Source: Alphaproteobacteria bacterium (GTDB taxonomy: Bacteria; Pseudomonadota; Alphaproteobacteria; Rs-D84). Taken from it: a stretch of 64,000 bases of DNA. This document shows positions 1 through 64,000 of this stretch, one piece after another. The notes beneath the pieces were generated by a model, which was not told where the DNA came from, ran no database searches, and saw only the letters and a program-made list of their open reading frames with translations. The position numbers and the translations under genes were made by a program. Position 1 is the stretch's first letter, and each line of letters begins with the position of its first letter. Location of the stretch: assembly GCA_017522445.1 (NCBI GenBank), contig JAFWZK010000014.1:21783-85782 (forward strand). The letters are read 5' to 3'.

Positions 1-982
1 CTATGACCGCATGGAAATACGGGATGCGATTGCATATTTACGATTATTGGTTTATCCCTTTGATGATGTTTCTTTTTTGCGTATTATTGGCAAGCCACGA
101 CGTGGTTTTGGCCCAAAATCCATTGACAGTTTGCGTTCGTCTGGTACGCACCTGATGGATGCGTTGCGTACTGCGGCTTTGTCGCCCAAGATGCGTGCCA
201 CTGCGGATCAGTTTTTATCTGCGTTTGATTTTGATTGGTCATCTATGTCCCCACGTGATGCGGCCACAACTTTGCTGGAACACAGTGGTTATATGCAAAT
301 GTGGGCGGAATCCAAAGATGCAGATGCCCCAGAACGTATATCAAATATTCGTGAATTATTGTCATCTGTGATTGCACGGTATGATACTTTGGCGGATTTT
401 TTGGAACATGCAGCCCTGATGATGACGGACGATGATGATTCGTCTGAAACGTCCCAGAATAATAACGGGGTTCGTATAATGACAATTCATGCAGCCAAGG
501 GATTGGAGTTTAATACAGTGTTCCTGCCCGCCTGGGAAGATGGTATATTTCCCAATGAAAAATCCATTGCCGAAGGTTCTGTCGAAGAAGAGCGTCGCCT
601 GGCTTATGTTGCGATAACTCGTGCCCGCCGGCGTTGTGTCATATCGAATTCTATGTCGCGTGTAATGTATGGTTCGCGTCAATACAACTCGCCCAGTCGT
701 TTTATAACAGAAATGGACAATCGCTTTTTAGATTTTCAGGGTGGCACCCCCCGACAATCATATTCATATGCATACAGTAATAAAATACCGCGTTCGTATG
801 ATACGCCGCACTCAAAAAGACAATCCGTATCACACTCTGCATCATGCGTTGGTAAATTGGTTTCGCACAGCGAATTGGGGGGCGGTGTTGTTATCGAAGA
901 CAATGGTTCTGTATTAACGGTTGCATTCAAAACCCGCGGCATTAAAAAGGTTGCCCGTGAATACATTACGATTACAGGATAA
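1..982 (+). CDS. uvrD: ATP-dependent DNA helicase UvrD/PcrA, C-terminal part; the 5' end lies before the window
   Basis: The translation carries the UvrD/Rep C-terminal helicase motifs (IMTIHAAKGLEFNTVFL..., LAYVAITRARRR) and a UvrD-type C-terminal tail. The ORF is open to the window edge. Confidence 0.85.
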   Translation, partial: YDRMEIRDAIAYLRLLVYPFDDVSFLRIIGKPRRGFGPKSIDSLRSSGTHLMDALRTAALSPKMRATADQFLSAFDFDWSSMSPRDAATTLLEHSGYMQMWAESKDADAPERISNIRELLSSVIARYDTLADFLEHAALMMTDDDDSSETSQNNNGVRIMTIHAAKGLEFNTVFLPAWEDGIFPNEKSIAEGSVEEERRLAYVAITRARRRCVISNSMSRVMYGSRQYNSPSRFITEMDNRFLDFQGGTPRQSYSYAYSNKIPRSYDTPHSKRQSVSHSASCVGKLVSHSELGGGVVIEDNGSVLTVAFKTRGIKKVAREYITITG

Positions 983-999
983 AAACATCACATCAGTAT

Positions 1000-2286
1000 T
1001 TATTTTGAACCGATAACCTTTGCCCACGATTTTGCGGTTTCCTGGGTTTTTTTCCACAGTGTTTTTATATCAGACTTTAATGTATCGCCCATTTTTGTAT
1101 CTATTGCACCGCCCAGATCGGTTGCGAATTTCATTGCGTTTTTCGCCAGGTACATAGTTATCGCCACCACCAGTATTGTGACAAAGAATCCCGGGCTGTT
1201 GAAATCGGGCAGTTCGTCCACCGCACCAAAGTCTACAATTCCCCCCAACAGTGCCGCACAAATCGCAATGACAACACTTAATACGATAAAGTGCAACGCC
1301 GCATTAATAAAGCGTGATATCTGCGATTGCAGCGATTCTGCCTTAAATATTCCCATAAATCCATTAAATATATCGCCTGCGATTCCCTTGTACGATGTTT
1401 TTCCGATTGTTTCGGCCAACGCGGTAAATGGCAGCATAATAATCCCCAGGAACAAATCTGCGATTACACCAAACGCAATAAATGCGAATCGCCAGCTTAG
1501 CATTATAAAGCATATTATCAACGTCACCCCACATGCGAAACCAAATACGCTGTTTCCGATTGACAGTCCAATCCATTTCCACCCCAGTGCCACAGCCGTA
1601 TAGCAAAACCCGGCCAACCGTGTAGGCACGCACATGATATCTGCGGCATGCTCTGGGGATAACAGGTTTTCTGGCAAAGTATGATTGGCGGCATATTCGC
1701 GAATTGCCCCACATGTATCGGGCAGGTTAATTCCCGCTGTTTGTGTAATTGCATTCAATATTGCATCGCTAATTGCTGTCCCAATCAGCAGTATTGGTGA
1801 CATGACCATCATAAATGTCTTGGCGGGGCCAATCATCAGCACACCGGTCCACAGTGCGACCATTACGCCTTTTTTTACGATTTCTTTTATTTTATCTTCA
1901 GGTTTACTTTTTCCGATAATAATTGTATATGCCTCGAACCCAATCCAGAATGCATACGCAATAATGATAAACAGAATCACAAACCGCACCAGCGAAGTAT
2001 CCAACACATGTGCAACAAACGAAAAAGCATTCATGAACGCCAGTCCGATTTTTGCCTCGACTGGGACAAAGTCAGGAACGATTTGCTGTTGTTGTGTAAA
2101 ATATTTAACATCTGTGGTCATTTTTTCAACAAATCGTTCATGGTTATTTTCTGTTGCCCATGTTCCGAATTCGCCCACGTCCGCCATTGGCAAATTAGAT
2201 TCCGTTGCGAATGCCGGCACAACCAGGCATAATGCAAAAACCGCAACCAGAATTCGTGATAAAAATTTCTTTAAATCTTTCATCAT
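1000..2286 (-). CDS. VirB6/TrbL-like polytopic inner-membrane protein, paralogue 1 of 5
   Basis: 428 aa with an N-terminal signal/TM segment, many TM helices and a Lys/Trp-rich C-terminal tail. It is paralogous to the four adjacent membrane ORFs and sits in a window that also encodes VirB8/9/10. Confidence 0.5.
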   Translation of the reverse strand: MMKDLKKFLSRILVAVFALCLVVPAFATESNLPMADVGEFGTWATENNHERFVEKMTTDVKYFTQQQQIVPDFVPVEAKIGLAFMNAFSFVAHVLDTSLVRFVILFIIIAYAFWIGFEAYTIIIGKSKPEDKIKEIVKKGVMVALWTGVLMIGPAKTFMMVMSPILLIGTAISDAILNAITQTAGINLPDTCGAIREYAANHTLPENLLSPEHAADIMCVPTRLAGFCYTAVALGWKWIGLSIGNSVFGFACGVTLIICFIMLSWRFAFIAFGVIADLFLGIIMLPFTALAETIGKTSYKGIAGDIFNGFMGIFKAESLQSQISRFINAALHFIVLSVVIAICAALLGGIVDFGAVDELPDFNSPGFFVTILVVAITMYLAKNAMKFATDLGGAIDTKMGDTLKSDIKTLWKKTQETAKSWAKVIGSK

Positions 2287-3770
2287 TTCTTTTCCATAGC
2301 CCCGGTAATTTTTTCAGTGATTTGCACAGGCACATGCCAGATTTTTTGTCCCAAGTCATGCACCCATGCACCAAAGTCAAATTGTTCACCGGTTCCGACA
2401 TTTGCACTTTCACCTGGGATTGGTAATTTTATTGTACCCGCCGGCAACAGTTTGTCTATTTTCGGGCTGATTGCGTAATAGTACAGCAAGAACAGACATA
2501 CCATCATCAGCATAAAATCCCATCCATCTTTCATAAAGTCAAATGCACCTGGGTATTGTCTTTCGACCTCGGCCTTGCGTGCGATAAAGCATTGTTTGAA
2601 TATGTCTTTGTTGATTTGTCCATCTGCCAATGCGACCTGTTCGCAGGTTGCGAAAACATTCATAACGGACAGTGTTTGTGCATCTGGGTTTTGCACGGTT
2701 TGTCCCATCAACGGTGGCAAGATTGCACTGTATCCATCATTTGGCCCTGGCATAAATGTATCTGCGGTATATGATACAGTTGCATATATGATAATGACTT
2801 TCAGTGTAATTGCGATGATTCTGACTGCGGACGATATCAGCATACCGATTGCCTTGCTGACCAGTCCGTTGGCCTTGGCCCAGACATTTTCGAATGCAGT
2901 TGCCGCCAGCAGCAGTGGCAAGAATATAATCAAGAAAACCAACTTGAACACAACGGACAGAATTTGAAAGAATAAATCGAAACCGATAATCATGAACATT
3001 ATGACCAGTGCCAAACCTGCAATCCATGTTAACGCACCGCCACCCATGTCCATCCAGGCATAATTCATCATTGCAAATCCGCCTGCCGCCCCGGCCAGCA
3101 TTACACTGTTGATATTACCCATCACGCACATAAATGGTTTCATGATTGGGTTCAATATATCTTCTGCATCGGTTTCGCCAATTGCCCCCAGTGCATCACA
3201 TTGTGCAGCGTCCCCAACGCCTGTGGCCATCATGGACAGTTCTGCCCCTGTGTACAGTACGGGCGTAATAGTTATCTGTGAAACGGTTTTCAGTGCGGTT
3301 GTTCCTCCCATACCCAATGCCCCCATCAGGATTCCGACAACAAAAATTCTGGTTGCGGGTTTCCACAGTTTTTCCAGCCACGGTTTAAATTCTATTTTAT
3401 GTTCCTTGGGGTCCAGTGTTGCGGTTTTTTTTGCGTGTTCAAAGAAGTATTGGATGGTGTGAATCAGGATAAATACACCAAATCCAATAATCATCAGCAC
3501 CCACAGATTATTGACCATCAGTCCCCAGAACTTTTCAGTTGCCCCACCAATTACCCCGAACAGGTCTGCGACATATCGGCACAGAAAGCAACCATTTGCG
3601 GATGCGATATCGCCGTTTTCCACGCCGACTGCGGTCAGGAAGTTATTCATACTGGTATATGTTATCGACCCGCCACCAATAGATGCAGAAATATACCAAA
3701 TCCCGATACCCAGCGCGACCAGTACCATAATAATTCGCACGGCGATTAAAATCAGTTTTGCTTTCACCAT
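2283..3770 (-). CDS. VirB6/TrbL-like membrane protein, paralogue 2
   Basis: 495 aa polytopic protein that overlaps its neighbour by 4 nt. It has an N-terminal C-x-x-C-x-x-[VF]-D motif shared with paralogues 3 and 5, and a K-rich C-terminal tail. Confidence 0.5.
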   Translation of the reverse strand: MVKAKLILIAVRIIMVLVALGIGIWYISASIGGGSITYTSMNNFLTAVGVENGDIASANGCFLCRYVADLFGVIGGATEKFWGLMVNNLWVLMIIGFGVFILIHTIQYFFEHAKKTATLDPKEHKIEFKPWLEKLWKPATRIFVVGILMGALGMGGTTALKTVSQITITPVLYTGAELSMMATGVGDAAQCDALGAIGETDAEDILNPIMKPFMCVMGNINSVMLAGAAGGFAMMNYAWMDMGGGALTWIAGLALVIMFMIIGFDLFFQILSVVFKLVFLIIFLPLLLAATAFENVWAKANGLVSKAIGMLISSAVRIIAITLKVIIIYATVSYTADTFMPGPNDGYSAILPPLMGQTVQNPDAQTLSVMNVFATCEQVALADGQINKDIFKQCFIARKAEVERQYPGAFDFMKDGWDFMLMMVCLFLLYYYAISPKIDKLLPAGTIKLPIPGESANVGTGEQFDFGAWVHDLGQKIWHVPVQITEKITGAMEKK

Positions 3771-4960
3771 TATTTACCGTCCTTTTTATCGCCACCCGAG
3801 ATAATAGTTTTTCCAACTTTGACTGTTGCATCAAATGCGTCCTTGGCCAGGGTCAATACATCATTTGCCAATTGTTCACCCATATCCTTTTTCTCGGCAA
3901 CGTCAAACGCCGCCAGGAACATTTTAGAAACCTGTGGTATTTGTTCCTGAATAAAGTTCAAAACATATACCAGCACAATTGCACTTATCAGTGTCATTGC
4001 CTGCAGGTTTTCTGTATTTAAATCGGCTTCGAACACCTGTCCTGTGGTTATGGCGGTCATCAAATCTGCGGCCGATGCATCTGGTGCAGAAAAGAACTTG
4101 GCGATAATTACCATAATAATGGTATACGTCAGCACAACCGACCCCAGTGTTACGATTGCATTAATCAGATTTTTAATTTGGTTAACACCGACCCCAGACC
4201 CCAGTTTACCAATCCATGCGGGCACATGTTCAGCCCCTTTGAATGCAAACGCGACCAGCGATATTGGAAAGAAAAACGCAAAGAACGCCATCGCCACAAT
4301 TGCATCCAGAAAATAACAACAGTATCTGAAAAATAACTTAAAAAATCCCCATGCCAGATACAGCCCAATCATAAACAAAATAATATGCTTAATCAGTATT
4401 CCGACCCCCAGTAATGCCCGCCATGTAAATGCCTTGTCCATCATTGCGATACCCAGTTTAATATATGACTGGAATTGAGTAATTGTTGTTTTCATCAGCA
4501 ATATGATTTTGTCACGCAGTTCTGGTCTGTAAAATCCATCATCGCTCATTTCTTGTGGTTGATATGTAACCTTTTCTTCGACTGCATCTGTATCCATTTT
4601 TGTAATGGCCTGGGTATATGTCAGTGTAATTTGTGCGACTGGTTCGAAAATAATTGTTGTAACAGTGCGTGGCAGCATAACCCCCATGCCCATCAGTGCA
4701 ATTGCGACAATTCCATTAACAAAGACCCGTTGTATAGATTTTTCATACAGAGTATCTGCAAAGTTATTTTGAAAATTTTTCCAAATTGCATTTACCATAA
4801 ACACAGCGAACAGAAACACAAACAGAATCACACATATTTGGCTGAAATATCCATATATATTTGCCGCCGCCATGGACACGATTTGAAACAGTCTGTCGAA
4901 CACCCCACAGCCCCAACACTGCACAGCATTTTCCACCAAAGATGATGTCCACTGGTTCAT
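3770..4960 (-). CDS. VirB6/TrbL-like membrane protein, paralogue 3
   Basis: 396 aa polytopic protein with the CWGCGVFD motif, arranged in tandem with its neighbours. Confidence 0.5.
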   Translation of the reverse strand: MNQWTSSLVENAVQCWGCGVFDRLFQIVSMAAANIYGYFSQICVILFVFLFAVFMVNAIWKNFQNNFADTLYEKSIQRVFVNGIVAIALMGMGVMLPRTVTTIIFEPVAQITLTYTQAITKMDTDAVEEKVTYQPQEMSDDGFYRPELRDKIILLMKTTITQFQSYIKLGIAMMDKAFTWRALLGVGILIKHIILFMIGLYLAWGFFKLFFRYCCYFLDAIVAMAFFAFFFPISLVAFAFKGAEHVPAWIGKLGSGVGVNQIKNLINAIVTLGSVVLTYTIIMVIIAKFFSAPDASAADLMTAITTGQVFEADLNTENLQAMTLISAIVLVYVLNFIQEQIPQVSKMFLAAFDVAEKKDMGEQLANDVLTLAKDAFDATVKVGKTIISGGDKKDGK

Positions 4961-6237
4961 TTCTTAATCCATCCTGCGGCGGTTCCAATTGCTTTGCCTG
5001 TTTTTTTTATGTCACCCCAGAGTGTACCTGCATCGGCCTTGACACTTTTATACAGTCCGTCCATACCGCCGCCAATATATTTATTCAGCTGTTGCTGAGT
5101 TTTATCGAATATTTTGAACATTAAATAGAACGTCAGTATTGCGGACATCCATGTTACCGAGTGTTGTCCAAATCCTGTTGTCTGGTTTGCGATGGTTGGG
5201 ATATTGCTGGCGGCACTGCCCCCTGCGGCGACAACAAACACAGACGAATTCCAGTTAAACAATGCACGTATCACGGCCAGATTTATACACAACATAAATG
5301 CACACGCAATCATTGTCACAATCAGCTGTTGCAGTGCCTTGGTAATACCGCTGAATGCGGGCCAGACATCGAACCATTTATCACTGGGTTTCACGACGTA
5401 TGTCAGTACATGAAACGGATACAGTATCAATTGCATGCCAAAGTTAAATATTCCCTGGATAATCAGCAGTGCCATAAACAAATTACTGGCCACAAATGTA
5501 AAGATTAACAGTATCCCCGTAATAATATTTAAAAAGTTTTCACCCCCATGCGGAATCAAGGTCATCAGTCCCTGTAAACCGCGTGTCAGTTGTGCGAAAC
5601 CATACTTTACAATTTGGTTATTTGCGTTTGATAAATCGGACACAGGTTGAATCAGGAAATCACATGATTCCTGTGAAATCCAGTTATGTTCCAGAATATC
5701 TGCGGGGCATTTTACCTGGGGAATATTTTGTGGATTTTGTATAATTTGTTCTGTGATAATTCCCGTATAAATCGCCCCCAGTTCCAGAAATGGATTTACC
5801 AGCCACTGTGTTAAAAATACGGGTTTCATCTGTAATAAAAATACAGCGGCTATAATTGCACGTGTTCCAGACTTTAAAGTTTTTTCTATGATTTGATATC
5901 CTGTAATTTCACCATCTGCAATTTCACCGCCCCCCGATATTCCCAGAACAGACAACCATTTTTTTGGGAAATACATTTTAACGACTGTAATTGTAATCGT
6001 GATACCCAGGAATATCCAAACAAACGCATAGATAAATCCGTCACCATTTCCGACAAAGAAATCATACATACTTGTAGCGACCAGCATCATCGCATCCAGT
6101 ACCAGCGGCACAAACGGTGCCAGGTTTAACGAATCTATGATATTACCTGCGTATGCGGCATCTGGCATGACAAACATCACGCCCAAAAACAATCCGAAAA
6201 TTATTTTTTTCAGCAGGTACATTCTCTGTATTTTCAT
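4957..6237 (-). CDS. VirB6/TrbL-like membrane protein, paralogue 4
   Basis: 426 aa with a signal peptide, polytopic topology and a ...LWGDIKKTGKAIG... tail like the other paralogues. Confidence 0.5.
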   Translation of the reverse strand: MKIQRMYLLKKIIFGLFLGVMFVMPDAAYAGNIIDSLNLAPFVPLVLDAMMLVATSMYDFFVGNGDGFIYAFVWIFLGITITITVVKMYFPKKWLSVLGISGGGEIADGEITGYQIIEKTLKSGTRAIIAAVFLLQMKPVFLTQWLVNPFLELGAIYTGIITEQIIQNPQNIPQVKCPADILEHNWISQESCDFLIQPVSDLSNANNQIVKYGFAQLTRGLQGLMTLIPHGGENFLNIITGILLIFTFVASNLFMALLIIQGIFNFGMQLILYPFHVLTYVVKPSDKWFDVWPAFSGITKALQQLIVTMIACAFMLCINLAVIRALFNWNSSVFVVAAGGSAASNIPTIANQTTGFGQHSVTWMSAILTFYLMFKIFDKTQQQLNKYIGGGMDGLYKSVKADAGTLWGDIKKTGKAIGTAAGWIKK

Positions 6238-6291
6238 TTTATGTTTTCAATTATATCACATTTTGTGCAAAATATGATATACTTAAAAACA

Positions 6292-7581
6292 ATGAACAGG
6301 TTAAAAAAGTTTTGGACAGTATTTTTATCATTCTTGCCCTGGGCGGCGGGTGCGGGTGTTCCGTTGCTGATTGGTGGTGTTGCCGGGGTTGGTATGTTGG
6401 CAGGGTTTTCGATATATCGCACATCGGTTCCTGTATCGCCAACAGACGCGTACCAGTTTTTTTCCAGTTGTTGGACCTGTCAAATGTTTTCGGACATTAT
6501 GGCAACGATGTCTGGTATTTTGCCACGAATATATCATGCGCTGGGTCAAACGATTGTTCCATTTACGATTATGCTGACCGCCATATGGTGGACGTGGAAA
6601 ATTGTCAGCGGTCTGCTTAATGGCAAAGTTGATGCCCCCTGGACATTGGCCAGTACATTTGTAAATCACATCAGTCGTCTGGCGATTGTCTGTATATTTT
6701 TACTGGCACCATTGCCGCGTTTAATTTCAGACGTTGCGATTACGCCGATTTTTAACATAGGTTTGTCATTGAATCGTGCGGTTGTTCATGATGATGGTTT
6801 TGATACATGTGTTATTTCCACTGCTTTGACTGATTCGACGGTGGTTGATTCTGCTGTGGCGGATTCCGGTGCGTTTTCGCCCACGCTGCGTCATAATTTG
6901 GCGTGTGAATTATCTGGTGTGCATCAAATGACGGGCATGGGCATGACGGTTGGCTGGACCATGTTGAACATGGCGTTTGATGCAGACTATATGCACAAGA
7001 TATTATGGGGTGTTCCGATTTTTCCGAACGTTATATTGTTTTTTGCAGGTTTATTGGTTTTGATTTTGTTTTTTTCAGCATTATTGCCAATACCCATATA
7101 TTTTTTAGAGATATTTATAACATTGGCATTGGATATGGTGATGTTACCGTTTATGTTATTGGCCTGGCTGTTCAAGGGTTGGCAAATATCCTTGGCTGGT
7201 GCGGGCAAAACGATTCGCGGCATTGTGGACGATGTGATAAATGGCACATTGGGTTTGGCGATGACCGGGATATTTGTATCATTTGCGATAATGTTTCTGG
7301 ACGCGGTGTTTGGTGATTGGAATGGTGTATCTGCGTTATCTGTTGCATTAACCCAAAACGATTCGAAATTTTTGATGGATGCCTTGATGATGCGTAATGA
7401 CGGGCTGATAACGGTAATATTTATGGGTATCTTTTTAACGATGTTCATGATAATGATACCCGCCCTGGCCAAGAGTTTATTCGACGTTCAGATTTCAACA
7501 GACTTCTATGACACCACGAAAAAGAACCTGGATATTCTGTGGCAAGACCTGAAAAAGTGGTACTCAGCAATAAAAAAATAA
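6292..7581 (+). CDS. VirB6/TrbL-like membrane protein, paralogue 5, transcribed divergently from paralogue 4
   Basis: The ORF track starts at 6241; the internal start MNRLKKFW at 6292 is more plausible. It has the CWTCQMFSD motif, a polytopic topology and a ...LWQDLKKWYSAIKK tail. Confidence 0.45.
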   Translation: MNRLKKFWTVFLSFLPWAAGAGVPLLIGGVAGVGMLAGFSIYRTSVPVSPTDAYQFFSSCWTCQMFSDIMATMSGILPRIYHALGQTIVPFTIMLTAIWWTWKIVSGLLNGKVDAPWTLASTFVNHISRLAIVCIFLLAPLPRLISDVAITPIFNIGLSLNRAVVHDDGFDTCVISTALTDSTVVDSAVADSGAFSPTLRHNLACELSGVHQMTGMGMTVGWTMLNMAFDADYMHKILWGVPIFPNVILFFAGLLVLILFFSALLPIPIYFLEIFITLALDMVMLPFMLLAWLFKGWQISLAGAGKTIRGIVDDVINGTLGLAMTGIFVSFAIMFLDAVFGDWNGVSALSVALTQNDSKFLMDALMMRNDGLITVIFMGIFLTMFMIMIPALAKSLFDVQISTDFYDTTKKNLDILWQDLKKWYSAIKK

Positions 7582-7648
7582 AAATCAAGTGGTTTATTTT
7601 ATTTGCCCCCCTTTTTTATGCCGTCCGAATCTGATATAATTCATACCA

Positions 7649-8158
7649 ATGACAAAGTTTCCGATTCTTTATTGGCCACGCAGGACAACTGGTGATAATG
7701 AATACCAGTTGGCACGCAAAGTAATAAACAAGCTGACCGGTGTAATGCCCGATGTTTTTATTGACGATATAAACATAGTGGACGTTTTAACAGAAAATCC
7801 GAATGCGGTGATATATTATCCTGTATTTTGTGGTTCGACGGGTTGGTGGGGTGAATTGCTGGGCGGTAACGCGGTTGTCAGCGACAAGGTGATAATATCT
7901 CCTGAATGTCAGTTAATGGTAATCGAATCGAACAAGACCGCACGTCCAGGTGGCACGACCCAATTATTGGCGGCTGAAATATATCCGGCCAGTGGTTTTT
8001 TTAAAAAGATGAATTCTGGCATTGCGACTGTTGCGGATATGTTGGCGACTGATGCCGGGACGATATTGGCGTTATTTTCGGGGCGTAATCAGTCCCAGTT
8101 TATAAACATATTGGAATCGACGGGTAATTCGTATTTGGGCTGTATTGGTCGGTACTAG
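7649..8158 (+). CDS. Hypothetical protein
   Basis: 169-aa ORF with no motif I can recognise. The start codon is uncertain. Confidence 0.3.
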   Translation: MTKFPILYWPRRTTGDNEYQLARKVINKLTGVMPDVFIDDINIVDVLTENPNAVIYYPVFCGSTGWWGELLGGNAVVSDKVIISPECQLMVIESNKTARPGGTTQLLAAEIYPASGFFKKMNSGIATVADMLATDAGTILALFSGRNQSQFINILESTGNSYLGCIGRY

Positions 8159-8234
8159 ACTGCGAATATTTCTTGCTTTCTATAAAAATCCTTGTATAAT
8201 CTAGTGGCTAAAAATTTAAACAAAGGTAAAAAAC

Positions 8235-8447
8235 ATGAAAAAAGGGATTCATCCAGAATATCACGAAATCAACGTGACACGCACAGATGGCAAGACTGTT
8301 AAGATGTACTCGTCTGTTAAAAAAGATTTGATTTTGTCGACTGACAACTTGAACCATTCCGCCTGGACGGGCCAGCGTTCAAATGCCGGCGAAAAGGGTC
8401 AACGTGCCAACCAGTTTAAATCAAAATTCGCTGGGTTTAATTTCTAG
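8235..8447 (+). CDS. rpmE: 50S ribosomal protein L31
   Basis: The N-terminus MKKGIHPEYHEI is diagnostic. The ORF is 70 aa and has an AAAGG ribosome-binding site. Confidence 0.9.
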   Translation: MKKGIHPEYHEINVTRTDGKTVKMYSSVKKDLILSTDNLNHSAWTGQRSNAGEKGQRANQFKSKFAGFNF

Positions 8448-8478
8448 GGCCCAGTTTTAATCAAAACGATAACAAATT

Positions 8479-9204
8479 GTGTCTGATGGGGGCGGCGACA
8501 TGGAACATGTAATCAAAGGTTCAACAGAATTAAACAAAATGTTTATGGCGTTGCAACGCACGGCGGCTGGGCTTCGTCGTGATTTTGGCGAAGTGGAAAG
8601 TCTGCAACAATCTTTACGCAGTGCGCGTGATTTTGTGAACAAGGCCGCCAATCGTATTGAAGAAAGCATTGTCTCTGACCTGATGTTGGTCCGTCCTGCG
8701 GCGGGTTTATTGACACCGAATATATCGCGCAGTGGTGACGGCCGGGATGAATTTGTGCTGTCGCTGTCGGGTGCGTCAAATTTTGTTCGTGGCAATCCGC
8801 ATTTTGCGATATCTTTGGCGTTACGCACCAATGACGAGACGCGTATTGCCTTGATATATTCTCCGATTGACGATCGTCTTTATTATGCCGAGTCTGGACG
8901 TGGTGCTTTTGTTTTTTCGGCACATCATTCTGCACGTTTACGTGTTTCCAATATATCTGACGTGGCCGAGATAACGGTTGGCTATAACGTTTCTGATGGT
9001 CGTCCGATGATTGGCGATGTTCGTTGTACGGGGTGTCCTGCGTTGGACATGGCGTGGGTTGCATCGGGCAAGCTGGACGCGTATGTATCAGACCTGTTGG
9101 ATTTTGCGGAAATTGCCGCTGGCGATTTGATTGTTCGTGAATCTGGTGGTCGCACAGAAATGTTATCTGATTTGGTTGTAACAAATGGTTGTGTTCAGAT
9201 TTAA
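8479..9204 (+). CDS. Inositol-monophosphatase (SuhB) family protein with degenerate metal-binding motifs
   Basis: The C-terminal region matches the IMPase motif (...ASGKLDAY...DFAEIAAGDLIVRESGG). In the N-terminal half, SLSGAS replaces the conserved DP[IL]DGT. Confidence 0.6.
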   Translation: MSDGGGDMEHVIKGSTELNKMFMALQRTAAGLRRDFGEVESLQQSLRSARDFVNKAANRIEESIVSDLMLVRPAAGLLTPNISRSGDGRDEFVLSLSGASNFVRGNPHFAISLALRTNDETRIALIYSPIDDRLYYAESGRGAFVFSAHHSARLRVSNISDVAEITVGYNVSDGRPMIGDVRCTGCPALDMAWVASGKLDAYVSDLLDFAEIAAGDLIVRESGGRTEMLSDLVVTNGCVQI

Positions 9205-9206
9205 AT

Positions 9207-9232
9207 TAAGTCCCCGTTTGGGGATTTTTTTT
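9207..9232 (+). terminator. Intrinsic terminator (tccccgtttgggga hairpin followed by a T-run)
   Basis: GC hairpin followed by 8 T directly after the stop codon of the 8479..9204 CDS. Confidence 0.6.
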
Positions 9233-9306
9233 GGTCTGTTTTCCGTATTTTCCACTTGCGTGCGATTCGTGATTTGTTCTATGATTACATCAGGAAGGAA
9301 AGGAAA

Positions 9307-10659
9307 ATGCGTCATTTATCATTAAGTATATTGGCTGTAATGCTGATGGTTCCTGGGGTTTCGAATGCACGTATGCCTGTGGTGAACATTTCATCCGGCA
9401 GTATTTCTGCACGTTCTGCATTTGGTGATTTTGATACATTGTCCCAGAAACGCGATATTGCGACATCTGCGGCAAAGAAAACGGCACCGACCCGCACACG
9501 TTCGGTTGTTGCCCGTTCTGCGGTTAATCGGGCGCCATCTGCATCCACTGATATGGGCGAATCGTTGACGGTTGCGTCTGATGTATTGATTCCACATCGC
9601 CCCAGCGGTGATTTGTGGGCGAAAAGTGATAATACTTTGCGTATGCCAATGCCCAGCGAGTTTTCTGTTATACGTTCTGATGGTTTATTACCCGAAGAAA
9701 GTCTGGATGACACATTTTCGGCGGTCAGCCCCAGGGTTACACCTGTATCAAAGCCGGTTCGTGTTGCATCGACTGTGCCATCGACCACTGCGGTACCACG
9801 GACGGTATCTGACCTGGATGCACAGATTGCACGTATGGCAGACATGCAAAAACGCACTGCGACCGGTGAACGCAATGTGTCATCGCGTATAATTACATCG
9901 CCCATCGCGGTATCTGAAAATATGCCGGTTGTTGCCGCTGCATCGGTTAATCCACCTGCCGTGGAACGCACTGCAAAAAACCAAGAATCGACTGTTGCAA
10001 ACAATGATTTTTCATTACGTCGCATGGTTGTTCCAATGTCTGACGAAGTTGTTGTTCGCAGTGTGGCCAAGAACACATCGCCACGCATTGCGGCGGTACG
10101 CGATGACATGACCAAGATGAGTCCTGCCGAACTTCGTCGTGCATTTCGCAAAACCTTTTTATCCGAGAACAAGCATCTGTCCACATATCCGAACATGGAT
10201 AATTATGACGTGGCCAGTGATATGTCCTCTGCTATCGAGGGGTTTACCGCCAGTCGTGATTTATCAGAATCGGGTGGTATTCGTCCATTGGAAATCAAGA
10301 TAAAGTTCCGTAATGAAGATTCTGCATTATCGCGTGAAAATTATAATTTGTTGACCGAATATGCAGGCATAGTGGTCAGCAAACCCACACGTGCGGTTCA
10401 AATTGCAATACCCCAGTACATGACCACCGACAAGGATGCACGTAAACTGGCGGCACGTCGTTTGGCGATTGTAGAGCAGGCATTAACAGATAACGGTGTA
10501 TCCCAACAGCGAATCATTCCTGTATTATCTAATCGGGAAGAGCAGGGATTTGTTTTGCGTATTATTTCTGGTGACCAGTATGACAGTCTGACCCAGCAAC
10601 AGCGTGATATATTTGGTGATACTGTCAATAAAAAGACGTACAAAAGCATGTCATGGTAG
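9307..10659 (+). CDS. Secreted Ser/Thr/Ala/Val-rich protein with an OmpA-like C-terminal domain
   Basis: Start MRHLSLSIL preceded by an AGGAAAGGA ribosome-binding site. It has a signal peptide and low-complexity segments. The C-terminal ~110 aa resemble an OmpA_C/MotB fold (...ARRLAIVEQALTDNGV...RI). Confidence 0.5.
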   Translation: MRHLSLSILAVMLMVPGVSNARMPVVNISSGSISARSAFGDFDTLSQKRDIATSAAKKTAPTRTRSVVARSAVNRAPSASTDMGESLTVASDVLIPHRPSGDLWAKSDNTLRMPMPSEFSVIRSDGLLPEESLDDTFSAVSPRVTPVSKPVRVASTVPSTTAVPRTVSDLDAQIARMADMQKRTATGERNVSSRIITSPIAVSENMPVVAAASVNPPAVERTAKNQESTVANNDFSLRRMVVPMSDEVVVRSVAKNTSPRIAAVRDDMTKMSPAELRRAFRKTFLSENKHLSTYPNMDNYDVASDMSSAIEGFTASRDLSESGGIRPLEIKIKFRNEDSALSRENYNLLTEYAGIVVSKPTRAVQIAIPQYMTTDKDARKLAARRLAIVEQALTDNGVSQQRIIPVLSNREEQGFVLRIISGDQYDSLTQQQRDIFGDTVNKKTYKSMSW

Positions 10660-11375
10660 GTTTTGTAAACAAAGTCATTGAATTTTTATTTCCACCGGCG
10701 TGTCCATTATGTGATACGCCGGTATCTACACATGGTCAGTTATGTGGCACATGTTGGGCGGCGATAAACTGGATAGATAATCCAAAGTGTATTCGTTGTG
10801 GTTATCCATTTCCTGCGGATTTAGATTTGGGGTCTGCACCCATGTGTCCGGTATGTGCGGCGGGCAAATGTGAACTAGATTGGATACGGTCGGCCTGTGT
10901 ATATGATGATGCATCGCGTATGGCGATGTTACCGTTCAAGCATGGTGGACGTATTCGTTATGCACGTTTTATGTCGCATGCGATGATTTGGGCATTACGC
11001 GATATTGATATTGATGCAGACATTGTTATGCCTGTTCCATTGGCAAATCGGCGATTATTTCATCGTGGTTATAATCAGGCGGCATTATTGGCGCGTCCAA
11101 TTGCACATGCGTTAAATATTCCGATGGATGTTGATTCTGTTCAACGCAAGTATCGTCCAGACATGGGACACAAAAACTCTCGCGAGCGTGCCGCCAACAT
11201 CCACGGTGTATTCAGCGTGGCAAAGCCGGACAATATTCGTGGTCGCAGGATTTTATTGGTTGATGATGTTATGACAACGGGTGCGACATTTTATGAATTA
11301 CGTCGTACATTGTTGGCGTCTGGTGCGGTGTCGGTATATGGTGTGTCGTTTTGTCGTGTGGTTCGTGCAATCTAG
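10653..11375 (+). CDS. ComF-family phosphoribosyltransferase-domain protein
   Basis: N-terminal Cys-rich zinc finger (CPLC...CGTC...CIRCGYP...CPVC) and a C-terminal PRTase motif (ILLVDDVMTTGAT). Confidence 0.8.
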   Translation: MVGFVNKVIEFLFPPACPLCDTPVSTHGQLCGTCWAAINWIDNPKCIRCGYPFPADLDLGSAPMCPVCAAGKCELDWIRSACVYDDASRMAMLPFKHGGRIRYARFMSHAMIWALRDIDIDADIVMPVPLANRRLFHRGYNQAALLARPIAHALNIPMDVDSVQRKYRPDMGHKNSRERAANIHGVFSVAKPDNIRGRRILLVDDVMTTGATFYELRRTLLASGAVSVYGVSFCRVVRAI

Positions 11376-11752
11376 GCCATATATTTTTTTTGTTTCATAC
11401 CGCCCATCAGATTTTGCAGTTTGATTTGTGTTTCCTGATATATCAGCTTGTCTGAACACATTTTAAACAATTCCAAGACGGTCTGTTCCTGCGGTGTATA
11501 GATTGTGCGCTTATTCGGAATCAGTGCCGTATAAATTGGCGTTTCGTTCAGTTCGATTGTGTATTCATATGCAGGCATATTTGTTTCGTTGACAGTGGAC
11601 ATGCAAACACAGTCCAGTAATTTTCCATCATGCGTCAGCACGGTATATTCCTTCATCTCGCCATCTGGGTCGGTAAACACAGAAACGGTTCCTGCGATAA
11701 TGATGCTTTTCAGTTTATTGTTTAGTTTTTGTTCGGGTGTTTTTTCTTTCAT
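11372..11752 (-). CDS. Hypothetical protein, tandem paralogue A
   Basis: 126-aa ORF whose C-terminal region resembles that of the adjacent 11749..12222 ORF. The locus is AT-rich. Confidence 0.4.
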   Translation of the reverse strand: MKEKTPEQKLNNKLKSIIIAGTVSVFTDPDGEMKEYTVLTHDGKLLDCVCMSTVNETNMPAYEYTIELNETPIYTALIPNKRTIYTPQEQTVLELFKMCSDKLIYQETQIKLQNLMGGMKQKKYMA

Positions 11753-12222
11753 TTTTGTTTTATTTTATTGTTTTGTAATACGTATTTGATTGCAGCGATT
11801 TGTGCCAGATGCAATTTGTCTGATTTTTGTTTACATATATCCAGTATATTTTTCAGTGTTTTTTGTGTTTCGGACATCTTAGGGGTTGTTTTGAATGCCC
11901 CTGGTACATGATAGTCATATTTAAAATTATCAAAACTGTATGCGTGAACCTGGTTTATATAGATAGACAGATTATACCTTTGTTGATTGTGTTTTATTTG
12001 CAAAATGGGGATACAGTCGAATTGAGTTTCTGTTTCAACATCGATTTCTGTTTCTGTCTTTTTCTTTCTTGTGCGTTTGGGTTTGATTTCTTGTACCAGG
12101 CAGACCGAATAAATATCGACTGTATTTGTTTGTTTTGTGTCTAGTTCGTCAGATTTTTCAATCATATGATAAACGTCATTTTGTTTCAGTATAATTTCAA
12201 CTTCTTTCAGAAACTTTTTCAT
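11749..12222 (-). CDS. Hypothetical Lys-rich protein, tandem paralogue B
   Basis: 157-aa ORF overlapping its neighbour by 4 nt. Its C-terminal motif (SETQKTLKNILDICKQKSDKL) resembles TPQEQTVLELFKMCSDKL in paralogue A. Confidence 0.4.
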   Translation of the reverse strand: MKKFLKEVEIILKQNDVYHMIEKSDELDTKQTNTVDIYSVCLVQEIKPKRTRKKKTETEIDVETETQFDCIPILQIKHNQQRYNLSIYINQVHAYSFDNFKYDYHVPGAFKTTPKMSETQKTLKNILDICKQKSDKLHLAQIAAIKYVLQNNKIKQK

Positions 12223-12367
12223 TACTAACCTCGTTGCTTTGTTTTGATGGTATCACAAATGATATAGTTGTCAACAAATTGATTGTTTATGCGGTCTTTT
12301 TCTTGAAATTTGATTTTAATCTGATACGATTTCACACAGGTTATTTTTTACAAACAGGATATATAAA

Positions 12368-14764
12368 ATGAACATAGAACTTGGCAAGAATATCAGCCCA
12401 CGCGAAATAGAAACCAGAATTCAAGAATTCTGGGATAAAAACACATTTTGGAACAATGATGTTAATTCGGATAAACCATCATTTTGCGTTATGATGCCAC
12501 CACCGAATGTAACGGGTAATTTGCATATGGGGCATGCATTGGATAATGTGGTAACCGACTTTATTTGTCGTTACAAGCGTATGGCGGGTTATGACGTTTT
12601 ATGGCAACCCGGAACCGATCACGCGTCCATCGCAACCCAGTTGTTGATTGAACGTGACTTGTCGAAACGCGGAATTAATCCACGTACCCTGTCCAAGGAA
12701 GAATTGTTGGATGTCGCGTGGCGTTGGAAGGCCGACAAAGGCGGTCAAATTATGAACCAATTGCATATTCTGGGGATAACACCGGCCTGGTCGCGTGAAC
12801 GTTTTACCATGGATGATGGGCTGTCTCGTGCGGTTGTTAAAATGTTTGTAAAAATGTACAACGATGGATTGATTTATCGTGAAAAACGCCTGGTTAATTG
12901 GTGCCCAAAGCAAATGACATCCGTATCGGATTTAGAGGTTGAAACCCGTGAAGAAAAGGGCAAGTTTTATTACTTTAATTACCCATTGGTTGACGGTGGT
13001 TTTGTCGAGATTGCGACCACGCGTCCCGAAACATTATTCGGTGACCAGGCGATTGCGGTACATCCTGAAAATGAAAAGTTAAAACACCTAATCGGTAAAC
13101 GTGCGATTATTCCATTAACAGATATTGAAATTCCAATTATCGCCGACGTTCACGCCGACCCGGACAAGGGAACCGGTGCGGTAAAGATTACACCGGCACA
13201 CGACTTTGACGACTGGGAAGTTGGCGTTCGTCACAACCTGACACCAGTATGTATTTTAACCCCGGATGCAAAGTTGAATGATAACCCTGTTGTGCCTGAA
13301 AAATATCGTGGCATGGACCGGTATGCGGCACGTGCGGCTGTGGTTGCTGATATTGAAACAGCGGGGCTGTTGGTCCGGGTTGAAGACAAGGTTATTCCGA
13401 CCCCATATTCTGAACGTGGCCAGGTACCGGTTGAACCGTATTTATCTGAGCAGTGGTTTGTTGATGCACCAAAATTGGCAATTCCTGCGATTAAAGCCGC
13501 AGAAGAGGGCAAAATCAAATTTATGCCGGAACACAGATACAACCTGTTTATGTCGTGGATGAAAAATATTCGTCCATGGAACATTTCTCGTCAGTTGTGG
13601 TGGGGACATCAGATTCCTGCATGGTATGATGCGGATGGTAATATTTATGTTGCAGAAACCGAAGAAGAAGCGATTAAGCAATCTGGTGGAAAAACGCTGA
13701 CACGTGATAGTGATACACTAGATACGTGGTTTTCATCGGGCATGTGGCCATTTTCAACATTGGGCTGGCCGGATGACACACCTGAACTGAAGCGTTACTA
13801 TTCGAACGATTATCTGTATACGGGTGTTGATTTGATATTCTTCTGGAATGCACGTATGTTGATGTTGGGTTTATATATAATGGGTGATGTTCCATATCAT
13901 ACCGTAAATCTGCATGGGCTGATTCGTGATGCACGGGGGCAAAAGATGTCCAAGACCAAGGGTAACGGTGTTGATCCATTGGATGCGGTTGAAAAATTCA
14001 GTGTGGATGCCCTGCGTTATTGGTTGGCAACAATGCCGATTGGAACGGATGCGCGTTACAGCGAAGACGAGGTTAAACGTGGCTCTAAACTGTTGACCAA
14101 GTTATGGAATGCATCAAAATATGTTTTGATGAATTTATCTGACTTTGAACCTGCGACTGCAAAACAGATTCCTGTTTCTGAACGTTTTATCGAAGACAGA
14201 TGGGTTTTGTCTGAATTGAATCGTGCGATTGCAGAAACCAGAAAGCATCTGGATAAATTCGACAACTATAATTCACGTGCTGCAATCGATACTTTTTTCT
14301 GGGATATTTTCTGTGACCAGTATCTGGAATTTATCAAAGACCGTTTCTGGGCACCTGAAAAATACAGCCACGAATCTAAACTGTCGGCCCAGTGGACGTT
14401 GTACACGGTCTTGCGTGCGATTATTGGTCTGTATGCACCGTTTATTCCTTTCTTGACCGAAGAATTATGGCAAAAGATTTACCGGGATTTTGAAGGTGGC
14501 GAAACGCTGCATCTGACAGAGTATCCATCTGTTAAATCGGAATATGAAACGGATGTGTCTAAAATGGATATTGCACTGGAGCAGTTAAAGAATATCCGCG
14601 GTCTGCGTACTGAACGCAAGGTTGGCAACGGTGCCAAGCTGGAAACCTTGATAATTCCGTCCGATACACCGGCCGAGTTGCATGGTCTGATTAAATCTGC
14701 GGCACGTGCCAATAACATCCAGTTGGGTGACGCGTTGGATTTTGTTGTGGCCGTTCAGAAATAA
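12368..14764 (+). CDS. valS: Valine--tRNA ligase
   Basis: Class I HIGH motif (PPPNVTGNLHMGHA), KMSKTKGN (KMSKS) motif and ValRS editing-domain signatures. It is 798 aa. Confidence 0.93.
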   Translation: MNIELGKNISPREIETRIQEFWDKNTFWNNDVNSDKPSFCVMMPPPNVTGNLHMGHALDNVVTDFICRYKRMAGYDVLWQPGTDHASIATQLLIERDLSKRGINPRTLSKEELLDVAWRWKADKGGQIMNQLHILGITPAWSRERFTMDDGLSRAVVKMFVKMYNDGLIYREKRLVNWCPKQMTSVSDLEVETREEKGKFYYFNYPLVDGGFVEIATTRPETLFGDQAIAVHPENEKLKHLIGKRAIIPLTDIEIPIIADVHADPDKGTGAVKITPAHDFDDWEVGVRHNLTPVCILTPDAKLNDNPVVPEKYRGMDRYAARAAVVADIETAGLLVRVEDKVIPTPYSERGQVPVEPYLSEQWFVDAPKLAIPAIKAAEEGKIKFMPEHRYNLFMSWMKNIRPWNISRQLWWGHQIPAWYDADGNIYVAETEEEAIKQSGGKTLTRDSDTLDTWFSSGMWPFSTLGWPDDTPELKRYYSNDYLYTGVDLIFFWNARMLMLGLYIMGDVPYHTVNLHGLIRDARGQKMSKTKGNGVDPLDAVEKFSVDALRYWLATMPIGTDARYSEDEVKRGSKLLTKLWNASKYVLMNLSDFEPATAKQIPVSERFIEDRWVLSELNRAIAETRKHLDKFDNYNSRAAIDTFFWDIFCDQYLEFIKDRFWAPEKYSHESKLSAQWTLYTVLRAIIGLYAPFIPFLTEELWQKIYRDFEGGETLHLTEYPSVKSEYETDVSKMDIALEQLKNIRGLRTERKVGNGAKLETLIIPSDTPAELHGLIKSAARANNIQLGDALDFVVAVQK

Positions 14765-14773
14765 GGTGTCGTC

Positions 14774-15511
14774 ATGGCGGATAAACTGGTTGAAAAACGT
14801 GTGCTTCAGGCGTATCAGTGCGACAGGTTTGGAAATGTTCGTCCATTGATTTTAATGAACGAATTACAGTCGATTGCAGACCGCCATGCCGAGTTTTTGG
14901 GCTGTGGTCGCACATATTGTCTGGAAAATAATATTGGTTGGGTTGTGATGTATTACCTGGTCGATATTATTGAATTACCCCGTGAATCAGAAGAGTTAAC
15001 ATTTACCACCTGGCCATCATGCCAGGATGCCTTGCGTGCTACGCGTGACTTTGAGATTCGCGGGGCCGATGGTCGCTTGATGGTTCGTGCCACATCCCAG
15101 TGGATATTGATTGATATGTCATCACGGCGTCCGTTGCCATTGGCAAATCATTTATCGCCCAATGTTGTGGTGCCACACCGTGCGTACGGGTGTGCGTTTG
15201 AAAAGTTTCCAGATTTTGAAACGACCAAGACCCATGTTATGAAGTGTCGCTTTGATGATATTGACGTGAACCAGCATATAAACAATGCGGTCTATGCTGT
15301 GTGGGCAACGGAAAGTGTGGGCTATAAATATCGCAGCGAACACACATTGCGTAAAATCGATATTAATTTCAAGAAAGAAGTCAGTCCAGACACCCCCGAG
15401 ATACGAATCGATGTTTCGATTGATGGTCTGGTATCGCGTCATAAAATTTGTTCTGGTGACACGGTTCATGCGATTGTTATTTGTCATTGGGATGAAATTA
15501 ACTGTTGCTAG
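14774..15511 (+). CDS. Acyl-ACP thioesterase family protein (double hotdog fold)
   Basis: 245 aa with motifs typical of acyl-ACP thioesterases (Pfam PF01643), e.g. ...NQHINNAVYAVWA... Confidence 0.6.
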   Translation: MADKLVEKRVLQAYQCDRFGNVRPLILMNELQSIADRHAEFLGCGRTYCLENNIGWVVMYYLVDIIELPRESEELTFTTWPSCQDALRATRDFEIRGADGRLMVRATSQWILIDMSSRRPLPLANHLSPNVVVPHRAYGCAFEKFPDFETTKTHVMKCRFDDIDVNQHINNAVYAVWATESVGYKYRSEHTLRKIDINFKKEVSPDTPEIRIDVSIDGLVSRHKICSGDTVHAIVICHWDEINCC

Positions 15512-15575
15512 ATTATGTGTAATTTGATAAAATATAACAAACTCAATTGTATGTAAACAACACAAGGGGGGGATT

Positions 15576-15920
15576 GTGTATAAAGTTTTATTTGTATTAT
15601 GTTCATTATTGATTATTCCGCATGCTTATGCTGGGGTGGCCAGTTCTGACTATGTTACATCCGCGGTCTCGGTGCACACATCTGATGTGGCCAATCCTCA
15701 TTCGGTCACTGCGGCCCAGGTTGGTTTGGGGGACGTAAAAAATATTGATACGACCAATGCAGAAAATATAACCAGTGGCACATTAAATACAGAACGTTTG
15801 GCTGTTGGCACGACGACTGGAACTGTTGCGGCGGGCGATGATGCTCGTTTTTATGGTATTCCCACCGCAAAGCCCGCGGTCACAGTCCCCGGTGATATGG
15901 CTTTGGTTTGGTTTGAATAA
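15576..15920 (+). CDS. Small secreted protein, tail-fibre-repeat-like
   Basis: GTG start after a GGGGGG ribosome-binding site. It has a signal peptide (LLIIPHAYAG). The Thr/Ala/Val-rich sequence resembles phage tail-fibre N-terminal repeats. Confidence 0.4.
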   Translation: MYKVLFVLCSLLIIPHAYAGVASSDYVTSAVSVHTSDVANPHSVTAAQVGLGDVKNIDTTNAENITSGTLNTERLAVGTTTGTVAAGDDARFYGIPTAKPAVTVPGDMALVWFE

Positions 15921-15940
15921 GATAATAAAATCCAGATAAT

Positions 15941-15969
15941 AAAAAAAACCGCCGATTGGCGGTTTTTTT
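15941..15969. terminator. Bidirectional intrinsic terminator (ccgccgattggcgg flanked by A- and T-runs)
   Basis: Perfect hairpin flanked by A8 and T7. It serves the convergent 15576..15920 gene and rpmH. Confidence 0.7.
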
Positions 15970-15972
15970 ATC

Positions 15973-16126
15973 TTAGTTTGCTGCATTCACAGCCAGCCGT
16001 TTACGACCAGTTGCACGGCGGCGATTTAATACATCGCGACCACCGGCGGTTGCCATACGTGCACGGAACCCGTGTGTACGAACACGACGTGTCTTAGATG
16101 GCTGATATGTACGTTTTGTTGCCATG
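15973..16126 (-). CDS. rpmH: 50S ribosomal protein L34
   Basis: My own translation of the minus strand gives [50 protein letters not shown]. This ORF is below the 60-aa cutoff of the supplied track. It is a classic L34, but here it is not followed by rnpA. Confidence 0.85.
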
Positions 16127-16691
16127 ACTTTTATCCTTACTTTTTATATTTTTCTTTCCTTGTTCCAAAGTACACCGAGCAGCATCATCAGTACCCTGGA
16201 AAAAATCCGTGTGTGCGTATATTTAATCATACGATTTATAAAAACGCAACCATTTTATTTAGATTTTATTAAACCCATTTTTTTCATACCTTCTATCATC
16301 AGATAGTAAACGAACATTGCAACGAATAATCTGTAAAATGGCAAAAACATTTTTGTTTATCCTTTTTTTATTTCTGTTTATTTTTTAAACCCTGAACAGT
16401 TTTTTCAACAGCATTTACAATTTGTATAAACTTTCTTATATTCCAGTTTTGGCATGTATACATTATGTGTTCGGCCCATGGCAGATTTGTTCTGTTTTTC
16501 AGATTATTTGTATGGTCGTATGCTTCGTTCAGTGCGTTTTTTAATGTTTTCATATTTTTCTTTCGTCATATTGTTGGAAATCAGCGTATCACAAATGTAT
16601 GATTTGTCAATGCATTTTTTTGGCATTATTTCTTGACCAAAAGCCCAAAAATCTGCTATATTTTTTATGTTAAAACCCAGGGAAAGGTATT

Positions 16692-19445
16692 ATGTCAGAA
16701 AATATAAATGAAGTAAACGAAGTGCGTGTTCCCCAGTCATCATTGGAACACGAAATGCGGACCAGTTTTTTAGACTATGCGATGTCGGTTATTGTTGATC
16801 GTGCATTGCCTGATGTTCGTGACGGGTGTAAACCTGTGCACCGCAGAATTTTGTATGTTATGAACGATGTTGCACCTGCGACCAAGCCGACTGTCAAATC
16901 TGCCCGTATTGTTGGTGATGTTATGGGTAAGTATCACCCACATGGTGACAGTTCTATTTACGAAGCGATGGTTCGTATGGGCCAGGATTTTTCCATGGGT
17001 GAAATGTTGGTCCAGGGTCAGGGAAACTTTGGTTCGCGTGACGGGGACAAAGCGGCGGCCATGCGTTATACCGAGGCGCGCTTGTCCAAACTGGGTGCGT
17101 CATTAATGGACGACATGGACAAAGACACGGTTGATTGGATGCCGAACTTTGACGGCAGTTTGCAAGAACCGGTTGTTCTGCCGACCAAGTTTCCAAACTT
17201 TTTGGTAAACGGTGGTTCTGGTATTGCGGTTGGTATGGCGACAAACGTTCCGACCTATAACCTGGGCGAGGTGTGCAATGGTATCCTGGCGGTGTTGGAC
17301 AATCGTGATATATCTGATGATGAATTGTTTACGATTATTCCTGGGCCTGATTTTCCAACTGGTGCGATGATAATGGGGCGTGCCGGTGCGTACAAGGCAC
17401 ACACCACTGGGCGTGGTTCGATAATAATTCGCTCTAAAACGCACATCGAAGATTTTCGCGACCACCAGGCGATTATTGTTGATGAAATCCCATACCAGGT
17501 GAACAAGTCGCAGATGATTATCAAAATCGCCGAATTGATAAAAGACAAACGAATCGAAGGCATATCAGAAATTCGTGACGAATCATCCAAAGAAGGTCTG
17601 CGAATTGTAATTGAATTAAAACGTGATGCGATTGCTGATGTTGTACTGAATCATTTGTTCCAGTACACAGAAATGCAGACCAGTTTTCCGGTCAACATGA
17701 TGGCATTGAATCGTGGTCGCCCAATGTTGTTTAATGTTCGTGGTGTGCTGGATGCCTTTATTGATTTCCGTGCCGAGGTTATTCGCCGCCGCACAATCTT
17801 TGATTTGAACAAGGCGCGCAATCGTGCACACACATTGTTGGGGCTGTCGGTTGCGGTTGGTAATCTGGACGAGGTTATTGAATTGATTAAATCCAGTGCC
17901 AATCCAGAAGAGGCACGCACCGCCTTGGTATCGCGTGGATGGCGTGCATCGGACATTGAATCATATATCCAGTTGATTGATGACCCGAACACAGAATACA
18001 AAGATGGCATGTTCTTTATGTCCGAAGACCAGGCCCGTGCAATTTTGGAATTGCAACTGCATCGTTTGACGGGGCTGGAACGTGATAAGATTCACGATGA
18101 TTTGACATCGTTGGGTGCGACAATTCGTGATTTGTTGGAAATATTGGGCAGTCACGAACGCATTATTCAAATTATCCGCGATGAAACAACAATGGTTCGT
18201 GATAATTGGGCATCGCCCCGGCGGACTGAAATTTCCGATGCGGAAATCGACATTGATATCGAAGACTTGATTGCCCGCGAAGACATGGTTGTAACGGTTT
18301 CGAATACCGGTTATATCAAGCGTGTTGCACTGGATACATATCGTGCCCAGAAACGCGGTGGCAAGGGACGCAATGCCATGACCACCAAAGACGATGACTA
18401 TGTTGTCCAGGTGTTTGTTGCGAACACGCACACACCGCTGTTATTCTTCAGTTCACGTGGTTTATGCTATAAATTAAAAACCTATAAATTGCCCGAGGCG
18501 GCGGCCGCGGCCAAGGGTCGTCCACTGGTAAATCTGTTGCCACTGGAACAGGGCGAAACAATCACAGCGATTTTGCCTGTGCCGGACGAAGATGTTGCAC
18601 GTGTTGCAGAATCTGGGGTTGAACACTTCTTGATGTTTGTGACTGCATCTGGCACGGTTCGCCGCAACCGGATGAGTGACTTTGATTCTATCCGTGCCAA
18701 CGGTAAAATTGCGATGAAATTGGACGAAGGTGACAGTTTGATATCTGTGTTGCCATGCAACGAGGACCAGGATGTATTCTTGTCCACATATCGTGGCCGT
18801 GCCATACGATTCCCTGTGCCAGAAATTCGTGTATTTGCAGGTCGCAATTCGACCGGTGTTCGTGGCATCACATTGGGGCCAGACGACAAGATTATCGGCA
18901 TGGCAATGTTGAATCGTGGTGAATCAGATTCGGCGGTTCGTGCGGCCTATATCAAGCAATCACGTGCCGCCCGCCGTGCCGCAACTGGTATTGAAGAAGA
19001 GGTGTCTGCCGATGAAGAAGAAACAACACTGGTTCTGGACGATGCCAAGATGGCACAAATGGCTGCCGCGGAACAGTTTATTTTAACGATATCTGAAAAC
19101 GGCTTTGGTAAACGCACCAGTTCGTATGAATATCGTTTGACGCATCGTGGTGGTGGCGGCTTTACAAATATCAAACTGGGTGGCAAGAATACTGCTGTTG
19201 CGGGTTCGTTCCCTGTATCTGATGACCAAGATATCATCATGGTAACAGACGGTGGCAAGATAATCCGTACACCTGTGTCTGATGTTCGTATTGCAGGCCG
19301 TTCGACTGCGGGTGTGACGTTGTTCCGTACGGCGGATAATGAACGTGTTGCATCTGCGATTGCAATCGAAGGGGCAGGCGAAGAAGAATCTGTGGGGTTT
19401 GCAACTGAATCTTCTGAATCTGCAACAGAAACTGTATCTGAATAG
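16692..19445 (+). CDS. gyrA: DNA gyrase subunit A
   Basis: GyrA motifs (...[11 protein letters not shown].., the active-site Tyr region, and beta-pinwheel C-terminal repeats) with an acidic tail. It is 917 aa. Confidence 0.95.
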
Positions 19446-19458
19446 TGTGGGGGTCGGC

Positions 19459-19836
19459 ATGGAAAATACAAATGAATATTTTGCATCAATAAACGATGTT
19501 TCAAAACGTTTGAACGTGCCGGCCCATACCCTGCGTTATTGGGAAAAACAGTTTCCTGTTGCCATTCGTCCCACGACGGGGGCGGGCGGTCGCCGTTATT
19601 ATCGTGCCGAGACGGTTGCAAAACTGGTTGTTATTCGTGATTTGTTGTACAGGCATGGGCTGACCATTGCAGGGGTAAAAAAATTATTGCGTGATGGTAA
19701 TTTGCCCAGTTCGGCGGATGAATTGCTGTCATCTGTATCTGTTTCGTGCGATGCGTCGTTGGCAAAAAGCATTGATACATCGGATTTGGATTTGGCAATC
19801 AGTTTACTGGAAAATGCCAAGAATATTTTGCAATAA
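19459..19836 (+). CDS. MerR-family transcriptional regulator
   Basis: Internal start MENTNEYF after a GGGGG ribosome-binding site. It has a MerR-type helix-turn-helix (DVSKRLNVPAHTLRYWEKQF). The 5' end of the track ORF overlaps the gyrA stop. Confidence 0.7.
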   Translation: MENTNEYFASINDVSKRLNVPAHTLRYWEKQFPVAIRPTTGAGGRRYYRAETVAKLVVIRDLLYRHGLTIAGVKKLLRDGNLPSSADELLSSVSVSCDASLAKSIDTSDLDLAISLLENAKNILQ

Positions 19837-19862
19837 AAAAACCGCCGTTTGGCGGTTTTTTT
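19837..19862. terminator. Bidirectional intrinsic terminator (accgccgtttggcggt)
   Basis: Hairpin flanked by an A-run and a T-run, lying between convergent genes. Confidence 0.7.
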
Positions 19863-20439
19863 AACGTTCATTTTGCAGTTTTTGCAATTTTGCTTGATGT
19901 ATTTTTATTCGATAGTTGTGGAAATCTGTACGTGATTTATACAGATTTTCTTTATATCTGGTTTTCAGTGGCATACGACTGACCGAGTCCACCGCCATGC
20001 TGTCGCGTTTTAATTGTTCGATGCGATTATGTGCCTGTCGCATATTTTCGGCAGCTTCAATGTACGCCCTGTTTTTGTCGATGTATTCATCTTGCAGTGC
20101 CTCTGCTAATATCTCCATATCCTTGGACAGTTTGTTGTACTTTTCCAGCATGTTCGCAGTTACATATCCATTGTTCATTTTTTCATACAGTTTATTTTGT
20201 TCTGCGACCATATTCAGATATTTTGAATCCATATACAAAGTATCTTTGCTGTGCAAAATTGCACGTCTTTGTGCGGTTTCATAGTCACCTTCGGCCTTAA
20301 ACAGCATGTTTTTTGCAATGTCCATATCACCAGTATCAAAGGTTGGCGTGTCATAGTTCAGGATGTATGCGACATGTGCAAACGCAGCCAATGATGCTGT
20401 TGCTAATGTTGCTAATGCTGTGTTCTTTATATTTTTCAC
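19861..20439 (-). CDS. Secreted coiled-coil protein, hypothetical
   Basis: GTG start with an AAGAGGAGAA ribosome-binding site. It has a signal peptide, and the rest is predicted alpha-helical, Lys/Glu-rich coiled coil. Confidence 0.5.
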   Translation of the reverse strand: MKNIKNTALATLATASLAAFAHVAYILNYDTPTFDTGDMDIAKNMLFKAEGDYETAQRRAILHSKDTLYMDSKYLNMVAEQNKLYEKMNNGYVTANMLEKYNKLSKDMEILAEALQDEYIDKNRAYIEAAENMRQAHNRIEQLKRDSMAVDSVSRMPLKTRYKENLYKSRTDFHNYRIKIHQAKLQKLQNER

Positions 20440-20479
20440 GACGTTCTCCTCTTGGGTTATACGCTCACTTACACAGTAT

Positions 20480-20508
20480 AATATAGTACAAAAACACGCG
20501 TTGTCAAC
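20480..20508 (-). promoter_or_regulatory. Sigma-70-like promoter (TTGACA, 17-nt spacer, TATATT) for the 19861..20439 gene
   Basis: Read on the minus strand this is TTGACAacgcgtgtttttgtacTATATT, about 40 nt upstream of the start codon. Confidence 0.4.
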
Positions 20509-20522
20509 AGATTTGTATAAAA

Positions 20523-20702
20523 TTATCTGGTTTTTTGGATTGCGTGTTGCAGGGTTTCGGTTTTGTTTACCTGCACCAGTTTTTGTTTTTCTGCACCTTT
20601 TTTTATGCTGATTATGACACCGGCAAACAGTGCGGCAAACAACGCCACCTCGCAGATTCCCAGGATTGTATTTTGAAAGATTTCTTTTTTATTTGTTTTC
20701 AT
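20523..20702 (-). CDS. Small single-TM membrane protein
   Basis: The track ORF is trimmed to the internal start MKTNKKEIF because its 5' extension overlaps tRNA-Glu. It has one hydrophobic helix. Confidence 0.35.
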   Translation of the reverse strand: MKTNKKEIFQNTILGICEVALFAALFAGVIISIKKGAEKQKLVQVNKTETLQHAIQKTR

Positions 20703-20727
20703 ATGGCTAGCATTATTATTTTTTTGT

Positions 20728-20802
20728 TGGCACCCCCAACGGGAATCGAACCCGTGTTGCCAGAATGAGAATCTGATGTCCTGACCGCTAGACGATGGGG
20801 GC
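20728..20802 (-). tRNA. tRNA-Glu (anticodon read as CUC)
   Basis: My reverse-complement folds into a cloverleaf: acceptor GCCCCCA/UGGGGGU, D-arm GUCU..GGAC, anticodon stem UCAGA/UCUGG with loop UUCUCAU, and T-arm ACGGG-UUCGAUU-CCCGU. The CCA end is encoded. Confidence 0.8.
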
Positions 20803-20906
20803 ATTTTGATTTGTGTGTGTTCTTAATCATATACGAAAAGTTATATTTTTCAAATGAAACTTTTCCCTTGCGGCAATTTTTTTTATATCCTAGGATTATC
20901 ATCAAG

Positions 20907-21632
20907 ATGGCTGGTTCAATACGCAGATTTTTTACAAATGCAATATGCGGTCTGATATACAATCGTGACACGCGTCGTCGTGTACGTGTTGTGTTAAACT
21001 CGTCAATGATTGATTCTTTGCGTTTTATTCGTAAAAATTTGGGCCGACCGGTACGAAAAATCAAAACATTTGTTGGTTATCAGGCACGAAATTTGTTAAT
21101 CAGTGTAAATGATGAATACATATATAAATTTCCCCTTCGTCGCAGTAATTCACGTGAACTAACACTGCGTGAATCGCGTATTGTTGCCGCGTTGGGGCCA
21201 CTGTCGCCGATATATGTACCACCTGTTGATGTGTATACGCATCGTGGTGTTTTGGTTCGCAGGTATAAATTTATTCGCGGTTATGGATTGCGTCAAATTC
21301 CGTTGGATGTTGCAATGGCAAATATTGATAAATTGGCAAAACAGATTGCATATTTCATGTACAAGATTGGTCGTGCCGACCCGGAAACTATTCGTGATTT
21401 AAAGTCTGATGTGAATGCGAAACCTGGGTATCTGTACGGTTGGTCTCAGGGTGATATTTGTGATAACTTTATTGTTGATATAAATACGATGCAAATCATT
21501 GCGTTTATAGACTGGGAGGATTGCAGGTTTGGCGATTTTTCGGATATATTTATTGGTGACAAAAACAGTCCACATCGTGAATTGATGGCCGCCATACGTG
21601 CGGAATATGACCGGCTGTATTCTGGGCAATAA
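20907..21632 (+). CDS. Kinase-like phosphotransferase (APH/choline-kinase fold)
   Basis: Internal start MAGSIRRFF. It has Brenner-like catalytic-loop and DFG-like motifs (GWSQGDICDNFIV...IAFIDWEDCRFGDFSD). It sits directly 3' of tRNA-Glu. Confidence 0.5.
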   Translation: MAGSIRRFFTNAICGLIYNRDTRRRVRVVLNSSMIDSLRFIRKNLGRPVRKIKTFVGYQARNLLISVNDEYIYKFPLRRSNSRELTLRESRIVAALGPLSPIYVPPVDVYTHRGVLVRRYKFIRGYGLRQIPLDVAMANIDKLAKQIAYFMYKIGRADPETIRDLKSDVNAKPGYLYGWSQGDICDNFIVDINTMQIIAFIDWEDCRFGDFSDIFIGDKNSPHRELMAAIRAEYDRLYSGQ

Positions 21633-21971
21633 ATGCCTGGGTGCGGGCGCACGGGTCCCTTACAACCGTTAAAAACCTTAGAAAACAAACATTTTTCGAT
21701 TTTTAAAACTAATATTTTGCTGGTCTTGATTGACACTTTGCTTTACACACTTGATTATAACACAAATAAATTAAAAGCACAGTATTTTTTATAACCACGT
21801 AACCACATAACCAGAAATAATATTGAAATTATCCCTAAACTGCGATAGAATTAAACCAGAATCCAGTGGGAATTGGATTCGGGACTGTGATAAGTCCAGA
21901 TTACACGGTGCAAATACGCATCGTTATCTTGATATAATGGTGCGTTGCGCCGTTATGTCCCTGACCTTTGT

Positions 21972-22081
21972 GGTCGGGGGGCTGTTGGCTATACAACAGG
22001 GGAAACCTAAAGGCCACGGAATCACTTGTAATCTGATTTATCAACTCCCCGACCGTCTTATTCCCTATGGCGGTCTTTTTT
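21972..22081 (+). promoter_or_regulatory. Conserved structured 5' leader, copy A (candidate riboswitch or attenuator with terminator)
   Basis: The outer helix is GGUCGGGG(21972-79) paired with CCCCGACC(22047-54). The inner helix uggc/gcca encloses the conserved UAUACAACAGGG...AAAG. A terminator hairpin gaccg...cggtc followed by U6 lies at 22051-22081, about 20 nt before the lipoprotein start codon. Confidence 0.55.
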
Positions 22082-22101
22082 ACACTTACAAGGGGATAGA
22101 T

Positions 22102-22542
22102 ATGAAAAAAATCATTTTTATTTTGCCTATAATATTACTGTGTGCATGCCAAACTAAAATATTTTACCCATACGATGGCACAAAAACAATAACTGGCGAT
22201 GGTGGTTTTGTATGGACACATATACCCGCATCCAATTTGGGCAAGCCCATGTTTGGCAAAACGCCAAAATATAAATACGACAGTGTAGCATTTTATGAAT
22301 CTGGACTACCCGCAGGTGCAAAATGTACCTTAGTTGGTTATTATGCAGCATCTGACATAAAACAATTTGCCAGAAAGATGCTTGAAATGGATGCAAATGT
22401 CGCAACCAAATCCCCTGTTATTCTGCCTATCAGCTTTGATAATAATGCTGGCATACTCGGTGGCACACGTGCAGCCAGCGATTGGTATAACGTGGACAAC
22501 ATAAAAGTTGCCACTGGGTTTAATATTTTTGAATGTAAATAA
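22102..22542 (+). CDS. Small lipoprotein or secreted protein
   Basis: The track ORF is trimmed to MKKIIFILPIILLCAC, a lipobox-like signal, with an AGGGGA ribosome-binding site 6 nt upstream. The mature part is Gly/Tyr-rich. Confidence 0.6.
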   Translation: MKKIIFILPIILLCACQTKIFYPYDGTKTITGDGGFVWTHIPASNLGKPMFGKTPKYKYDSVAFYESGLPAGAKCTLVGYYAASDIKQFARKMLEMDANVATKSPVILPISFDNNAGILGGTRAASDWYNVDNIKVATGFNIFECK

Positions 22543-22553
22543 AGGAGTAAAAC

Positions 22554-22736
22554 ATGAAAAAAGAAAACATTGGTGCAGTATTTATGATGTTAGTGTACAT
22601 ACTGGGCTTTTACGGCTATGTAAATAATATTGTTCGCATTTGGGATTGTGATACATCTTCGTGCCGTACAATTCGTGTGATAGGTGCAATAACAACCATT
22701 CCAGGGGCTGTTATGGGCTTTATAGATTTTGATTAA
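22554..22736 (+). CDS. Small membrane protein
   Basis: 60-aa ORF with an AAGGAG ribosome-binding site and one TM helix, 11 nt after the preceding gene. Confidence 0.4.
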   Translation: MKKENIGAVFMMLVYILGFYGYVNNIVRIWDCDTSSCRTIRVIGAITTIPGAVMGFIDFD

Positions 22737-22758
22737 AATAAAACAAAAGGAGCGAAAT

Positions 22759-22959
22759 ATGAAAAAAATGATAATTATCGCAATCATAGCCACTTTTACA
22801 GGTATATCCGATGCAGATGCGGGCTATTACAGAACAAAAAACACCTTTACAGGTGGCTATACATCAACAGGACGTACCAATAATCTGGGTATGCGTCGTG
22901 CACCCGCTGGATATCACACAAATTCGTACGGTATCGTACAGAAAAACAATCCATTTTAA
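22759..22959 (+). CDS. Small secreted Gly/Tyr/Thr-rich protein
   Basis: ATG at 22759 after an AAGGAG ribosome-binding site, with a signal peptide (MKKMIIIAIIATFTGISDA). Confidence 0.45.
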   Translation: MKKMIIIAIIATFTGISDADAGYYRTKNTFTGGYTSTGRTNNLGMRRAPAGYHTNSYGIVQKNNPF

Positions 22960-22962
22960 CAA

Positions 22963-23439
22963 ATGGGGTATAATATGAACAAAGTAAAAAGAATTGCAAC
23001 CATAGCAATTATCTGCATAATAGCATCCGCTATTGGCGTAAGTATTTATAACTACACCCAAAACCAAAAGATAAAAAAACAGCAAGAAGATTGCCAAAAT
23101 TTAGCACACGAATTCTTTATTGATACTTTTGGTACGGCGGACGATATATACGATTATTGCAAAACCACAAAAGAACAAGAACTGTATAAGAAAAACAAAA
23201 AATTATATGGACTTGATGGCGCAACACTAGAAGACCATCAAAAAATATTCGCATTATGCGAATGTGCCACAGCCAATTTATACAAAACCATTATTCAGCC
23301 TTGGTTGGACAAATGTTATGCTAACGATGCGACATGGCTTTTAGAACCAGCAAGAATGAAAACAACCATTCAAAAAGACCATAAAATTAAAAACCTCTTC
23401 ATTGATACCAGTTATGAATTATGTGAAAGATTTAACTAA
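22963..23439 (+). CDS. Membrane-anchored Cys-containing hypothetical protein
   Basis: 158-aa ORF. The alternative start at 22975 (MNKVKRIA) follows a GGGG motif. It has an N-terminal TM segment. Confidence 0.45.
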   Translation: MGYNMNKVKRIATIAIICIIASAIGVSIYNYTQNQKIKKQQEDCQNLAHEFFIDTFGTADDIYDYCKTTKEQELYKKNKKLYGLDGATLEDHQKIFALCECATANLYKTIIQPWLDKCYANDATWLLEPARMKTTIQKDHKIKNLFIDTSYELCERFN

Positions 23440-23454
23440 AAAAGGAACAAACAC

Positions 23455-23571
23455 ATGAAAGCGGTAATTCCTGCACGTGTATCTTCCCGAGAACAAGAAA
23501 TGGAGCAATCTATTGATGCGCAGCTGGAAAACATGAAAAGTATGCCCAGTGCAAAGAATTACCGCTATTAA
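23455..23571 (+). pseudogene. Serine recombinase (resolvase/invertase) N-terminal fragment
   Basis: The 38-codon ORF MKAVIPARVSSREQEMEQSIDAQ... matches the catalytic Y/I-x-A-R-V-S-[ST]-x-x-Q motif of serine recombinases, then terminates. I see no continuation in any frame. Confidence 0.55.
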
Positions 23572-23764
23572 AAACATTTCAGATAATCGAAAGTTCAACA
23601 CGTGGTGAACGCAAAATAATTTACCAATTCCCAAGGTTTATATTTTCTGTATGTATTGAATATCCCGCATTATGCTGCGTTAGTCGTTTCTTTAAATCAT
23701 CGGTTTGCCCGATGTATTTTTGTTCTGGATGGGAAATGCTTTTTATAAGATAGACATAAAACAT

Positions 23765-23902
23765 TTATAAGTCCCCCTTCGTTAAAACTTCGGGCGACAC
23801 TACTTCGCCTATGCTTCTCGGCTTGTGTGGCCTGTATAAGTCCCCCTTCGTTAAAACTTCGGGCGACACTACTTCGCGATAACTGCTCCGCCTGTGTGGC
23901 CT
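23765..23902. repeat. Tandem direct repeat, 2 x 69 nt
   Basis: Units at 23765-23833 and 23834-23902 share an identical 43-nt 5' portion (tataagtcccccttcgttaaaacttcgggcgacactacttcgc) and a conserved 3' end (tgtgtggcctg). Confidence 0.8.
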
Positions 23903-23933
23903 GCCACACGAAGCGTCGCAGACGCGAAGTGTG
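23903..23933 (-). other. Interrupted palindrome abutting and overlapping the tRNA-Gln 3'-CCA
   Basis: The sequence ccacac-gaa-gcgtc-gca-gacgc-gaa-gtgtgg is a perfect two-tier hairpin. Its gtgtgg arm supplies the CCA of tRNA-Gln, and no U-run follows it. Confidence 0.6.
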
Positions 23934-24005
23934 GTTGGGGCGCACGGATTCGAACCATGATAAAGAGAACCAAAATCTCTTGTCCTACCATTAGACGACA
24001 CCCCA
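23931..24005 (-). tRNA. tRNA-Gln (anticodon UUG)
   Basis: The reverse-complement is UGGGGUG...AGAGA-UUUUGGU-UCUCU...CAUGG-UUCGAAU-CCGUG-CGCCCCA-A-CCA, with the same architecture as E. coli tRNA-Gln. Confidence 0.85.
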
Positions 24006-24257
24006 AAAGCAACATTGATTATAATTATCTTTTGTAAATTTGCAATAATAAATTTTTGTTTGATTAAAACCGTGATTGGTTTCTGGTTATGTCGCACAAA
24101 AACGGTGGTCAAAAATCGCCATTGGCATATTCGACAATAAATGCCCTGTTTCCATTAGGTGTTGTAACTTCGTACAATGGCACGTTCAGCCCATCTGACC
24201 AGAAATTGTATGACAACAATTATCAAAAGATGCGAAATCTGTTTAACTAACTATAAA

Positions 24258-24283
24258 AGTGCCACATCCGTGGCATTTTTTTC
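24258..24283 (+). terminator. Orphan intrinsic terminator (gtgccacatccgtggca followed by T7)
   Basis: Good hairpin and U-run inside a 630-nt intergenic region with no protein ORF upstream on this strand. Confidence 0.5.
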
Positions 24284-24507
24284 ATCTCGTGCAAAGAAAT
24301 ATTGATTTTAAGATGTTTTTTTTGTATCATAAACAATGAATCCACAGGTTAGTGGTTTCAGGGTCTTCAAAAACCTGTTAAACAACCGGCATAACAATCA
24401 TTGTTGTGCTGTAATCCGCACAAAAGAAATGGACGCGGATGCGTCTTTTTTTTGTGAAACACCTTTGGCACACCGTGTAATTCTTTTACATGTTTTCCAC
24501 ATTGTGT

Positions 24508-24625
24508 GTCGGGGTGCTGCCGGCTATACCACAGGGGCATGGCCCCAAAGGCCGGCGGGAATCATTGTTGTTTATGGTTTTTTGAACACCCCGACCACCG
24601 TATCTGTATGGTGGTTATTTTATTG
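24508..24625 (+). promoter_or_regulatory. Conserved structured 5' leader, copy B
   Basis: The outer helix is GUCGGGG(24508-14) paired with CCCCGAC(24589-95). The inner helix gccggc/gccggc encloses UAUACCACAGGGG, a ggggcauggcccc hairpin and AAAG. A terminator gaccacc...ggugguu followed by a U-rich run lies at 24593-24625, and the start codon is at 24640. Confidence 0.55.
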
Positions 24626-24639
24626 TCGGGGGGCGATAG

Positions 24640-25527
24640 ATGTTTCGCAGGATTGTTTTTCCTGTTATTTATATGTTGTTGTTTATTTGCACTGCATATG
24701 CACAAATGCAGTGTGATGACAGCAAGTGCTGGCATACATTAAATTTTGGTGAACATTCTGTACGTGCCTATGACAAACGTTCTACAACCCCGTCAATTTG
24801 TATTCAGGACACATCTGGTCAAATCTGGTATGTTAACATGGTTTTGGGGATGTTGCCACAAACACTGCATGCCCAGCAGGGTACAGAAATATATTCCGCA
24901 ACAGATGCACTGTATGAAATTGTTGATGGACGACTGGTATGGGCACATCCTGATATTTATTTGCAAAGCAGTGGCACCCAGTACATAGATACCGGTATTA
25001 CACCATCAGACACACTGGGGTTGCGATTTGATTATCTGCGTGAAAGTGGTACATCAGATCATGTGCTGATTGGGTCGCAATTGGAAATTGGTTCGGCCGT
25101 TCCTGAATATGCCCGCTTTACATTGGGGCAAAGCAACAGCCCATATTATGGATGGAATACGTATCGGCATACTGGGTTAAGTATCACGGAACGTTATTTG
25201 GTCAACTTGAATTACATGAACAGTCGTGAAGTTACGTACAATGGTGCGGTTGTTAAAACGGGGCTGGATACACATCTTGACAATCCGTACTCTATTTATG
25301 TATTCTGCACGAACCGCAAAGGGACGGCATCTGTTTGTTCCAAGATAAAAGTGTATTCTGCGATATTAACGGACGGCGCGGAAACGGTTATGCATTTGGT
25401 TCCTGTGCCATCAGGTCTGCAGATTGGTGATTTTACAGTTCCATCAAACGGCATGTTTGATATTGTTTCTCAGAAATTTTATGGCAATTCTGGCACGGGT
25501 GATTTTGAATTTGGCACAGATTATTAA
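24640..25527 (+). CDS. Secreted hypothetical protein
   Basis: 295 aa with a signal peptide (MFRRIVFPVIYMLLFICTAYA) and no recognisable domain. Its GGGG..GATAGatg start context is shared with the 22102 lipoprotein gene. Confidence 0.6.
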   Translation: MFRRIVFPVIYMLLFICTAYAQMQCDDSKCWHTLNFGEHSVRAYDKRSTTPSICIQDTSGQIWYVNMVLGMLPQTLHAQQGTEIYSATDALYEIVDGRLVWAHPDIYLQSSGTQYIDTGITPSDTLGLRFDYLRESGTSDHVLIGSQLEIGSAVPEYARFTLGQSNSPYYGWNTYRHTGLSITERYLVNLNYMNSREVTYNGAVVKTGLDTHLDNPYSIYVFCTNRKGTASVCSKIKVYSAILTDGAETVMHLVPVPSGLQIGDFTVPSNGMFDIVSQKFYGNSGTGDFEFGTDY

Positions 25528-25628
25528 GAAAGAACAAAAAAACACTTGAAAAAAAATTATTAAAACATATAATAATTACGAAAATTAATAATTTCCAACA
25601 CGCAACCCTATTATAACAGGAGAACACA

Positions 25629-26078
25629 TTGTCACGCAAGGAATTTGTTCGTCTTATGGAAGAAAATATTTGGACACTGGACAAAATCGCAGACAAACTG
25701 CGACTGGACCGTGTTGATACAACTGGATATCCACGTCAGCTGATGTCGATTTTGGTGCGTCTGCACAATGGCGGTCGTGCCCGGCTCAAGGATATTGCCC
25801 GTCGTGAACATGTTTCGGCACCGAATCTGTGTGCGGCATTTCGCAAACTGGAACGTGATGGTATGGTTGTTCGCACCATTGACGAAGACGATCGCCGTAA
25901 CACATGGTACTGTGTATCGGAACGTGGTTCTGAATTGGCGGTTGTTGCGATGGACCTGTTTCGCAGCGGTATTGAACGTGTTTTTGCAAACGAGTCCCGT
26001 GAAGACGAAGCACGTCTGACTGATGCCCTGCGTACAATGCATGACGTATTAAAAAAGGTGGAGTTAAATAATGATTAA
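25629..26078 (+). CDS. MarR-family transcriptional regulator
   Basis: TTG start after an AGGAG ribosome-binding site. It has a winged-helix region (...LCAAFRKLERDGMVVRTIDEDDRRN...) and overlaps the next gene by 8 nt. Confidence 0.7.
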   Translation: MSRKEFVRLMEENIWTLDKIADKLRLDRVDTTGYPRQLMSILVRLHNGGRARLKDIARREHVSAPNLCAAFRKLERDGMVVRTIDEDDRRNTWYCVSERGSELAVVAMDLFRSGIERVFANESREDEARLTDALRTMHDVLKKVELNND

Positions 26079-27402
26079 TCGTATCTGCACAGTGCCATTA
26101 CTTGTGGCATTGTTCGCCGGTGTTTCGATGCCGGCTTATTCTTTGGACTTGTCTTTATCAGATGCACTCGGCATGATAGAACGTGAATCACACGATATTA
26201 AAAAGGCAAATGCCAACCTGGCCCGTGCCCAGGCATCATTGGATGCGGCCAATGCAAATCGTTGGTTTAAATTAGATGGTTCTATGTCATACATGAACAT
26301 GGTGAATATTAAAAATCCAACAGAATCGCAAAAGATTGAATTGCCACCTGAAATGGGTGGTCTGATTTCTGAATCATTAAAAGACCAATCTGTTGCTATT
26401 GAAATCCCAGATAATATTTTACAGGCGGGCTTGACCCTGACCCAGCCGATTTACACATTTGGTAAAATTGGCAATGCGGTCAAATCTGTTAAATCTGCAA
26501 TCAAGATGGCGGAAAGTTCCAGTGAATTGACCCGCCGCCAGGTACGTTATGCTGCGGCTGATTTGTATTGGACGGCCCGCATGACAGATGACATTGTAAA
26601 ATTGGCAGAAAACGATTTGAAAAATGCCCGTGATGCCCGGCGTAAATTAACATCTGCGGGCCGTGCCCATCGCAGCAATTTGCTAAAGATTGAATCAGAC
26701 ATTGCATCCAAAGAAATAAATGTATCTGATGCATACTTTAATCGTGACACCGCCCATCGCATGTTAAAAATAATGGCGGGGATAGATGTGGACGAAGAAC
26801 TGACATTGACGGACAGTTTTCCATCTAAATTTGGGCCATTAAATGCGGGTGAATTGCAGACAACACCCCAATGGGACATACTGTCAGAACAGGTAAACAT
26901 GTACGAACGTCTGGCCCGCAGTCAACGTGCCAACGGATATCCGACATTGGCGGCCACTGCATCGTATTCATATTCGACAATGGCGGGCGACATTGGTCAT
27001 TTGTTTGATAAATCCGGGGGCCAGTCAACATATTGGGGATTAGCATTGCAGATGCCGATTTTCAGTGGTGGTCTGAACCGTGCCAACGCCACGATAGAGG
27101 CAATGAATGCCGCCGCCGCCCGTGAAGACCTGGCCCAGGCCAAGAAGATGATTACCGAAGAATATAACACTGCGGTCCAGCGTTATGAACATCTGCGTGG
27201 CAATTTATCGACATTGCAAAACGCACGTGATTTGGCGGCCAAGACATATACTTTGTCCCAGAATCGATTTGCATCTGGCCAGACATCTGCGGTTGAATTG
27301 GCGGATGTGTCTGCTGGCTTGTATCAGTTGGATTTGGCATTGTTAAACACGCGATACAATATTTTAATGTCTGCAGAAACGGTAAAAAAATTGGGGGAAT
27401 AA
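26071..27402 (+). CDS. TolC-like outer-membrane efflux protein
   Basis: 443 aa with a signal peptide and the tandem-repeat architecture of the outer-membrane factor family. It is the first structural gene of the efflux operon. Confidence 0.7.
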   Translation: MINRICTVPLLVALFAGVSMPAYSLDLSLSDALGMIERESHDIKKANANLARAQASLDAANANRWFKLDGSMSYMNMVNIKNPTESQKIELPPEMGGLISESLKDQSVAIEIPDNILQAGLTLTQPIYTFGKIGNAVKSVKSAIKMAESSSELTRRQVRYAAADLYWTARMTDDIVKLAENDLKNARDARRKLTSAGRAHRSNLLKIESDIASKEINVSDAYFNRDTAHRMLKIMAGIDVDEELTLTDSFPSKFGPLNAGELQTTPQWDILSEQVNMYERLARSQRANGYPTLAATASYSYSTMAGDIGHLFDKSGGQSTYWGLALQMPIFSGGLNRANATIEAMNAAAAREDLAQAKKMITEEYNTAVQRYEHLRGNLSTLQNARDLAAKTYTLSQNRFASGQTSAVELADVSAGLYQLDLALLNTRYNILMSAETVKKLGE

Positions 27403-27406
27403 GAAA

Positions 27407-27994
27407 ATGCAAAAGATTAAGAAAACAAAATTAAAACATATTTTATACGTTGCGCTGGTTGTGCTGATGGCGGGGTGGGTTGTGTTCCGCTTTGCGGCGG
27501 TTGCGTCTGAAAATGCCCGTTATGTATTTAATGCGGCCCGTGTCGCTGCGGATTCAGGTGCACCAATTCAGACCCTGGATGTTGCAACGAAATCAGGTAC
27601 ATTGTATTTACCACTGTCGGTTCAGAACAATCGCGCATACGTATCTGGCGATGTTGCTGCCAATCTGAAGGCGGGCCAGCGTATTGGCGATGGCCAGATT
27701 GTATCTGTATCACGTAAATTGGATTTAGATACTGGCCGTTTTGTTGTTCGTACATCTGGTGTATCTGACGGTTTGCAATTTGCCCAGTTTACGACCACGG
27801 GACATTTTATTCCGCTGTATGCGATAAATAATGGCACTGTTATGGTTGCCCAAGATGGCGTTGCGGTTTCTCGTGACATAACTGTTGCCCGCCAAGATGC
27901 AGAAAATGCCTATGTATCATCTGGGTTAAATGATGGTGATGTTGTTATATTGTCATCTGTATCTGCCGGAACCAAGGTTCGTGTGGTTGAATAA
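27407..27994 (+). CDS. Short periplasmic adaptor (membrane-fusion-protein-like), 195 aa
   Basis: N-terminal TM anchor followed by beta-rich domains. It is unusually short for an HlyD/AcrA-type adaptor and sits between the outer-membrane factor and the RND pump. Confidence 0.5.
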   Translation: MQKIKKTKLKHILYVALVVLMAGWVVFRFAAVASENARYVFNAARVAADSGAPIQTLDVATKSGTLYLPLSVQNNRAYVSGDVAANLKAGQRIGDGQIVSVSRKLDLDTGRFVVRTSGVSDGLQFAQFTTTGHFIPLYAINNGTVMVAQDGVAVSRDITVARQDAENAYVSSGLNDGDVVILSSVSAGTKVRVVE

Positions 27995-28027
27995 GTGCAT
28001 GTATGAAAAAATAAAAGGGGACATAAT

Positions 28028-31000
28028 ATGTTGAAATTTTTTGTTCGCAGACCGATTACAACATTAATGTTTGTTTTGGTATGGGTTGTATTGGGGTTGG
28101 TATCATTTCCGAATATGAACATTGAACGTACACCATCGGTTGATTTTCCAATGGTAACATCAACGTTTATATATCCTGGGGCATCACCTGCCGAATTGGA
28201 ATCCCAGGTTGTAAAACGTGCCGAAGATGCGATATCCGAAGTATCTGAATTAAAAAAGATAACATCATACATTTATGAAAACAGTGCCATGGTAATGGCG
28301 GAATTTAATCTGGGGGTAAACGTTAATGACAAGGCATCCGAGGTAAAAACGAAACTGGATGCATTAACGTCCGAGTTTCCATCAGACATGGAACAACCTG
28401 TTGTTGAAAAGTTAAATGTATTACAGGAATCTGTGGTTGATATTGTTTTACGTGGTGCAGATTCCCGTGACCTGGAAGAATATGTTGACGATCATTTGTC
28501 GACCAAGATAACAGGTATTTCTGGTGTGGCCAGTGTATCGGTATTTGGTGGTCGTGAACGTGCGATACGCATTGCGATGAATCCAGATGCGATGGCGGCC
28601 CATGGTGTAACAATTATGGATGTTGTATCTGCATTGGGGTCGCATAACTTAAACGTACCTGGGGGTAAAATTGAAACATCGGTCAGTTCATCGAACGTTC
28701 GTTTTATTGGTGAATTTGCATCTGTTTCCCAGATTGCAGAACTGCAGATTACCACCGCCGAAGGTGACCAGTTTAAATTATCAGAAATTGCGACCATTAC
28801 AGATTCTGCCCGTGATATTGAAACGGGGGCCCGCTATAATGGTGAACCTGTTGTTATTGCGTCTGTGGTCAAATCATCAGACGGTAATGCGATAAACATA
28901 TCGCGTGAAATACAAAAACGTATGCCTGAATTTGAATCAGACCTGCGTTCGACATTTCCAAATGCAGAAATATTAATTGCTGCGGATTCATCAATTGCGG
29001 TATCTGACGAAACGGACAGCACGATTAACGGTATTATTTTGGGCGTAATATTCACTGTCTTGGTATTATTGGCATTTACCCGCAACTGGCGTTCGACAGT
29101 TATTGCCGGTGTTGTGATTCCTGCGTCATTGATTGCTGGATTCTTCTTTATGGACGGTTCTGGCTTTACAATTAATGCGATGACATTGTTGGCATATTCA
29201 TCTGCGTTGGGAACATTGGTATCGAATGCGATTATTCTGATTGAATCTGCACTGCAGGAAATGCATTCTGGCAAGAACCCAACCGATGCAGCGATTGATG
29301 GTACGAAAAAGGTTGCTGTATCCGTATTGGCGGGTGTTGGTACAAACGTAGTTGTTTTCTTGCCATTGGCATTTATGGGTGGAATTGTTGGCCAGTTCAT
29401 GGTTCAGTTTGGTATGACAGTTGTGTATTTAACATTGTTGTCATTAATGTTCTCGTTTACATTAACACCAATGATGATTGCCCAGTTTTTACGATTGACT
29501 GGTGGGAAAAAGCGTTCCAAATCGGAACAGACACCATCTGCAACATCACACAGCGATAACAACAGTTGGCTGTACCGCTGGTATAAATACCAGTCTGCCC
29601 ATCCATGGCGTGTTATTGGTTTGGTTGCTGTGATATTTGTTGCATCTACAATGTTGATGCGTTTTGTCGGGAACGAGTTTTCACCTACGACCGATGCAAA
29701 TGAAATCACGATAACTGCCCGTGCCCCAATGGGTTCGACCTATGAAAAGTCTGAATCCATCGCCCAGCAGTTGGAACAACGTTTATCCCAGTTCCCCGAA
29801 GTATCTGCGACCACTGTGAAAATCGGCGACCAAGGATTGCAGAACATTGACATTACGGTTGAATTGGTTGATGTTTCCGACCGTGACATATCTGATAAAA
29901 TGTTGGCACAAAAAATGTTGCCTGTGATATCAGATATTGCCGATGCGGAAATCCAGATTCGTGCGGGCGAAGCACACTCGGCGGGTTCGACATCTGACTT
30001 GGTTTTGAATGTTTTTGGTGATGACGATGCCTTGCGTGAATCCTATGCATCTAAAATCATCGACATAATAAATCAGATACCCGAAGTGCAATCTGCCGTT
30101 CGTGCCCAACAGACCCCTGCACTGGAAACCCAGTTTGTTCCCAACCAGGACAAGATGAATTTCTGGGGTGTTCAGAACGCATACGCGGGTACGATACTGC
30201 GTACCGCACTGTACGGGAACGATGATTACAAGTACAAAGAAAACGGCGAAGAATATCCGATAATTTTGGAATTTGCCAAACCGTTCAAGACAGCGTCGTT
30301 CTTTGACAACGTCTATGTAAATTCGCAAAAGGGTATGGTACCATTATCTGCCCTGGGTGATATCAAGATGGAACGTGCAACCCCTGATATCCGCCGTGAA
30401 AACAAAAATCGTCTGACAGAAATCGACATTAACATTGGTAAATCGACAATGGGGCCGGTTCAGATGAAGATTCAGTCTGAATTAAATAAAATCGATTGGG
30501 AATATGGATATCATGCTGAATTTGGTGGTATGTCCGAACACCAGGCCGAAAGCAGCAGTGAAATTGGCAAAGCATTCTTGCTGGCGACCATCTTAACGTT
30601 TATGTTGTTGGCGGCGATAATGAATTCCTTGGCGCATCCATTTACAATTGTGACATCAATTTTGACCAGTTTTACAGGTGTATTTGTGTTGATGTTCTTG
30701 TCTGGTGCCACGATGAATATTGGTGCGATGTTGGCGTTTGTTATGTTGGTTGGATTGGTTGTTAACAATAACATCTTGGTATTGGAACCAACGATTAACC
30801 GGATTAATAATGGCGAAGACATGCACACCGCCCTGTGGACAGAATTAAAAGACAAACGTAACATGGTTTTAATGACGTCTATCGCAGTTATGGCAGGTAT
30901 GGCGCCCCAGTTATGGTCGATTGACGGCATGAAGGTTGCCATGGGTGCTGTTATGATTGGTGGTATGTTTGCCAGTTTGGTATTTACATTTACATTGACA

Positions 31001-31060
31001 CCTGCATTGTTCTTTTTGATAGAGCGTGCCCGTCATTGGCGACCAAAATTCCGCAAATAA
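28028..31060 (+). CDS. RND family efflux transporter (AcrB/HAE-type)
   Basis: 1010 aa with the 12-TM RND architecture and two large periplasmic loops. The N-terminus MLKFFVRRPITTLMFVL is typical of AcrB. Confidence 0.85.
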   Translation: MLKFFVRRPITTLMFVLVWVVLGLVSFPNMNIERTPSVDFPMVTSTFIYPGASPAELESQVVKRAEDAISEVSELKKITSYIYENSAMVMAEFNLGVNVNDKASEVKTKLDALTSEFPSDMEQPVVEKLNVLQESVVDIVLRGADSRDLEEYVDDHLSTKITGISGVASVSVFGGRERAIRIAMNPDAMAAHGVTIMDVVSALGSHNLNVPGGKIETSVSSSNVRFIGEFASVSQIAELQITTAEGDQFKLSEIATITDSARDIETGARYNGEPVVIASVVKSSDGNAINISREIQKRMPEFESDLRSTFPNAEILIAADSSIAVSDETDSTINGIILGVIFTVLVLLAFTRNWRSTVIAGVVIPASLIAGFFFMDGSGFTINAMTLLAYSSALGTLVSNAIILIESALQEMHSGKNPTDAAIDGTKKVAVSVLAGVGTNVVVFLPLAFMGGIVGQFMVQFGMTVVYLTLLSLMFSFTLTPMMIAQFLRLTGGKKRSKSEQTPSATSHSDNNSWLYRWYKYQSAHPWRVIGLVAVIFVASTMLMRFVGNEFSPTTDANEITITARAPMGSTYEKSESIAQQLEQRLSQFPEVSATTVKIGDQGLQNIDITVELVDVSDRDISDKMLAQKMLPVISDIADAEIQIRAGEAHSAGSTSDLVLNVFGDDDALRESYASKIIDIINQIPEVQSAVRAQQTPALETQFVPNQDKMNFWGVQNAYAGTILRTALYGNDDYKYKENGEEYPIILEFAKPFKTASFFDNVYVNSQKGMVPLSALGDIKMERATPDIRRENKNRLTEIDINIGKSTMGPVQMKIQSELNKIDWEYGYHAEFGGMSEHQAESSSEIGKAFLLATILTFMLLAAIMNSLAHPFTIVTSILTSFTGVFVLMFLSGATMNIGAMLAFVMLVGLVVNNNILVLEPTINRINNGEDMHTALWTELKDKRNMVLMTSIAVMAGMAPQLWSIDGMKVAMGAVMIGGMFASLVFTFTLTPALFFLIERARHWRPKFRK

Positions 31061-31086
31061 AAAATCCCCGTTTGGGGATTTTTTTA
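31061..31086. terminator. Bidirectional intrinsic terminator (tccccgtttgggga)
   Basis: Hairpin flanked by A- and T-runs, lying between the convergent RND gene and pyk. Confidence 0.7.
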
Positions 31087-31103
31087 TTTTATTTTTTTGG
31101 GCA

Positions 31104-32474
31104 TCAGTCCATAGTTCTTAAACTGATTTTTTCTTCATCAACGATAACCAGTTTTCCCATGTTGATATGGCATTGCCGTGCGGCATTAAATCCATCCCGC
31201 ATACCGAACAGTTCTGTATCAAACATTGGGAACACACCGCGCAACAGACACAGTTGATTTGCAATCATTGAATCGTTGCAAACTGCGATAACTGGGATAT
31301 CTGGTTTTCTGCATGCGATTTGTGTTGTGGCGATTGTATCACGTGCAAAGACAACAATTGCCGACGCCCGGTTCAGATATGCCATTGATGCGACCGACCG
31401 TGACCAGTCATTTTCTGGGATATGTTCGACCCGTGACCAGTCATATGGATTTTCGATTGCGTCTGCGTCTGCATGCGACAGAATATTTGCCATTGTTTTG
31501 ATGACATTGACGGGATTGATTCCTATTGTTGTTTCTTCGCTGGTCATGGTTGAATCTGCCCGCAAATACGCAGTGTTTGCCACGTCTGTAATTTCGGCCC
31601 GTGTTGGGAATTCGCTGCACACCATCGACCCCAGCATTTGTGTTGCAACGATAACAGGTTTATTCATCTTTCTGCATTCACGAATTATGTGTCGTGAAAT
31701 TGCGGGTACTTCAGCATATGGTACTTCGACCGCCAGGTCGCCCCGTGCAATCATGATACCGTCTGCAGCGGCGGCAATATCGGTTATACGTTCGACTGCG
31801 TTTTGTCGTTCAATTTTTGCGATGATTTTGATTGGTGCGCTGCTGCGTTGTGTTATAAAGTCGCGTACTTCGGCAACGTCTTCTGGTTTTTGCACAAAAG
31901 AAATCGCGACATAGTCTGGTTTTTTTGTGATTGCATATTCCAGGTCTGCCCTGTCTTTGCCGGTCAGAACAGACGTATTTATTTCTGTATCAGGCAGGTT
32001 AAAACCCCGTCTGGACCAGATTTCAGTTCCCCGAACGACTGTTGCATCAACCTTGCCAGGTTCAATATTGTTCACCTGCATTTCGATTTTGCCATCGTTC
32101 AACAGAATTCTGTCACCGACATTCAGTGAATCCAGCACATCCATATCGGGCAAATGTACGCGTTTTTCATTACCTGGTGTTGGGTCTGAATCAAATGTGA
32201 ACGTCTGGCCGATTACCAGCGGATATTTCTGTTCTGTTTCAAAGTTTCCAATGCGATGTTTTGGTCCCTGCAGGTCAATCATAATTGCCACAGGCATATT
32301 CAATTCACTTGATATCTCGCGAATCATATCGATTTTTTTACCTTGGACATCGCCTGTATCGTGGCTAAAGTTCAGTCGGCACATATTAACCCCGGCCAAA
32401 ATCATTTGTGTCAGTGTTTCACAATCTTCACAGTTTGGCCCGATTGATGCGGTGATTTTTGTAAACTTATTCAT
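31104..32474 (-). CDS. pyk: Pyruvate kinase
   Basis: 456 aa with the pyruvate-kinase barrel and C-terminal domain motifs (...MVARGDLAVEVPYAEVPAI...) and a GGAAGGGAAT ribosome-binding site. Confidence 0.9.
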   Translation of the reverse strand: MNKFTKITASIGPNCEDCETLTQMILAGVNMCRLNFSHDTGDVQGKKIDMIREISSELNMPVAIMIDLQGPKHRIGNFETEQKYPLVIGQTFTFDSDPTPGNEKRVHLPDMDVLDSLNVGDRILLNDGKIEMQVNNIEPGKVDATVVRGTEIWSRRGFNLPDTEINTSVLTGKDRADLEYAITKKPDYVAISFVQKPEDVAEVRDFITQRSSAPIKIIAKIERQNAVERITDIAAAADGIMIARGDLAVEVPYAEVPAISRHIIRECRKMNKPVIVATQMLGSMVCSEFPTRAEITDVANTAYLRADSTMTSEETTIGINPVNVIKTMANILSHADADAIENPYDWSRVEHIPENDWSRSVASMAYLNRASAIVVFARDTIATTQIACRKPDIPVIAVCNDSMIANQLCLLRGVFPMFDTELFGMRDGFNAARQCHINMGKLVIVDEEKISLRTMD

Positions 32475-32566
32475 AATATTCCCTTCCTGATTTCGATTTT
32501 GTTTTTCTTGATTTTTTCGAATAATGATATATCATAAATGGCATAAATAAACAAGGGGAAAACAGA

Positions 32567-32815
32567 ATGAAGCAAGCAAATCACGGTGCCATTGACAACG
32601 AACAGTTGTTAAGTGTTATTCAAAGAATTGAAAAATTAAACGAAGATGCCGCAGCCATTGCCGCAGACATCAAAGAAATTTACAGCGAGGCGAAATCTGC
32701 TGGTTTTGATCCAAAGTATATCCGTCAAATGATACGTCTGCGTAAAATGGACCCAGATGAATTGGACGAGACCGATGAATTAACCCAGATGTATCGCAAC
32801 GCATTGGGTATATAA
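32567..32815 (+). CDS. gapR: DUF2312/GapR-like nucleoid-associated protein
   Basis: 82 aa with the ...DIKEIYSEAKSAGFDPKYIRQMIRLRKMD... signature of the alphaproteobacterial GapR family. Confidence 0.65.
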   Translation: MKQANHGAIDNEQLLSVIQRIEKLNEDAAAIAADIKEIYSEAKSAGFDPKYIRQMIRLRKMDPDELDETDELTQMYRNALGI

Positions 32816-33129
32816 TGAAAACGTTCACAAAAACGGTCGAAGATTTCAGCTGCACCCATTGTGGTGCAGTTGTGCATGGTAATGGCTATACGAACCATTG
32901 CCCGCATTGTCTGTGGTCGTGCCATGTCGATAATAACCCCGGCGACCGTGCATCCACCTGTCGTGGTATGATGGAACCTGTATCGGTTGAATCTGCGGGG
33001 ACACGATTTGTGATAACGCATCGTTGTACGGTCTGTGGTCATACCCGCCGCCAGCATACGTCAGATGATGACAGTATGGATGCGATAATAGAATTATCAA
33101 AAAACACTGCCTTTATTTATGGAAAATAA
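32815..33129 (+). CDS. RNHCP-domain zinc-finger protein
   Basis: Carries the YTNHCPHCLWSCHV motif and further CxxC pairs. It overlaps the gapR stop by 1 nt. Confidence 0.6.
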   Translation: MKTFTKTVEDFSCTHCGAVVHGNGYTNHCPHCLWSCHVDNNPGDRASTCRGMMEPVSVESAGTRFVITHRCTVCGHTRRQHTSDDDSMDAIIELSKNTAFIYGK

Positions 33130-33197
33130 TACTGCCCTGCACGGGGCATTTTTTTAATGATTGACCCGCATACAGATTTTTTACTAACATAGATTGC

Positions 33198-34403
33198 ATG
33201 AGAAGAATGTTCGCCTTTTTTATCGCATGCATGTTGTGCAGTACCGCCTATGGTGCCCAGTATCGTGCCGCCCTGGTTGCAGACATGGACACAGGTCGTG
33301 TCCTGTACCAGGAAAATGCCACCCAGTTAAATTACCCGGCCAGTTTGACCAAGATTATGACACTGTATTTAACGTTTGATGCATTGGAACATGGTCGTCT
33401 GGCATTGGACGATTATCTGATTGTATCTGCATCGGCTGCAAATGCAGAACCTGTAAAATTGGGACTGGTGGCGGGGTCAAAAATCCGTGTCGAAGACGCG
33501 ATTAAGGCATTGGCGGTCTACAGTGCAAATGACGTTGCACGTGTTTTGGCGGAAAATCTAAAAGGCGGCCAGGAAGAATCCTTTGCAGATTTAATGACCC
33601 GTGTTGCCCGGCAGATTGGTCTGACCAATACCAACTTTGCAAATTCATCTGGTCTGCCAAATGACGACCACCTGTCTACGGCCCGTGACATTGCATTGTT
33701 GTCCATGGCGGTATATAAACATTTTCCCCAGTATTGGCACTTTTTCGGGATTAAATCCTGGACATATAATGGCAAGACCTATACCAACGGCAACCGTCTG
33801 CTGACATCGTTTAACGGCTGTGATGGGATGAAGACCGGGTATACAAAAAAATCCAAGTATTCATTGGTTGCAACTGCACATCGTGGTAATACGCATTTGA
33901 TGTCTGTTGTTTTGGGTGCTGAAAACAAAGATGTTCGTGCAAACGTTGCCGCCCAGATGTTAAACCGTGGTTTTACAATGTTGGGTGATGGCAGTGCCCC
34001 TGTGATTCGAACAACCCCGGTTCCACCAATTGACAGCACCCATGGCCAGCCGATTTTATCGGACAATGTTGTTGATGCGGCTTATGTATCTGATACGGCA
34101 CCTGTTTCATCATTTTCGTCTGCATACAACGCGGCGACATCGAATGCGATGCCAAAATACACTGGTGCCGCTGTGTCGGGCGGTTCAGGTGGGGCAGGTG
34201 TCCAGTTCGGTGCATTTTCATCAGAATCTGCGGCCCGCACCCAGGTTGCAAATGTCAAAAATAAATTGGGTGTAAATGCAGTTGTTGAACCGACCGGGAC
34301 AGGGCTGTACCGTGTACGTGTATATGGTCTGTCAGAATCTGCGGCGGGGCAACTAAAATCATCTGCCACGGCAAACGGTATTGACAGTTATGTTTTTCAC
34401 TAG
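33198..34403 (+). CDS. D-alanyl-D-alanine carboxypeptidase (S11, PBP5/6-like) with a C-terminal SPOR domain
   Basis: Signal peptide, the SxxK active site (ASLTKIM), S11 motifs, and a C-terminal GVQFGAFSSESAARTQ...GLYRVRVYG segment that reads as a SPOR fold. Confidence 0.8.
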   Translation: MRRMFAFFIACMLCSTAYGAQYRAALVADMDTGRVLYQENATQLNYPASLTKIMTLYLTFDALEHGRLALDDYLIVSASAANAEPVKLGLVAGSKIRVEDAIKALAVYSANDVARVLAENLKGGQEESFADLMTRVARQIGLTNTNFANSSGLPNDDHLSTARDIALLSMAVYKHFPQYWHFFGIKSWTYNGKTYTNGNRLLTSFNGCDGMKTGYTKKSKYSLVATAHRGNTHLMSVVLGAENKDVRANVAAQMLNRGFTMLGDGSAPVIRTTPVPPIDSTHGQPILSDNVVDAAYVSDTAPVSSFSSAYNAATSNAMPKYTGAAVSGGSGGAGVQFGAFSSESAARTQVANVKNKLGVNAVVEPTGTGLYRVRVYGLSESAAGQLKSSATANGIDSYVFH

Positions 34404-34418
34404 TATTTTATATCTGCG

Positions 34419-35018
34419 ATGAATCCGAAAATAGAAAAGTTAATTAAGTTATTTGCAAAGTTGCCCCGTGTTGGCACCCGTGGTGGCCAGCGTATTGCCC
34501 TGTGTTTATTGCAGGATAAAACAGGTCGTGGCACATCATTGGCAAATGCGATTGTTGATGCGTGTGAAAATATTGCACCATGTCCCAATTGTGGTGTTTT
34601 AACAGACCGTGGGGCAGGGGCGTGTGAATATTGTCGTGACACATCACGCCGCAATGGACAATTGTGTATTGTACGTGACCTGTCAGATGTTTGGACATTG
34701 GAAAGGTCGTCTGTTTTTCATGGTCGTTATCATGTGATTGGTGGTGTTATATCTGGTGCATCTGGGACATTGCCGGATGATTTGAATCTGTTAACATTGC
34801 CTGGTCGTATTTCATCTGAAAATATTACCGAGGTTATATTTGCATTGCCCAACACAGTCGAAGGTAAAACGACCCAGCACTATATCATGTCAATTATTGG
34901 CGATACGTCTGGTGTGTCTTATTCAGAATTGGCATCTGGTGTTCCGCTGGGGGGTGATTTGGATTATTTAGACGAAGGAACATTGTCGTTGGCATTTGGG
35001 GGGCGTAAGGTATTATGA
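34419..35018 (+). CDS. recR: Recombination protein RecR
   Basis: N-terminal helix-hairpin-helix (LPRVGTRGGQRIA), a C4 zinc finger (CPNCGVL...CEYC) and a Toprim domain. Confidence 0.9.
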   Translation: MNPKIEKLIKLFAKLPRVGTRGGQRIALCLLQDKTGRGTSLANAIVDACENIAPCPNCGVLTDRGAGACEYCRDTSRRNGQLCIVRDLSDVWTLERSSVFHGRYHVIGGVISGASGTLPDDLNLLTLPGRISSENITEVIFALPNTVEGKTTQHYIMSIIGDTSGVSYSELASGVPLGGDLDYLDEGTLSLAFGGRKVL

Positions 35019-35839
35019 CAGACATGATATCATCTTTGCCACCCGTATCTGCGATGATGCGTGAATGTGGACTGGAACCGAAAAAGCAGTTTGGTCAAAA
35101 CTTTTTATTTGATTTGAATTTGACGGGTCGCATTGCGAACAGTGTTCCCGATATTCATGATATTCCCGTGGTCGAAGTGGGGCCGGGCCCTGGTGGTCTG
35201 ACCCGTGCGATTTTGTTGGCGGGTGCCCCCCGTGTTATTGCGGTGGAAAAGGATATTACGACCCGTCCGATATTATCCCAGATTGAATCCGCATCGAGCG
35301 GTCGTTTGTCTGTTGTTTACGGTGATGCGCTGCGTGTTAATTTTGCAGAATTTGGATTGGGCCGGTATGCGATATGTGCGAATTTACCGTATAATGTTGG
35401 CACAGAATTATTAATTGGCTGGTTACAGAAAATTGCAAATGGTGAACCGATTGCATCATTAACATTGATGTTCCAGCGCGAGGTTGCCCTGCGTATCACA
35501 TCACGTCCTGGGGACGAGCATTATGGTCGCCTGGCGGTATTAACATCGTTAATTGCGGACGCACGTATATTGTTTGATGTTCCAAATACTGCATTTGTTC
35601 CCCGTCCACGTGTGCAAAGTGCCGTTGTTCAGATTATACCAAACCCGGCCAAGATTGCCCGCCTGGACGACATATCAAAATTGGAACAGATAACTGCGAA
35701 ATTATTTGGCCAGCGTCGCAAGATGATACGTTCTATAATACCGAACGTTGATTGGTCGGTTTACGGACTGACTGGGACCGAACGTGCCGAAGTTTTATCC
35801 CCAGAAACATTTGCACTGTTGGCAAAAAATCTGATATAA
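35015..35839 (+). CDS. rsmA: 16S rRNA (adenine1518/1519-N6)-dimethyltransferase RsmA/KsgA
   Basis: Carries FGQNFL and the SAM-binding motif VVEVGPGPGGLT. It overlaps recR by 4 nt. Confidence 0.9.
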   Translation: MTDMISSLPPVSAMMRECGLEPKKQFGQNFLFDLNLTGRIANSVPDIHDIPVVEVGPGPGGLTRAILLAGAPRVIAVEKDITTRPILSQIESASSGRLSVVYGDALRVNFAEFGLGRYAICANLPYNVGTELLIGWLQKIANGEPIASLTLMFQREVALRITSRPGDEHYGRLAVLTSLIADARILFDVPNTAFVPRPRVQSAVVQIIPNPAKIARLDDISKLEQITAKLFGQRRKMIRSIIPNVDWSVYGLTGTERAEVLSPETFALLAKNLI

Positions 35840-35876
35840 TTATTTTGTCTTGAAATAAAATAACAAGAGAGAGAAT

Positions 35877-37586
35877 ATGTCCCTATCGCTGCTTGCATTT
35901 TTTGCAATAATATTTGTGTTGGTATATATGTTGCGTGTTGCCCGCATTGGTGCGCTGGTTGCGTTTTTATTGGCGGGTGTATTATCGGGGCCATACGTTT
36001 TTAATTTTTTTCAGTTGTCAGACACCTGGACATTTTTGGGTGATTTGGGGATATTATTTTTATGGTTTAATATTGGTCTGGAAATAAACATGCGTCGATT
36101 ATGGCGTATGCGTCGAACGATATTTGGTTTTGGTGCGACCCAGGTTTTAATGGTTGCGATAATGTTGTTTCCATTATTGTTTGGATTTACCCAGTGGACG
36201 GTAACGGGCTGCATCATGGTTGCGTTAATGTTGGCGATGTCCAGTACATCTGCTGATTTACAGTTGTTAACAGACCGTAACCAGTTAAACACAGAAATGG
36301 GTCGCAAGACATTTTCCATATTATTATTCCAAGACCTGTTATCAATTCCATTATTGGCAATGCTGCCGGCGTTTTCTGGTGCAACCATCAGTATGGGTGC
36401 GACCGCGATTGACGTGGTTGTAATATCGCTTGCACTGATTTTATCGGTTATTGTGATTGGTCGATTTGTGATGACGCCTGTATTTCGTCATGTTGGCAAA
36501 CTAAAATCCAAAGAGGCCTTTTTACTGGCCATCATGCTGAATATTATAATTTGGGCGGCCCTGGTTGAGATTATGGGATTACCTGCGGGGCTTGGGGCAT
36601 TTTTGGCGGGGATGTTGATGTCAGAAACGGTATATCGTCATCAAATCACAGCAGAAATTTCACCCTATGCAACATTGTTTCTGGCGTTTTTCTTTATATC
36701 TTTGGGCATGGGATTAAATCTGCCGTTATTGGGTGCGAATTGGTATATTATTCTGTTTGGCTTGATTGGTTTTATGGTGATAAAGTTTGCGGCGATATTT
36801 ATTGTATCGCGTGTTCGTGGTGTGAATGTCCAGGACAGTTTTATGATTGCCCTGATATTGGCCCAGGGGGGCGAATTTGCATTGCTGATGTTGCAAACCA
36901 TGAAGACCAGTGGCATTCGTGCAATACCATCTGTCCATGAAGAGATTTTAACAGCGATAATAATCTTGTCTATTATGGTGACGCCATTATTGTTGTGGTT
37001 GCATGATTACTTGCAGCGCAGTGGTCGGATATCATTTGGTCGTGCTGCCCGTAATCTAGAACGTCCAGAATCATCGATACGACCTGATGTGATTGTTTGT
37101 GGTTTTGGTCGTGTTGGTCAAACGGTGTGTCAAATGTTGGATGCGCAAAATATTCCGTATCTGGCCATAGACCTGGATATAAATGCGGTGATGATGGGGC
37201 GTGACATGGGCTTTAACGTAGTGTATGGTAATACAACCAATCGTGATGTTTTGGTTGATTTGGGGTTACGGCCACGCGGGATAAAGTCTGTGGTTATTGC
37301 ATTGGATAATGTATCGACTGCACGTCAAACGATACTGACGGTCAAGACGATTGTACCGCGTGTCAAAATATTTGCCCGTGCCCGCAATTTGGCTGATGCC
37401 AAGGTGTTAATGTCATTGGGTGTTGCGGCTGCGATGCCAGAAACGATAGAGTCATCATTGTTCCTGGGGTACAGCGTTTTGGATTTTCTGGGTGTACCTG
37501 AACAGAGAACAGAAAAACTGTTATCAGAAATTCGTTCAGATGATTATGCGTGTTTGTCTGCGATAATATCGGACAAGCATGATTAA
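35877..37586 (+). CDS. Kef-type monovalent cation/H+ antiporter (CPA2) with a C-terminal TrkA-N (RCK) domain
   Basis: Polytopic N-terminal domain, then a Rossmann motif (VIVCGFGRVGQTV). Confidence 0.8.
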   Translation: MSLSLLAFFAIIFVLVYMLRVARIGALVAFLLAGVLSGPYVFNFFQLSDTWTFLGDLGILFLWFNIGLEINMRRLWRMRRTIFGFGATQVLMVAIMLFPLLFGFTQWTVTGCIMVALMLAMSSTSADLQLLTDRNQLNTEMGRKTFSILLFQDLLSIPLLAMLPAFSGATISMGATAIDVVVISLALILSVIVIGRFVMTPVFRHVGKLKSKEAFLLAIMLNIIIWAALVEIMGLPAGLGAFLAGMLMSETVYRHQITAEISPYATLFLAFFFISLGMGLNLPLLGANWYIILFGLIGFMVIKFAAIFIVSRVRGVNVQDSFMIALILAQGGEFALLMLQTMKTSGIRAIPSVHEEILTAIIILSIMVTPLLLWLHDYLQRSGRISFGRAARNLERPESSIRPDVIVCGFGRVGQTVCQMLDAQNIPYLAIDLDINAVMMGRDMGFNVVYGNTTNRDVLVDLGLRPRGIKSVVIALDNVSTARQTILTVKTIVPRVKIFARARNLADAKVLMSLGVAAAMPETIESSLFLGYSVLDFLGVPEQRTEKLLSEIRSDDYACLSAIISDKHD

Positions 37587-37590
37587 GATA

Positions 37591-37614
37591 AAGTCCCCGT
37601 TACGGGGATTTTTA
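37591..37614 (+). terminator. Intrinsic terminator (tccccgttacgggga)
   Basis: Hairpin followed by T5, after the kef-type antiporter stop codon. Confidence 0.6.
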
Positions 37615-37673
37615 ATTGCAATTTTTACAGTATACTGTTATATTTCAACCTGTATATTCTGGAAAGGATAAAA

Positions 37674-38210
37674 ATGAAAAAAACAGCAATTGCGATATCT
37701 GTAATAACAGGAACAATTATTTTAGACCAGTTGACCAAGGGAACATTACTGTATCTGATTACGGGTGGTGTACCGCTGTTTGGTGGTGCATGGGAAATTG
37801 TTCCTGTTCCGTATTTGATGGCCCATGTATGTGATATATTTAATTTTGTATTTACATGGAATCCTGGCACATCGTTTTCATTGTTTCGCACATTGGGTGA
37901 ATCTGCGCCATTGGTCATAGTGATACTGACGGGTTTTGTAATTGGTTTTATTTTGCACTATTTATTCACACGTTCCCACCGGTACGAGGTTGTACCCCTG
38001 TCATTAATTGCGGGTGGTGCGATTGGCAACTTGATTGACCGCATACGTTTTAGTGCAGTTATTGATTTTCTGGATTTTCATATTGGTGGCTGGCATTGGC
38101 CTGCATTTAATGTTGCAGATATTTGCATAGTTATTGGTGTTATGCTGTATTTGCTGAATGTATATCTGGCACGCCACAAATGTTTAGAAGCAACAAAGGA
38201 TGGTAAATAA
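37674..38210 (+). CDS. lspA: Lipoprotein signal peptidase II
   Basis: Carries the conserved LspA motifs (FNFVFTWNPGTSFS, GGAIGNLIDR, FNVADICIV). Confidence 0.9.
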   Translation: MKKTAIAISVITGTIILDQLTKGTLLYLITGGVPLFGGAWEIVPVPYLMAHVCDIFNFVFTWNPGTSFSLFRTLGESAPLVIVILTGFVIGFILHYLFTRSHRYEVVPLSLIAGGAIGNLIDRIRFSAVIDFLDFHIGGWHWPAFNVADICIVIGVMLYLLNVYLARHKCLEATKDGK

Positions 38211-38212
38211 TC

Positions 38213-39781
38213 ATGGTTCAGTATATGGATAATAAAAACTCTGGTTTTAACATGTGGAATGCCAATCGTGCGGCGGCCCAGCCCAAGCGGTCACCATTAT
38301 CTGGTTTTTTATGGTGGACGGTTATATTTATTGCATGTTGGTGGGCGATTGGTGCGATAATGGGGCCCCGTCAAACGGTTGATGTGGCTGACACATCGGT
38401 TACAGAATTTGATTTATCTGCGGTACCTGTATCAAATTTTTCATCAGATTTACTCAGTATTTCTGTCCAGGGACTGCGGATATCCGACATTAATCTGTCT
38501 GAATACCAGTTAACACCCGATGGTACAGAAAATGTTGTATTATTTGGCGGCGATGGCAATTATATTGAATCTGGTTTGATTGCAACTGGCACGACATCGC
38601 CTGTGGCGGAAACCGTCTGGACAGATCAGGGCAACACATACACCTGGACGAATTCAGATGGTGTTGTATTCACCCGTTCTATAACGATTGACGGCTATGT
38701 GACAACTGTTTTAGACACGGTTCAGAACAATTCTGGGCATGACATATCTGTTGCACCATATGTACGAATTGTGCGTGCGAACGACATGAAGTCTGCATCT
38801 GGCGTATCGACTGGTGCGATTGCGTATGTCAATTCAGACACAGAACAAACTGCCTGGACGAAACTGGATAACCAGTCGTATGCCTATTCTACCACAAATG
38901 GTTTTGCGGGCTTTGCAGACCAGTACTGGGAAACAGTTGCATCCATATCATCACCTGACCAAACGATTCGGATAAAACGCAGTGGTGAAAATTATGTATC
39001 TGACACAGCGGCGGCGGCAACACCGATTGCAAATGACGGCACGGCAACATTTACCACCACTATATTCACCGGTCCGCGCGACCAAAGCATTCTGGACACA
39101 GTCGAATCGAAAATCCCGGGCATTTCCGAAACGATTGACTATGGGTGGTTTTGGTTTTTGGCACGTCCAATGTTGTGGTTATTAAATGCGATACATCACG
39201 TTGTGATGAACTATGGCGTTGCGATAATTATCATGACAATATTGTTGCGTTTATTGATGTGGCCATTGACACGCAAATCCTATGTATCGATGGCTGCGAT
39301 GCAGAAAATGCAGCCCGAAATGCAACGTATCCAGAAACTGTACGCAAACGACAAGATGCGCCTGCAGATGGAAATGATGAAACTGTATCAAACGCACAAG
39401 ACATCCCCAATGTCTGGGTGCTTGCCGATGTTGATTCAGATTCCGATATTCTTTGCATTGTACAAGGCCTTGTTGGTATCTGTTGCGATGCGTAACGCAC
39501 ACTTTTTATGGATATCAGATTTATCTGCGATGGACCCATACTTTATATTGCCTATAATGATGGGGTTGACCATGTATATTCAACAGCGTTTTCAGTCACC
39601 ATCGTCTGCGACTGGCACCGGCAATGATGCTGTTGCCCAGACACAAAGAATGATGCGTTGGATGCCGCTGTTATTTACAGTGATGTTTGCCTGGATGCCG
39701 GCGGGTTTGGTTTTATATTGGACGGTATCGAACATATTTGGCATTATCCAGATGCAGATAATTAAACGTCAGTCGAAATAA
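38213..39781 (+). CDS. yidC: Membrane protein insertase YidC
   Basis: Large periplasmic N-domain and the conserved C-terminal 5-TM core (...LLRLLMWPLTRKSYVSMAAMQKMQPEMQRIQKLY...GCLPMLIQIPIFFALYKAL...). Confidence 0.9.
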   Translation: MVQYMDNKNSGFNMWNANRAAAQPKRSPLSGFLWWTVIFIACWWAIGAIMGPRQTVDVADTSVTEFDLSAVPVSNFSSDLLSISVQGLRISDINLSEYQLTPDGTENVVLFGGDGNYIESGLIATGTTSPVAETVWTDQGNTYTWTNSDGVVFTRSITIDGYVTTVLDTVQNNSGHDISVAPYVRIVRANDMKSASGVSTGAIAYVNSDTEQTAWTKLDNQSYAYSTTNGFAGFADQYWETVASISSPDQTIRIKRSGENYVSDTAAAATPIANDGTATFTTTIFTGPRDQSILDTVESKIPGISETIDYGWFWFLARPMLWLLNAIHHVVMNYGVAIIIMTILLRLLMWPLTRKSYVSMAAMQKMQPEMQRIQKLYANDKMRLQMEMMKLYQTHKTSPMSGCLPMLIQIPIFFALYKALLVSVAMRNAHFLWISDLSAMDPYFILPIMMGLTMYIQQRFQSPSSATGTGNDAVAQTQRMMRWMPLLFTVMFAWMPAGLVLYWTVSNIFGIIQMQIIKRQSK

Positions 39782-39785
39782 AGAA

Positions 39786-39816
39786 AAGTTCCGCCCACAT
39801 TGGGCGGATTTTTTTA
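39786..39816. terminator. Bidirectional intrinsic terminator (ccgcccacattgggcgg)
   Basis: Hairpin flanked by A- and T-runs, lying between the convergent yidC and Stealth genes. Confidence 0.7.
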
Positions 39817-40803
39817 TATTTCGAATTGTGATTTATCTGGAAACTTTTTATTTAAAAATTCCCAGTTTTTTTGTCTGACCTTATCGGATGTATTTGCACT
39901 GTCGTTTATGCAGAACAGTGGTGGGTTTACGTGCTGCATTGCCCGTTCCGCATTTTCGCAATACAGTGGTGCGTTTTTGCATTCGTGATGATGTGTAATA
40001 TTATACAGAAAATGTCGTGCACGTTTAAAATGTCTGGCCCGTTTCAGTATTGCACGTCCGTGCACAAAGTCATACAGATTAAAAATCCATCGTTGCAGTT
40101 CCCAGTTTGTTCTGAATTTATTTCTGATTTGCATATCAAAGTGTTGCACCAGCAAAGGGTGATTTCTGCATTGTATCATCGAAGATTTGATATATGGGTC
40201 GATATTATGTGCAGGTGCCATTTGCAGTAATTTTTTTCCAAATATTTTATGCAATTTGTGTGCCGCCATCAGAATAGTTTTTCTGTAATCAGATTCAACC
40301 ATTTCCATTGCGTATCCGACATTGCTGATTTTTTTATTTTGTGTATACCATACAATTGCTCGTCCTTGTTTGTCATAAAAGAAATCTGGTGTCAGTGGTT
40401 TGTTAAAGAACATATCATCATTTGCCAACAAGAAATGTTCACTCAGGTTTGGTATATTCATGATACACATTTCAATTGCAACCGAATTGAACGTAGGCAG
40501 ACTGTCTGCCGGCATAATTTGTTCATGTGAAACAATTGTGATTTTTGGATTGTTTGTGTTCAGCCATTTTGGTATCTGGCCAAATCCTGTCACGATAAAG
40601 ATATGGTTTATCCAAGGTGCGTATTTTTCTGCACTTCGCAGGGCGAATTTTAATTCATCATTATCCCTCCATCGGGCATCCACGGTTGAGTCATGACAGA
40701 CGGCGACCTGTTTTTTTATTTTTTGCAGCCAGAAATTTTTTTCTGTTATCCAGTTTTTATCACTGCCATCAACCCACATATACACTAAATCAATTTTTTT
40801 CAT
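39814..40803 (-). CDS. Stealth-family hexose-1-phosphoryltransferase (CR1-CR3 motifs present)
   Basis: Trimmed to the internal start MKKIDLVYMWVDGSD, which is Stealth CR1. It also carries DNDELKFALRSAEKYAPWINHIFIVT (CR2) and FNSVAIEMCIMNIPNLSEHFLLANDDMFF (CR3). An AAAGGA ribosome-binding site precedes the start. The track's 5' extension would overlap leader C. Confidence 0.85.
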   Translation of the reverse strand: MKKIDLVYMWVDGSDKNWITEKNFWLQKIKKQVAVCHDSTVDARWRDNDELKFALRSAEKYAPWINHIFIVTGFGQIPKWLNTNNPKITIVSHEQIMPADSLPTFNSVAIEMCIMNIPNLSEHFLLANDDMFFNKPLTPDFFYDKQGRAIVWYTQNKKISNVGYAMEMVESDYRKTILMAAHKLHKIFGKKLLQMAPAHNIDPYIKSSMIQCRNHPLLVQHFDMQIRNKFRTNWELQRWIFNLYDFVHGRAILKRARHFKRARHFLYNITHHHECKNAPLYCENAERAMQHVNPPLFCINDSANTSDKVRQKNWEFLNKKFPDKSQFEI

Positions 40804-40828
40804 TTTTATGTCCTTTGATTTTGCCAAC

Positions 40829-40931
40829 AAAAAACCGTCAAAAATTGACGGCCGGGCATTTTCAAGGTCATAAATCCAAATGACTCTGTGGCTTTCGGGA
40901 ATCCCTGTTGTATAACCACAGATACCCGACC
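40829..40931 (-). promoter_or_regulatory. Conserved structured 5' leader, copy C
   Basis: On the minus strand the outer helix is GGUCGGG(40931-25) paired with CCCGGCC(40856-50), including one U-G wobble. The inner helix cugugg/ccacag encloses UAUACAACAGGG, a gggauuccc hairpin and AAAG. The terminator ccgucaa-uuu-uugacgg followed by U6 lies at 40851-40829, and the start codon is at 40803. Confidence 0.55.
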
Positions 40932-41057
40932 TCACATGGGGGTCAGGTTACATATCGACACGCATTGCGTGCCGTGGATTTATGGGTCTTGAAAACCCAG
41001 ACCTTTGATTATCAGGTCGATGGCATTATGCCCCAGAAAAATAAAATTTTCAACTGA

Positions 41058-41399
41058 TTAAATTGCCTTCAATTTTTTATACAGTTGCCACGGTGTTTGA
41101 ATCCATATATTTTTTAATCCGATTGCATGTTTGGCAAATTGTACACATGTCAGTGCCCTGGGGTGGGGCGGGATATCTTTGTATTTCCGGGGCAGTATTA
41201 AAAATTCCCAGCCAAATTTTTCCAGTATTTTAATATCCCGCAATTTTATTATTATTGGGACGATTTGGTTATATTTTACAAAATGCATCATGGTCGCTGT
41301 GTCTGCAGTTGGGACGATGATTGCCACGTGTTTAAAGTTTTTACACAGTAATTTCGGCAGTATCTTTGATGTTCTATTTGAAAATCCAATAATTATCAT
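41058..41399 (-). CDS. Hypothetical protein, possibly a permuted NlpC/P60 (LRAT-like) hydrolase
   Basis: 113 aa. A His-containing motif (KHVAIIV) precedes a Cys motif (TCVQFAKHA), the order seen in LRAT-like enzymes. The call is weak. Confidence 0.3.
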   Translation of the reverse strand: MIIIGFSNRTSKILPKLLCKNFKHVAIIVPTADTATMMHFVKYNQIVPIIIKLRDIKILEKFGWEFLILPRKYKDIPPHPRALTCVQFAKHAIGLKNIWIQTPWQLYKKLKAI

Positions 41400-41446
41400 A
41401 ATTCATCCTTTTTTCTGGAAAATCCCCCGTGTTATGGGGGATATAT

Positions 41447-41791
41447 TTATTCAATCCATCCGCGTTGTTTGGCTGCTGCCTCCAGTACGTTCATTGCGGT
41501 GTTCCATTGTGCTGCTGCACGATTTTCTGCCCAGATATATTGATGTGGTGCCCGTTTTTTATCACCAAACTTTTTCATAATTTCCAATTGTGTATCGGTC
41601 AATTTTCCGGCCAAATATAATTTGGTAATCAGTGTTTCTACATCTAATATTTCACATGGTCTGCGTGTTGGGTTTCCGCCACGGTTTATCAGTCTGTTTG
41701 CACGCATTTGTCTTGAGTATAAAAACCAGAACCATAATTGTTCAGCACTTTGAAATTTTTCATTTGATACAATTGGGTTTGTGTTTGTCAT
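41447..41791 (-). CDS. Hypothetical protein
   Basis: 114-aa basic protein directly downstream of virB10, with no motif I can recognise. Confidence 0.35.
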   Translation of the reverse strand: MTNTNPIVSNEKFQSAEQLWFWFLYSRQMRANRLINRGGNPTRRPCEILDVETLITKLYLAGKLTDTQLEIMKKFGDKKRAPHQYIWAENRAAAQWNTAMNVLEAAAKQRGWIE

Positions 41792-42077
41792 TTTCTTTCT
41801 CCTTTGGTTTTATGTTCATAATCAGATATATAGTCTAAGAAAAGATTCCTGTGAATAAGTACAACCGATGGTTGAAAATCGAATCAGAAAACAGATTCGG
41901 TTATGTGATTTAAAAAATAAAATCGAATCGGTGTATTTTGCTTTTTTTCTTGGCCTTATATCCGTGTGTTTTGTAATAAAAAATGCACCGTATGGTGCAT
42001 CATTTAATTAATGTCGGCGATTGACTGCGGAAATTGTTTAAATTTATTATTCCTTTGATTTTTTGTTATGTCACAGT

Positions 42078-42101
42078 TAAAAATCCCGCCATTTGGCGGG
42101 G
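42078..42101 (-). terminator. Intrinsic terminator after virB10 (tccccgccaaatggcggga followed by a U-run)
   Basis: Hairpin and T-run on the minus strand immediately 3' of the virB10 stop codon. Confidence 0.6.
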
Positions 42102-42106
42102 ATGTA

Positions 42107-44512
42107 CTATAATATTGGCGGGAAACAGTCACCACCACTTTCTGGGCAACAGTTAAACCCTTGTTCGCCCATATCGGTGTATATTTCGCCTGGACAGCAA
42201 CCATTTGCATCTGGTGGTGTGCCACCTTCGCACAGTATTTGTTCCTCGACTTCTTCGATTGCGGTCGTTGTGCCAGTGTCGTACGGGTTTTGTACGGCAC
42301 CATCTGTATTGTATTGTACCCCCAGTATTTCCTGGTTAAACTGTTGCGAGCCAACACCCCCCAGGTCTTCTATTTTTTGCTGATACTGTTGCTGTTGATC
42401 TTCGCGATAGATATCGTATTGCAACGCCTTTTTAGACTGATAATTCAAAGAATCACAATACATTTTCAGTGTACTATACGAATGCCCCCCGCATACATTA
42501 GTCTTGCCTGCACCCTGTCCGGTGCATTCGGATTTGACACGCCACAATCCTTGTTCGTCTTCTTCGCAGTATATACCTGTTGTGAACGAACGCGATTGCC
42601 CAACCCATGAATCATCTTGTGCGGCATACAGTTCCATGTCATCTGATGTGATTGTTCGTCTTTTATCGTTGCCAAATGGGGCGACTGCACACTTTTTATT
42701 TCCGTTTGGCCCATCTTTGGTGCCACAGGTAATTTGCAAATCCACGGGTGAATAGACGGTTATCCGTGTACCTGCTGCGATTGTAAATGGTGGGACGGTA
42801 TTGTCCATCATATCGACCATTAACTTTTGTGCGACCTGGTTCCATGCGGTTATAATTTCATTTTTCGCCAGTTCCGATGAACGCATTGTGCCGCTTTGCA
42901 CCACTGTATTGTTATCCAGGTCGATTTGATTCACAAACGCATCTGCAACCGGGTTAATCAGGTTGATTGCCGCCGGCACAAATGCGGTCAGCATAGGCAT
43001 AAAGAACTGTTCCAGATAGTCTGAACTGCCCCGTCCCGGTACACCAACGCGTCCCTGGGCATCTGCCGAATATGGGTCAGAGCCTGCTGGAAAATTAAAT
43101 TCCACACCATCTGGTCGAATAAACTGATACCATTTGATTTGCATACGTCCAATTGTCTTGTATGGTCCTGGGACTTCACCTGTAACATATCCCAACATCA
43201 GTGTTCCTGTTGGAATAACAATATTGCGTCCGTCATCAGAAAAAACATTTCTGTCGACTGTTGCACGAACCGGTACACCCAACTGCAGGGCAGGGATGTC
43301 TGCACGAATATCAGACACGATTGTTGCCGGGATTGGCTTATACTGACGTAAAACAAAACTGCGGTCGTACGGTGCGGTTGAAGTCACAGTATTTTGACCT
43401 GTGGTCCCAAATATAACACCCGTTTCGGGGGCAGTTTTTATAACACTGCCAAAACCACCATCTTCGGCCCCCAGTCGCATTGCGCCGTAACTGTCTGGTA
43501 ATTCATCCAGTTCCAATTGTTGTGCCCGATTTACCACTGCGATTGCAGGTGCATTGGATAATTCTGGCAACACGCCACCGCTGATTGCGGCGAACCCGAT
43601 ATGGTCTGCATCTGTTCCGATTTTTTTACCATTGTTATCGGTAATTATACCGTTATCTGGATTGTATGTTCCCGCGGGTTTGCTGCAGTTTGTATCGGCA
43701 AACGTATGGAAAAAGTACGCCCCGCCACTGGGTTTTATCCATCCGCTTTGCCGTCCCTGATTGTCAAAGGCCGCAAACGCAAAGTCCGAACAACCATCTG
43801 GTATTGTAAATGTACGTTCTGTCACGTTTTTTGTTATCACTGGTTCGACTATGACATCTGGTGCAATAGATTCTATTTCCCGTTTTATTTCTTCTTTGAC
43901 AGGGGTGTATGCGATTGGTTCGAACTCGGGCTCTGGCTGTTCTTGGATAACAGGTTCAACAATTTTAACGGTCTGGGGTTCTGCGGGTTTTTGTTCAATC
44001 TGTGGTGCGACCGCCCCCAGTGTAATGACGATTTTTGCAGTTTTTTTCATTGCATCCGTTTCGTCGGCGTCGTGCCAGTCGACAAATACCGGCAAATTTT
44101 TTGTTGTCATAACGGCTGTTGGTGCATAGTCCAAATACACACCACATGCCAGAGTGCTGTCTATTTTTTTAATTTGTTTACACGTGTCCCGCAATGTCAG
44201 CCCCGGCGTATTTTCATGCAGTCTGACATCAACAACATTGACAGGTGCGGTTGCAGAAATTTTAACTGTTTCTGATTTTTTTTGTCCAACCAGAGTATCT
44301 GCCCAGTTTATCATATCTGGTGAAATGACCAAATCGGTCGGTATGGCATCTGTTGCATCATCATCATTGTTGTTATTATCGCCCCCAATCAACAACACCA
44401 GCAAAATCAGCACCACGGTAAATGCGGCCGCCAACAACAACCACTGTACCCGTCTGGGGGTATTTTTACGCAAATCAAGAAATTGCTGTTTTATTTTACT
44501 CATGCTCTCCAC
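42107..44512 (-). CDS. virB10: Type IV secretion protein VirB10/TrbI with a long N-terminal region and a Cys-rich C-terminal extension
   Basis: N-terminal cytoplasmic segment and TM helix (WLLLAAAFTVVLILLVLLIGG), a Pro/Glu-rich linker, and a TrbI/VirB10 core (...VPVRATVDRNVFSDDGRNIVIPTGTLMLGY...GRVGVPG...). It is 801 aa. The last ~200 aa contain about a dozen Cys. Confidence 0.8.
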   Translation of the reverse strand: MESMSKIKQQFLDLRKNTPRRVQWLLLAAAFTVVLILLVLLIGGDNNNNDDDATDAIPTDLVISPDMINWADTLVGQKKSETVKISATAPVNVVDVRLHENTPGLTLRDTCKQIKKIDSTLACGVYLDYAPTAVMTTKNLPVFVDWHDADETDAMKKTAKIVITLGAVAPQIEQKPAEPQTVKIVEPVIQEQPEPEFEPIAYTPVKEEIKREIESIAPDVIVEPVITKNVTERTFTIPDGCSDFAFAAFDNQGRQSGWIKPSGGAYFFHTFADTNCSKPAGTYNPDNGIITDNNGKKIGTDADHIGFAAISGGVLPELSNAPAIAVVNRAQQLELDELPDSYGAMRLGAEDGGFGSVIKTAPETGVIFGTTGQNTVTSTAPYDRSFVLRQYKPIPATIVSDIRADIPALQLGVPVRATVDRNVFSDDGRNIVIPTGTLMLGYVTGEVPGPYKTIGRMQIKWYQFIRPDGVEFNFPAGSDPYSADAQGRVGVPGRGSSDYLEQFFMPMLTAFVPAAINLINPVADAFVNQIDLDNNTVVQSGTMRSSELAKNEIITAWNQVAQKLMVDMMDNTVPPFTIAAGTRITVYSPVDLQITCGTKDGPNGNKKCAVAPFGNDKRRTITSDDMELYAAQDDSWVGQSRSFTTGIYCEEDEQGLWRVKSECTGQGAGKTNVCGGHSYSTLKMYCDSLNYQSKKALQYDIYREDQQQQYQQKIEDLGGVGSQQFNQEILGVQYNTDGAVQNPYDTGTTTAIEEVEEQILCEGGTPPDANGCCPGEIYTDMGEQGFNCCPESGGDCFPPIL

Positions 44513-44536
44513 ACCCGTGTTATATTGTGTATAGAA

Positions 44537-46060
44537 TTATTGCATCCGAACAACACTGCAGCTGGTTCCGCTGAATCTCAGCAATTTATCACACAGTGTT
44601 TGTGCCGTGTCAATATCTGCGAATGGTCCGATTCTTAACCGGTATTGCCGTGCCGTCGACGATGTAGCCCCCAGTTCGCCAACCCCCTGTTCATCTACTG
44701 CAAAGAACACCATATCTTTATATGGGGTTAATAATCCTTGTCCGTCATCGCCGCTGAATTTGGCCATCAGTGTATTCCAGTATTCGTCCAGTGCGGCCAC
44801 AGATGTATCAGATTTCAGTTCCAACGCAACCCCAACCTGGTTACTGGCGATTAATGGTATGTTTGACTGTGGCAGATATGCCCCGGCTGTGTTTCGTTGC
44901 TGTGGCAGCATATTTACCACACTGCCCGACGACTGTGGCATGACCTGTGGAACTGTGAACCCGGCTGGCACATAGTATCCGGCCCCGGTTGTTGGATTAA
45001 CTGTCTGTGTATTTCCAACAAACATTGGTGTTCCGGTATAGTTTGTACCCATGCTCATTGCGGCCATGCTGTCCGTATATGCGATGTTGTTCAGTGATTG
45101 TCCCGACAGCATGCTTTGTGCAACATTTGCCTCGGCCAGTGCCATTACCGATGCGGTATCTGCGATTAAGAATGGTTTTTCACGTTTTTTGATACATACA
45201 ATTCTTTGTCCGCTGCGTAATACCATATCACCCACCGCCTCGACAATCAGCAGTCGTCCATCTTCGCCATCTGTGCGGAATCCAACGGGCGATTCACCAC
45301 CTTCGACCAACAGTGACACGACCGGTCGCTGTGTCATAGAAATAACCTTGTCGCCAAAGTCGATATATGTAAATATTCTGTCCCGCCATACGCGTTCTGG
45401 GGCGATGACATAGTCATCTGGGTTTGGTACAAAGATGTCCAAATCGAATCTGAATTCAGACGGGTCGATTTTCATTGACTTTATCCATCCATAGTCTTCG
45501 CCATCGGCACCAACGACACTGGTTGCAGGTGCGGCTTTTTTAAATATAGAACTGGCCCCACCTGATGTTGTGGTGTTTCCCATCACGGGCAGTGTGCCAT
45601 TTCCGTCCAGCATAATATCCACCTGCGAGTATGTGATTTCGCTGGAATTAGATGGTTCACTGCGTAAATAGAAAATGTATTTGTTCCCAGATTTTCCCGT
45701 CACAATCATATTGGTATCTGACCCCTGGTTATCACCTGCCGGGGAAATAAACATTGTACGTTCTCCCTGGGTTGCGTCTATGGTAAACAATCCCTGATTT
45801 CCAATGACCGCATCGGCAATTTGTTCACCGTTGGGCAGTGTAATCATGGTTACCATACCGTTTCTCAGTTTGACTGGCAGAACGGCCCCCGCCGACCATG
45901 TCAGCTGGGCATAACCTGGTTTTGTACTGCCGGCGGCCATATTAGCGGTTGGATTATCCCATGCATTTTGCACCCCATACACCTCGGCATAGGCGGGCAG
46001 ACTTAAAATCCCGACCAAACAGAACACGGATATATTTAACTTTGATAATTTTGCCAGCAT
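44537..46060 (-). CDS. virB9: Type IV secretion protein VirB9/TrbG with a C-terminal SPOR-like extension
   Basis: Signal peptide and VirB9 N- and C-domains (...RDRIFTYIDFGDKV...). It is 507 aa. An extra ~220 aa end in QYRLRIGPFADIDTAQTLCDKLLRFSGTSCSVVRM, which reads as a SPOR fold. Confidence 0.75.
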   Translation of the reverse strand: MLAKLSKLNISVFCLVGILSLPAYAEVYGVQNAWDNPTANMAAGSTKPGYAQLTWSAGAVLPVKLRNGMVTMITLPNGEQIADAVIGNQGLFTIDATQGERTMFISPAGDNQGSDTNMIVTGKSGNKYIFYLRSEPSNSSEITYSQVDIMLDGNGTLPVMGNTTTSGGASSIFKKAAPATSVVGADGEDYGWIKSMKIDPSEFRFDLDIFVPNPDDYVIAPERVWRDRIFTYIDFGDKVISMTQRPVVSLLVEGGESPVGFRTDGEDGRLLIVEAVGDMVLRSGQRIVCIKKREKPFLIADTASVMALAEANVAQSMLSGQSLNNIAYTDSMAAMSMGTNYTGTPMFVGNTQTVNPTTGAGYYVPAGFTVPQVMPQSSGSVVNMLPQQRNTAGAYLPQSNIPLIASNQVGVALELKSDTSVAALDEYWNTLMAKFSGDDGQGLLTPYKDMVFFAVDEQGVGELGATSSTARQYRLRIGPFADIDTAQTLCDKLLRFSGTSCSVVRMQ

Positions 46061-46101
46061 TGTACCATTCCTTCCGTTTTTTTTATTTATTTCATATCAT
46101 T

Positions 46102-46809
46102 TTATTCAGCCGCCAAAAATCCAGTATTTAACGGATCGCCATCGCCTTCGACGACTGTGTATTCCTGAACCCGCAGTCCCAATGGATTTTCAATTCTGTC
46201 GGTCCATTTTATTTGTGGGGACGGGTCAGTGGTTAACTTTATTTTGATTGTATAATCTTTTGGCCAGGTTCGTCCAGTATTATCTGCACAAAAGTATCTA
46301 AATTTTACCTGATACCTGTCTTCGCTGGCCAGATACAGTGGTGCACCTTCAAACACAACTGGACATGTAAAGTCAAAATCTGGCATTTCGCTCATCAGTG
46401 CGGTGAACATGGTCGTGTTTGCAAAGTCTGCATACACTTGGTCGGTTGACATGATGCGAACTTCGCCATTTTCGCTGTTCCATGTTTTGTGCATTGCTGT
46501 TGCGTTTGTAAAAACCTCGTTTCTCAGTCTGACGTATTCACGCACGAATGCACGTTTATACCGGTCCAGATTTGCATCACGTGGTTGCAGTTCGACCAGT
46601 TTTACATCTTGGTCGGCCCGCACAGTTGTTGTCAGAAAGAATATCTGGGGTTTATTCAGCGGGAACATTTTCGCCAGCGTTATGACTAAAACCCCCAACA
46701 CTACCAGTGCGGTTGCCATAACGAACGTCATCATTCTTGATATTAAAACTGGCGGTTCCAGGCGGTTTTTCACGCAATCTCTCCCTTTGATTAAAATGAT
46801 TGTAGACAA
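46102..46809 (-). CDS. virB8: Type IV secretion protein VirB8
   Basis: 235 aa with an N-terminal TM helix, a periplasmic NTF2-like domain and the conserved NPLG motif. Confidence 0.75.
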   Translation of the reverse strand: MSTIILIKGRDCVKNRLEPPVLISRMMTFVMATALVVLGVLVITLAKMFPLNKPQIFFLTTTVRADQDVKLVELQPRDANLDRYKRAFVREYVRLRNEVFTNATAMHKTWNSENGEVRIMSTDQVYADFANTTMFTALMSEMPDFDFTCPVVFEGAPLYLASEDRYQVKFRYFCADNTGRTWPKDYTIKIKLTTDPSPQIKWTDRIENPLGLRVQEYTVVEGDGDPLNTGFLAAE

Positions 46810-47011
46810 AAAACAGGGGCGGGTGCAAGAAAAAATTGCAAAAACAAAAATTAAAGTTTTTTATCCGGGTTTTATATTGAATTTTTTCTTGCACGAATTT
46901 GATGAAAATATTATAATAATTCCGCTTGATTTTTTGTAAAGGTGTGCTATCCTGTCGCAGACTATGGTTTGGTGCCCGGTACAATCCAAGTGGTTTGGCA
47001 CGGTTCATCAC

Positions 47012-47085
47012 AGGGGCATAGTTCAACGGTAGAATATCGGTCTCCAAAACCGCGGATGAGGGTTCGATTCCTTCTGCCCCTGCCA
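47012..47085 (+). tRNA. tRNA-Trp (anticodon CCA)
   Basis: Sequence AGGGGCAUAGUUCAACGGUAGAAUAUCGGUCUCCAAAACCGCGGAUGAGGGUUCGAUUCCUUCUGCCCCUGCCA folds as a cloverleaf. It is in the canonical position upstream of secE. Confidence 0.9.
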
Positions 47086-47126
47086 AATTGATAGTTATGG
47101 TAAAACGTATACGTAGGCGATTTTTT

Positions 47127-47306
47127 ATGAAGAAAATACTGGATTTTTTTAAGTCTGTTCGCAGTGAGTGGTTTAAAATTGTATGGCCGTCACGCGATAC
47201 GGTTATTCGTGCAACAATAATGATATTGGTGTTTTCTGGTGCTGCGGCGTTGTTCTTTTTTGTTGTGGACAGCATATTAAATGCAATAGTTGGTTGGATT
47301 TTCTAA
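47127..47306 (+). CDS. secE: Preprotein translocase subunit SecE
   Basis: Trimmed to MKKILDFFKSVRSEWFKIVWPSRDTVIRAT..., a single C-terminal TM helix. The 5' part of the track ORF overlaps tRNA-Trp. Confidence 0.85.
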   Translation: MKKILDFFKSVRSEWFKIVWPSRDTVIRATIMILVFSGAAALFFFVVDSILNAIVGWIF

Positions 47307-47330
47307 ATAAACGGACTAAGGGGAAGCTAG

Positions 47331-47864
47331 ATGGAAAAAGAAATGCAGTGGTTTGTTGTTAATGTTCATGCCGGATGCGAGGATAAGGTTGTACGTGGTC
47401 TGCGTGAACAGATTGACAGACGTAAATTGAACGCCATGTTTGGTGAAATTATTGCACCGACACGCGAAGTAGTGGAAATAAAACGTGGCAAACGGGTCAA
47501 GGCCGAACGTAAATTCTTTCCCGGTTATATTGTTGTCCAGATGGTTATGGATAATGAAACGTTTACATTGGTAAAAAGCAATCCCCAGGTTGTGATGTTC
47601 CTGGGCGCACGCAATAAACCGATTCCAGTCAGCGAGGAACAGGCCCGTCGTTTATTAAAACAAATCGAAGAAAGTGTCATCACAGAAGAGGAAACAACCT
47701 ATGAGGTCGGGCAAGAGGTTCGTATTATCGATGGTCCATTCAATGGTTTCAATGGCATCGTGTCCGAGGTTGATAATGTGAAACAGCGTATGACTGCGAC
47801 AGTATTGGTGTTTGGTCGCGAAACCAGTGTCGAGTTGGAATTTAACCAGGTTGAAAAGGTCTAG
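47331..47864 (+). CDS. nusG: Transcription termination/antitermination factor NusG
   Basis: NGN domain and C-terminal KOW motif (GQEVRIIDGPFNGFNGIV). Confidence 0.9.
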   Translation: MEKEMQWFVVNVHAGCEDKVVRGLREQIDRRKLNAMFGEIIAPTREVVEIKRGKRVKAERKFFPGYIVVQMVMDNETFTLVKSNPQVVMFLGARNKPIPVSEEQARRLLKQIEESVITEEETTYEVGQEVRIIDGPFNGFNGIVSEVDNVKQRMTATVLVFGRETSVELEFNQVEKV

Positions 47865-47867
47865 TGT

Positions 47868-48041
47868 ATGAAGATAACAAGGGATGAATTTGGTGAAATT
47901 CATGTAGAGGTTACGATAGAAGATGTTCGTAAGGCCGCTCGTAAATTCAAAATAAGTCCAGAGCTGCGCAAAATGATAGAAGATCATCGCAGGGAAATTG
48001 TGGATGCGGCAATGGCTCTCTCACGAGAGAAAAGAAAATAA
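47868..48041 (+). CDS. Possible small ORF (57 aa) in the nusG-rplK spacer
   Basis: My own read is an ATG 3 nt after the nusG stop, then MKITRDEFGEIHVEVTIEDVRKAARKFKISPELRKMIEDHRREIVDAAMALSREKRK. There is no clear ribosome-binding site. The region normally holds the L11 leader. Confidence 0.2.
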   Translation: MKITRDEFGEIHVEVTIEDVRKAARKFKISPELRKMIEDHRREIVDAAMALSREKRK

Positions 48042-48144
48042 AAATTTTTGTGGTTTTCTGAAAAATATCATGTAAAATCACAGCAAACCGTGGTAGATAC
48101 GCCATATCGTACCACGACACAAACGAAAAAAAACGGAGTGAAAA

Positions 48145-48576
48145 ATGGCAAAGAAAGAAGTCAAGGGATTGGTCAAATTGGTCGTCCCTGCAAAGCAGGC
48201 GAATCCTGCGCCACCAATTGGGCCGGCGTTGGGTGCAGCTGGTGTAAACATTGCAGAGTTCTGCAAACAGTTTAATGACAAAACATCTGATAAAGAACCT
48301 GGAATGCCAATTCCATGTATTATCACTGTTTATACAGACCGCAGTTTCGAATTTATTATGAAATTGCCACCTGTGTCATATTACATTAAGAAAGCATTAA
48401 AATTGAAAATCGGTTCTCATAAACCGGGTCGTGACTTTGTTGGCACTATTTCCCAGGCACAGATTCGTGAAATCGCCCAGGCGAAAATGCCGGATTTAAA
48501 TTGCTCTACCATTGAATCTGCGATGAATATCGTTGCAGGTCAGTGTCGTTCTATGGGCGTAAAGGTGGGGGAATAA
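48145..48576 (+). CDS. rplK: 50S ribosomal protein L11
   Basis: [30 protein letters not shown]... is the canonical L11 sequence. Confidence 0.95.
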
Positions 48577-48580
48577 TATC

Positions 48581-49255
48581 ATGAAACTGACAAAGAAACA
48601 GCAAACTTGGAAAAAATTGGACACAGACAAAGTGTATTCTTTGACTGAAGCAATCGAAGCGTTGCGTGAATATGCGTCCAAGAAATTTGATGAAACATTG
48701 GAAATTGCTATCCGTTTGGGTATTGATGTGACCAAGGCAGACCAGAACGTTCGTGGAATGTTGTCTTTGCCAAACGGCACAGGCAAATCCGTTCGCGTTG
48801 CAGTATTTACTGAAAACGCCCAGGATGCGGCCAAGCAGGCCGGTGCAGATGTTGTTGGCGGGGCCGAGTTGATTGATTCAGTTGCGGCTGGTAACATTAA
48901 CTTTGACCGTGTAATTGCGACACCTGATATGATGCCAAAAATGTCAAAAATCGCACGTGTATTGGGGCCCAAGGGGCTGATGCCGAACCCAAAATTGGGT
49001 ACTGTCACAAACAACGTGGCGGACGCGGTCAAGACGGCCAAGGCGGGTCAGATTGAATATCGTGCAGAAAAACGCGGTATCATCCACGCTGGTATTGGTA
49101 AAATGTCATTTACGACCGACAAATTGGTTGAAAATGCCAATGCCCTGATTGACCAGTTGAAAAAGGTTAAACCTGCATCGTCCAAGGGACAGTATATCTT
49201 GGGTATATCGGTTGCGACAACCCAGGGCCCTGGTCTGAAAGTAGATGCAAAATAA
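48581..49255 (+). CDS. rplA: 50S ribosomal protein L1
   Basis: Matches the L1 family and follows rplK. Confidence 0.93.
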   Translation: MKLTKKQQTWKKLDTDKVYSLTEAIEALREYASKKFDETLEIAIRLGIDVTKADQNVRGMLSLPNGTGKSVRVAVFTENAQDAAKQAGADVVGGAELIDSVAAGNINFDRVIATPDMMPKMSKIARVLGPKGLMPNPKLGTVTNNVADAVKTAKAGQIEYRAEKRGIIHAGIGKMSFTTDKLVENANALIDQLKKVKPASSKGQYILGISVATTQGPGLKVDAK

Positions 49256-49435
49256 TTCGTTGCGACTGGTGATGAACTGGTCGCACAAACAGATTTCTGT
49301 CCAAGACTGATGGTGTGGCAACACTTAATTCCCATCATAGACAAAGAAAAGATTCTTTGGGGCAGGAACCAAAGGCCCCACCTGGGGTGACCCAGATGGA
49401 AAGTTAACAAAAACAGAAGCTTGAAGGAAAAACAG
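49256..49435 (+). promoter_or_regulatory. Putative rplJ (L10) autoregulatory leader
   Basis: 180-nt spacer holding a GC-rich structured element (ggggcaggaaccaaaggccccaccuggggugaccc) in the position of the L10 leader of other bacteria. Confidence 0.3.
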
Positions 49436-49915
49436 ATGAAACGCGAAGAAAAATCAGATTTGATTTCAGCGTTGCAGTCGTCCCTGAAAGATGCGAACGG
49501 CGTTTTCGTAATTGAAAACAATGGTTTGACAGTGCATGAATTTGAAGCCCTGCGTAATGAATTACGTCCATTGGTTTCCGTATTCAAGGTTGTCAAGAAC
49601 CGTTTGATGAAGTTGGCATTAAAAGACACCAACTTTGAACCTGTATCTGATATGCTGAAACGTCCAACTGCGGTTGCGGTTGCCACAGACGGTTTGGCTG
49701 TTACCAAAGTATTGGCGAAATTTGCCGAAGAACACCAGAATTTGACAATTTTGGGCGGTAAAATGGATGCCGATGTGTTGGATGCAGCGGGCGTATTGCA
49801 ATTATCCAAGCTTCCTTCCCTGTTGGAAATCCGTGGCACTATTGCACGTATCTTGGTTGAACCTGCATCACGTTTGGCCCGCGTTTCCGCAGAGTATGGA
49901 AAAAAAGAACAATAA
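49436..49915 (+). CDS. rplJ: 50S ribosomal protein L10
   Basis: ATG at 49436 after an AAGGA ribosome-binding site. The track ORF begins at an upstream TTG. It matches the L10 family. Confidence 0.9.
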   Translation: MKREEKSDLISALQSSLKDANGVFVIENNGLTVHEFEALRNELRPLVSVFKVVKNRLMKLALKDTNFEPVSDMLKRPTAVAVATDGLAVTKVLAKFAEEHQNLTILGGKMDADVLDAAGVLQLSKLPSLLEIRGTIARILVEPASRLARVSAEYGKKEQ

Positions 49916-49962
49916 AATCAGAATAGCGATATTCTGACCTAAAAAAACTTAGGAGTAATAAA

Positions 49963-50328
49963 ATGGCAGACATTCAGAAATTAGTTGAAGAATTGTCAAA
50001 ATTGACCGTTTTGGAAGCAGTTGAACTGTCCAAAGCATTAGAAGAAACATGGGGCGTCAGTGCCGCTGCTGCTGTTGCAGTTGCTGCTGGTCCTGTTGCT
50101 GCTGCTGCAGAAGAAAAGACAGAATTTGATGTTGTCTTGGCCGAAGTCGGTGCCAACAAATTGGCAGTTATCAAGGCCGTAAAAGACATCACAGGTTTAG
50201 GTTTGGGCGAAGCCAAAGCTTTGGTCGAATCTGCACCAAAAGCTGTCAAAGAAGGTGTTGCAAAAGACGAAGCAGAAAAGTTAAAGGCAACATTAGAAGC
50301 AGCTGGTGCCAAAGTCGAAATGAAATAA
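49963..50328 (+). CDS. rplL: 50S ribosomal protein L7/L12
   Basis: N-terminal dimerisation domain, Ala-rich hinge ([18 protein letters not shown]) and C-terminal domain. Confidence 0.95.
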
Positions 50329-50509
50329 TTCATTTTTGATTTGGACCAAATGGTTCACTATTCGTCATATTGATATATGACAAAACCGTGCCGCCCGCAC
50401 AGGCCAAAATCCTGTGCGGGCACCACGGCGAAAAACACAAAACAAAAATAAAACGGTATTACAATATCGTTTGTTTGCACAAAACGCGTAAAAAAAAGGA
50501 TTAAAACCG

Positions 50510-53500
50510 ATGGCAGTTATCCAGAAACTAAGAAAATCTTTTGGTAAAAGTTTTTTGCAAACTCCGCTTCCCGATTTAGTTGAAATTCAGCACAATTCCT
50601 ACAAGGATTTTTTACAAAAAGATGTTAACCCCCAAGAACGCGAGAACAAGGGGCTGCAAAGCGTATTTAAATCTATGTTCCCGATTAAGGACAAAGATGA
50701 AAACGTTGAATTGGAATTTGTTGAATATACATTGGACGAACCTGTTTACAATGTAAAAGAATGTATGTTGCGTAACATGACATACGCCAGCAAATTAAAA
50801 CTGAAGCTGAGATTGATTTTATGGGATGTCGCAGAAGATGGCAAAAAGACACTGCGTGACATCAAAGAACAAGAAGTATTTATGGGCGAAGTGCCGTTAA
50901 TGACAGAACGTGGCAGCTTTATCGCATCGGGTGTGGAACGTGTAATCGTATCCCAGATGCATCGTGCCCAGGGTGTTGTGTTTGCTACAACCAAAGAGTC
51001 CAAGGTTGCTGGAAATCCAATTACATATACTGCACGTATAATCCCAGAACATGGTTCCTGGATTGACTTTGAAGAATCCAAAGGTATCATCTATGTTCGT
51101 ATCGACCGTCGCCGCAAAGTGCCTGCAACGGTGCTGTTGCGTTGCCTGCCTGCGGCCGAAGACGAAAAGAAATGGGAATCAGACCCATTCAAACCGTCCA
51201 TACGTGGCATGTCTGACACAGAAATTCTGTCAACATTCTACAAGCGTATTCCATTATCATTGAAAAAGGATATGTGGGTTGGTGAAACGGCCAGTTTTGA
51301 TGGCTTGCCAAAGTATCGCTTGAATTATGATTTGTTATCTACCAAGGGCAAGACGGTAATATTGTCCAAGGGCGATCGTCTGAATAAAAAGAATGTCAAG
51401 AAATTACTGGAAACCAAAGAGTTTGGTATTTTACCTCAATCTTTGATTGGTGAATATCTGTTTGACCCGGTTATTGTCGGTGACGAAGTTATTTGTCCTG
51501 CCGGCACGGAAATCACCGAAGAAGTGTTAAAGGACCTGGATGCCAAGGGTGTCAAAGAAATCAGCATAATTTCTATTGACAACACGACCATCAGTTCCCA
51601 CATGCGTAACACATTGGTGGCGGACAAAACGACAAATCGTGAAGATGCACTGATTGAAATCTATAACATCATCCGTCCGGGTGAACGTCCAACGCTCGAG
51701 GCGGCAATCAGACTGTTCCAGCGTCAGGGCTTTGACAAAGATTATTATGATTTGTCGGCTGTTGGTCGTTTCAAGATGAACAAACGTCTGAAAATCGAAT
51801 CAGGCAAGAAACCCGAGGACGAAACATTATTGACCAAGGGCGATTTCCTGGCGGTGTTGCAGACACTGACGAATATCATTGATCACAAGGATTCGGTTGA
51901 TGACATTGACAATCTGTCCAATCGTCGTGTTCGTACAGTTGGCGAATTGTTGGAACAGACTTTCCGCACAGGTATGTTGCGTATTGATCGTCTGGTTCGC
52001 GAAAGTTTGACATCACCAAAAATTGGTGAAATGCAGCCCCAGGATGTTTTAAATGTAAAACCTTTGATGTCATTGGTTTCCGAATTCTTGGGTACATCCC
52101 AGTTGTCCCAGTTTATGGACGCATACAACCCATTGGCCGAGTTAGAGCACAAGCGTCTGATTTCCGCATTGGGGCCAGGTGGGTTGAACCGTGAACGTGC
52201 CGGCATTGACGTGCGTGACGTTCATCCGACGCACTATGGTCGTCTGTGCCCAATTCATACACCCGAAGGTGCGAATATTGGTTTGATTAACCACTTGTCA
52301 ACATATGCACGTGTTAACCCGTACGGTTTTATTGAAACGCCATACTATGTTGTCCAGGACAGCAAGATTACCGACAAAATGGTATATCTGACGGCGGACG
52401 AAGAACTGGGGCACAAGATTGCCCAGGGGAACACACCAACAGAAAACGGCATGTTGTCCGAAGACATGGTAACTGCCCGTGTTGACGGTGAATTTACCAT
52501 GGTTCCCAAGGAAGAAATTGATTTAATTGACGTTGAACCACGTCAGGTGGTGTCGATTGCAACAGGGTTAATTCCATTTGTTGAAAACGACGACGCGAAC
52601 CGTGCTTTGATGGGTTCGAACATGCAGCGTCAGGCGGTTCCATTATTGCGTGTCCAGGCACCACTGGTTGGTACAGGTATTGAACACGAAGTGGCACGTG
52701 ATTCCCGCACTGGCAAGGTTGTTCCAACCGAAGACAAGGTAAATCACAGTGGTGTTGTTGAATCTGTTGATGCGAACCGCATTGTGGTTAAATGTATGAA
52801 CAGTCGCAACGTTGTAACGGGCGTAGATATTTACAACCTGGAAAAGTTTGAGCGTTCCAACAGTGAAACAATCGTTCACCAAAAACCATTGGTCAAGGTT
52901 GGCGATCGTGTATCATCTGGTGATATTATTGCGGACGGTTCGTCGATGAATTATGGTGAATTGGCACTGGGACGCAATGTATTGGTTGCCTTTATGCCAT
53001 GGCGTGGATATAACTATGAAGACTCGATTGTTATTTCAGAAAAGATTTCACGTGATGATGTATTTACATCCATCAAAATCGTTGAAAAGGAATTCAAGGT
53101 TCGTGATACCCAGCTGGGGCCAGAATCATTAACCCGCGACATTCCGAACGTTGGCGAAGAGGCACTAAAGAATCTGGACGAATCCGGTATTATTTATGTA
53201 GGTGCCCGCGTGAAGCAGGGGGATATTTTGGTTGGTCGTGTGACACCAAAAACAGAAACCTTATTAAGTCCCGAAGAAAACCTGTTGCGTAATATCTTTG
53301 GTGAAAAGGCATTAAACGTCAAAGACACATCTTTGCGTGTTGGTCCGAACGAAGAGGGTACAGTTATTGGTGTGAACGTATTAACGCGTCATGGTGTTAA
53401 AAAAGACGAACGCACCCAGATGATTGAATTGCAGAAAATCGAAAAGATTAACAGCAATCGTGCCGAAGAAATTGCAATCATAGAAAAGGGCTTTGCGGAC

Positions 53501-54658
53501 CAGGTATTTCAATTGGCCGAAGGTCAGATTATAGAGTCTGCCGCTGCATCAAACAAAAGCTTTATCGGCAAGAAATTGACAGCCGAGGTATTCGAAGGTA
53601 TCAAACCGTCGGATATCAAGAAATTGGTGGTCAATGACAAAGACGTTCAGACAAAACTAAGTGAATTGACTGAACAGCACGCCATCAAATTAAAGATGCT
53701 GAATGACAAAGCCGATGCTGCGATACAAAAGGCCAAAGAAAGCAATTCTTTGAATGCCGGCGTATTGAAAGAGGTCAAAGTTTACATCGCACACAAGATG
53801 AAATTGCAGCCTGGGGACAAGATGGCCGGTCGTCACGGAAACAAAGGTATTGTATCCAAGGTTGTACCTGTCGAAGACATGCCACACTTGGCGGATGGAA
53901 CGCCTGTTGACATTGTGTTGAATCCATTGGGTGTGCCATCTCGTATGAACATTGGCCAGATTTTGGAAACGCACCTTGGTATGGCGGCCCGCACATTGGG
54001 GGCCCAGATTGGTGCCGTTCTGGACGAGGTCAAGGCCAAGCGTGCTGTAACCGATGATTTGCGTAATATTATGGGCAAAATCTATGGCCCAGATGTTGCG
54101 GAAAAACTGGAAAAAATGACAGACAAAGACGTACGTGCCCATGCCGCATTATTGCGTGAAGGTGTACCGATGGCAACACCGACATTTGACGGTGCATCAT
54201 CCGAAGACATTCGCAAAATGCTGCAGTTGGCGGGGCTGCCGGAAACGGGTCAGTTTGATTTGTACGATGGTATGACCGGCGAAAAGTTTGCCCGTCCTGT
54301 GACCGTTGGTATTATGTACATGCTGAAACTGCATCACTTTGTTGATGAAAAGATTCACGCACGTTCGATTGGTAACTATTCATTGGTCACACAACAGCCG
54401 TTGTCTGGTAAGGCCCACATGGGTGGTCAGCGTCTGGGTGAAATGGAGGTTTGGGCACTGGAGGCCCACGGTGCCGCCCACCTGTTGCGTGAAATGTTGA
54501 CGGTAAAATCCGACGACATTGCAGGTCGTGACAAGATGTACGAAGCCATTATCAGTGGCAGCACTGACATCCAAACAGGCACGCCCGAGGCCTTTAACGT
54601 ATTCGTCCGCGAATTGCGTGGTCTGGGTCTGTCCATGACACCCAAGAAAGTAGATTAG
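50510..54658 (+). CDS. rpoB: DNA-directed RNA polymerase subunit beta
   Basis: 1382 aa, matching the RpoB family throughout. Confidence 0.97.
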   Translation: MAVIQKLRKSFGKSFLQTPLPDLVEIQHNSYKDFLQKDVNPQERENKGLQSVFKSMFPIKDKDENVELEFVEYTLDEPVYNVKECMLRNMTYASKLKLKLRLILWDVAEDGKKTLRDIKEQEVFMGEVPLMTERGSFIASGVERVIVSQMHRAQGVVFATTKESKVAGNPITYTARIIPEHGSWIDFEESKGIIYVRIDRRRKVPATVLLRCLPAAEDEKKWESDPFKPSIRGMSDTEILSTFYKRIPLSLKKDMWVGETASFDGLPKYRLNYDLLSTKGKTVILSKGDRLNKKNVKKLLETKEFGILPQSLIGEYLFDPVIVGDEVICPAGTEITEEVLKDLDAKGVKEISIISIDNTTISSHMRNTLVADKTTNREDALIEIYNIIRPGERPTLEAAIRLFQRQGFDKDYYDLSAVGRFKMNKRLKIESGKKPEDETLLTKGDFLAVLQTLTNIIDHKDSVDDIDNLSNRRVRTVGELLEQTFRTGMLRIDRLVRESLTSPKIGEMQPQDVLNVKPLMSLVSEFLGTSQLSQFMDAYNPLAELEHKRLISALGPGGLNRERAGIDVRDVHPTHYGRLCPIHTPEGANIGLINHLSTYARVNPYGFIETPYYVVQDSKITDKMVYLTADEELGHKIAQGNTPTENGMLSEDMVTARVDGEFTMVPKEEIDLIDVEPRQVVSIATGLIPFVENDDANRALMGSNMQRQAVPLLRVQAPLVGTGIEHEVARDSRTGKVVPTEDKVNHSGVVESVDANRIVVKCMNSRNVVTGVDIYNLEKFERSNSETIVHQKPLVKVGDRVSSGDIIADGSSMNYGELALGRNVLVAFMPWRGYNYEDSIVISEKISRDDVFTSIKIVEKEFKVRDTQLGPESLTRDIPNVGEEALKNLDESGIIYVGARVKQGDILVGRVTPKTETLLSPEENLLRNIFGEKALNVKDTSLRVGPNEEGTVIGVNVLTRHGVKKDERTQMIELQKIEKINSNRAEEIAIIEKGFADQVFQLAEGQIIESAAASNKSFIGKKLTAEVFEGIKPSDIKKLVVNDKDVQTKLSELTEQHAIKLKMLNDKADAAIQKAKESNSLNAGVLKEVKVYIAHKMKLQPGDKMAGRHGNKGIVSKVVPVEDMPHLADGTPVDIVLNPLGVPSRMNIGQILETHLGMAARTLGAQIGAVLDEVKAKRAVTDDLRNIMGKIYGPDVAEKLEKMTDKDVRAHAALLREGVPMATPTFDGASSEDIRKMLQLAGLPETGQFDLYDGMTGEKFARPVTVGIMYMLKLHHFVDEKIHARSIGNYSLVTQQPLSGKAHMGGQRLGEMEVWALEAHGAAHLLREMLTVKSDDIAGRDKMYEAIISGSTDIQTGTPEAFNVFVRELRGLGLSMTPKKVD

Positions 54659-54749
54659 TTGTTAGCTTTGGTGTGGGGCGTATTACCCCCACACCCCTAA
54701 CCACTAGCCACTAACAACTAAAAACTATTTTATTAAGGAGCAAAAAATA

Positions 54750-57700
54750 ATGAGCAAAATGTTGCAAAAGATTTTTGGACAAATAGACACCAAGGAACAA
54801 TTTGATGCCCTGCGTATCACAATTGCGTCACCCGAAGAAATTTTGTCCTGGTCCAAAGGCGAGGTTACAAAACCTGAAACCATTAACTATCATACCATGA
54901 AACCCGAAGACGAAGGTCTGTTTTGCCAGGTTATCTTTGGGCCGGTCAAGGATTATGAATGCAAATGTGGAAAATACAAACGGGCCAAGCATCAAAAGCA
55001 TGCTGTTTGTGAACGTTGTAATGTTGAAATTTGTGCATCATCTGTCCGTCGCGAACGCATGGGGCATATCAAGTTGGCAATACCTGTTGCACACACATGG
55101 TTTCTGCGTGAAGGCAAAATTGCGACTTTATTAAATAATTTGCCACAAAAGAAGCTGGAACAGGTTATTTCATACGATGCCTATATTGTTATTGAACCAG
55201 GGTTAACCAACCTGAAACAATACGATGTTATCAGCGAAGACGATTATCAAAAGGCGGTCGAAGATTTTGGCGAAGATGCATTCCGCGTGGGCATTGGTGC
55301 CGAAGGAATTCGTTCGATTATTGCAGGTTTGGACATGGGTGATGAACGCACTCGTCTGCGTGCAGAATTGGCGGATGTTAAATCTGAAACCAAACGCAAG
55401 GCACTGATTAAACAGTTGAAATTGGTCGAAGCATTTTTGGATTCTGAAACAAAACCAGAATGGATGTTGCCGGACATTTTACCGGTTATTCCACCTGATA
55501 TGCGTCCATTGGTCACATTGGATGCGGGGCATGTTGCGGCATCTGACCTGAATGATTTGTATCGTCGTGTAATTATCCGCAACAACCGTTTGAAAAAGTT
55601 TATAGAATTGCATGCACCTGACATCATTATTCGCAATGAAAAACGCATGTTACAGGAAGCTGTTGATTCATTGTTCGACAACGGGCACAAGGCACGTCCA
55701 ATGGTGTCTCAGAATCGCCGTCCATTGAAATCATTATCTGATTCTTTGCGTGGAAAGTCTGGTCGTTTCCGTATGAACTTGTTGGGTAAACGTGTGGATT
55801 ATTCTGGTCGTTCGGTAATTGTATCTGGTCCAACATTAAAGCTGCACCAGGTTGGGTTGCCAAAAACAATGGCACTGGAATTGTTCAAACCATTTGTATT
55901 TGCAGAATTGATGGCGGGCGATTATGCGACCACATTGAAATATGCACGTAAAATGGTTGAAAACGGCGAAGATATCGTATGGGAAATCCTGGAAAAGGTT
56001 ATCCACGAACATCCTGTTTTGTTGAACCGTGCACCAACATTGCACCGTTTGTCATTGTTGGCGTTTGAACCTGTATTGATAGAAGGCAAGGCAATTCGTC
56101 TGCATCCGTTGGTATGTTCGGGCTTTAATGCTGACTTTGACGGTGACCAGATGTCTGTTCACGTTCCAATTTCATTAGAAGCACAGCTGGAGGCACGCAC
56201 ATTAATGTTGTCATCAAACAACGTATTGTCGCCTGCAAACGGTGCCCCAATGATTGTGCCGTCCCAAGACATGGTATTGGGTGTTTACTATATTTCGCTG
56301 ATTAACGGTGAACACACTGACAAATCGCCACGTTTTGCGAACATGGACGAAGTGCAATTGGCATTGGACAACAAAACAATCACGTTGCATACGCCAATTA
56401 TTGCACGTATTAATGGCAAAACATACAAGACAACTGCTGGTCGTATGATTTTGGGTGAACTGTTGCCAAAATCGGGCGAGGTTGAATTTGACCAGGTGAA
56501 CAAAGTTATGCCCCGCAGTGCGATTAAGTCATTGTTATCTATGACATACGAACGTTGTGGCGACAAAGCAATGATTCTGTTGGCAGACGCTTTGAAAGAC
56601 ACAGGTTTCGAACAGGCCGCCCGCAGTGGTATTTCTATTGGCTATGACGACATTGTAATTCCTGCGGAAAAGGAAAGTATGATTGCAGAATCCGAAGCTG
56701 CAGCCAACGAAATCGAAGAACAGTATCAGAACGGTTTGTTATCCAGTGGTGAACGTCATAATAAACTGATTGACTTGTGGCATAAAACCACAGACAAACT
56801 GGGTGACATGGCATATGCTGCCCTGGGTAAATCGACGGGTGACAATTGGAATTCTATTCATATGATGGCATTATCCGAAGCCCGTGGTTCCAAACGTCAG
56901 ATTCAGCAGTTGGCCGGTATGCGTGGTATGATGCAGAAACCAGACGGTTCGATTATCGAAGTTCCAATTATTTCGAACTTTAAAGAAGGTCTGACCATGT
57001 CTGAATACTTTACATCCACCCACGGTGCCCGTAAAGGTATGTCGGACACGGCATTGAAAACGGCTGACGCAGGTTATTTGACCCGCCGCTTGGTTGAATT
57101 GGCACAAAACACGGTTATCACAGAACATGACTGTGGCACAACTGAATCCATCGAGGCAAGACCCGTTTACACAGGTTCTACATTGTCTGTTGCGTTGGGT
57201 GATGTGGTATTGGGGCGTACTGCTGCCCAGGACATTGTGCATCCAATCAGCAAAGAAGTCATTGTTCCTGCAGGTGAATTGATTACCAAGGCCGCGGCCA
57301 AGGCGATTAATGAATCTGGCCTGCCATCTGTCCGTGTCCGCAGTGTACTGACATGTTGCAGTGATGGTCTGTGTGCGAAATGTTATGGTATGGATTTGTC
57401 ACGTAATGCATTGGTACACGTTGGCGAAGCGGTTGGTGTTATTGCGGGTCAGTCTATTGGTGAACCTGGTACCCAGTTAACCTTGCGTACGTTCCACATT
57501 GGTGGTGTTGCGTCTGGTGATGCGGCCAGTCACTTTATCGAGGTTCCAGTTGCAGGTCGCGTCAAACTGATTGGTGTTAACACAATCAAGAACACATCTG
57601 GTCGTGTTGTGGTATTAAGCCGCAATGGCAAATTGGCGATTGTTGATGACAAAGACAACGAATTATTCAGCAGCAAATTGCCATACGCATCTATGCTGAT

Positions 57701-58862
57701 TGTTAACGATGGTGACTCTGTTGAAAAAGGTGCCAAGGTTGCAGAATGGGATCCATATTCTAACACAATCATCGCAGAAACAGATGGTACTGTGAATTAT
57801 TGTGATTTGGACGAAAACGTATCATTCCAGGAAGAAGTTGATTCCATGACAGGTATCGTTTCTCGCAAGGTTATTAACTGGAAAGCGAACACGAAAAAGG
57901 CATTAAAACCTGCAATTACACTGGTTGATGAATCAGGGAAAGTTATTTCTTTGGGTGGCAAAAAGATTGCGGAATATCTGTTACCTGTATATTCTGTTCT
58001 GACGGTTGCCAACGGCGACAAGGTACATGCTGGTGACATTATTGCCCGTATCCCTGTCCAGACCAAGCGTACGGGTGACATTACCGGTGGTTTGCCACGT
58101 GTTAACGAGTTGTTGGAAGTTCGTCGTCCAACCAACCCTGCGATATTGGCCGAAGAAGACGGTACTGTCGAGCTGGAAGATGCCAAGTCAAAGATTATAA
58201 TCCGCATTTTACCAGACAATGGCACAGCCCCTGTTGAATATGCTGTACCCAAAGGTACAAATCTGTTGGTTCGCACAGGCGATGTTGTGAAAAAGGCAGA
58301 AAAACTGGTTGACGGTGACGAAGTTCCCCAGGATATCTTGCGTATTTTGGGTCAGAAAGCATTGGCAACCTTTATGGTGGACAAGATTCAACAGGTTTAT
58401 CGTTTACAAGGTGTGGTAATTAATGACAAGCATATTGAAATCTTGATACGTGAAATGACACGCCGTGTAGAAATTACAAATCCTGGTGATACAGGTTTCT
58501 TGATGGGTGCGGTTGTTGATCGTGTTGATTTCGAAGAAGAAAATGCACGTGTTGCACGCAATAATGGTCGTCTGGCCGAAGCTTCTCAGGTTCTGGTTGG
58601 TTTGACCCGTGCGTCTTTGACATCTCGTTCATTTATATCGAACGCATCGTTCCAGCAGACAACCAAGGTATTGGTTGATGCCGCCATCAGTGGTGCAACC
58701 GACAGACTGGTTGGTATAAATGATAACTTGATTGTTGGTCGTCTGATACCAATTGGCACAGGTGCATACGTACGTCGCGTACGTGAAATTGCCCGCGAAG
58801 AAGAACGTGCAGAACGTTTGGCCCGCGAAGGTGGCGATAAACAACAGATGTTGGACATCTAG
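54750..58862 (+). CDS. rpoC: DNA-directed RNA polymerase subunit beta'
   Basis: 1370 aa with the zinc-binding Cys cluster and the NADFDGD active site. Confidence 0.97.
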   Translation: MSKMLQKIFGQIDTKEQFDALRITIASPEEILSWSKGEVTKPETINYHTMKPEDEGLFCQVIFGPVKDYECKCGKYKRAKHQKHAVCERCNVEICASSVRRERMGHIKLAIPVAHTWFLREGKIATLLNNLPQKKLEQVISYDAYIVIEPGLTNLKQYDVISEDDYQKAVEDFGEDAFRVGIGAEGIRSIIAGLDMGDERTRLRAELADVKSETKRKALIKQLKLVEAFLDSETKPEWMLPDILPVIPPDMRPLVTLDAGHVAASDLNDLYRRVIIRNNRLKKFIELHAPDIIIRNEKRMLQEAVDSLFDNGHKARPMVSQNRRPLKSLSDSLRGKSGRFRMNLLGKRVDYSGRSVIVSGPTLKLHQVGLPKTMALELFKPFVFAELMAGDYATTLKYARKMVENGEDIVWEILEKVIHEHPVLLNRAPTLHRLSLLAFEPVLIEGKAIRLHPLVCSGFNADFDGDQMSVHVPISLEAQLEARTLMLSSNNVLSPANGAPMIVPSQDMVLGVYYISLINGEHTDKSPRFANMDEVQLALDNKTITLHTPIIARINGKTYKTTAGRMILGELLPKSGEVEFDQVNKVMPRSAIKSLLSMTYERCGDKAMILLADALKDTGFEQAARSGISIGYDDIVIPAEKESMIAESEAAANEIEEQYQNGLLSSGERHNKLIDLWHKTTDKLGDMAYAALGKSTGDNWNSIHMMALSEARGSKRQIQQLAGMRGMMQKPDGSIIEVPIISNFKEGLTMSEYFTSTHGARKGMSDTALKTADAGYLTRRLVELAQNTVITEHDCGTTESIEARPVYTGSTLSVALGDVVLGRTAAQDIVHPISKEVIVPAGELITKAAAKAINESGLPSVRVRSVLTCCSDGLCAKCYGMDLSRNALVHVGEAVGVIAGQSIGEPGTQLTLRTFHIGGVASGDAASHFIEVPVAGRVKLIGVNTIKNTSGRVVVLSRNGKLAIVDDKDNELFSSKLPYASMLIVNDGDSVEKGAKVAEWDPYSNTIIAETDGTVNYCDLDENVSFQEEVDSMTGIVSRKVINWKANTKKALKPAITLVDESGKVISLGGKKIAEYLLPVYSVLTVANGDKVHAGDIIARIPVQTKRTGDITGGLPRVNELLEVRRPTNPAILAEEDGTVELEDAKSKIIIRILPDNGTAPVEYAVPKGTNLLVRTGDVVKKAEKLVDGDEVPQDILRILGQKALATFMVDKIQQVYRLQGVVINDKHIEILIREMTRRVEITNPGDTGFLMGAVVDRVDFEEENARVARNNGRLAEASQVLVGLTRASLTSRSFISNASFQQTTKVLVDAAISGATDRLVGINDNLIVGRLIPIGTGAYVRRVREIAREEERAERLAREGGDKQQMLDI

Positions 58863-58971
58863 TACCAAGACACCATCTGGGGCATGTTCCCAGATGGTGG
58901 GCAAAGTTTTTTCTTGCAAATTGTAATGATTTGACTAGAATAAAACAGTTATAACATAAAAAGGATAAAAA

Positions 58972-59121
58972 ATGGCAACGCCAAAAAGTAAAACAAGTAA
59001 AGCACGTTCCGCACAGCGCCGTTCTCATGATGCATTGTCTGTAATGCCATGCGGTGTATGCAAGACATGTGGCGAAAAGAAACGTCCACATCACGTTTGT
59101 CCTGCATGCGGTGCAAAATAA
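58972..59121 (+). CDS. rpmF: 50S ribosomal protein L32
   Basis: My own read is a 49-aa ORF, MATPKSKTSKARSAQRRSHDAL...CGVCKTCGEKKRPHHVCPACGAK, with a zinc ribbon and an AAGGA ribosome-binding site. It lies upstream of plsX as is typical. Confidence 0.8.
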   Translation: MATPKSKTSKARSAQRRSHDALSVMPCGVCKTCGEKKRPHHVCPACGAK

Positions 59122-59202
59122 TTTAACTAACAAATGGACTAAGGCAGAAAGGGGGCAGGGCATACATCGTTGTGCCTTTTCTGCTTTTTTATATTATACA
59201 CA

Positions 59203-60267
59203 ATGTCAGACGAAAAAAAAGTAATTGCAATAGATGCGATGGGCGGCGACAAAGGGCCAAATGCGGTCTTGGGTGGCATGAACCAGTATTTATACCAAAA
59301 TGGCGAAGGGCGTGTGTTCTTTCGTTTATTTGGCGATGAAAAGAAATTGCGTAAACTGTTGGCGAAATATCCTCGTGTTTCCCGCAATGTAGAAGTGATT
59401 CATGCGCCAAACGTTATCCGGCCCACGGACAAGGTTATGGATGTTCTGCGTCATGCCCAGGACACATCTATGTACATGGCGATTAAAGATGTCCGCGAAG
59501 GTAAATCGGCCGCGGTTATCAGTGCGGGTAACACAGGTATCTTGATGTCATTGTCCAAATTGGCACTTAAGACCATAGACGGTATTTCGCGTCCTGCGAT
59601 TACGACTATGTTGCCATCTGGTGCCGGCGACAGTCGTGTGGTTGTTTTGGATTTGGGTGCAAATGTTCATTGTGACGAAACGATTTTGTTTGACTTTGCT
59701 GTTCTGGGCAGTGTCTATGCCGAGGTTGTTGGGCATATGCCAAAGCCCAAATTGGGCGTGCTGAACATTGGTTCCGAAGAAACCAAGGGGAACGAGACAT
59801 TGGTTCACCTGAACAAGATTTTGACAGCCCACAAAGATGAACTGCCATACGAATACATCGGCTTTGTCGAGGGGACTGATATCAGTGCTGGTCGCGTCCA
59901 GGTTGTTGTGACTGATGGTTTTACTGGTAACATCGTGTTAAAGACGGTCGAAGGCACTGCAAAACTGATTAAACGTGTGGTGGTTGAAAATTTCAAGAAA
60001 TCCATACTGGCGATAATTGGTGCGTTTTTTCTGGTTCATGTTTTTAAACGGTTAAAGCATAAAATCGATCCGCGTTCGTATGCCGGTGCGACATTCTTGG
60101 GATTGCGTGGTTTTTCTGTCAAGACCCATGGTAACAGTGATGCATTGGCCTTTGCGAATTCAATTAAATATACTGCCGAATTGACCAAGGCAAACCTGAA
60201 TGGTTTGATTGCGGAACGGGCCCGTGCACTGGCGGATATACGTTCCACGATTAAGACCCAGGAATAA
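59203..60267 (+). CDS. plsX: Phosphate acyltransferase PlsX
   Basis: Start MSDEKKVIAIDAMGGDKGPN, matching the PlsX family. Confidence 0.9.
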   Translation: MSDEKKVIAIDAMGGDKGPNAVLGGMNQYLYQNGEGRVFFRLFGDEKKLRKLLAKYPRVSRNVEVIHAPNVIRPTDKVMDVLRHAQDTSMYMAIKDVREGKSAAVISAGNTGILMSLSKLALKTIDGISRPAITTMLPSGAGDSRVVVLDLGANVHCDETILFDFAVLGSVYAEVVGHMPKPKLGVLNIGSEETKGNETLVHLNKILTAHKDELPYEYIGFVEGTDISAGRVQVVVTDGFTGNIVLKTVEGTAKLIKRVVVENFKKSILAIIGAFFLVHVFKRLKHKIDPRSYAGATFLGLRGFSVKTHGNSDALAFANSIKYTAELTKANLNGLIAERARALADIRSTIKTQE

Positions 60268-60272
60268 TATAT

Positions 60273-60299
60273 AAAATCCCGTTATGTTACGGGATTTTT
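60273..60299 (+). terminator. Intrinsic terminator (tcccgttatgttacggga followed by T5)
   Basis: Hairpin and T-run directly after the plsX stop codon. No fabH follows. Confidence 0.6.
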
Positions 60300-60422
60300 C
60301 TTTGTTTTGTAAAAAAAACACCGTGGGGCATTTAATGCCCCACGATGGCTCCCTTCCTTCTGGATAACCCAGAAACTGTTTATCCGGAAAATGTCGCACA
60401 TGTTGTCCGGAATAATATTGTT

Positions 60423-60782
60423 TTATGCCGCCATTGCGATATCGGACTGGGCTGTGTTGTCGGTCATGTCCATTATTTTTTTCGCCTCGGCAAAGACCAT
60501 TTCCTTTACACGCAGTGCCAAATCTTTTGTGTCCATGCTTTCTGCTGCGATATCAAAGTTATCGGTACGAATCTGCAGTGATACGTATGCACCGATAAGT
60601 GATGGACGTGACAGGTCTTCGATAGAGCGTGGTGTATTGTTGTGTCCAATTTTTAATTCATCTGCCAGTGATACGATTTGTCTGTCTGCATTAACCCAAA
60701 CTGTTGTTGTTAAAACTTGGTTCAATGCAATCATAATTTGTTTGATATTTTTTGTCATGTGCGTTCCCTCCTTGCTGGGCAA
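60423..60782 (-). CDS. Hypothetical protein, possibly Roadblock/LC7-like
   Basis: 119-aa ORF with a probable start at MTKNIKQ. The alpha/beta pattern is consistent with a Roadblock fold. A terminator hairpin lies 3' of it at about 60310-60345. Confidence 0.3.
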   Translation of the reverse strand: MPSKEGTHMTKNIKQIMIALNQVLTTTVWVNADRQIVSLADELKIGHNNTPRSIEDLSRPSLIGAYVSLQIRTDNFDIAAESMDTKDLALRVKEMVFAEAKKIMDMTDNTAQSDIAMAA

Positions 60783-61048
60783 ATATTGCTAAAATTATCG
60801 GTTTTTCATGTAAATACGAATGTGTTTACAAAATAGCCAAATAATTTTTGTTTTTGTTTTTATTTTTTTCCAAAATACCGTGGTTTTCCGCGGTTTTTTT
60901 GGATTTTTATTTCCGTTCCCCTTGTCTATACAATCATCTTAGAACAAAAACGAATCGCAGGTCAAGCACAAAATATAATTATTTTCATTTTATTTTAATT
61001 TTTTTGATTTTATTCATACATACCATAAAAACCCATGAAATATTTATA

Positions 61049-61083
61049 AAATGTCATTGACAACCATAAAAACCCGTGCTACA
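61049..61083 (+). promoter_or_regulatory. Sigma-70-like promoter (TTGACA, 17-nt spacer, TACATT) upstream of mraZ
   Basis: TTGACAaccataaaaacccgtgcTACATT lies about 65 nt upstream of the mraZ start codon. Confidence 0.4.
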
Positions 61084-61146
61084 TTCCAAGTGAAGCAAGG
61101 AAAGGGAACCGGAAAAACAACCCCGAATAATATAAGAGTTCATAAA

Positions 61147-61596
61147 ATGTCATTGTTTCTCTCATCTTATGAAAATCGTTTGGATACCAAGGGGCGAATC
61201 TCTGTACCGGCCTCTTTCCGGGCTTCGGTGTCTGGTGAAAGATTTGCGGGTGTTGTTTTGTATCGTTCTTTTACCAACAACTGCATCGAAGGTATGACCA
61301 TGTCTCGTATGGAACAGATGGCGGCTGCAACTGATAAAATGGGTGCGTTTGACAGCGAACTGGACGATTTATCGGCGATACTGTTTGCGGATGCACGCCC
61401 GTTAAGTTTTGATGTTACTGGGCGTATAGTGATACCGGCGGACTTATTAAAACATGCTGGGATTACGGACGGTGCGGTATTTGTTGGTCGTGGCAACAGC
61501 TTTCAGATATGGAATCCAGATGCGTTTCGTGTGGCCCAGGAACGTTCTTTGAACAGTCTTCGTAAATCGCGTCCAAATTTAAAAATTGGCGAATAA
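61147..61596 (+). CDS. mraZ: Transcriptional regulator MraZ
   Basis: Trimmed to MSLFLSSYENRLDTKGRISVPASFR, the canonical MraZ N-terminus with two DXXXR-type repeats. Confidence 0.85.
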   Translation: MSLFLSSYENRLDTKGRISVPASFRASVSGERFAGVVLYRSFTNNCIEGMTMSRMEQMAAATDKMGAFDSELDDLSAILFADARPLSFDVTGRIVIPADLLKHAGITDGAVFVGRGNSFQIWNPDAFRVAQERSLNSLRKSRPNLKIGE

Positions 61597-61623
61597 CGCC
61601 ACAACAGTTTTCTTTCTTAATCA

Positions 61624-61651
61624 AAAATCCCCCAATCGGGGGATTTTTTTT
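61624..61651. terminator. Bidirectional intrinsic terminator (tcccccaatcggggga)
   Basis: Hairpin flanked by A- and T-runs, lying between the convergent mraZ and ihfA. Confidence 0.7.
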
Positions 61652-61653
61652 GA

Positions 61654-61944
61654 TTATTTATGATTTGCCACACGTTCGCGGAATTCATTACATGGGCGGA
61701 ATGTTGCGACCTTGCGTGCAGAAATTACTGCGGACTCGCCAGTTTTTGGATTGCGTCCCATACGTGCGTTTTTTGACAAGATTTTAAAGCTGCCAAATCC
61801 TGCGAACTTAACTTCTTCGCCGTTAATCAAAGCTTGTCCGATTTCATCAAATATCACATCTACCAATTTATATGCATCTGCGGTTGTTATACCAAAACGT
61901 TCACGCAGTCTGTCTGCAAAATCGCTTCTTGTAATTGTTGCCAT
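61654..61944 (-). CDS. ihfA: Integration host factor subunit alpha (HU/IHF family)
   Basis: Carries ...GFGSFKILSKNARMGRNPKTGESAVISARKVATFRP... and aligns with IhfA. Confidence 0.85.
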   Translation of the reverse strand: MATITRSDFADRLRERFGITTADAYKLVDVIFDEIGQALINGEEVKFAGFGSFKILSKNARMGRNPKTGESAVISARKVATFRPCNEFRERVANHK

Positions 61945-62050
61945 TATATTTCCCCTGTATTTATTATATCTGTCAGATTAACGCATTATACAGGTGCAGA
62001 TTAAAACTTGCAATATTATTTTGATATGAATAAAATAGCAGCTGTGTCTT

Positions 62051-62126
62051 GTCCCCATAGTTCAACAGGATAGAACAAATTCCTCCTAAGAATTAGATGC
62101 AGGTTCGAGTCCTGCTGGGGACGCCA
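62051..62126 (+). tRNA. tRNA-Arg (anticodon CCU)
   Basis: Sequence GUCCCCAUAGUUCAACAGGAUAGAACAAAUUCCUCCUAAGAAUUAGAUGCAGGUUCGAGUCCUGCUGGGGACGCCA folds as a cloverleaf. Confidence 0.85.
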
Positions 62127-62191
62127 CGGATTATTATCATAGTGTATTTGGTTTTACGATTGTGTATATTAAATGAACGGGACAAAGGCGT

Positions 62192-62527
62192 ATGAAAAAC
62201 AAAGCGGTTAGAATAGGAATTGTTGCGACAATATTGCCACATATTTTTTGTTGTGGTGTTCCGATGTTATTGGCGGTTATTGGCCTGGTTGCACCTGATA
62301 TGGCCCACTTTCACATTTTGCCGCATTGGCTGGAACCGTGGTTATTTGTATTTTCTGGTCTGATGTTGATATTGTCATGGTATTTGGTTTTACGCGATTG
62401 TCGTTGTTCGTGTGAACATTGTGGTGGTGATAAATCGCATCGCACCCAGCGGATTGTTATTGGTGTTATAACTGTTATTTTTGTGGTCAGTTTGTTGTTG
62501 CATATATTTTCGCATCATGGTCATTAA
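62192..62527 (+). CDS. MerT-like small heavy-metal transport protein (3 TM helices, two Cys clusters)
   Basis: TM1 holds a CC pair (IFCCGVPMLLAVIGL). A Cys-rich loop (CRCSCEHCGG) lies between TM2 and TM3, and the protein ends in HHGH. Confidence 0.45.
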   Translation: MKNKAVRIGIVATILPHIFCCGVPMLLAVIGLVAPDMAHFHILPHWLEPWLFVFSGLMLILSWYLVLRDCRCSCEHCGGDKSHRTQRIVIGVITVIFVVSLLLHIFSHHGH

Positions 62528-62552
62528 AAAAATCCCCGGTTTGGGGATTTTT
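62528..62552. terminator. Bidirectional intrinsic terminator (tccccggtttgggga)
   Basis: Hairpin flanked by A- and T-runs. Confidence 0.7.
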
Positions 62553-64000
62553 ATACGAACTTTTCTGGTACCAGGTTGCTGATATTTTTCCACAGTCGTC
62601 GCAGGATACCTGTGTCTGGTGCGTGTTTATAGACGCGTGGTGTGGTATCTCCTGGTCGGCTGCCGGTCCAAACTGGGCGGTCATTTTCGTCCAGCGTGAC
62701 CCGCCATGATGTTTGTGTATCTTTTAAAATCATTTTCCGCAGTTTATCTGCGAAATCGCGGCTTTCAAAGATTGCGACATTTTCGGTATTATAGTACGCA
62801 CTGCGTGGGTCCAGATTAAAACTGCCAATCCACGAGATGTTATCATCGAACACCATAGTTTTGCTGTGCAGGACAGAAAAACTGGATTGTTTTCTTTCTC
62901 GGTCATGTTCTTTACCGCGTAAATTTTCTGCGGACACCATAAATTCATAGACTTCTGCACCAGATTTAATCAGGTGTTTTCTGTATTTTTCCCATTTTGC
63001 ATAAACGGTTGGTGCATTGGTGGACGCCAGTGAATTTGTGACAATTGTCATATGTACGCCGGCTTTTTCTTCGTTCAGCATATGTTCCAGTCCGCCCTGA
63101 CCAGGCACAAAGTATGCGGCCGACATATACACGGAATTGCTTGTTTTGCTCCACAGATGTTGCAGTGCCTTGATGATATCACCGCGATATTCTTCTTTTT
63201 CGGCCATTGTCATTTCGATTTTTTCTGGTGGGTCGGCCAGGAATTTTCCATGTCCCCAACTGAAATCGAATTTTTTGTGTTTATACTCGTGCTGGGCCAT
63301 AGAAATAATATCGTTGTACCGCCGAATTGCGTCATGGCTTTTTTCTTGCAAATCTGCAAAATCGCGTTCCAGTTTTTTAAGTGCTTTTTTTGATTTGGCC
63401 TTTGGGAAAACCGATGCAGGGATTGACCGATGGTGGTTCCAGTATTGATTAAAACTGTCTGTGGCAAAGCGCGTCATATTTCCGATAAACAGTACATCTG
63501 TATCGGAAAAGTTTGATGCTGTTTCTGGATAGAAATAATTACTGCCTACGTTTCGTCCGCCCGTTATATACGCAAAGTTATCTACGATAAATAATTTATT
63601 ATGCATGCGCGAATTTAATCTGCTAAAGTCCGTCAAGAATTGTGGATAGTACAACAACTTTGAACGGTTTTTAACGGTATTAAACACTTTGACTTCGATA
63701 TTTGGGTGTTGGTTCAGCAGCATAACATCCACGATATCGGAATTGGTTCCATAGTCGTCCAGCAGGATTCGCACCTTGACCCCGCGGTCTGCGGCACGTT
63801 TTAGTTCGCCGATTAGCACCTTGGACGAGAAGTCATTACTGTAAATATATGTTTGCAAATCGATTGTTTTTGTTGCCATCCGTGCAAATGCCGAACGTAT
63901 AACAAACGCGGACAGTCCATCTTCGATAAGTGTGGCACCTGATATATCTGTGTTGGCGGATACCTTGTCTTGATAGCATTGTGCAATTGGGGTCTGATAC
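62551..64000 (-). CDS. Phospholipase D / cardiolipin-synthase-family protein; the 5' end lies beyond the window
   Basis: Two HKD motifs (HNKLFIVDNFAYITGGRNVGSNYF and HSKTMVFDDNISWIGSFNLDPRS). The reading frame stays open upstream of the track's start codon at 63879 all the way to the window edge. Confidence 0.8.
   Translation of the reverse strand, partial: YQTPIAQCYQDKVSANTDISGATLIEDGLSAFVIRSAFARMATKTIDLQTYIYSNDFSSKVLIGELKRAADRGVKVRILLDDYGTNSDIVDVMLLNQHPNIEVKVFNTVKNRSKLLYYPQFLTDFSRLNSRMHNKLFIVDNFAYITGGRNVGSNYFYPETASNFSDTDVLFIGNMTRFATDSFNQYWNHHRSIPASVFPKAKSKKALKKLERDFADLQEKSHDAIRRYNDIISMAQHEYKHKKFDFSWGHGKFLADPPEKIEMTMAEKEEYRGDIIKALQHLWSKTSNSVYMSAAYFVPGQGGLEHMLNEEKAGVHMTIVTNSLASTNAPTVYAKWEKYRKHLIKSGAEVYEFMVSAENLRGKEHDRERKQSSFSVLHSKTMVFDDNISWIGSFNLDPRSAYYNTENVAIFESRDFADKLRKMILKDTQTSWRVTLDENDRPVWTGSRPGDTTPRVYKHAPDTGILRRLWKNISNLVPEKFV

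Follow-up and report, generated by a model that had tools for sequence, protein, structure and literature searches.

The capsule polymerases CsaB (SacB) and CsxA of meningococci are larger Stealth enzymes than the one described here and are encoded within group-2 capsule loci that have ABC export genes. The RNA family sRNA-Xcc1 (Rfam RF02221) is itself described as a trans-acting sRNA. Mutagenesis of the Stealth protein CpsY from Mycobacterium tuberculosis demonstrated the importance of residues E305, N322, D324, and R419 (PMC10668966), and sRNA-Xcc1 has been located in integron cassettes (PMC2996969). The locus analyzed here lies in a 64,000-nucleotide stretch of alphaproteobacterial DNA (the window; contig JAFWZK010000014.1 of assembly GCA_017522445.1). 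Its Stealth gene is fairly ordinary; what is unusual is the structured leader that precedes it, which carries a terminator of its own.

Results

On the minus strand, an intact ORF (39814..40803) encodes 329 amino acids plus a stop codon, and its product is a putative hexose-1-phosphoryltransferase of the Stealth family. With the Pfam models of the family (PF17101, PF11380, PF17102, and PF17103), Stealth_CR2 matched residues 44 to 148 with 140.2 bits (E 3.4e-41; cut-off 39.4) and Stealth_CR1 matched residues 3 to 27 with 33.7 bits (E 2.8e-8; cut-off 27.2). Stealth_CR4 scored 23.2 bits at residues 296 to 328 (E 6.7e-5; cut-off 27.4), the CR3 model gave no match to the protein even at E ≤ 10, and no NCBIfam model matched it. 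Judged by sequence, the match to the family is far above chance. An earlier note on this DNA had assigned the gene to the Stealth family from strings that it labeled CR1 to CR3. The assignment stands, and every string is present: VYMWVDGSD at residues 7 to 15, DELKFALRS at 49 to 57, NSVAIE at 106 to 111, and NIPNLSEHFLLANDDMF at 116 to 132. The protein has the CR1 motif (I/V-D-x-V-Y-x-W-V-D/N-G-x-D). The strings assigned to CR2 and CR3 all fall inside Pfam CR2, and the CR3 label was therefore misplaced.

The start codon of the gene is the ATG at 40803, not the upstream GTG at 40935, because all orthologues begin with MKKIDLVY or its equivalent (lengths, 329–334 amino acids), a ribosome-binding site AAAGGA (40811..40816, minus strand) that is conserved in the alignment lies 7 nt 5′ of the ATG, and an extension started from the GTG would cross the terminator of the leader. 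At its 3′ end, the gene shares a bidirectional terminator hairpin, TCCGCCCA..TGGGCGGA (39790..39808), with the convergent yidC gene. Since CR1 begins at residue 3, the protein has no signal peptide, and it is probably cytoplasmic.

The CpsY residues E305, N322, D324, and R419 align with E111, N128, D130, and R231 of the window protein. Thus, the NDD metal and sugar-binding motif of CR2 is present (N128 and D130, together with E111), and R231, in the sequence KFRTN, pairs with the essential CR3 arginine of CpsY. Among 32 homologues, three of these four residues are invariant, including R231, while conservation of the fourth is at least 90%. The CR1 residues W10, V11, D12, and D15 are invariant in the same set, as are the CR4 residues C298, N300, F321, K324, and E328 in the homologues. 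In a phmmer search of the PDB, the catalytic domain of GNPTAB was the best sequence match (E 2.2e-33, over CR1 to CR2), and CpsY matched with E 5.6e-32. An AlphaFold model of the protein (pLDDT 90.9; pTM 0.90) returned CpsY or GNPTAB structures as all of the first 13 Foldseek matches (E 1e-22 to 4e-18), followed by GT-A glycosyltransferases at E ≥ 6e-6. The predicted structure thus has the GT-A-like Stealth catalytic fold, as in CpsY and GNPTAB. Loss of catalytic residues and decay to a pseudogene in close relatives, the two outcomes that the earlier note named as fatal to its reading, were both looked for: none of the four residues is lost, and every orthologue examined is intact and full length, with dN/dS of 0.06 to 0.13 (about 0.1). 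The gene is under purifying selection.

A sigma-70-like promoter, TTGAAA-17-CATAAT (41025..41053, minus strand; assigned by consensus match only), is positioned for a transcript of the leader and the Stealth gene. An equivalent promoter occupies the same position in five relatives (L002, L003, L024, L083, and L004) and in the two further leader copies of the window. On the minus strand, the 5′ part of the leader (40960..41020) comprises a first hairpin (41018..41000), a GGGUUUUCAAGACCC hairpin (40998..40984), the 5′ arm of stem P1 (40984..40975), and a variable hairpin, P2 (40974..40956). P1 carries compensatory changes in L024 and L083. The leader core (40826..40959, minus strand; 135 bits with our model R1 and 32.8 bits with RF02221) is an sRNA-Xcc1-like three-stem element. 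Its parts, all on the minus strand, are segment a, CCUGACC (40947..40941); segment b, GGUCGGGUAU (40931..40922); stem P4 (40921..40886), which carries the UAUACAACAGGG loop region; stem P5 (40884..40867); and segment c, AUGCCCGGCC (40859..40850), which overlaps the 5′ arm (40853..40845) of an intrinsic terminator. This terminator (40826..40853, minus strand) consists of the hairpin GGCCGUCAA/UUGACGGUU (40853..40833) and a U-run that ends only about 25 nt before the Stealth start codon.

The folding z-score of the leader is −4.8. Across nine sequences, 97% of the cells of the Xcc1-like fold are paired and 10 pairs have changed on both sides; none of 500 shuffles reached the observed values, and slid registers dropped to 34 to 48% paired. 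The terminator stem also shows compensatory changes. The a:b helix is without covariation because segment b is invariant. For each of the three window copies, the minimum-free-energy fold is the terminator form, and the fully extended b:c form is 2 to 20 kcal/mol less stable. The leader has the layout of an attenuator, in that some bases of a terminator directly 5′ of an ORF also belong to a conserved alternative helix. At gathering thresholds, the Rfam matches in the window were limited to four tRNAs. The leader matched no known riboswitch family, and the E-value mode of Rfam gave only sub-threshold sRNA-Xcc1 matches. A tmRNA or tRNA inside the leader is ruled out, as ARAGORN finds none there.

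The module of promoter, structured RNA, and terminator (about 200 nt) is present in three copies in the window. The core of copy 2 (21949..22082, plus strand; R1, 106 bits; RF02221, 41.5 bits) precedes a lipoprotein-like gene (22102..22542) and small secreted or membrane ORFs, and that of copy 3 (24482..24623, plus strand; R1, 70 bits; RF02221, 28.9 bits) precedes the gene of a signal-peptide protein (24640..25527). In all three, about 20 to 27 nt lie between the U-run and the ATG. Leader copies precede Stealth genes in nine lineages, and in relatives they also precede GT2 genes (L083 and L002) and genes for secreted proteins; one copy, in L082, adjoins a P4-type integrase and tRNA genes. Pfam and PHROGs searches gave nothing usable for orf113 and orf114 or for the genes that follow the leader copies. 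A scan of viral contigs for the leader pattern returned no matches, and a metagenome scan for an invariant 24-mer of the leader returned only three contigs.

The neighbors of the Stealth gene are yidC, lspA, kefB, two small ORFs, and virB8-10. The gene is on the same strand as virB8-virB9-virB10, 1.3 kb further downstream, and the earlier note had it following the type IV secretion system (T4SS) operon. That holds by position only. After virB10 come two terminator-like hairpins (42100-42085 and 42001-41982), two small ORFs, another terminator (41442-41422), and the separate promoter (41053-41025) of the Stealth gene. In L004 and L005, the Stealth orthologue is elsewhere while orf114 and orf113 remain beside virB10; in L002, 3.5 kb is inserted; and linkage to virB is also absent in P0016, P0021, and P0046. 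Membership of the T4SS operon is rejected on the terminators and this synteny.

Between the window and L001, dS is 0.10 for the Stealth gene versus 0.58 to 1.09 for seven flanking genes. Because the value is so far below that of the flanks, the Stealth allele has lately been exchanged between lineages. In L001, a segment of about 450 bp (40998..41446) that holds orf113 (41058..41399, minus strand), the Stealth promoter, and the first leader hairpin is inverted. The window orientation was found in L002, L003, L024, L084, L094, L095, and L096, in a check that covered eight lineages or contigs besides L001; the identical Stealth protein is carried by four contigs beyond these. A phase-variable invertible promoter was considered and rejected, since the inverted repeats around the segment are weak (about 10–18 nt) and off the junctions and eight other lineages or contigs share the window orientation. 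The L001 inversion looks like a single rearrangement.

The nearest relative found in public genomes, with nucleotide identity of about 85%, is an Alphaproteobacteria metagenome-assembled genome (MAG) from water-buffalo colon; Candidatus Enterousia and other gut MAGs are also related. Automatic annotation already covers the Stealth subfamily of about 330 amino acids, which is common in gut Alphaproteobacteria, Melainabacteria, and Bacteroidales. Homologues in the latter two groups are placed in glycan clusters. Contexts in relatives include a GT8-Stealth pair separated by 15 nt and a cluster in which Stealth is accompanied by GT61, RgpF, and an unknown gene on one side and by GT2 and Caps_synth/GT32 on the other. 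For Proteiniphilum acetatigenes DSM 18083, a named strain, the cluster reads HldE, GT9, WbsX, two GT4, Stealth, GT2, and a second Stealth. The earlier note had suggested looking for glycosyltransferase or ABC-export genes elsewhere in the genome; among about 45 window ORFs scanned with Pfam, none encoded a glycosyltransferase or ABC exporter, nor a flippase or an LPS protein. Within the ORFs scanned, the gene is not encoded beside capsule export, as it would be in a group-2 locus of the CsaB/CsxA type.

Discussion

The best explanation of these data, in which we have moderate confidence, is that a compact cytoplasmic Stealth enzyme decorates an envelope glycan and is expressed from its own transcription unit behind an attenuating leader. 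The enzyme would most likely move hexose-1-phosphate or HexNAc-1-phosphate from a UDP-sugar to a hydroxyl of an envelope glycan, yielding a phosphodiester-linked sugar. We infer this donor and this acceptor, the latter only from the more distant relatives (37–64% identity); the likely target would be the outer core of LPS or LOS, or a short surface polysaccharide, and the reaction would be a single decorating step, not the work of a capsule polymerase. From the sigma-70-like promoter would come a leader of about 200 nt whose default fold is the terminator ahead of the start codon, and because of this default, synthesis of the Stealth protein would require read-through by RNA polymerase. The closing stem b:c of the sRNA-Xcc1-like domain draws on bases of the terminator foot, so that a ligand or protein stabilizing b:c would turn expression on; this on/off logic and its signal are likewise what we infer from the fold. 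The same leader may control other single-gene surface functions in the clade, among them GT2 glycosyltransferases, lipoproteins, and secreted proteins, and the Stealth allele would travel between lineages through recombination. The suggestion of the earlier note that the gene is under a novel leader is borne out by the conserved structured RNA directly upstream, with its covariation and its three window copies, and a regulated surface glycan, which it had offered first, is the best reading of the gene.

A capsule polymerase like CsaB or CsxA, which would make an exported homopolymer of phosphodiester-linked HexNAc-1-phosphate, belongs to the same family and has the same catalytic residues, and the regulation and horizontal exchange of the window gene are features that capsule genes often have. 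Since meningococcal Stealth polymerases build their polymer alone, a lone Stealth gene would be compatible with a homopolymer. We nevertheless regard this as rather unlikely: no ABC exporter or capsule gene occurs among the window ORFs scanned, the protein is a bare 329-residue core that matches CpsY 201-520, and the neighbors in relatives are several glycosyltransferases and LPS-core genes (HldE and GT9), not capsule export. A T4SS effector or co-regulated enzyme with which an intracellular symbiont would phosphoglycosylate glycans or proteins of its host would draw on the closeness of virB8-virB9-virB10 on the same strand, and eukaryotic Stealth enzymes do act on glycoprotein glycans. It is very improbable in view of the intervening terminators, ORFs, and promoter, of the orthologues placed elsewhere in L004 and L005 and the insertion in L002, of the more distant orthologues in bacterial glycan clusters, and of a C terminus that is the family CR4 with no added tail. 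The nearest relatives are gut MAGs without evidence of intracellular life. Nothing was found in favor of the host-glycan modification that the earlier note had also raised, as the protein lacks a signal peptide and its homologues sit in bacterial glycan clusters, and the intracellular, reduced genome that it had supposed is unsupported, the closest genome found being that of a ruminant-colon bacterium. With no glycosyltransferase or export genes among the window ORFs scanned and glycan clusters in relatives, decoration of an envelope glycan is favored over both a capsule polymerase and a host effector.

That the gene is decaying or nonfunctional in a reduced genome could be argued from the lack of partner glycan genes in the window and from the weakness of CR3 and CR4 against Pfam, but a dN/dS near 0.1 with intact, full-length orthologues in every relative examined, invariant catalytic residues, and a confident structural model make this scarcely credible. 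The upstream element could instead be a free-standing gene for a trans-acting sRNA like sRNA-Xcc1, with the Stealth gene expressed constitutively through leaky read-through. Its own promoter and strong terminator would make an RNA of about 200 nt the default product, and all three window copies match Rfam sRNA-Xcc1 across the full model. We consider this unlikely, because in every copy a ribosome-binding site and gene start follow within about 20 to 27 nt of the terminator, a gap that leaves no room for a second promoter, because the genes behind the copies make up a coherent group (Stealth, GT2, lipoproteins, and secreted proteins), and because the conserved closing stem and the terminator foot overlap. 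The sRNA and cis-regulatory roles are mutually compatible.

More tentatively, and with confidence somewhat short of even, we suggest that the leaders define a dispersed surface regulon of uncultured gut Alphaproteobacteria, in which single Stealth, GT2, lipoprotein, and secreted-protein genes each lie behind a portable module of promoter, sRNA-Xcc1-related sensor domain, and terminator and are, with that module, exchanged between lineages, the module being a hitherto undescribed cis-acting class of attenuator or riboswitch-like element. If true, the orphan sRNA-Xcc1 family would be recast as a regulatory domain, and the leader may in any case suggest a function for that family. The Stealth gene would serve as a marker of gut alphaproteobacteria with a phosphodiester-linked surface sugar, its allele swapping being as expected for an antigenic trait. 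The leader is the more useful lead, as a tractable entry to envelope regulation in an uncultured clade.

Compared with known systems, the window protein resembles CpsY (M. tuberculosis Rv0806c; PDB 8J2N) in its core-only size (329 amino acids vs CpsY 201-520), in its fold (Foldseek E 1e-22; TM-score normalized to target, 0.83–0.85), and in having equivalents of E305, N322, D324, and R419. It differs in sequence (identity in the structural alignment, about 25%), lacks the 200-residue N-terminal region of CpsY, and has an unlike CR3-CR4 spacer with a KRARHF-KRARHF duplication. The GlcNAc-1-phosphotransferase GNPTAB (PDB 7S6N, 7S05, and 9BGF) is a structural match with probability 1.00 and presumably shares the chemistry, sugar-1-phosphate transfer from a UDP-sugar. 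GNPTAB, however, is a membrane protein of the Golgi, with over 1200 amino acids and with Notch, DMAP, and spacer insertions, that acts on the N-glycans of lysosomal enzymes, whereas the window protein is a soluble bacterial protein of 329 amino acids. It belongs to the same Stealth family as CsaB and CsxA and would share their CR1 to CR4 layout, of which Pfam detected CR1 and CR2 above the cut-offs. Those enzymes are larger and lie in group-2 capsule loci, and no ABC export genes were found beside the window gene among the ORFs scanned.

The leader shares with sRNA-Xcc1 a closing stem around two hairpins and the first hairpin AUACAA..GGG/CCC..GAA, and the RF02221 model matches all three window copies over its full length. 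Their scores (32.8, 41.5, and 28.9 bits) are all under the gathering score of 53 bits, and RF02221 gave no match at E ≤ 0.1 in L082, L083, or L004. Unlike sRNA-Xcc1, the window element sits inside a longer leader, and because it is set between a promoter and 5′ hairpins before it and a terminator fused to the ribosome-binding site of the next gene after it, the element is best read as cis-regulatory.

Results

A minus-strand ORF that ends at position 39814 encodes, when read from the ATG at 40803, a protein of 329 aa containing every string from which an earlier note had recognized a Stealth-family hexose-1-phosphoryltransferase. Pfam matches lay above the cut-off for the Stealth conserved regions CR2 (140.2 bits, E = 3.4e-41, residues 44–148) and CR1 (33.7 bits) and slightly under it for CR4 (23.2 bits versus 27.4), and the CR3 model found no match in the protein even at E ≤ 10. 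The strings labeled CR2 and CR3 in that note needed relabeling, as both sit within Pfam CR2. We rejected a longer GTG-initiated ORF (373 aa) as the gene because orthologues are 329 to 334 aa long and start at the CR1 motif, a ribosome-binding site (AAAGGA) lies 7 nt 5′ of ATG 40803, and the extension would cross a terminator.

The best sequence match in the PDB by phmmer was the GlcNAc-1-phosphotransferase catalytic domain (E = 2.2e-33), and M. tuberculosis CpsY matched at 5.6e-32. In CpsY, activity drops 200- to 500-fold with E305A, N322A, or D324A and is lost with R419K or R419Q; D324 is a ligand of Mg2+, and the phosphate is contacted by R419, a CR3 residue (PMC10668966). In the phmmer alignment, the window-protein counterparts of E305, N322, D324, and R419 are E111, N128, D130, and R231. 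Across 32 homologues (49–78% identity), whose alignment was also the input for an AlphaFold2 model, N128, D129, D130, and R231 do not vary, and at least 90% keep E111. The top 13 Foldseek matches of the model (mean pLDDT 90.9, pTM 0.90) in the PDB were all CpsY or GNPTAB (E = 1e-22 to 4e-18), with GT-A glycosyltransferases such as LgtC trailing at E ≥ 6e-6. Pairwise dN/dS against orthologues was 0.06 to 0.13. Neither loss of catalytic residues nor pseudogenes in relatives, which the earlier note held would overturn the assignment, was found: the residues align and are conserved, and none of the orthologues is disrupted. Sequence, key residues, and predicted fold all place the protein in the Stealth family, with CR3 and CR4 poorly captured by the Pfam models. 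The protein is a bare catalytic core in which CR1 begins at residue 3, and it therefore has no signal peptide or membrane anchor; a cytoplasmic site of action is expected from its sequence. Within the variable CR3–CR4 spacer, an imperfect 18-nt tandem duplication at 40001–40045 of the minus strand, AAACGGGCCAGACATTTT then AAACGTGCACGACATTTT, encodes KRARHF-KRARHF (residues ∼254–265).

A genome scan identified the nearest relative in an Alphaproteobacteria MAG from water-buffalo colon (L001, JAFYXG010000011), syntenic across the entire region at ∼85% nucleotide identity. Protein identity was 70 to 76% in other ruminant-gut Alphaproteobacteria MAGs, 43 to 51% in Candidatus Enterousia and related gut MAGs, and 34 to 42% in Melainabacteria (Gastranaerophilales) and many Bacteroidales. 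A protein search returned 1317 matches at E ≤ 1e-3; nearly all of the best 120 are ∼330 aa long, and "Stealth CR1 domain-containing protein" and "stealth family protein" are among the NCBI names that some matches already bear. The subfamily is thus a populous one of gut bacteria and has been annotated before; in related MAGs, automatic annotation has already named the protein. Stealth paralogy is common in the subfamily. One contig (L093, 7001–8725) encodes a 574-aa tandem fusion, Proteiniphilum acetatigenes carries two copies in one LPS-core-like cluster (L064, 9965–10927 and 11887–12879), and MAG CAMOCR01 has two paralogues with 73% and 48% identity to the window protein (contigs L004 and L010).

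The genome had been described in the earlier note as reduced and apparently intracellular. Reduction is plausible because a study of rumen MAGs describes Alphaproteobacteria from two orders, RF32 and Rs-D84, as metabolically reduced; the intracellular part finds no backing in that study, which leaves lifestyle unsettled (PMC8992543). The window also encodes a MarR/TolC-like/AcrB efflux operon, KefB, pyruvate kinase, and similar genes, a content that argues neither way on a reduced or intracellular lifestyle.

In minus-strand order, virB8, virB9, and virB10 (ending at 42107) are followed by the small ORFs orf114 (41791..41447) and orf113 (41399..41058), a structured leader RNA, and the Stealth gene. 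Terminator-like hairpins stand immediately after virB10 (42100–42085 and 42001–41982) and after orf114 (41442–41422), a predicted promoter (TTGAAA-17-CATAAT, 41053–41025) precedes the leader and Stealth, and a bidirectional terminator (39790–39808) is common to the convergent yidC and Stealth genes. Synteny is retained in seven contigs of relatives (L001, L003, L024, L084, L094, L095, and L096). In L005, orf114 and orf113 remain with virB10 and abut yidC; a dacC-like gene adjoins Stealth in L005 and L004; and L002 has a 3.5-kb insertion between orf113 and the leader, with no virB genes close by. Because the arrangement breaks in these three, the adjacency of Stealth to the type IV secretion system (T4SS) is positional, not functional. 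The idea that the gene belongs with the T4SS operon thus fails on the intervening terminators, the separate promoter, and relatives with Stealth placed elsewhere, and in a context test the gene did not behave as an operon member.

Among relatives, orf113 (41058–41399, minus strand) is hypervariable (43–55% identity, with neighboring orf114 at 68–90%) and has no match in Pfam or PHROGs; both ORFs travel with virB10, not with Stealth. The cluster at 42107–46060 (minus strand) consists of virB8, virB9, and virB10 only, with no virB11 or virD4 after it; its VirB9 homologue bears a C-terminal SPOR domain, and its VirB10 homologue (801 aa) combines a long N-terminal extension with a C-terminal tail rich in cysteine. 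At window positions 1000–7581, five tandem genes encode membrane or secreted proteins of ∼400 to 500 aa with no Pfam match, and weak paralogy joins 3770..4960 with 6241..7581 (25% identity, E = 9e-15) and 1000..2286 with 4957..6237 (E = 7e-4). This set may represent a VirB6-like or surface-protein array.

The 260 nt 5′ of the Stealth ATG, conserved in close relatives, fold at −87.9 kcal/mol (z = −4.8 versus shuffled controls) and include the leader core (40826–40959, minus strand). RNAalifold on five sequences gave a four-way junction and then a terminator, comprising P1, where L024 has two compensatory changes; P2, a variable hairpin that also carries compensatory changes; P3, in which segment a (CCUGACC) pairs with segment b (GGUCGGG); P4; and the terminator hairpin. 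The one nontrivial Rfam match in E-value mode was sRNA-Xcc1 (RF02221; 32.8 bits versus a gathering score of 53). Its model pairs b (GGUCGGGUAU, the 3′ arm of P3) with c (AUGCCCGGCC), and the terminator's 5′ arm shares bases with c; the layout is therefore the classic a:b / b:c / c:d, c:d being the terminator stem. When nine sequences were aligned, the Xcc1-like fold, made up of b:c, P4, P5, and a portion of the terminator, showed 97% of cells paired and 10 pairs changed on both sides, values matched by none of 500 shuffles; slid-register controls were only 34 to 48% paired. The terminator stem covaries, and the a:b helix shows no covariation in the leader alignment because segment b is invariant. 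Stealth does lie behind the leader, as the earlier note had it, and the novelty claimed for this RNA is partial, given a distant, subthreshold relative in sRNA-Xcc1. A short conserved hairpin, GG(U)UCGGG..UUCAAG..CCC, stands 5′ of every core, the divergent copies in L012, L013, and L002 among them (window examples: 40984–40998, minus strand; 24349–24372, plus strand), and could be a protein-binding site.

Searching the window with nhmmer and then with R1, a covariance model of the leader core, revealed further plus-strand copies at 21949–22082 (R1, 106 bits; full sRNA-Xcc1 model, 41.5 bits) and 24482–24623 (70 and 28.9 bits). In all three window copies, the U-run lies within ∼20 to 27 nt of the ribosome-binding site and start codon, so that the downstream gene would be expressed only by read-through. 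Each copy folds with minimum free energy into the terminator form, and the fully extended b:c form is less stable by 2 to 20 kcal/mol. The predicted energetics fit a default-off element requiring an effector.

Stealth is downstream of the leader in nine lineages. Elsewhere the downstream genes encode GT2 glycosyltransferases (L083 and the second L002 copy), secreted cysteine-rich proteins (L012 and L013), or a 159-aa ORF near a P4-type integrase and tRNA genes (L082). The window copy at 21949–22082 precedes a lipoprotein-like gene without a Pfam family and small secreted ORFs (22102..), and that at 24482–24623 precedes a gene for a signal-peptide protein of no Pfam family (24640..); the terminators of these two copies stand ∼20 to 25 nt ahead of their genes. 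The leader is absent at Stealth orthologues of ≤70% identity (L005, P0016, P0021, P0046, and Enterousia) and is therefore the clade's regulatory module, not a general Stealth trait.

Compared with L001 over 39790–40830, the Stealth CDS is 97 to 98% identical in nucleotides, versus 72 to 90% in the flanking 6 kb, and its dS is 0.10 versus 0.58 to 1.09 in recR, kefB, lspA, yidC, orf114, virB9, and virB8. A Stealth dS so far below that of the flanking genes indicates recent exchange of the allele by recombination between two otherwise diverged lineages. Directly upstream, L001 alone has an inverted segment of ∼450 bp (window 40998–41446 versus L001 9354–9810) that takes in orf113, the Stealth promoter, and the first leader hairpin. 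The junctions show only GGGGGAT/GGGTTTT-type microhomology. We did not adopt a phase switch, since no convincing inverted repeats flank the segment and eight other lineages or contigs have the window orientation; we treat the inversion as a single rearrangement, possibly tied to the allele exchange.

Discussion

In the ∼45 window ORFs scanned, Pfam picked out no glycosyltransferase, flippase, polymerase, or ABC exporter. Contexts in relatives are more telling about what the enzyme acts on. A 64%-identical orthologue lies 15 nt behind a GT8 gene; orthologues of 52 to 54% identity occupy a small cluster, flanked by bipA and recA, of GT61, RgpF, an unknown gene, Stealth, GT2, and Caps_synth/GT32; a 56%-identical one stands alone next to OlsB/OlsA-like acyltransferases and a lytic transglycosylase; and that of P. 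acetatigenes DSM 18083 (37%) belongs to a glycan cluster of HldE, GT9 (heptosyltransferase family), WbsX, two GT4, Stealth, GT2, and a second Stealth. Several of these contexts point to LPS- or LOS-type glycans, and none of the four settings contains capsule export genes; for these reasons, the enzyme probably transfers a decorating sugar-1-phosphate onto an envelope glycan. The main rival, a capsule polymerase in the manner of CsaB or CsxA, appears unlikely: it sits poorly with contexts devoid of capsule export genes, and the context test for a group-2 capsule polymerase locus came out negative.

Alone, the Stealth gene is of low interest; a leader common to other surface genes and the allele exchange add modestly to it. 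In L082 (2315–4265), a leader copy lies immediately 3′ of a P4-type tyrosine integrase (Arm-DNA-bind_3, Phage_int_M, and Phage_integrase domains) and beside two tRNA genes, an island-like context that recalls the mobile-element settings reported for sRNA-Xcc1. In form, the window Stealth protein comes closest to the catalytic core of CpsY.

Follow-up and report, generated by a model that had tools for sequence, protein, structure and literature searches.

A candidate default-off attenuator related to sRNA-Xcc1 in front of an alphaproteobacterial Stealth-family gene

How is a gene expressed that has an intrinsic terminator directly in front of its ribosome-binding site? This question is raised by a Stealth-family gene in the window, the whole 64-kb stretch of alphaproteobacterial DNA analysed here. 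The window is chromosomal, carrying rpoBC, ribosomal protein genes and tRNAs. Its scattered tRNAs and many terminators prompted a phage origin to be considered; this was rejected, given the lack of any match in a phage collection and the presence of the chromosomal genes nusG, rplKAJL, rpoBC, yidC and lspA. The RNA element in front of the Stealth gene, referred to as copy C, has small ORFs following virB8-10 on one side and yidC/lspA on the other. The gene and the signals that frame this element are the following.

39814-40803, minus strand: Stealth-family gene, 329 aa, the gene behind copy C (Pfam domain matches)
40811-40815, minus strand: Shine-Dalgarno sequence AAGGA, 7 nt 5' of the ATG and 13 nt 3' of the U-tract (from sequence)
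40829-40851, minus strand: intrinsic terminator of copy C, CCGUCAA-UUU-UUGACGG followed by U6 (sequence and terminator scan)
41025-41053, minus strand: sigma70-like promoter of the leader, TTGAAA, 17-nt spacer, CATAAT (promoter scan, 10 of 12 matches)

The protein is assigned to the Stealth family (conserved regions CR1 to CR4) on two Pfam domains that are over threshold, Stealth_CR2 (E-value of 3.4e-41) and CR1 (2.8e-8), with the CR4 match (6.7e-5, 23.2 bits) lying under the cut-off of 27.4 and CR3 giving no Pfam match at an E-value of 1e-3 or better. It has 1308 homologues at an E-value of 1e-20 or better, the closest being 80% identical, and those that are named belong to Alphaproteobacteria or Rickettsiales MAGs.

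The preliminary description of this DNA had reported a perfect 7-bp hairpin followed by six U residues in front of the gene, and this is indeed what is read at 40851-40829, in agreement with the terminator scan. The stem is formed by CCGTCAA (40851-40845) and TTGACGG (40841-40835), separated by the 3-nt loop TTT and followed by the U6 tract at 40834-40829; counting G-U pairs, it extends to 9 bp. As in intrinsic terminators, a G+C-containing hairpin is directly followed by a U-tract. Scanning of 40700-41500 yielded four terminator-like sites, this one among them, versus 1.1 expected, and across 61 copies of the element all four modelled terminator pairs show covariation. The distance of 25 nt that had been given to the ribosome-binding site holds from the end of the U-tract to the Stealth ATG at 40803; the ribosome-binding site itself follows after just 13 nt. 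The promoter scan detects no sigma70-like promoter on the minus strand from 40931 to 40803, and a gap of 25 nt is less than the room needed for a -35/-10 pair and a 5' untranslated region, in support of the earlier statement that the gap cannot hold a promoter. A promoter concealed in the leader or the gap was rejected as well: besides the empty scan, the TTGACG of the terminator 3' strand has, by eye, no usable -10 element at 16-18 nt. Since no promoter is possible between the terminator and the start codon, Stealth mRNA must arise by read-through.

The view that Stealth needs read-through of this terminator therefore stands as far as the terminator and the promoterless gap are concerned, but has to be complemented, as the leader brings its own conserved promoter. 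This promoter starts 4 nt past the stop codon of the ORF at 41058-41399, with a predicted transcription start at about 41018, so that the leader is about 215 nt long and reaches well 5' of 40931, where the element had been taken to begin. The interval 40829-40931 corresponds exactly to the Rfam-like core plus terminator; the module is larger, with about 90 nt of leader and the promoter further 5'. At a fixed distance from the 5' strand of the leader, a promoter score of at least 9/12 is found in 76% of 58 relatives versus 9% of control windows. Because this promoter is conserved and belongs to the leader itself, Stealth can do without transcription coming from the virB genes or the upstream ORFs.

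Two further copies, A and B, had been implied and are present; a scan with Rfam E-values gives 21972-22062, 24508-24603 and 40842-40931 as members of one family. Both have the same general layout.

21823-22101, plus strand: copy A module; promoter TTGAAA-17-TAGAAT at 21823-21851, leader from about 21859, core at 21972-22062, terminator end at about 22079
24302-24639, plus strand: copy B module; promoter TTGATT-17-TATCAT at 24302-24330, core at 24508-24603, terminator at 24593-24616

Copy A precedes a gene for a small lipoprotein (22102-22542) and copy B a gene for a secreted 295-aa protein (24640-25527). An nhmmer match to copy A covers 21948-22081 (E-value of 9e-8), and the folded leaders of the three copies have z-scores of -5.1, -6.8 and -7.4 versus shuffled sequences. 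A covariance model built from these three copies retrieves at least 61 copies at E-values below 1e-9, mostly in MAGs of gut Alphaproteobacteria, for example Candidatus Enterousia. Covariation was assessed on 61 copies, while the tests made per copy (position, promoter, swapped partners and ORFs in the leader) are based on 58.

The core is reminiscent of sRNA-Xcc1 (Rfam RF02221), a small RNA first described in Xanthomonas campestris. It has the same three-way junction, consisting of P1, P2 with an AUACAA internal loop and an apical hairpin, and P3, and the three window copies and seven other alphaproteobacterial matches align end to end with the model (positions 1-87 of 87). The resemblance is a distant one: copies C, A and B score 32.8, 41.5 and 28.9 bits, respectively, at a gathering threshold of 53, and above-threshold family members reach 68.8-72.6 bits with the same tool. 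With curated thresholds, Rfam returns only tRNAs in the window and in 18 related alphaproteobacterial loci; with a relaxed cut-off, RF02221 matches of 33-42 bits appear in seven of eight loci that were rescanned. In copy C, the elements of this first fold (fold X) are as follows.

40922-40931, minus strand: P1 5' strand, GGUCGGGUAU (Rfam alignment)
40886-40921, minus strand: P2 helix with the near-invariant internal loop UAUACAAC...AAAG and the apical hairpin GGG-AUU-CCC
40866-40884, minus strand: P3 hairpin, GUCAU, loop UUGGAUUU, AUGAC (Rfam alignment)
40850-40859, minus strand: P1 3' strand, AUGCCCGGCC (sequence and Rfam alignment)

Across the 61 copies, 95.3% of the cells of fold X are paired and 22 of its 30 pairs are changed on both sides; none of 500 shuffles reaches these values and slid controls are 32-51% paired, although the alignment was fitted to this very structure, for which both kinds of control compensate only partly. 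P1 is paired in 99%, with 18, 16 and 9 both-side changes at its three inner pairs; such changes are also seen in all eight P2 pairs, all three apical pairs and four of the five P3 pairs. The helices contain many G-U pairs, two of the P3 pairs, for instance, having 29 and 22 of them, and this frequency indicates RNA structure on this strand. The last two bases of the P1 3' strand of copy C, CC at 40851-40850, are at the same time the first two bases of the terminator stem; in most relatives the bases common to P1 and the terminator are ACC.

The part of the leader that lies 5' of the core appears to specify a second fold (fold Y), in which most of these strands have other partners.

40970-41004, minus strand: 5' long-range strand with segments a (GGUCUGGG), b (UUUCAAG) and c (CAUAAAUCCA)
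40957-40972, minus strand: small hairpin CACGC-AAU-GCGUG in the variable mid-leader (sequence; in the minimum-energy fold)
40941-40947, minus strand: anti-P1 strand CCUGACC, forming a local hairpin with GGUCGGG of the P1 5' strand (in the minimum-energy fold)

The 5' strand is directed against the P3 loop, the P3 3' strand, J3/1 and the P1 3' strand, at 40878-40850. In copy C this duplex amounts to -32.2 kcal/mol and the minimum-energy fold contains the helix; on its own, the 5' strand can make a hairpin GGGU/ACCC with segment b in the loop. Among the relatives, one or two hairpins occupy the mid-leader, often followed by CGUUAU or CGUAAUC, and a CCC(U/C)GAC(C) strand is found 3-10 nt 5' of P1 in nearly all copies. 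The pairs of fold Y were picked by an energy-minimizing program, a bias that the swapped-partner test and the other controls offset only in part: the long-range duplex has a mean of -17.3 kcal/mol versus -10.0 for controls and the anti-P1 duplex of -13.7 versus -6.0, and for each of them 91% of the copies are at or below the 5th percentile of their own controls. When partners are swapped between copies, the own loop is among the top three in 33 of 58. For segment c against the P3 loops, the own loop ranks first in 36 and among the first five in 54 of the 58 copies, and for segment b the own J3/1 is among the first five in 41 of 58. Despite being hypervariable across the family, segment c and the P3 loop match within each copy; all four Watson-Crick pair types occur in the P3-loop columns, and 19 target columns have Watson-Crick changes on both sides. 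The anatomy of the module, its conservation, its position relative to the gene and the covariation in both folds are matters of observation.

The P1 5' strand, the P3 loop with the P3 3' strand, J3/1 and the P1 3' strand are used by both folds. The sequence comparison thus supports two mutually exclusive folds, each under selection. Pairing of the 5' strand with the P3 loop as a pseudoknot compatible with the junction was judged unlikely on geometric grounds, since 8-10 bp would take up almost the whole loop without leaving a linker into the P3 3' strand and J3/1.

How these folds could act on the terminator is suggested by thermodynamic modelling. In full leaders, P1 as drawn by Rfam has a probability of about zero, and 95% of the copies have bottom terminator pairs above 0.5; in the core alone, P1 reaches 0.94 and the mean of the bottom terminator pairs is 0.34, down from 0.77 in full leaders. 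From full leader to core alone, these pairs go from 0.70 to 0.22 in copy C and from 0.81 to 0.07 in copy A, with almost no effect in copy B (0.85 versus 0.67). According to the model, fold Y with a complete terminator would be the ground state: segments a, b and c would lie on the P3 loop, the P3 3' strand, J3/1 and the P1 3' strand, the anti-P1 strand would hold the P1 5' strand, and the terminator would close fully. In fold X, with the P1, P2 and P3 junction formed, P1 would take the ACC (CC in copy C) of the bottom terminator pairs next to the U-tract, and termination would be weakened. Termination would then be the regulated step and fold X the 'on' fold. The module would be off by default, a shift from Y to X caused by a trigger would lead to read-through, and Stealth, like the genes behind the other copies, would be expressed only in this way. 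The near-invariant P2 loop UAUACAAC/AAAG fits a putative binding pocket; together with the small hairpins beside the anti-P1 strand, it is the likeliest candidate contact for a small molecule or an RNA-binding protein. As P1 and the terminator stem overlap by only 2-3 nt (ACC), the control of termination is a modelled one. The strands competing for these bases are identical in sequence (GGU) and the energy difference is small; in fold Y, ACC is also paired, to segment a, and the difference between the folds follows from nearest-neighbour modelling. The earlier idea of an alternative helix controlling the terminator is thereby sustained with regard to the existence of alternative helices with covariation, but it has to be recast as two global folds that include about 90 nt of upstream sequence, with control at the level of a model. 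On balance, copy C is probably a cis-acting, default-off attenuator, composed of its own promoter, a two-fold leader of about 215 nt, a terminator, a ribosome-binding site and a gene.

Such an attenuator would resemble known systems in certain aspects. The pbuE/ydhL adenine riboswitch is an 'on' riboswitch with a terminator as expression platform; it likewise has a three-way junction of which the closing P1 strand is common to a downstream terminator, read-through is promoted when the junction forms, and the system is off by default. Here, by contrast, the overlap with the terminator is restricted to 2-3 nt, and purine riboswitches have neither an anti-P1 strand nor a long 5' strand, both of which would stabilize the off state of the present leader. 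In trp-type attenuators, four segments pair as 1:2/3:4 or as 2:3, and PyrR and BglG/SacY act on protein-dependent antitermination leaders. A similar set of exclusive helices can be recognized here, with an anti-antiterminator (anti-P1 with the P1 5' strand), an antiterminator (P1) and a terminator. Unlike in trp-type systems, there is no leader peptide: only one of the 58 leaders has a small ORF with an ATG and a ribosome-binding site upstream of P1, and ribosome-mediated attenuation was excluded on this basis.

Instead of an attenuator, the element could be a stand-alone gene for a trans-acting sRNA that happens to lie upstream of Stealth, the latter being expressed from unregulated leakage through the terminator. 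The cores match RF02221, which Rfam types as 'Gene; sRNA', and each copy has a promoter and a terminator; for sRNA-Xcc1 itself, a discrete band at about 100 nt was observed and the ends were mapped, what was detected for the founding member being a stand-alone RNA about 88 nt in length (PMC2996969), and transcripts of Xylella homologues have been detected (PMC12189769). Yet in 52 of 58 copies no more than 45 nt separate the terminator from a ribosome-binding site and start codon, which invariably share its strand, and the downstream genes have no other promoter. An ORF start within this distance is found at 28% of random positions, and under strict criteria the numbers are 41 of 58 copies versus 4%. 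Moreover, the leader moves with Stealth over three genomic contexts, and the match of the hypervariable P3 loop to segment c within each copy points to pairing inside one molecule rather than to a common target in trans. We therefore regard a purely trans-acting RNA as unlikely. The position of the leader directly before genes argues for at least a role in cis, and a dual role in cis and in trans may exist; given that the founding member is a stand-alone RNA, terminated leaders could also act in trans.

As described in Rfam and the literature, sRNA-Xcc1 is a trans-acting small RNA of about 88 nt, which differs from the unit of about 215 nt found here, with a promoter, a 5' competing strand, an anti-P1 hairpin and an intrinsic terminator. 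It also differs in habitat, residing on integron cassettes, transposons, plasmids and phages, whereas copy C has a chromosomal housekeeping neighbourhood and stands before surface-related genes. Nevertheless, above-threshold members too are located just upstream of genes and have upstream complements to the P3 loop and J3/1; one of them precedes a BRO-family gene on a P. aeruginosa plasmid, and others have been noted upstream of symE in Xanthomonas integrons (10.1101/2025.06.18.660453) and of an ORF6N gene in APSE phage (10.1101/2020.03.17.996009). The best reading is that the leader is a new variant of the sRNA-Xcc1-type RNA family, the core being a distant relative. It could be imagined, as a possible though doubtful extension, that the whole superfamily is a cis-acting two-fold switch (an orphan riboswitch or a protein-responsive one), of which the 5' strand and the anti-P1 strand are missing from the Rfam model, and that it has been multiplied in gut Alphaproteobacteria into a surface regulon that includes Stealth and answers to one signal. 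In the literature, no paper was found that recasts the sRNA-Xcc1 family as an attenuator. If the attenuator reading is true, a family that has carried the annotation of small regulatory RNA for 15 years gains a cis-acting two-fold attenuator branch with an extended architecture, and RF02221 matches upstream of genes need re-reading.

It could also be that the leader chiefly controls translation or mRNA stability, by exposing or hiding the ribosome-binding site or protecting the 5' end, with the terminator as a constant partial brake. The G-rich ribosome-binding regions of copies A and B (AAGGGGA and GGGGGG) are complementary to the C-rich P1 3' strand. In other Alphaproteobacteria, where there is no terminator, a downstream GAUCGGGG overlapping the ribosome-binding site is the pairing partner of CCCCGAUC, the P1 3' strand. 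An above-threshold RF02221 member has in its ribosome-binding region, CCAAGCAGAGG, a complement to the 5' strand and loop of P3; the weak modelled effect on the terminator of copy B points in the same direction. On the other hand, the AAGGA of copy C has no convincing complement in the leader, and a covarying hairpin with a U-tract is kept in all 61 gut-type copies. Translation or stability as the main level of control is regarded as slightly less likely even than the trans-acting sRNA, although a transcriptional and a translational layer could coexist.

That the element is a DNA-level repeat (a miniature mobile element or recombination site) without any functional RNA is very improbable and was rejected in view of strand specificity and the G-U pairs: several copies per genome, the ties of the Rfam family to integrons, transposons and plasmids (10.1101/2025.06.18.660453; PMC12189769) and the leader of copy A (21859-22110), which is 96% identical to one in another genome (L030) from the predicted transcription start onwards between different, unalignable flanks, would suit a repeat, but the orientation to the downstream gene is strictly fixed, the abundant G-U pairs would be A-C mismatches on the opposite strand, promoter, terminator and ribosome-binding site are in fixed register, and ungapped direct-repeat detection finds no other copies in the window at the DNA level.

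What would a cis-acting attenuator control? The RNA switch had been linked to the synthesis of a phospho-sugar surface polymer, but this link is not a specific one, as the same leader precedes many genes for secreted and outer-membrane proteins and GT2 glycosyltransferases besides Stealth. Surface-polysaccharide operons are known to be under leader-based control, as by ops/JUMPStart with RfaH, EAR RNA, LoaP and the UpxY proteins of Bacteroides. The likeness lies in surface glycan or protein genes placed under a long 5' leader and controlled at transcript elongation or termination, and the difference in that the genes are here mostly single and not in long operons. An RfaH-type leader was considered and rejected, the ops element GGCGGTAG having no match anywhere in the window. 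If the attenuator reading is true, the leaders delimit a candidate cell-surface regulon of adhesin-like and outer-membrane proteins, GT2 glycosyltransferases and Stealth-type sugar-phosphate transferases in uncultured and poorly known gut Alphaproteobacteria (Candidatus Enterousia and relatives), and they offer an orphan RNA switch that aligns well and covaries strongly in both states, ready for a search for its ligand or protein. Stealth itself would be gated after transcription start, independently of the adjacent type IV secretion genes.

The association of the leader with Stealth is frequent, not universal. Stealth loci without it are L002-L004 (64% identity), in which Stealth directly follows a GT8 gene, and L132 (56%). 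The comparison of synteny in relatives, which had been proposed as a check, places the leader before Stealth at six of eight homologous loci, in three genomic contexts and down to 60% protein identity.

The leader RNA that precedes the Stealth gene (copy C) ends in a terminator standing just before that gene, and the best-supported reading is that of a transcription attenuator that is off by default. The features of copy C occupy the interval between the ORF 41058-41399 and the Stealth ATG; they are listed here with those of the two other leaders, copies A and B.

Leader copies in the window, with their promoters and genes
41053-41025, minus strand: sigma70-like promoter of copy C, TTGAAA-17-CATAAT (promoter scan)
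40842-40931, minus strand: core of copy C, RF02221 (sRNA-Xcc1), 32.8 bits
40851-40845, minus strand: terminator stem, 5' strand CCGTCAA (read from sequence)
40841-40835, minus strand: terminator stem, 3' strand TTGACGG, after a TTT loop (read from sequence)
40834-40829, minus strand: six-T tract (read from sequence)
40815-40811, minus strand: Shine-Dalgarno AAGGA of Stealth (read from sequence)
40803, minus strand: start codon ATG of Stealth, the gene behind copy C (read from sequence)
21823-21851, plus strand: equivalent promoter of copy A (promoter scan)
21972-22062, plus strand: core of copy A, RF02221, 41.5 bits
22102-22542, plus strand: small lipoprotein gene behind copy A
24302-24330, plus strand: equivalent promoter of copy B (promoter scan)
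24508-24603, plus strand: core of copy B, RF02221, 28.9 bits
24640-25527, plus strand: gene for a secreted 295-aa protein behind copy B

The hairpin and six-T site of copy C is also reported by a terminator scan. The spacing of 25 nt, given in the preliminary description as the distance from the U-tract to the ribosome-binding site, holds for the ATG, while AAGGA is only 13 nt away. The promoter scan finds no sigma70-like site on the minus strand between 40931 and 40803, the stretch from terminator to start codon included, and this gap is too short for a promoter; dependence of Stealth on read-through is therefore well supported. The product of the gene is a Stealth-family protein (Pfam: CR2 3.4e-41, CR1 2.8e-8; CR4 sub-threshold, CR3 not reported), and 40803 is its true start, since the CR1 match begins at residue 3. 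The claim that there is no room for a promoter applies to the gap but not to the leader, whose own promoter starts 4 nt past the stop codon of the upstream ORF. Stealth therefore does not require a transcript shared with the upstream ORFs or virB8-10.

Ungapped repeat detection misses the other copies; nhmmer recovers one (21948-22081), and an Rfam scan at E-value threshold yields three matches, all to sRNA-Xcc1. They align over the whole model and all score under the gathering score of 53; the segment first remarked, 40829-40931, is exactly the RF02221 core plus terminator. Each copy directly precedes a same-strand gene. A promoter scoring 9/12 or better is present in 76% of 58 relatives and in 9% of control windows, and the distance from the end of the -10 element to the first conserved leader segment is near-constant. 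Over 252 nt, the leader of copy A (21859-22110) shares 96% identity with a leader from a Candidatus Enterousia MAG (L030, 758-1009); the identity begins at 21859, the predicted transcription start, and runs out shortly after the start codon, with no alignment in the flanks. The genes behind these two leaders differ (a 146-aa lipoprotein and a 115-aa protein), a sequence comparison which suggests that the gene behind a conserved leader has been swapped. Copy B has an extra terminator-like hairpin in its variable middle (24431-24446, GGACGCGGATGCGTC followed by T8), and this hairpin sequence is found at the same place in several relatives (L072, L086, L015, L106, L079, L043).

Relatives were gathered by one pattern scan of species-representative genomes and by searches with a covariance model built from the three copies. 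Sixty-one copies have E below 1e-9 with this model, mostly from MAGs of the animal or human gut that go under the names Candidatus Enterousia, Alphaproteobacteria or Rickettsiales; a weaker group, at 27-44 bits, comes from Sphingomonas, Rhodobacterales and Rhizobiales. The window itself is bacterial chromosome of 43% G+C, and its nearest Stealth homologues, up to 80% identical, are from uncultured Alphaproteobacteria. None of 18 loci from the two groups reaches the RF02221 threshold; of eight that were rescanned, seven match over the full length at 33-42 bits. With the same tool, 68.8-72.6 bits are obtained for above-threshold members from Neisseria, Aeromonas and a Pseudomonas plasmid. The elements of Alphaproteobacteria therefore form a consistent and divergent branch of sRNA-Xcc1.

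The alternative structures proposed for copy C are well supported by covariation, and the switch is larger than the single helix from 40931 that had been described, with two folds and a 5' strand. Fold X is the Rfam three-way junction (helices P1, P2 and P3) followed by the terminator. In the 61-copy alignment 95.3% of its cells form a standard pair, compared with 32-51% in slid registers; 22 of its 30 pairs have changed on both sides, the inner three P1 pairs 18, 16 and 9 times, and none of 500 shuffles reaches the observed values. The frequent G-U pairs argue for an RNA structure on this strand. All three full leaders have fold Y as their minimum-energy fold (z-scores -5.1, -6.8 and -7.4). 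In it, a strand near the 5' end finds partners further down through three segments: a (GGUUCGGGG-like) in the P1 3' strand, b (4-7 variable bases) in J3/1 (the stretch between P3 and the P1 3' strand) plus the P3 3' strand, and c (8-10 hypervariable bases) in the P3 loop. An anti-P1 strand CCC(U/C)GAC(C), 3-10 nt upstream, holds the P1 5' strand. P2 is common to both folds; they are mutually exclusive because they use the same strands.

The pairing of fold Y is specific to each copy. The anti-P1 duplex has a mean of -13.7 kcal/mol (controls -6.0) and the long-range duplex -17.3 (controls -10.0); for each, 91% of copies lie no higher than the 5th percentile of the copy's own controls, and swapping partners between copies weakens the pairing. 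Of 58 copies, 36 have their own P3 loop as the best match of segment c, and 54 have it among the top five; for segment b and J3/1 the own partner is in the top five in 41/58. Loop columns 85-92 and J3/1 columns 105-109 show every one of the four Watson-Crick pair types, and nineteen columns have both-side changes. By itself the 5' strand forms a small covarying hairpin that shows b in its loop. The P3-loop pairing takes up nearly all of the loop and runs on into the P3 3' strand; on this geometry it is probably an alternative fold, and a pseudoknot reading was set aside.

The folds meet the terminator at its base: the last bases of the P1 3' strand, ACC (CC in copy C, 40851-40850), open the terminator stem as well, and GGU ends the terminator 3' strand and starts the P1 5' strand. 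Partition-function models of 58 copies compare the full leader with the junction core plus terminator. In the full leader the probability of the Rfam P1 is about 0 and the bottom terminator pairs exceed 0.5 in 95% of copies (mean 0.77); in the core plus terminator the values are 0.94 and 0.34. The bottom-pair probability falls from 0.70 to 0.22 in copy C, from 0.81 to 0.07 in copy A and from 0.85 to 0.67 in copy B. The modelled ground state would therefore be fold Y with a complete terminator, the "off" state, and fold X is predicted to weaken closure of the pairs next to the U-tract, the overlap being small. In the best-supported reading the leader promoter fires, the RNA settles in fold Y and the terminator closes, and some input favouring fold X would permit read-through into Stealth. 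Control of read-through by an alternative structure thus has the modelling on its side, with a small overlap; we infer that termination is the regulated step and that a signal acts on it. The original observation is confirmed with corrected spacing and its interpretation partly supported. Either a small molecule or a protein may act as the trigger, and the RNA offers candidate sites of contact in the near-invariant UAUACAAC/AAAG loop and in the hairpins beside the anti-P1 strand that have CGUUAU after them.

A translational layer of control is plausible. Behind copies A and B, the ribosome-binding regions (AAGGGGA and GGGGGG; 22086-22101 and 24627-24639) are the complement of CCCC in the P1 3' strand. 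In other Alphaproteobacteria, as in one RF02221 member above threshold, the expression platform seems to mask the ribosome-binding site instead of forming a terminator. Copy C, however, has no such complement. Judged from these sequences, complementarity in A and B could add translational control to termination. A small RNA acting purely in trans, as the literature treats the family, would leave unexplained both the invariant coupling to a start codon and the copy-specific pairing within one molecule, though terminated leaders could have a second role. Leader-peptide control (one of 58 leaders qualifies) and an ops/RfaH leader are excluded.

Attenuation at the terminator would, by analogy, resemble "on" riboswitches and four-segment attenuators, a class assignment that needs an effector. 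Although related to sRNA-Xcc1, the core stays under the curated threshold of that family, and the unit here comprises promoter, 5' competing strand, anti-P1 hairpin, junction and terminator, before surface genes in chromosomes. Such a unit is not described in the literature searched, which lacked the family-defining 2011 sRNA-Xcc1 paper; positions upstream of symE (10.1101/2025.06.18.660453) and of an ORF6N gene (10.1101/2020.03.17.996009) have been remarked.

In 52 of 58 cases an ORF of 45 codons or more begins no further than 45 nt from the element (28% at random positions); when ATG, a ribosome-binding site and at least 80 codons are demanded, 41 cases remain (4%). Pfam assignments for 48 downstream proteins give GT2 glycosyltransferases (five), Stealth (three), outer-membrane beta-barrel, Opacity or surface antigen proteins (three), and one each of Chlamydia PMP repeat protein, RgpF, PLD-like and Resolvase. 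The remainder have no Pfam family; by eye, a signal peptide or lipobox stands at the start of most of these, and cysteines are abundant in many. The suggested link to a phospho-sugar surface polymer has to be widened to surface genes generally.

The association with Stealth is common without being universal. The leader precedes Stealth at six loci: the window and L001 and L129 (syntenic; Stealth identity 77% and 76%), L005 (73%) and L130 (66%), adjoining a penicillin-binding protein gene and recR, and L131 (60%), adjoining acyltransferase genes and then a GT8 gene. It is absent in L002-L004 (64%; Stealth directly after a GT8 gene) and L132 (56%). From this pattern the leader travels with Stealth and not with the virB side.

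Several further observations concern the family and the surroundings. The above-threshold RF02221 members L127 (698-860, P. aeruginosa plasmid NZ_CP093017.1), L126 and L128 share the same extra features, omitted by the Rfam model; in L127 the P3 loop and J3/1 have complements upstream, AAGCAG and CTAAGAAAC, and the P3 5' strand and loop have one in the ribosome-binding region CCAAGCAGAGG of the following BRO-family gene. On such complementarity, the family as a whole may be cis-regulatory. The sub-threshold elements of Sphingomonas, Rhodobacterales and Rhizobiales (L006, L020, L022, L026, L075, L092 and others) have an anti-P1 hairpin CCUUGACC-CUAU-GGUCGGGG, an upstream strand with covarying pairing to the P3 loop, and a downstream GAUCGGGG that shares bases with the ribosome-binding site and is able to pair with the P1 3' strand; among the genes behind them are a GIY-YIG-like ORF and a conserved one of about 97 aa (MTMRVPVELDP...). 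A second related leader type in the same gut MAGs (L015 7827-7929, L074 600-702, L106 752-867, L016 1225-1332), which may be a sibling class, has a different P1 (GGUUGGAGG...CCUCCAACC), an upstream CUCCAAC anti-strand and a terminator, with a secreted or membrane protein gene behind at least three of the four loci. Directly before the Stealth module, on its upstream side, lie the type IV secretion genes virB8, virB9 (CagX domain and C-terminal SPOR domain) and virB10 (TrbI), 42107-46734 on the minus strand, followed by two small ORFs (41447-41791 and 41058-41399) with no Pfam match; this arrangement is also found in L001 and L129. Elsewhere in the window, two tandem 69-nt repeats, 88% identical, stand beside a minus-strand tRNA-Gln (23766-23903, 23932-24005, 23621-23764), and a short ORF next to them resembles, by eye, a truncated GIY-YIG nuclease.

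Follow-up and report, generated by a model that had tools for sequence, protein, structure and literature searches.

The virB10-like gene analysed here encodes a canonical VirB10 core with lineage-specific additions before and after the barrel. The addition behind the barrel, a tail of 213 residues, is real, conserved and under constraint. It is not the single added domain envisaged in the preliminary description but a composite, in which a variable linker joins an alpha/beta part, peculiar to VirB10, to a terminal module of 41 amino acids with six cysteines. This module, the most conserved part of the tail, is an undescribed mini-domain; it is portable rather than specific to VirB10 and is found on many unrelated exported proteins within the same lineage.

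The open reading frame occupies positions 42107..44512 on the minus strand of the window, by which we mean the whole stretch of 64,000 nucleotides that was analysed. Read from the GTG at 44512 it specifies 801 amino acids. Homologues begin at ATG 44503, three codons inside this start, and P0001, a relative 99% identical and 798 residues long, comes from an independent assembly; judging from these alignments, the true start is probably ATG 44503, for a protein of 798 residues. The Pfam TrbI family (PF03743) matches amino acids 388-588 over profile positions 2-182 of 188, scoring 66.9 bits where the cutoff is 35 (E = 2.8e-18). The NCBIfam T4SS_VirB10 match spans amino acids 383-593, and matches to PDB sequences (CagY, ComB10 and X. 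citri VirB10) are confined to amino acids 382-586, the ComB10 structure 2bhv aligning to the barrel at E = 1.3e-4. Scores for the equivalogs fall below their NCBIfam cutoffs (57.1 bits against 220 for the canonical NF038091 and 51 bits against 300 for the ComB10 model NF038092), and by its profile scores the protein is classed as a divergent member of the superfamily, not as a canonical VirB10 equivalog. The TrbI domain score, the bitopic topology and the virB8 and virB9 neighbours all agree with the VirB10/TrbI family, as had been proposed in the preliminary description, and identify the protein as the VirB10 subunit of a chromosomal, vertically inherited virB8-virB9-virB10 locus.

The two neighbours lie immediately upstream on the same strand and in the same operon. 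The virB9-like gene (44537..46060, minus strand) encodes a CagX/VirB9 protein (Pfam PF03524, 1.7e-21) with a C-terminal SPOR part (5.4e-5), and the virB8-like gene (46102..46809, minus strand) matches Pfam VirB8 (PF04335) at 3.1e-10. Relatives are encoded in 292 species genomes, and 80 loci, 48-81% identical, were retained for the study of synteny. In these 80 species genomes the order is secE / virB8-virB9-virB10-orf114-orf113 / yidC; virB8 is present in 77 of the loci, the SPOR part of VirB9 is conserved in all 80, and the placement of the two genes ahead of virB10 is kept in 77-80. The small conserved downstream genes orf114 (41447..41791, minus strand) and orf113 (41058..41399, minus strand) are found in 75 and 72 of the 80 loci, respectively. 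They co-occur with the locus in the same order, neither has a significant family match in Pfam, NCBIfam or PHROGs, and their membership of the system is uncertain. No VirB4, VirB11 or VirD4 gene was found within the 64-kb window; no virB7-like lipoprotein gene was seen in the operon, nor Dsb disulfide-forming enzymes within the window. Five tandem membrane paralogues at 1000..7581 were considered as VirB6-like proteins, as in the rvh locus; they showed no VirB6/TrbL signal, and Pfam, NCBIfam, PDB profiles and the annotation of homologues gave the idea no support. An identity with Rickettsiales RvhB10 was discarded: orf114, orf113 and yidC, and no virB11 or virD4, follow virB10 in the window and in 72-75 of the 80 loci, and the lineage is Rs-D84, not Rickettsiales. 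Ca. Enterousia / order Rs-D84, to which all 183 homologues collected belong, consists of Alphaproteobacteria of the gut whose genomes are smaller than 1 Mb. This is a lineage with reduced genomes that probably relies on partners (PMC12306168).

The N-terminal part of the protein comprises a cytoplasmic N-terminus and a single transmembrane helix (amino acids 1-43; 44384..44512, minus strand), with AF2 helices at 3-17 and 20-43 and a column identity of 0.71 among the 183 homologues. A basic RKNTPRR stretch precedes a hydrophobic segment of 21 residues; this arrangement indicates an N-in, C-out topology, which places the tail in the periplasm. The helix is followed by a periplasmic Ig-like beta-sandwich of the PapD/ASH/MSP type (amino acids ~59-168; 44009..44338, minus strand), modelled with a pLDDT of ~87 in the full-length AF2 prediction and matched by Foldseek to MSP, ASH and PapD-like domains in the PDB (E = 1e-5, TMt 0.59-0.67). 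Its two cysteines are kept almost without exception (Cys111 in 182 of 183 homologues, Cys123 in all 183). Next comes a variable Pro/Glu-rich linker (amino acids ~169-235; 43808..44008, minus strand), delimited by composition and alignment, with 10 Pro and 12 Glu between residues 170 and 225, a length that differs among homologues and a column identity of 0.42. It leads to a second conserved periplasmic domain (amino acids ~236-335; 43508..43807, minus strand), in which column identity rises to 0.77, Cys241 and Cys276 are invariant in the 183 homologues and residues 241-300 are modelled with a pLDDT of ~78; amino acids ~236-335 have no family match in Pfam. Two domains, the PapD/ASH-like Ig domain and the one that follows the linker, have been gained between the transmembrane helix and the barrel. 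The "normal VirB10 architecture" of the preliminary description therefore stands for the cytoplasmic N-terminus, the transmembrane helix and the Pro/Glu-rich linker, but had overlooked these two conserved domains.

The TrbI/VirB10 beta-barrel itself (amino acids ~380-592; 42737..43375, minus strand), placed by the Pfam, NCBIfam and PDB matches, has a column identity of 0.88 and is free of cysteine in the query and in 180 of the 183 homologues. Its putative two-helix antenna (amino acids 499-569) is conserved more strongly than any other part of the protein (column identity 0.93); AF2 puts the helices at 499-530 and 543-569, with pLDDT below 50. The full-length model is poor (pLDDT 52.6, barrel below 50) and does not show how the tail sits against the barrel.

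The tail comprises amino acids 589-801 and holds 12 of the protein's 16 cysteines, at positions 596, 608, 649, 663, 674, 686, 761, 772, 773, 788, 789 and 796. These counts bear out the earlier estimate of about 200 residues with about 12 cysteines, and the motifs then quoted (CEED, CCPGE and CCPESGGDC) are present in the sequence. Against a cysteine background of 0.92% in the 31 other ORFs of the window, 12 cysteines in 213 residues have a probability of 9e-7, and six in the last 41 residues one of 2e-6. That a frameshift merging two genes might account for the extension had been raised at the outset as a possible refutation. Nothing was found in favour of a frameshift or an assembly error joining virB10 to a downstream gene, and the chance of such an artefact is negligible. 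The tail is kept in a collinear frame in 183 distinct full-length homologues, ~48-99% identical, from independent assemblies (ENA, NCBI, JGI and Logan), and the 99% identical copy P0001 likewise stems from a separate assembly; the best 120 full-length matches cover 100% of the query except for three partial ones. The junction between barrel and tail (RITVYSP-x-DL..C) is invariant among homologues, and ORFs that seem to encode a tail on its own are contig-end fragments or chimeric calls. Two entries, P0187 and P0208, were left out because they look like chimeric gene calls.

The extension is foreign to canonical VirB10, as had been claimed, in that it falls beyond all VirB10 models and solved structures matched in Pfam, NCBIfam and the PDB. 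The tail has no match to a known domain in Pfam (at E<=0.01 or E<=10), NCBIfam, PHROGs or PDB sequences. At the limit of E<=10, Pfam gives nothing below E = 0.33 on the tail or the module, NCBIfam has no match outside the barrel, and the AF2 model of the tail finds no match among PDB structures with Foldseek (best E 1.7). A literature search returned no account of a C-terminal Cys-rich extension of VirB10 or of a type IV secretion system (T4SS) in Rs-D84.

Ten of the 12 tail cysteines are invariant or nearly so in the 183 unique homologues. The number of cysteines in the tail is even in every one of them (10, 12 or 14), and Cys663 and Cys674 are both present in 119 and both absent in 52, with 12 discordant cases. 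The even count, together with the joint gain or loss of one cysteine pair, points to periplasmic disulfides. The first part of the tail (amino acids 593-744; 42281..42736, minus strand) is an alpha/beta segment probably held by three cysteine pairs. It contains a Cys596-Cys608 loop, an SWVGQSRSF motif, Cys649/663/674/686, a Gln-rich helix and an NPY motif. A structure prediction and a profile search of the tail had been recommended in the preliminary description. AF2 gives confident values for tail residues 51-160 (pLDDT 75-95, with helices at tail residues 91-100, 106-128 and 135-142) and a hairpin for the module, and the profile search finds the module on unrelated families, while matches to the 593-744 part are restricted to VirB10-like proteins or their fragments. 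The linker ahead of the module (amino acids 745-760; 42233..42280, minus strand) is variable, with a column identity of 0.36 and a pLDDT of ~51.

The terminal module (amino acids 761-801; 42110..42232, minus strand; CEGGTPPDANGCCPGEIYTDMGEQGFNCCPESGGDCFPPIL) was defined from its conservation, its AF2 model and its occurrence in other families. It follows the pattern C-x10-CC-x14-CC-x6-C-FPP over 41 residues. Its six cysteines are invariant in 183 of 183 homologues, its column identity (0.87) is close to that of the barrel, and it is modelled as a compact beta-hairpin monomer with a pLDDT of 85-93. It lacks His and has conserved Asp, Glu and Gly residues beside the cysteines. No Pfam or NCBIfam family matches it, and its profile finds no PDB sequence at E<=10. 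Searched exhaustively with HMMER, 1.84e9 representative proteins yielded 250 matches. When the carriers were clustered with the module masked, they fell into three unrelated families and 32 singletons. The families are secreted proteins of 136-325 amino acids (61 members), bitopic inner-membrane proteins of 635-852 amino acids (29 members) and VirB10 (20 members); the singletons are mostly mini-proteins consisting of a signal peptide and the module only. In 243 of 273 instances the module lies within 10 residues of the C-terminus, and among the module-terminal proteins counted the last residue is Lys in 67 and Arg in 8. Tandem arrays of two or three modules occur in some secreted carriers. In the bitopic family the module, which hardly differs from that of VirB10, is separated from the transmembrane helix by ~200 disordered residues. 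Carriers other than VirB10 are encoded outside T4SS loci: one lies at the end of a MacB/FtsX-ABC operon, another adjoins gcrA and a prepilin peptidase gene. T4SS genes were sought beside them and none was found, the contexts being housekeeping ones. There are no further copies of the module in the window, nor within 10 kb of virB10 in the 80 loci.

Several roles can be imagined for such a module. It had been suggested that the extension might form a surface-exposed domain; the tail would then emerge on the cell surface, perhaps by way of the antenna pore or alongside it, and recognise or adhere to a partner or target cell. Small modules with three disulfides typically occur as stable extracellular domains, many carriers are secreted with signal peptides, and the strong conservation of the module is what one would expect of a fixed ligand. 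The reduced genomes of the lineage and its probable reliance on partners fit as well (PMC12306168). However, the same module ends proteins anchored by a transmembrane helix in the inner membrane, which are not plausible surface proteins and make surface exposure of the module implausible. Moreover, the solved core complexes all have the C-terminal domain of VirB10 under the outer membrane, with only the antenna helices crossing it (PMC6536674). A folded tail of 213 residues has no evident route through the membrane, and contact at the surface seems unlikely. A similarly low likelihood attaches to self-association, by which modules would bind each other, possibly through intermolecular disulfides, and form an extra VirB10 ring or a link to other carriers in place of a missing VirB7-type stabiliser. 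The Agrobacterium core is stabilised by a VirB7-VirB9 disulfide, and no virB7-like lipoprotein gene was seen in the operon described here; the carriers with tandem modules and the vicinal CC pairs, which allow alternative pairing, can be read in the same sense. Yet six cysteines per module and an even total are fully explained by three internal disulfides, and the modelled module is compact as a monomer (pLDDT ~90).

The position of the module near the C-terminus raises the question of a sorting or processing tag, the ...CFPP[IL]x end being read by lineage-specific machinery for export, outer-membrane attachment or covalent linkage to peptidoglycan. The frequent terminal Lys, as in Braun lipoprotein Lpp, and the diversity of carriers that have nothing else in common would suit a tag, but VirB10 ends in hydrophobic residues (IL, II, MF or LL) and not in Lys, multi-module proteins contain internal copies, and carriers anchored in the inner membrane are not exportable. 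Known sorting tags consist of a transmembrane helix and a short motif, and a folded triple-disulfide domain of 41 residues does not resemble them; we regard a tag as quite improbable. Still harder to entertain is a cluster in which the CC..CC..C cysteines hold Zn or Fe-S instead of forming disulfides. Dense cysteines near conserved Asp, Glu and Gly could be taken to suggest metal binding, but all carriers are periplasmic or exported, the cysteine count is strictly even with one pair gained and lost together, His is lacking, and there is no similarity to known metal-binding families, all of which make this a very remote prospect.

We tentatively favour, with a probability of about 0.4, the view that the module is a periplasmic envelope docking module, serving to tether the outer-membrane core complex or to decorate it. 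That the module is not specific to VirB10 makes a role confined to the secretion channel less likely than a general one in the cell envelope. Its setting is tether-like, behind a variable, low-confidence linker in VirB10 and behind a disordered stretch in the bitopic family. The tail would lie in the periplasm with its cysteines paired as disulfides, and the terminal module would dock its carrier to a common conserved partner in the envelope, which would belong to the cell wall or to the outer membrane. With at most one flexible tether for each VirB10 protomer, the tails could surround the outer-membrane core complex and fix or decorate it, in parallel to VirB9, its neighbour, with a fused SPOR domain of the peptidoglycan-binding type. 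A free-standing activity, as a ligand, plug, inhibitor or toxin-like peptide, would suit the mini-proteins composed of a signal peptide and the module just as well as an anchor. A bolder and doubtful extension of docking is that the module is a new bacterial envelope "address" domain, which would wire several machines and secreted factors to one conserved receptor, in the cell's own envelope or on the cell of a partner or host; these would be the T4SS core, the bitopic protein, which is likened to a polarity factor, and the partner of an ABC operon. In that case the tail of VirB10 would make the outer-membrane complex a tethered device, or one that senses contact, essential to a dependent lifestyle.

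Of all T4SS subunits VirB10 alone spans both membranes, and its C-terminal barrel is regarded as the part that does not vary. A constrained, lineage-wide addition at its C-terminus, combined with a SPOR-fused VirB9, points to an outer-membrane core complex that is built differently. The uncultured host lineage, Rs-D84 / Ca. Enterousia, is abundant in the guts of animals; the retention of a T4SS core, known here from the VirB8-10 genes of the window, in so small a genome suggests a central role in life with partners or a host. Found in ~250 clusters out of 1.84 billion representative proteins, the module singles out a set of envelope proteins and could help to find the partner they have in common.

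Reviews place the variation of VirB10 at its N-terminus and describe its C-terminal domain as a conserved one (PMC6536674, PMC9371333). The protein shares with A. tumefaciens VirB10, pKM101 TraF and X. citri VirB10 the TrbI barrel, the cytoplasmic N-terminus, the one transmembrane helix and a Pro-rich linker. As with canonical VirB10/TrbI proteins, its gene follows virB8-virB9, and two long conserved helices are predicted, at low pLDDT, inside the barrel where the antenna would lie. It differs from them in being about twice as long, with two additional domains ahead of the barrel and 213 residues behind it, whereas the canonical proteins end at the barrel. The repeat regions of CagY and the pentapeptide repeats of DotG are additions N-terminal to the barrel; in the present protein the largest addition is C-terminal, disulfide-rich and ends in a module common to non-T4SS proteins. 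CagY of H. pylori, the best PDB sequence match to the barrel, and DotG of L. pneumophila are nevertheless comparable as VirB10 homologues enlarged by lineage-specific additions in elaborated core complexes, and the large repeat region of CagY is absent from minimised VirB10 (PMC9371333). The X-T4SS of Xanthomonas offers a precedent for C-terminal extensions on core subunits (the N0 domain of VirB7, the AQGP tail of VirB8 and the tail of VirB2), that of VirB7 decorating the periphery of the core complex (PMC6536674). There the extended subunits are VirB7, VirB8 and VirB2, not VirB10, and the extensions have other folds, none with a Cys-rich module and none common to unrelated proteins. At ~40 residues, with six cysteines and a beta-hairpin core, the module resembles granulin-like hairpin stacks, knottins, LDL-receptor class A and hevein domains, but its C-CC-CC-C arrangement with 10/14/6 spacing matches none of these. 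Its vicinal CC pairs recall granulin, a likeness that we take as a lead only. VirB10 has long been likened to TonB. Although the module has no sequence or fold similarity to TonB, TolA or peptidoglycan-binding domains, the layout common to VirB10 and the bitopic carriers is that of TonB, TolA and Caulobacter PodJ: these three are anchored in the inner membrane, extend through the periplasm with a long linker, Pro-rich or disordered, and end in a small domain that docks to a partner in the outer membrane or the cell wall, a function that the module may have here.

The minus-strand ORF 42107..44512 encodes a virB10-like protein of 801 residues when read from its GTG start, the numbering used here. 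An ATG at 44503, three codons inside the GTG at 44512, is the start in homologues (MSK...) and has GGAG four bases upstream. Since homologues begin at this ATG and a 99% identical protein from an independent assembly (P0001) is 798 aa long, the true product is probably 798 aa. The sole Pfam match was TrbI (PF03743; aa 388-588, 66.9 bits versus a cutoff of 35), and PDB sequence matches to CagY, ComB10 and X. citri VirB10 all fell inside aa 382-586. A Pfam score above threshold, topology and gene neighbourhood concur in making the protein a member of the TrbI/VirB10 superfamily. Its matches to the NCBIfam models of VirB10 and ComB10 (aa 383-593) scored far under the equivalog cutoffs, and classification as a canonical VirB10 or ComB10 equivalog was rejected on this ground; identification as RvhB10 was rejected because gene order and lineage both differ.

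The protein begins with a cytoplasmic peptide and one TM helix (aa 1-43, from sequence; helix at 20-43 in the AF2 model). Basic residues precede the helix, implying an N-in, C-out topology. Next comes a periplasmic beta-sandwich (aa ~59-168; 44009..44338, minus strand; pLDDT ~87) that resembles MSP/ASH/PapD-like Ig domains in Foldseek searches (E = 1e-5, TMt 0.59-0.67) and contains the conserved Cys111 and Cys123. A Pro/Glu-rich linker of variable length (aa 169-235) leads to a second periplasmic domain (aa ~236-335; 43508..43807, minus strand; column identity 0.77, pLDDT ~78) for which no family match was found and in which Cys241 and Cys276 are invariant. The TrbI barrel follows (aa 380-592, column identity 0.88). 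In its most conserved stretch (aa 499-569, column identity 0.93), two long helices are modelled at the place expected for the antenna; pLDDT is low there, and the full-length AF2 model is poor across the barrel. The Cys-rich tail (aa 593-801) completes the protein. The preliminary description of a normal VirB10 architecture followed by a tail was therefore too simple: N-terminus, TM helix, linker and barrel are as described, but two added domains precede the barrel, and this VirB10 is elaborated on both sides of it.

The Cys-rich C-terminal extension itself was confirmed. Of 16 Cys in the whole protein, 12 lie in the 213 residues after the barrel and none in the barrel. Against the background of 31 other ORFs in the window (0.92% Cys), the chance of 12 Cys in 213 residues is P ~9e-7, and that of six in the last 41 is P ~2e-6. 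A tail-only AF2 model (74 sequences, mean pLDDT 76.8), taken together with alignments, distinguishes four parts of the tail. The first, a short Cys596-Cys608 loop, comes straight after the final strand of the barrel. The second, an alpha/beta part, extends to ~744 (column identity 0.44-0.55) and carries Cys649/663/674/686, a Gln-rich helix and two motifs, SWVGQSRSF and a conserved NPY. Residues 745-760 are a variable linker (column identity 0.36, pLDDT ~51), which connects to the terminal module (aa 761-801), a predicted beta-hairpin (pLDDT 85-93) that is as conserved as the barrel (column identity 0.87). All six module Cys are invariant in 183/183 homologues. The number of tail Cys is even in every one of these proteins (10 in 48, 12 in 129, 14 in 6), and Cys663 and Cys674 are both present in 119, both absent in 52 and discordant in only 12. 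Even counts and joint gain or loss are the signature of disulfide pairs, and such pairing agrees with the periplasmic location that the topology implies. In the VirB10-specific part of the tail the likely pairs are 596-608, 649-686 and 663-674.

With the full protein as query, 895 matches were obtained; of the best 120, 117 were 776-837 aa long and 52-99% identical, with query coverage of 100% (99% for one), the remaining three being shorter fragments. When one genome was scanned for each GTDB species, 292 genomes proved to encode a relative; 80 loci were kept (48-81% identical). Aligning 183 distinct full-length homologues shows the barrel-tail junction (...RITVYSP.DL..C) to be collinear and invariant. 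A frameshift merging two genes, which had been named as a possible refutation, fails clearly in the face of this conservation and of the 292 species genomes, and an artefactual origin of the tail has a negligible probability. The carriers are MAGs of the order Rs-D84, named Ca. Enterousia or "Alphaproteobacteria bacterium", from the guts of ruminants, horses, chickens and humans. Rs-D84 genomes measure ~0.75-1.0 Mb and lack the TCA cycle and respiratory chains (PMC12306168).

Essentially every one of the 80 loci has the gene order rplK-nusG-secE / virB8-virB9-virB10-orf114-orf113 / yidC-lspA-kefB, and the locus is chromosomal and vertically inherited. The Rickettsiales rvh arrangement suggested for comparison was not recovered, since neither virB11 nor virD4 follows virB10; VirB4, VirB11 and VirD4 were all absent from the 64-kb window. 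Two small genes directly 3' of virB10, orf114 and orf113 (114 and 113 aa; 41058..41791, minus strand), keep the same order in 75/80 and 72/80 species loci, respectively. They gave no significant family match (weak DUF6906 match, E = 1e-3) and may be partners of the system that have so far escaped recognition. In a low-GC stretch (0.37), with the T4SS locus on one side and yidC on the other, lies a gene for a Stealth-family protein (39814..40935, minus strand; CR1/CR2/CR4, capsule-type hexose-1-phosphoryltransferase family), present in only 6/80 related loci and probably a variable insertion.

A tail profile picked up complete proteins of ~215 aa in which the module occurs twice; an exhaustive HMMER search across 1.84 billion representative proteins then gave 250 matches. 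When carriers were clustered after masking the module, they fell into three unrelated families plus 32 singletons, most of the latter 68-134 aa long and consisting merely of a signal peptide and the module. One family, with 20 representatives, is VirB10. Members of a secreted family (61 representatives, 136-325 aa) have a signal peptide, a helical region with two Cys, and from one to three modules. A bitopic family (29 representatives, 635-852 aa) has a cytoplasmic coiled coil and an acidic low-complexity region, followed by a single TM helix and ~200 periplasmic residues that are disordered; the module comes last and holds all six Cys of the protein. The module consensus reads CxDGxxPDxNGCCxGExYTDMGxxGFNCCPxxGGDCFPP[IL]x; 201/273 instances keep the spacing C-x10-CC-x14-CC-x6-C, and 243/273 instances end at most 10 residues from the C-terminus. 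The module matched nothing in Pfam or among PDB sequences even at E<=10, nor in NCBIfam, and the tail model had no Foldseek match in the PDB. No second module was found within 10 kb of virB10 in 80 loci or elsewhere in the window. The carriers other than VirB10 are not encoded at T4SS loci. The gene for the two-module secreted protein P0229 (214 aa; L001 10001..10645) is the last of an operon conserved in related genomes, with a MacB/FtsX-type permease, an ABC ATPase and three unknown proteins; bitopic-family genes (P0272, L086 10001..12220; also P0266 and P0279) lie beside gcrA and a prepilin peptidase, and the layout of their products resembles, by analogy only, that of polarity factors such as PodJ. 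There is very little doubt that the tail is a genuine and conserved extension of composite build, with a portable module at its end. This module is an undescribed mini-domain; a literature search found no report of a Cys-rich C-terminal extension of VirB10, of the module or of a T4SS in Rs-D84.

The tail is a conserved part of VirB10 in the exported, C-out portion; its Cys behave as pairs, and it ends in a module that exported and inner-membrane-anchored proteins share and that sits behind flexible linkers. Because the module is nearly identical across unrelated carriers, the simplest reading is that it would bind one conserved partner. Since the inner membrane anchors some of the carriers, the periplasm should give access to this partner, which points to peptidoglycan, an outer-membrane protein or the inner leaflet side of the outer membrane. 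VirB10 tails might then form a ring of flexible tethers or decorations on the outer-membrane core complex. We put the probability of this docking mechanism as a whole at roughly 0.4. The neighbouring VirB9/CagX homologue (44537..46060, minus strand; 507 aa) has a low-complexity region of ~130 aa followed by a C-terminal, peptidoglycan-binding SPOR domain, found at the VirB9 C-terminus in 80/80 loci; we know of no SPOR-fused VirB9. That VirB9 and VirB10 both gained envelope-related C-terminal modules fits an anchoring theme. A second SPOR fusion in the window is a D-Ala-D-Ala carboxypeptidase (Peptidase_S11; 33198..34403, plus strand), also with SPOR at its C-terminus.

Exposure of the tail on the cell surface, as originally proposed, is improbable: the C-terminal domain of VirB10 is known to lie beneath the outer membrane (PMC6536674), and carriers anchored in the inner membrane also speak against it. 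The preliminary reading is supported in part: it holds for a real, conserved extension beyond the barrel, and neither for surface exposure nor for a canonical upstream part. Self-association or intermolecular cross-linking of modules would accommodate the tandem copies and the lack of a visible virB7; however, the hairpin is predicted as a monomer and its Cys suffice for internal pairing, leaving this explanation about as doubtful as surface exposure. A sorting or processing tag is less probable still: it would fit the module's strictly terminal position and the Lys that often ends small carriers, but VirB10 has hydrophobic residues at its end and the module also occurs internally. A metal-binding Cys cluster is very unlikely, given the exported or periplasmic location of the carriers, the even Cys counts, a module devoid of His and the lack of resemblance to known metal-binding families.

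The preferred docking mechanism has parallels in TonB, TolA and PodJ, in which a long linker likewise joins an anchor in the inner membrane to a small docking domain at the C-terminus, with no evidence of homology. Elsewhere in the window, five tandem, distantly related polytopic membrane paralogues (1000..7581, four genes on the minus strand and one on the plus) of 396-495 aa, which share 19-25% identity, all end in Lys-rich tails and are confined to the same lineage, recall the VirB6 paralogue arrays of rvh systems; they gave no Pfam, NCBIfam or PDB match and no VirB6/TrbL signal. A ComF-type protein of a competence-associated family (10653..11375, plus strand; double zinc ribbon and phosphoribosyltransferase) is encoded next to a 467-aa exported protein (9256..10659, plus strand) with a weakly OmpA-like C-terminus (E = 0.003), and could bear on whether VirB8-10 serve DNA uptake (ComB-like) or secretion. 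The additions of the VirB10 homologues CagY and DotG lie N-terminal to the barrel. Enlarged VirB10 homologues are already known, CagY having a large repeat region that is lacking in minimised VirB10 (PMC9371333), and in Xanthomonas-type systems C-terminal extensions are carried by VirB7, VirB8 and VirB2 (PMC6536674).
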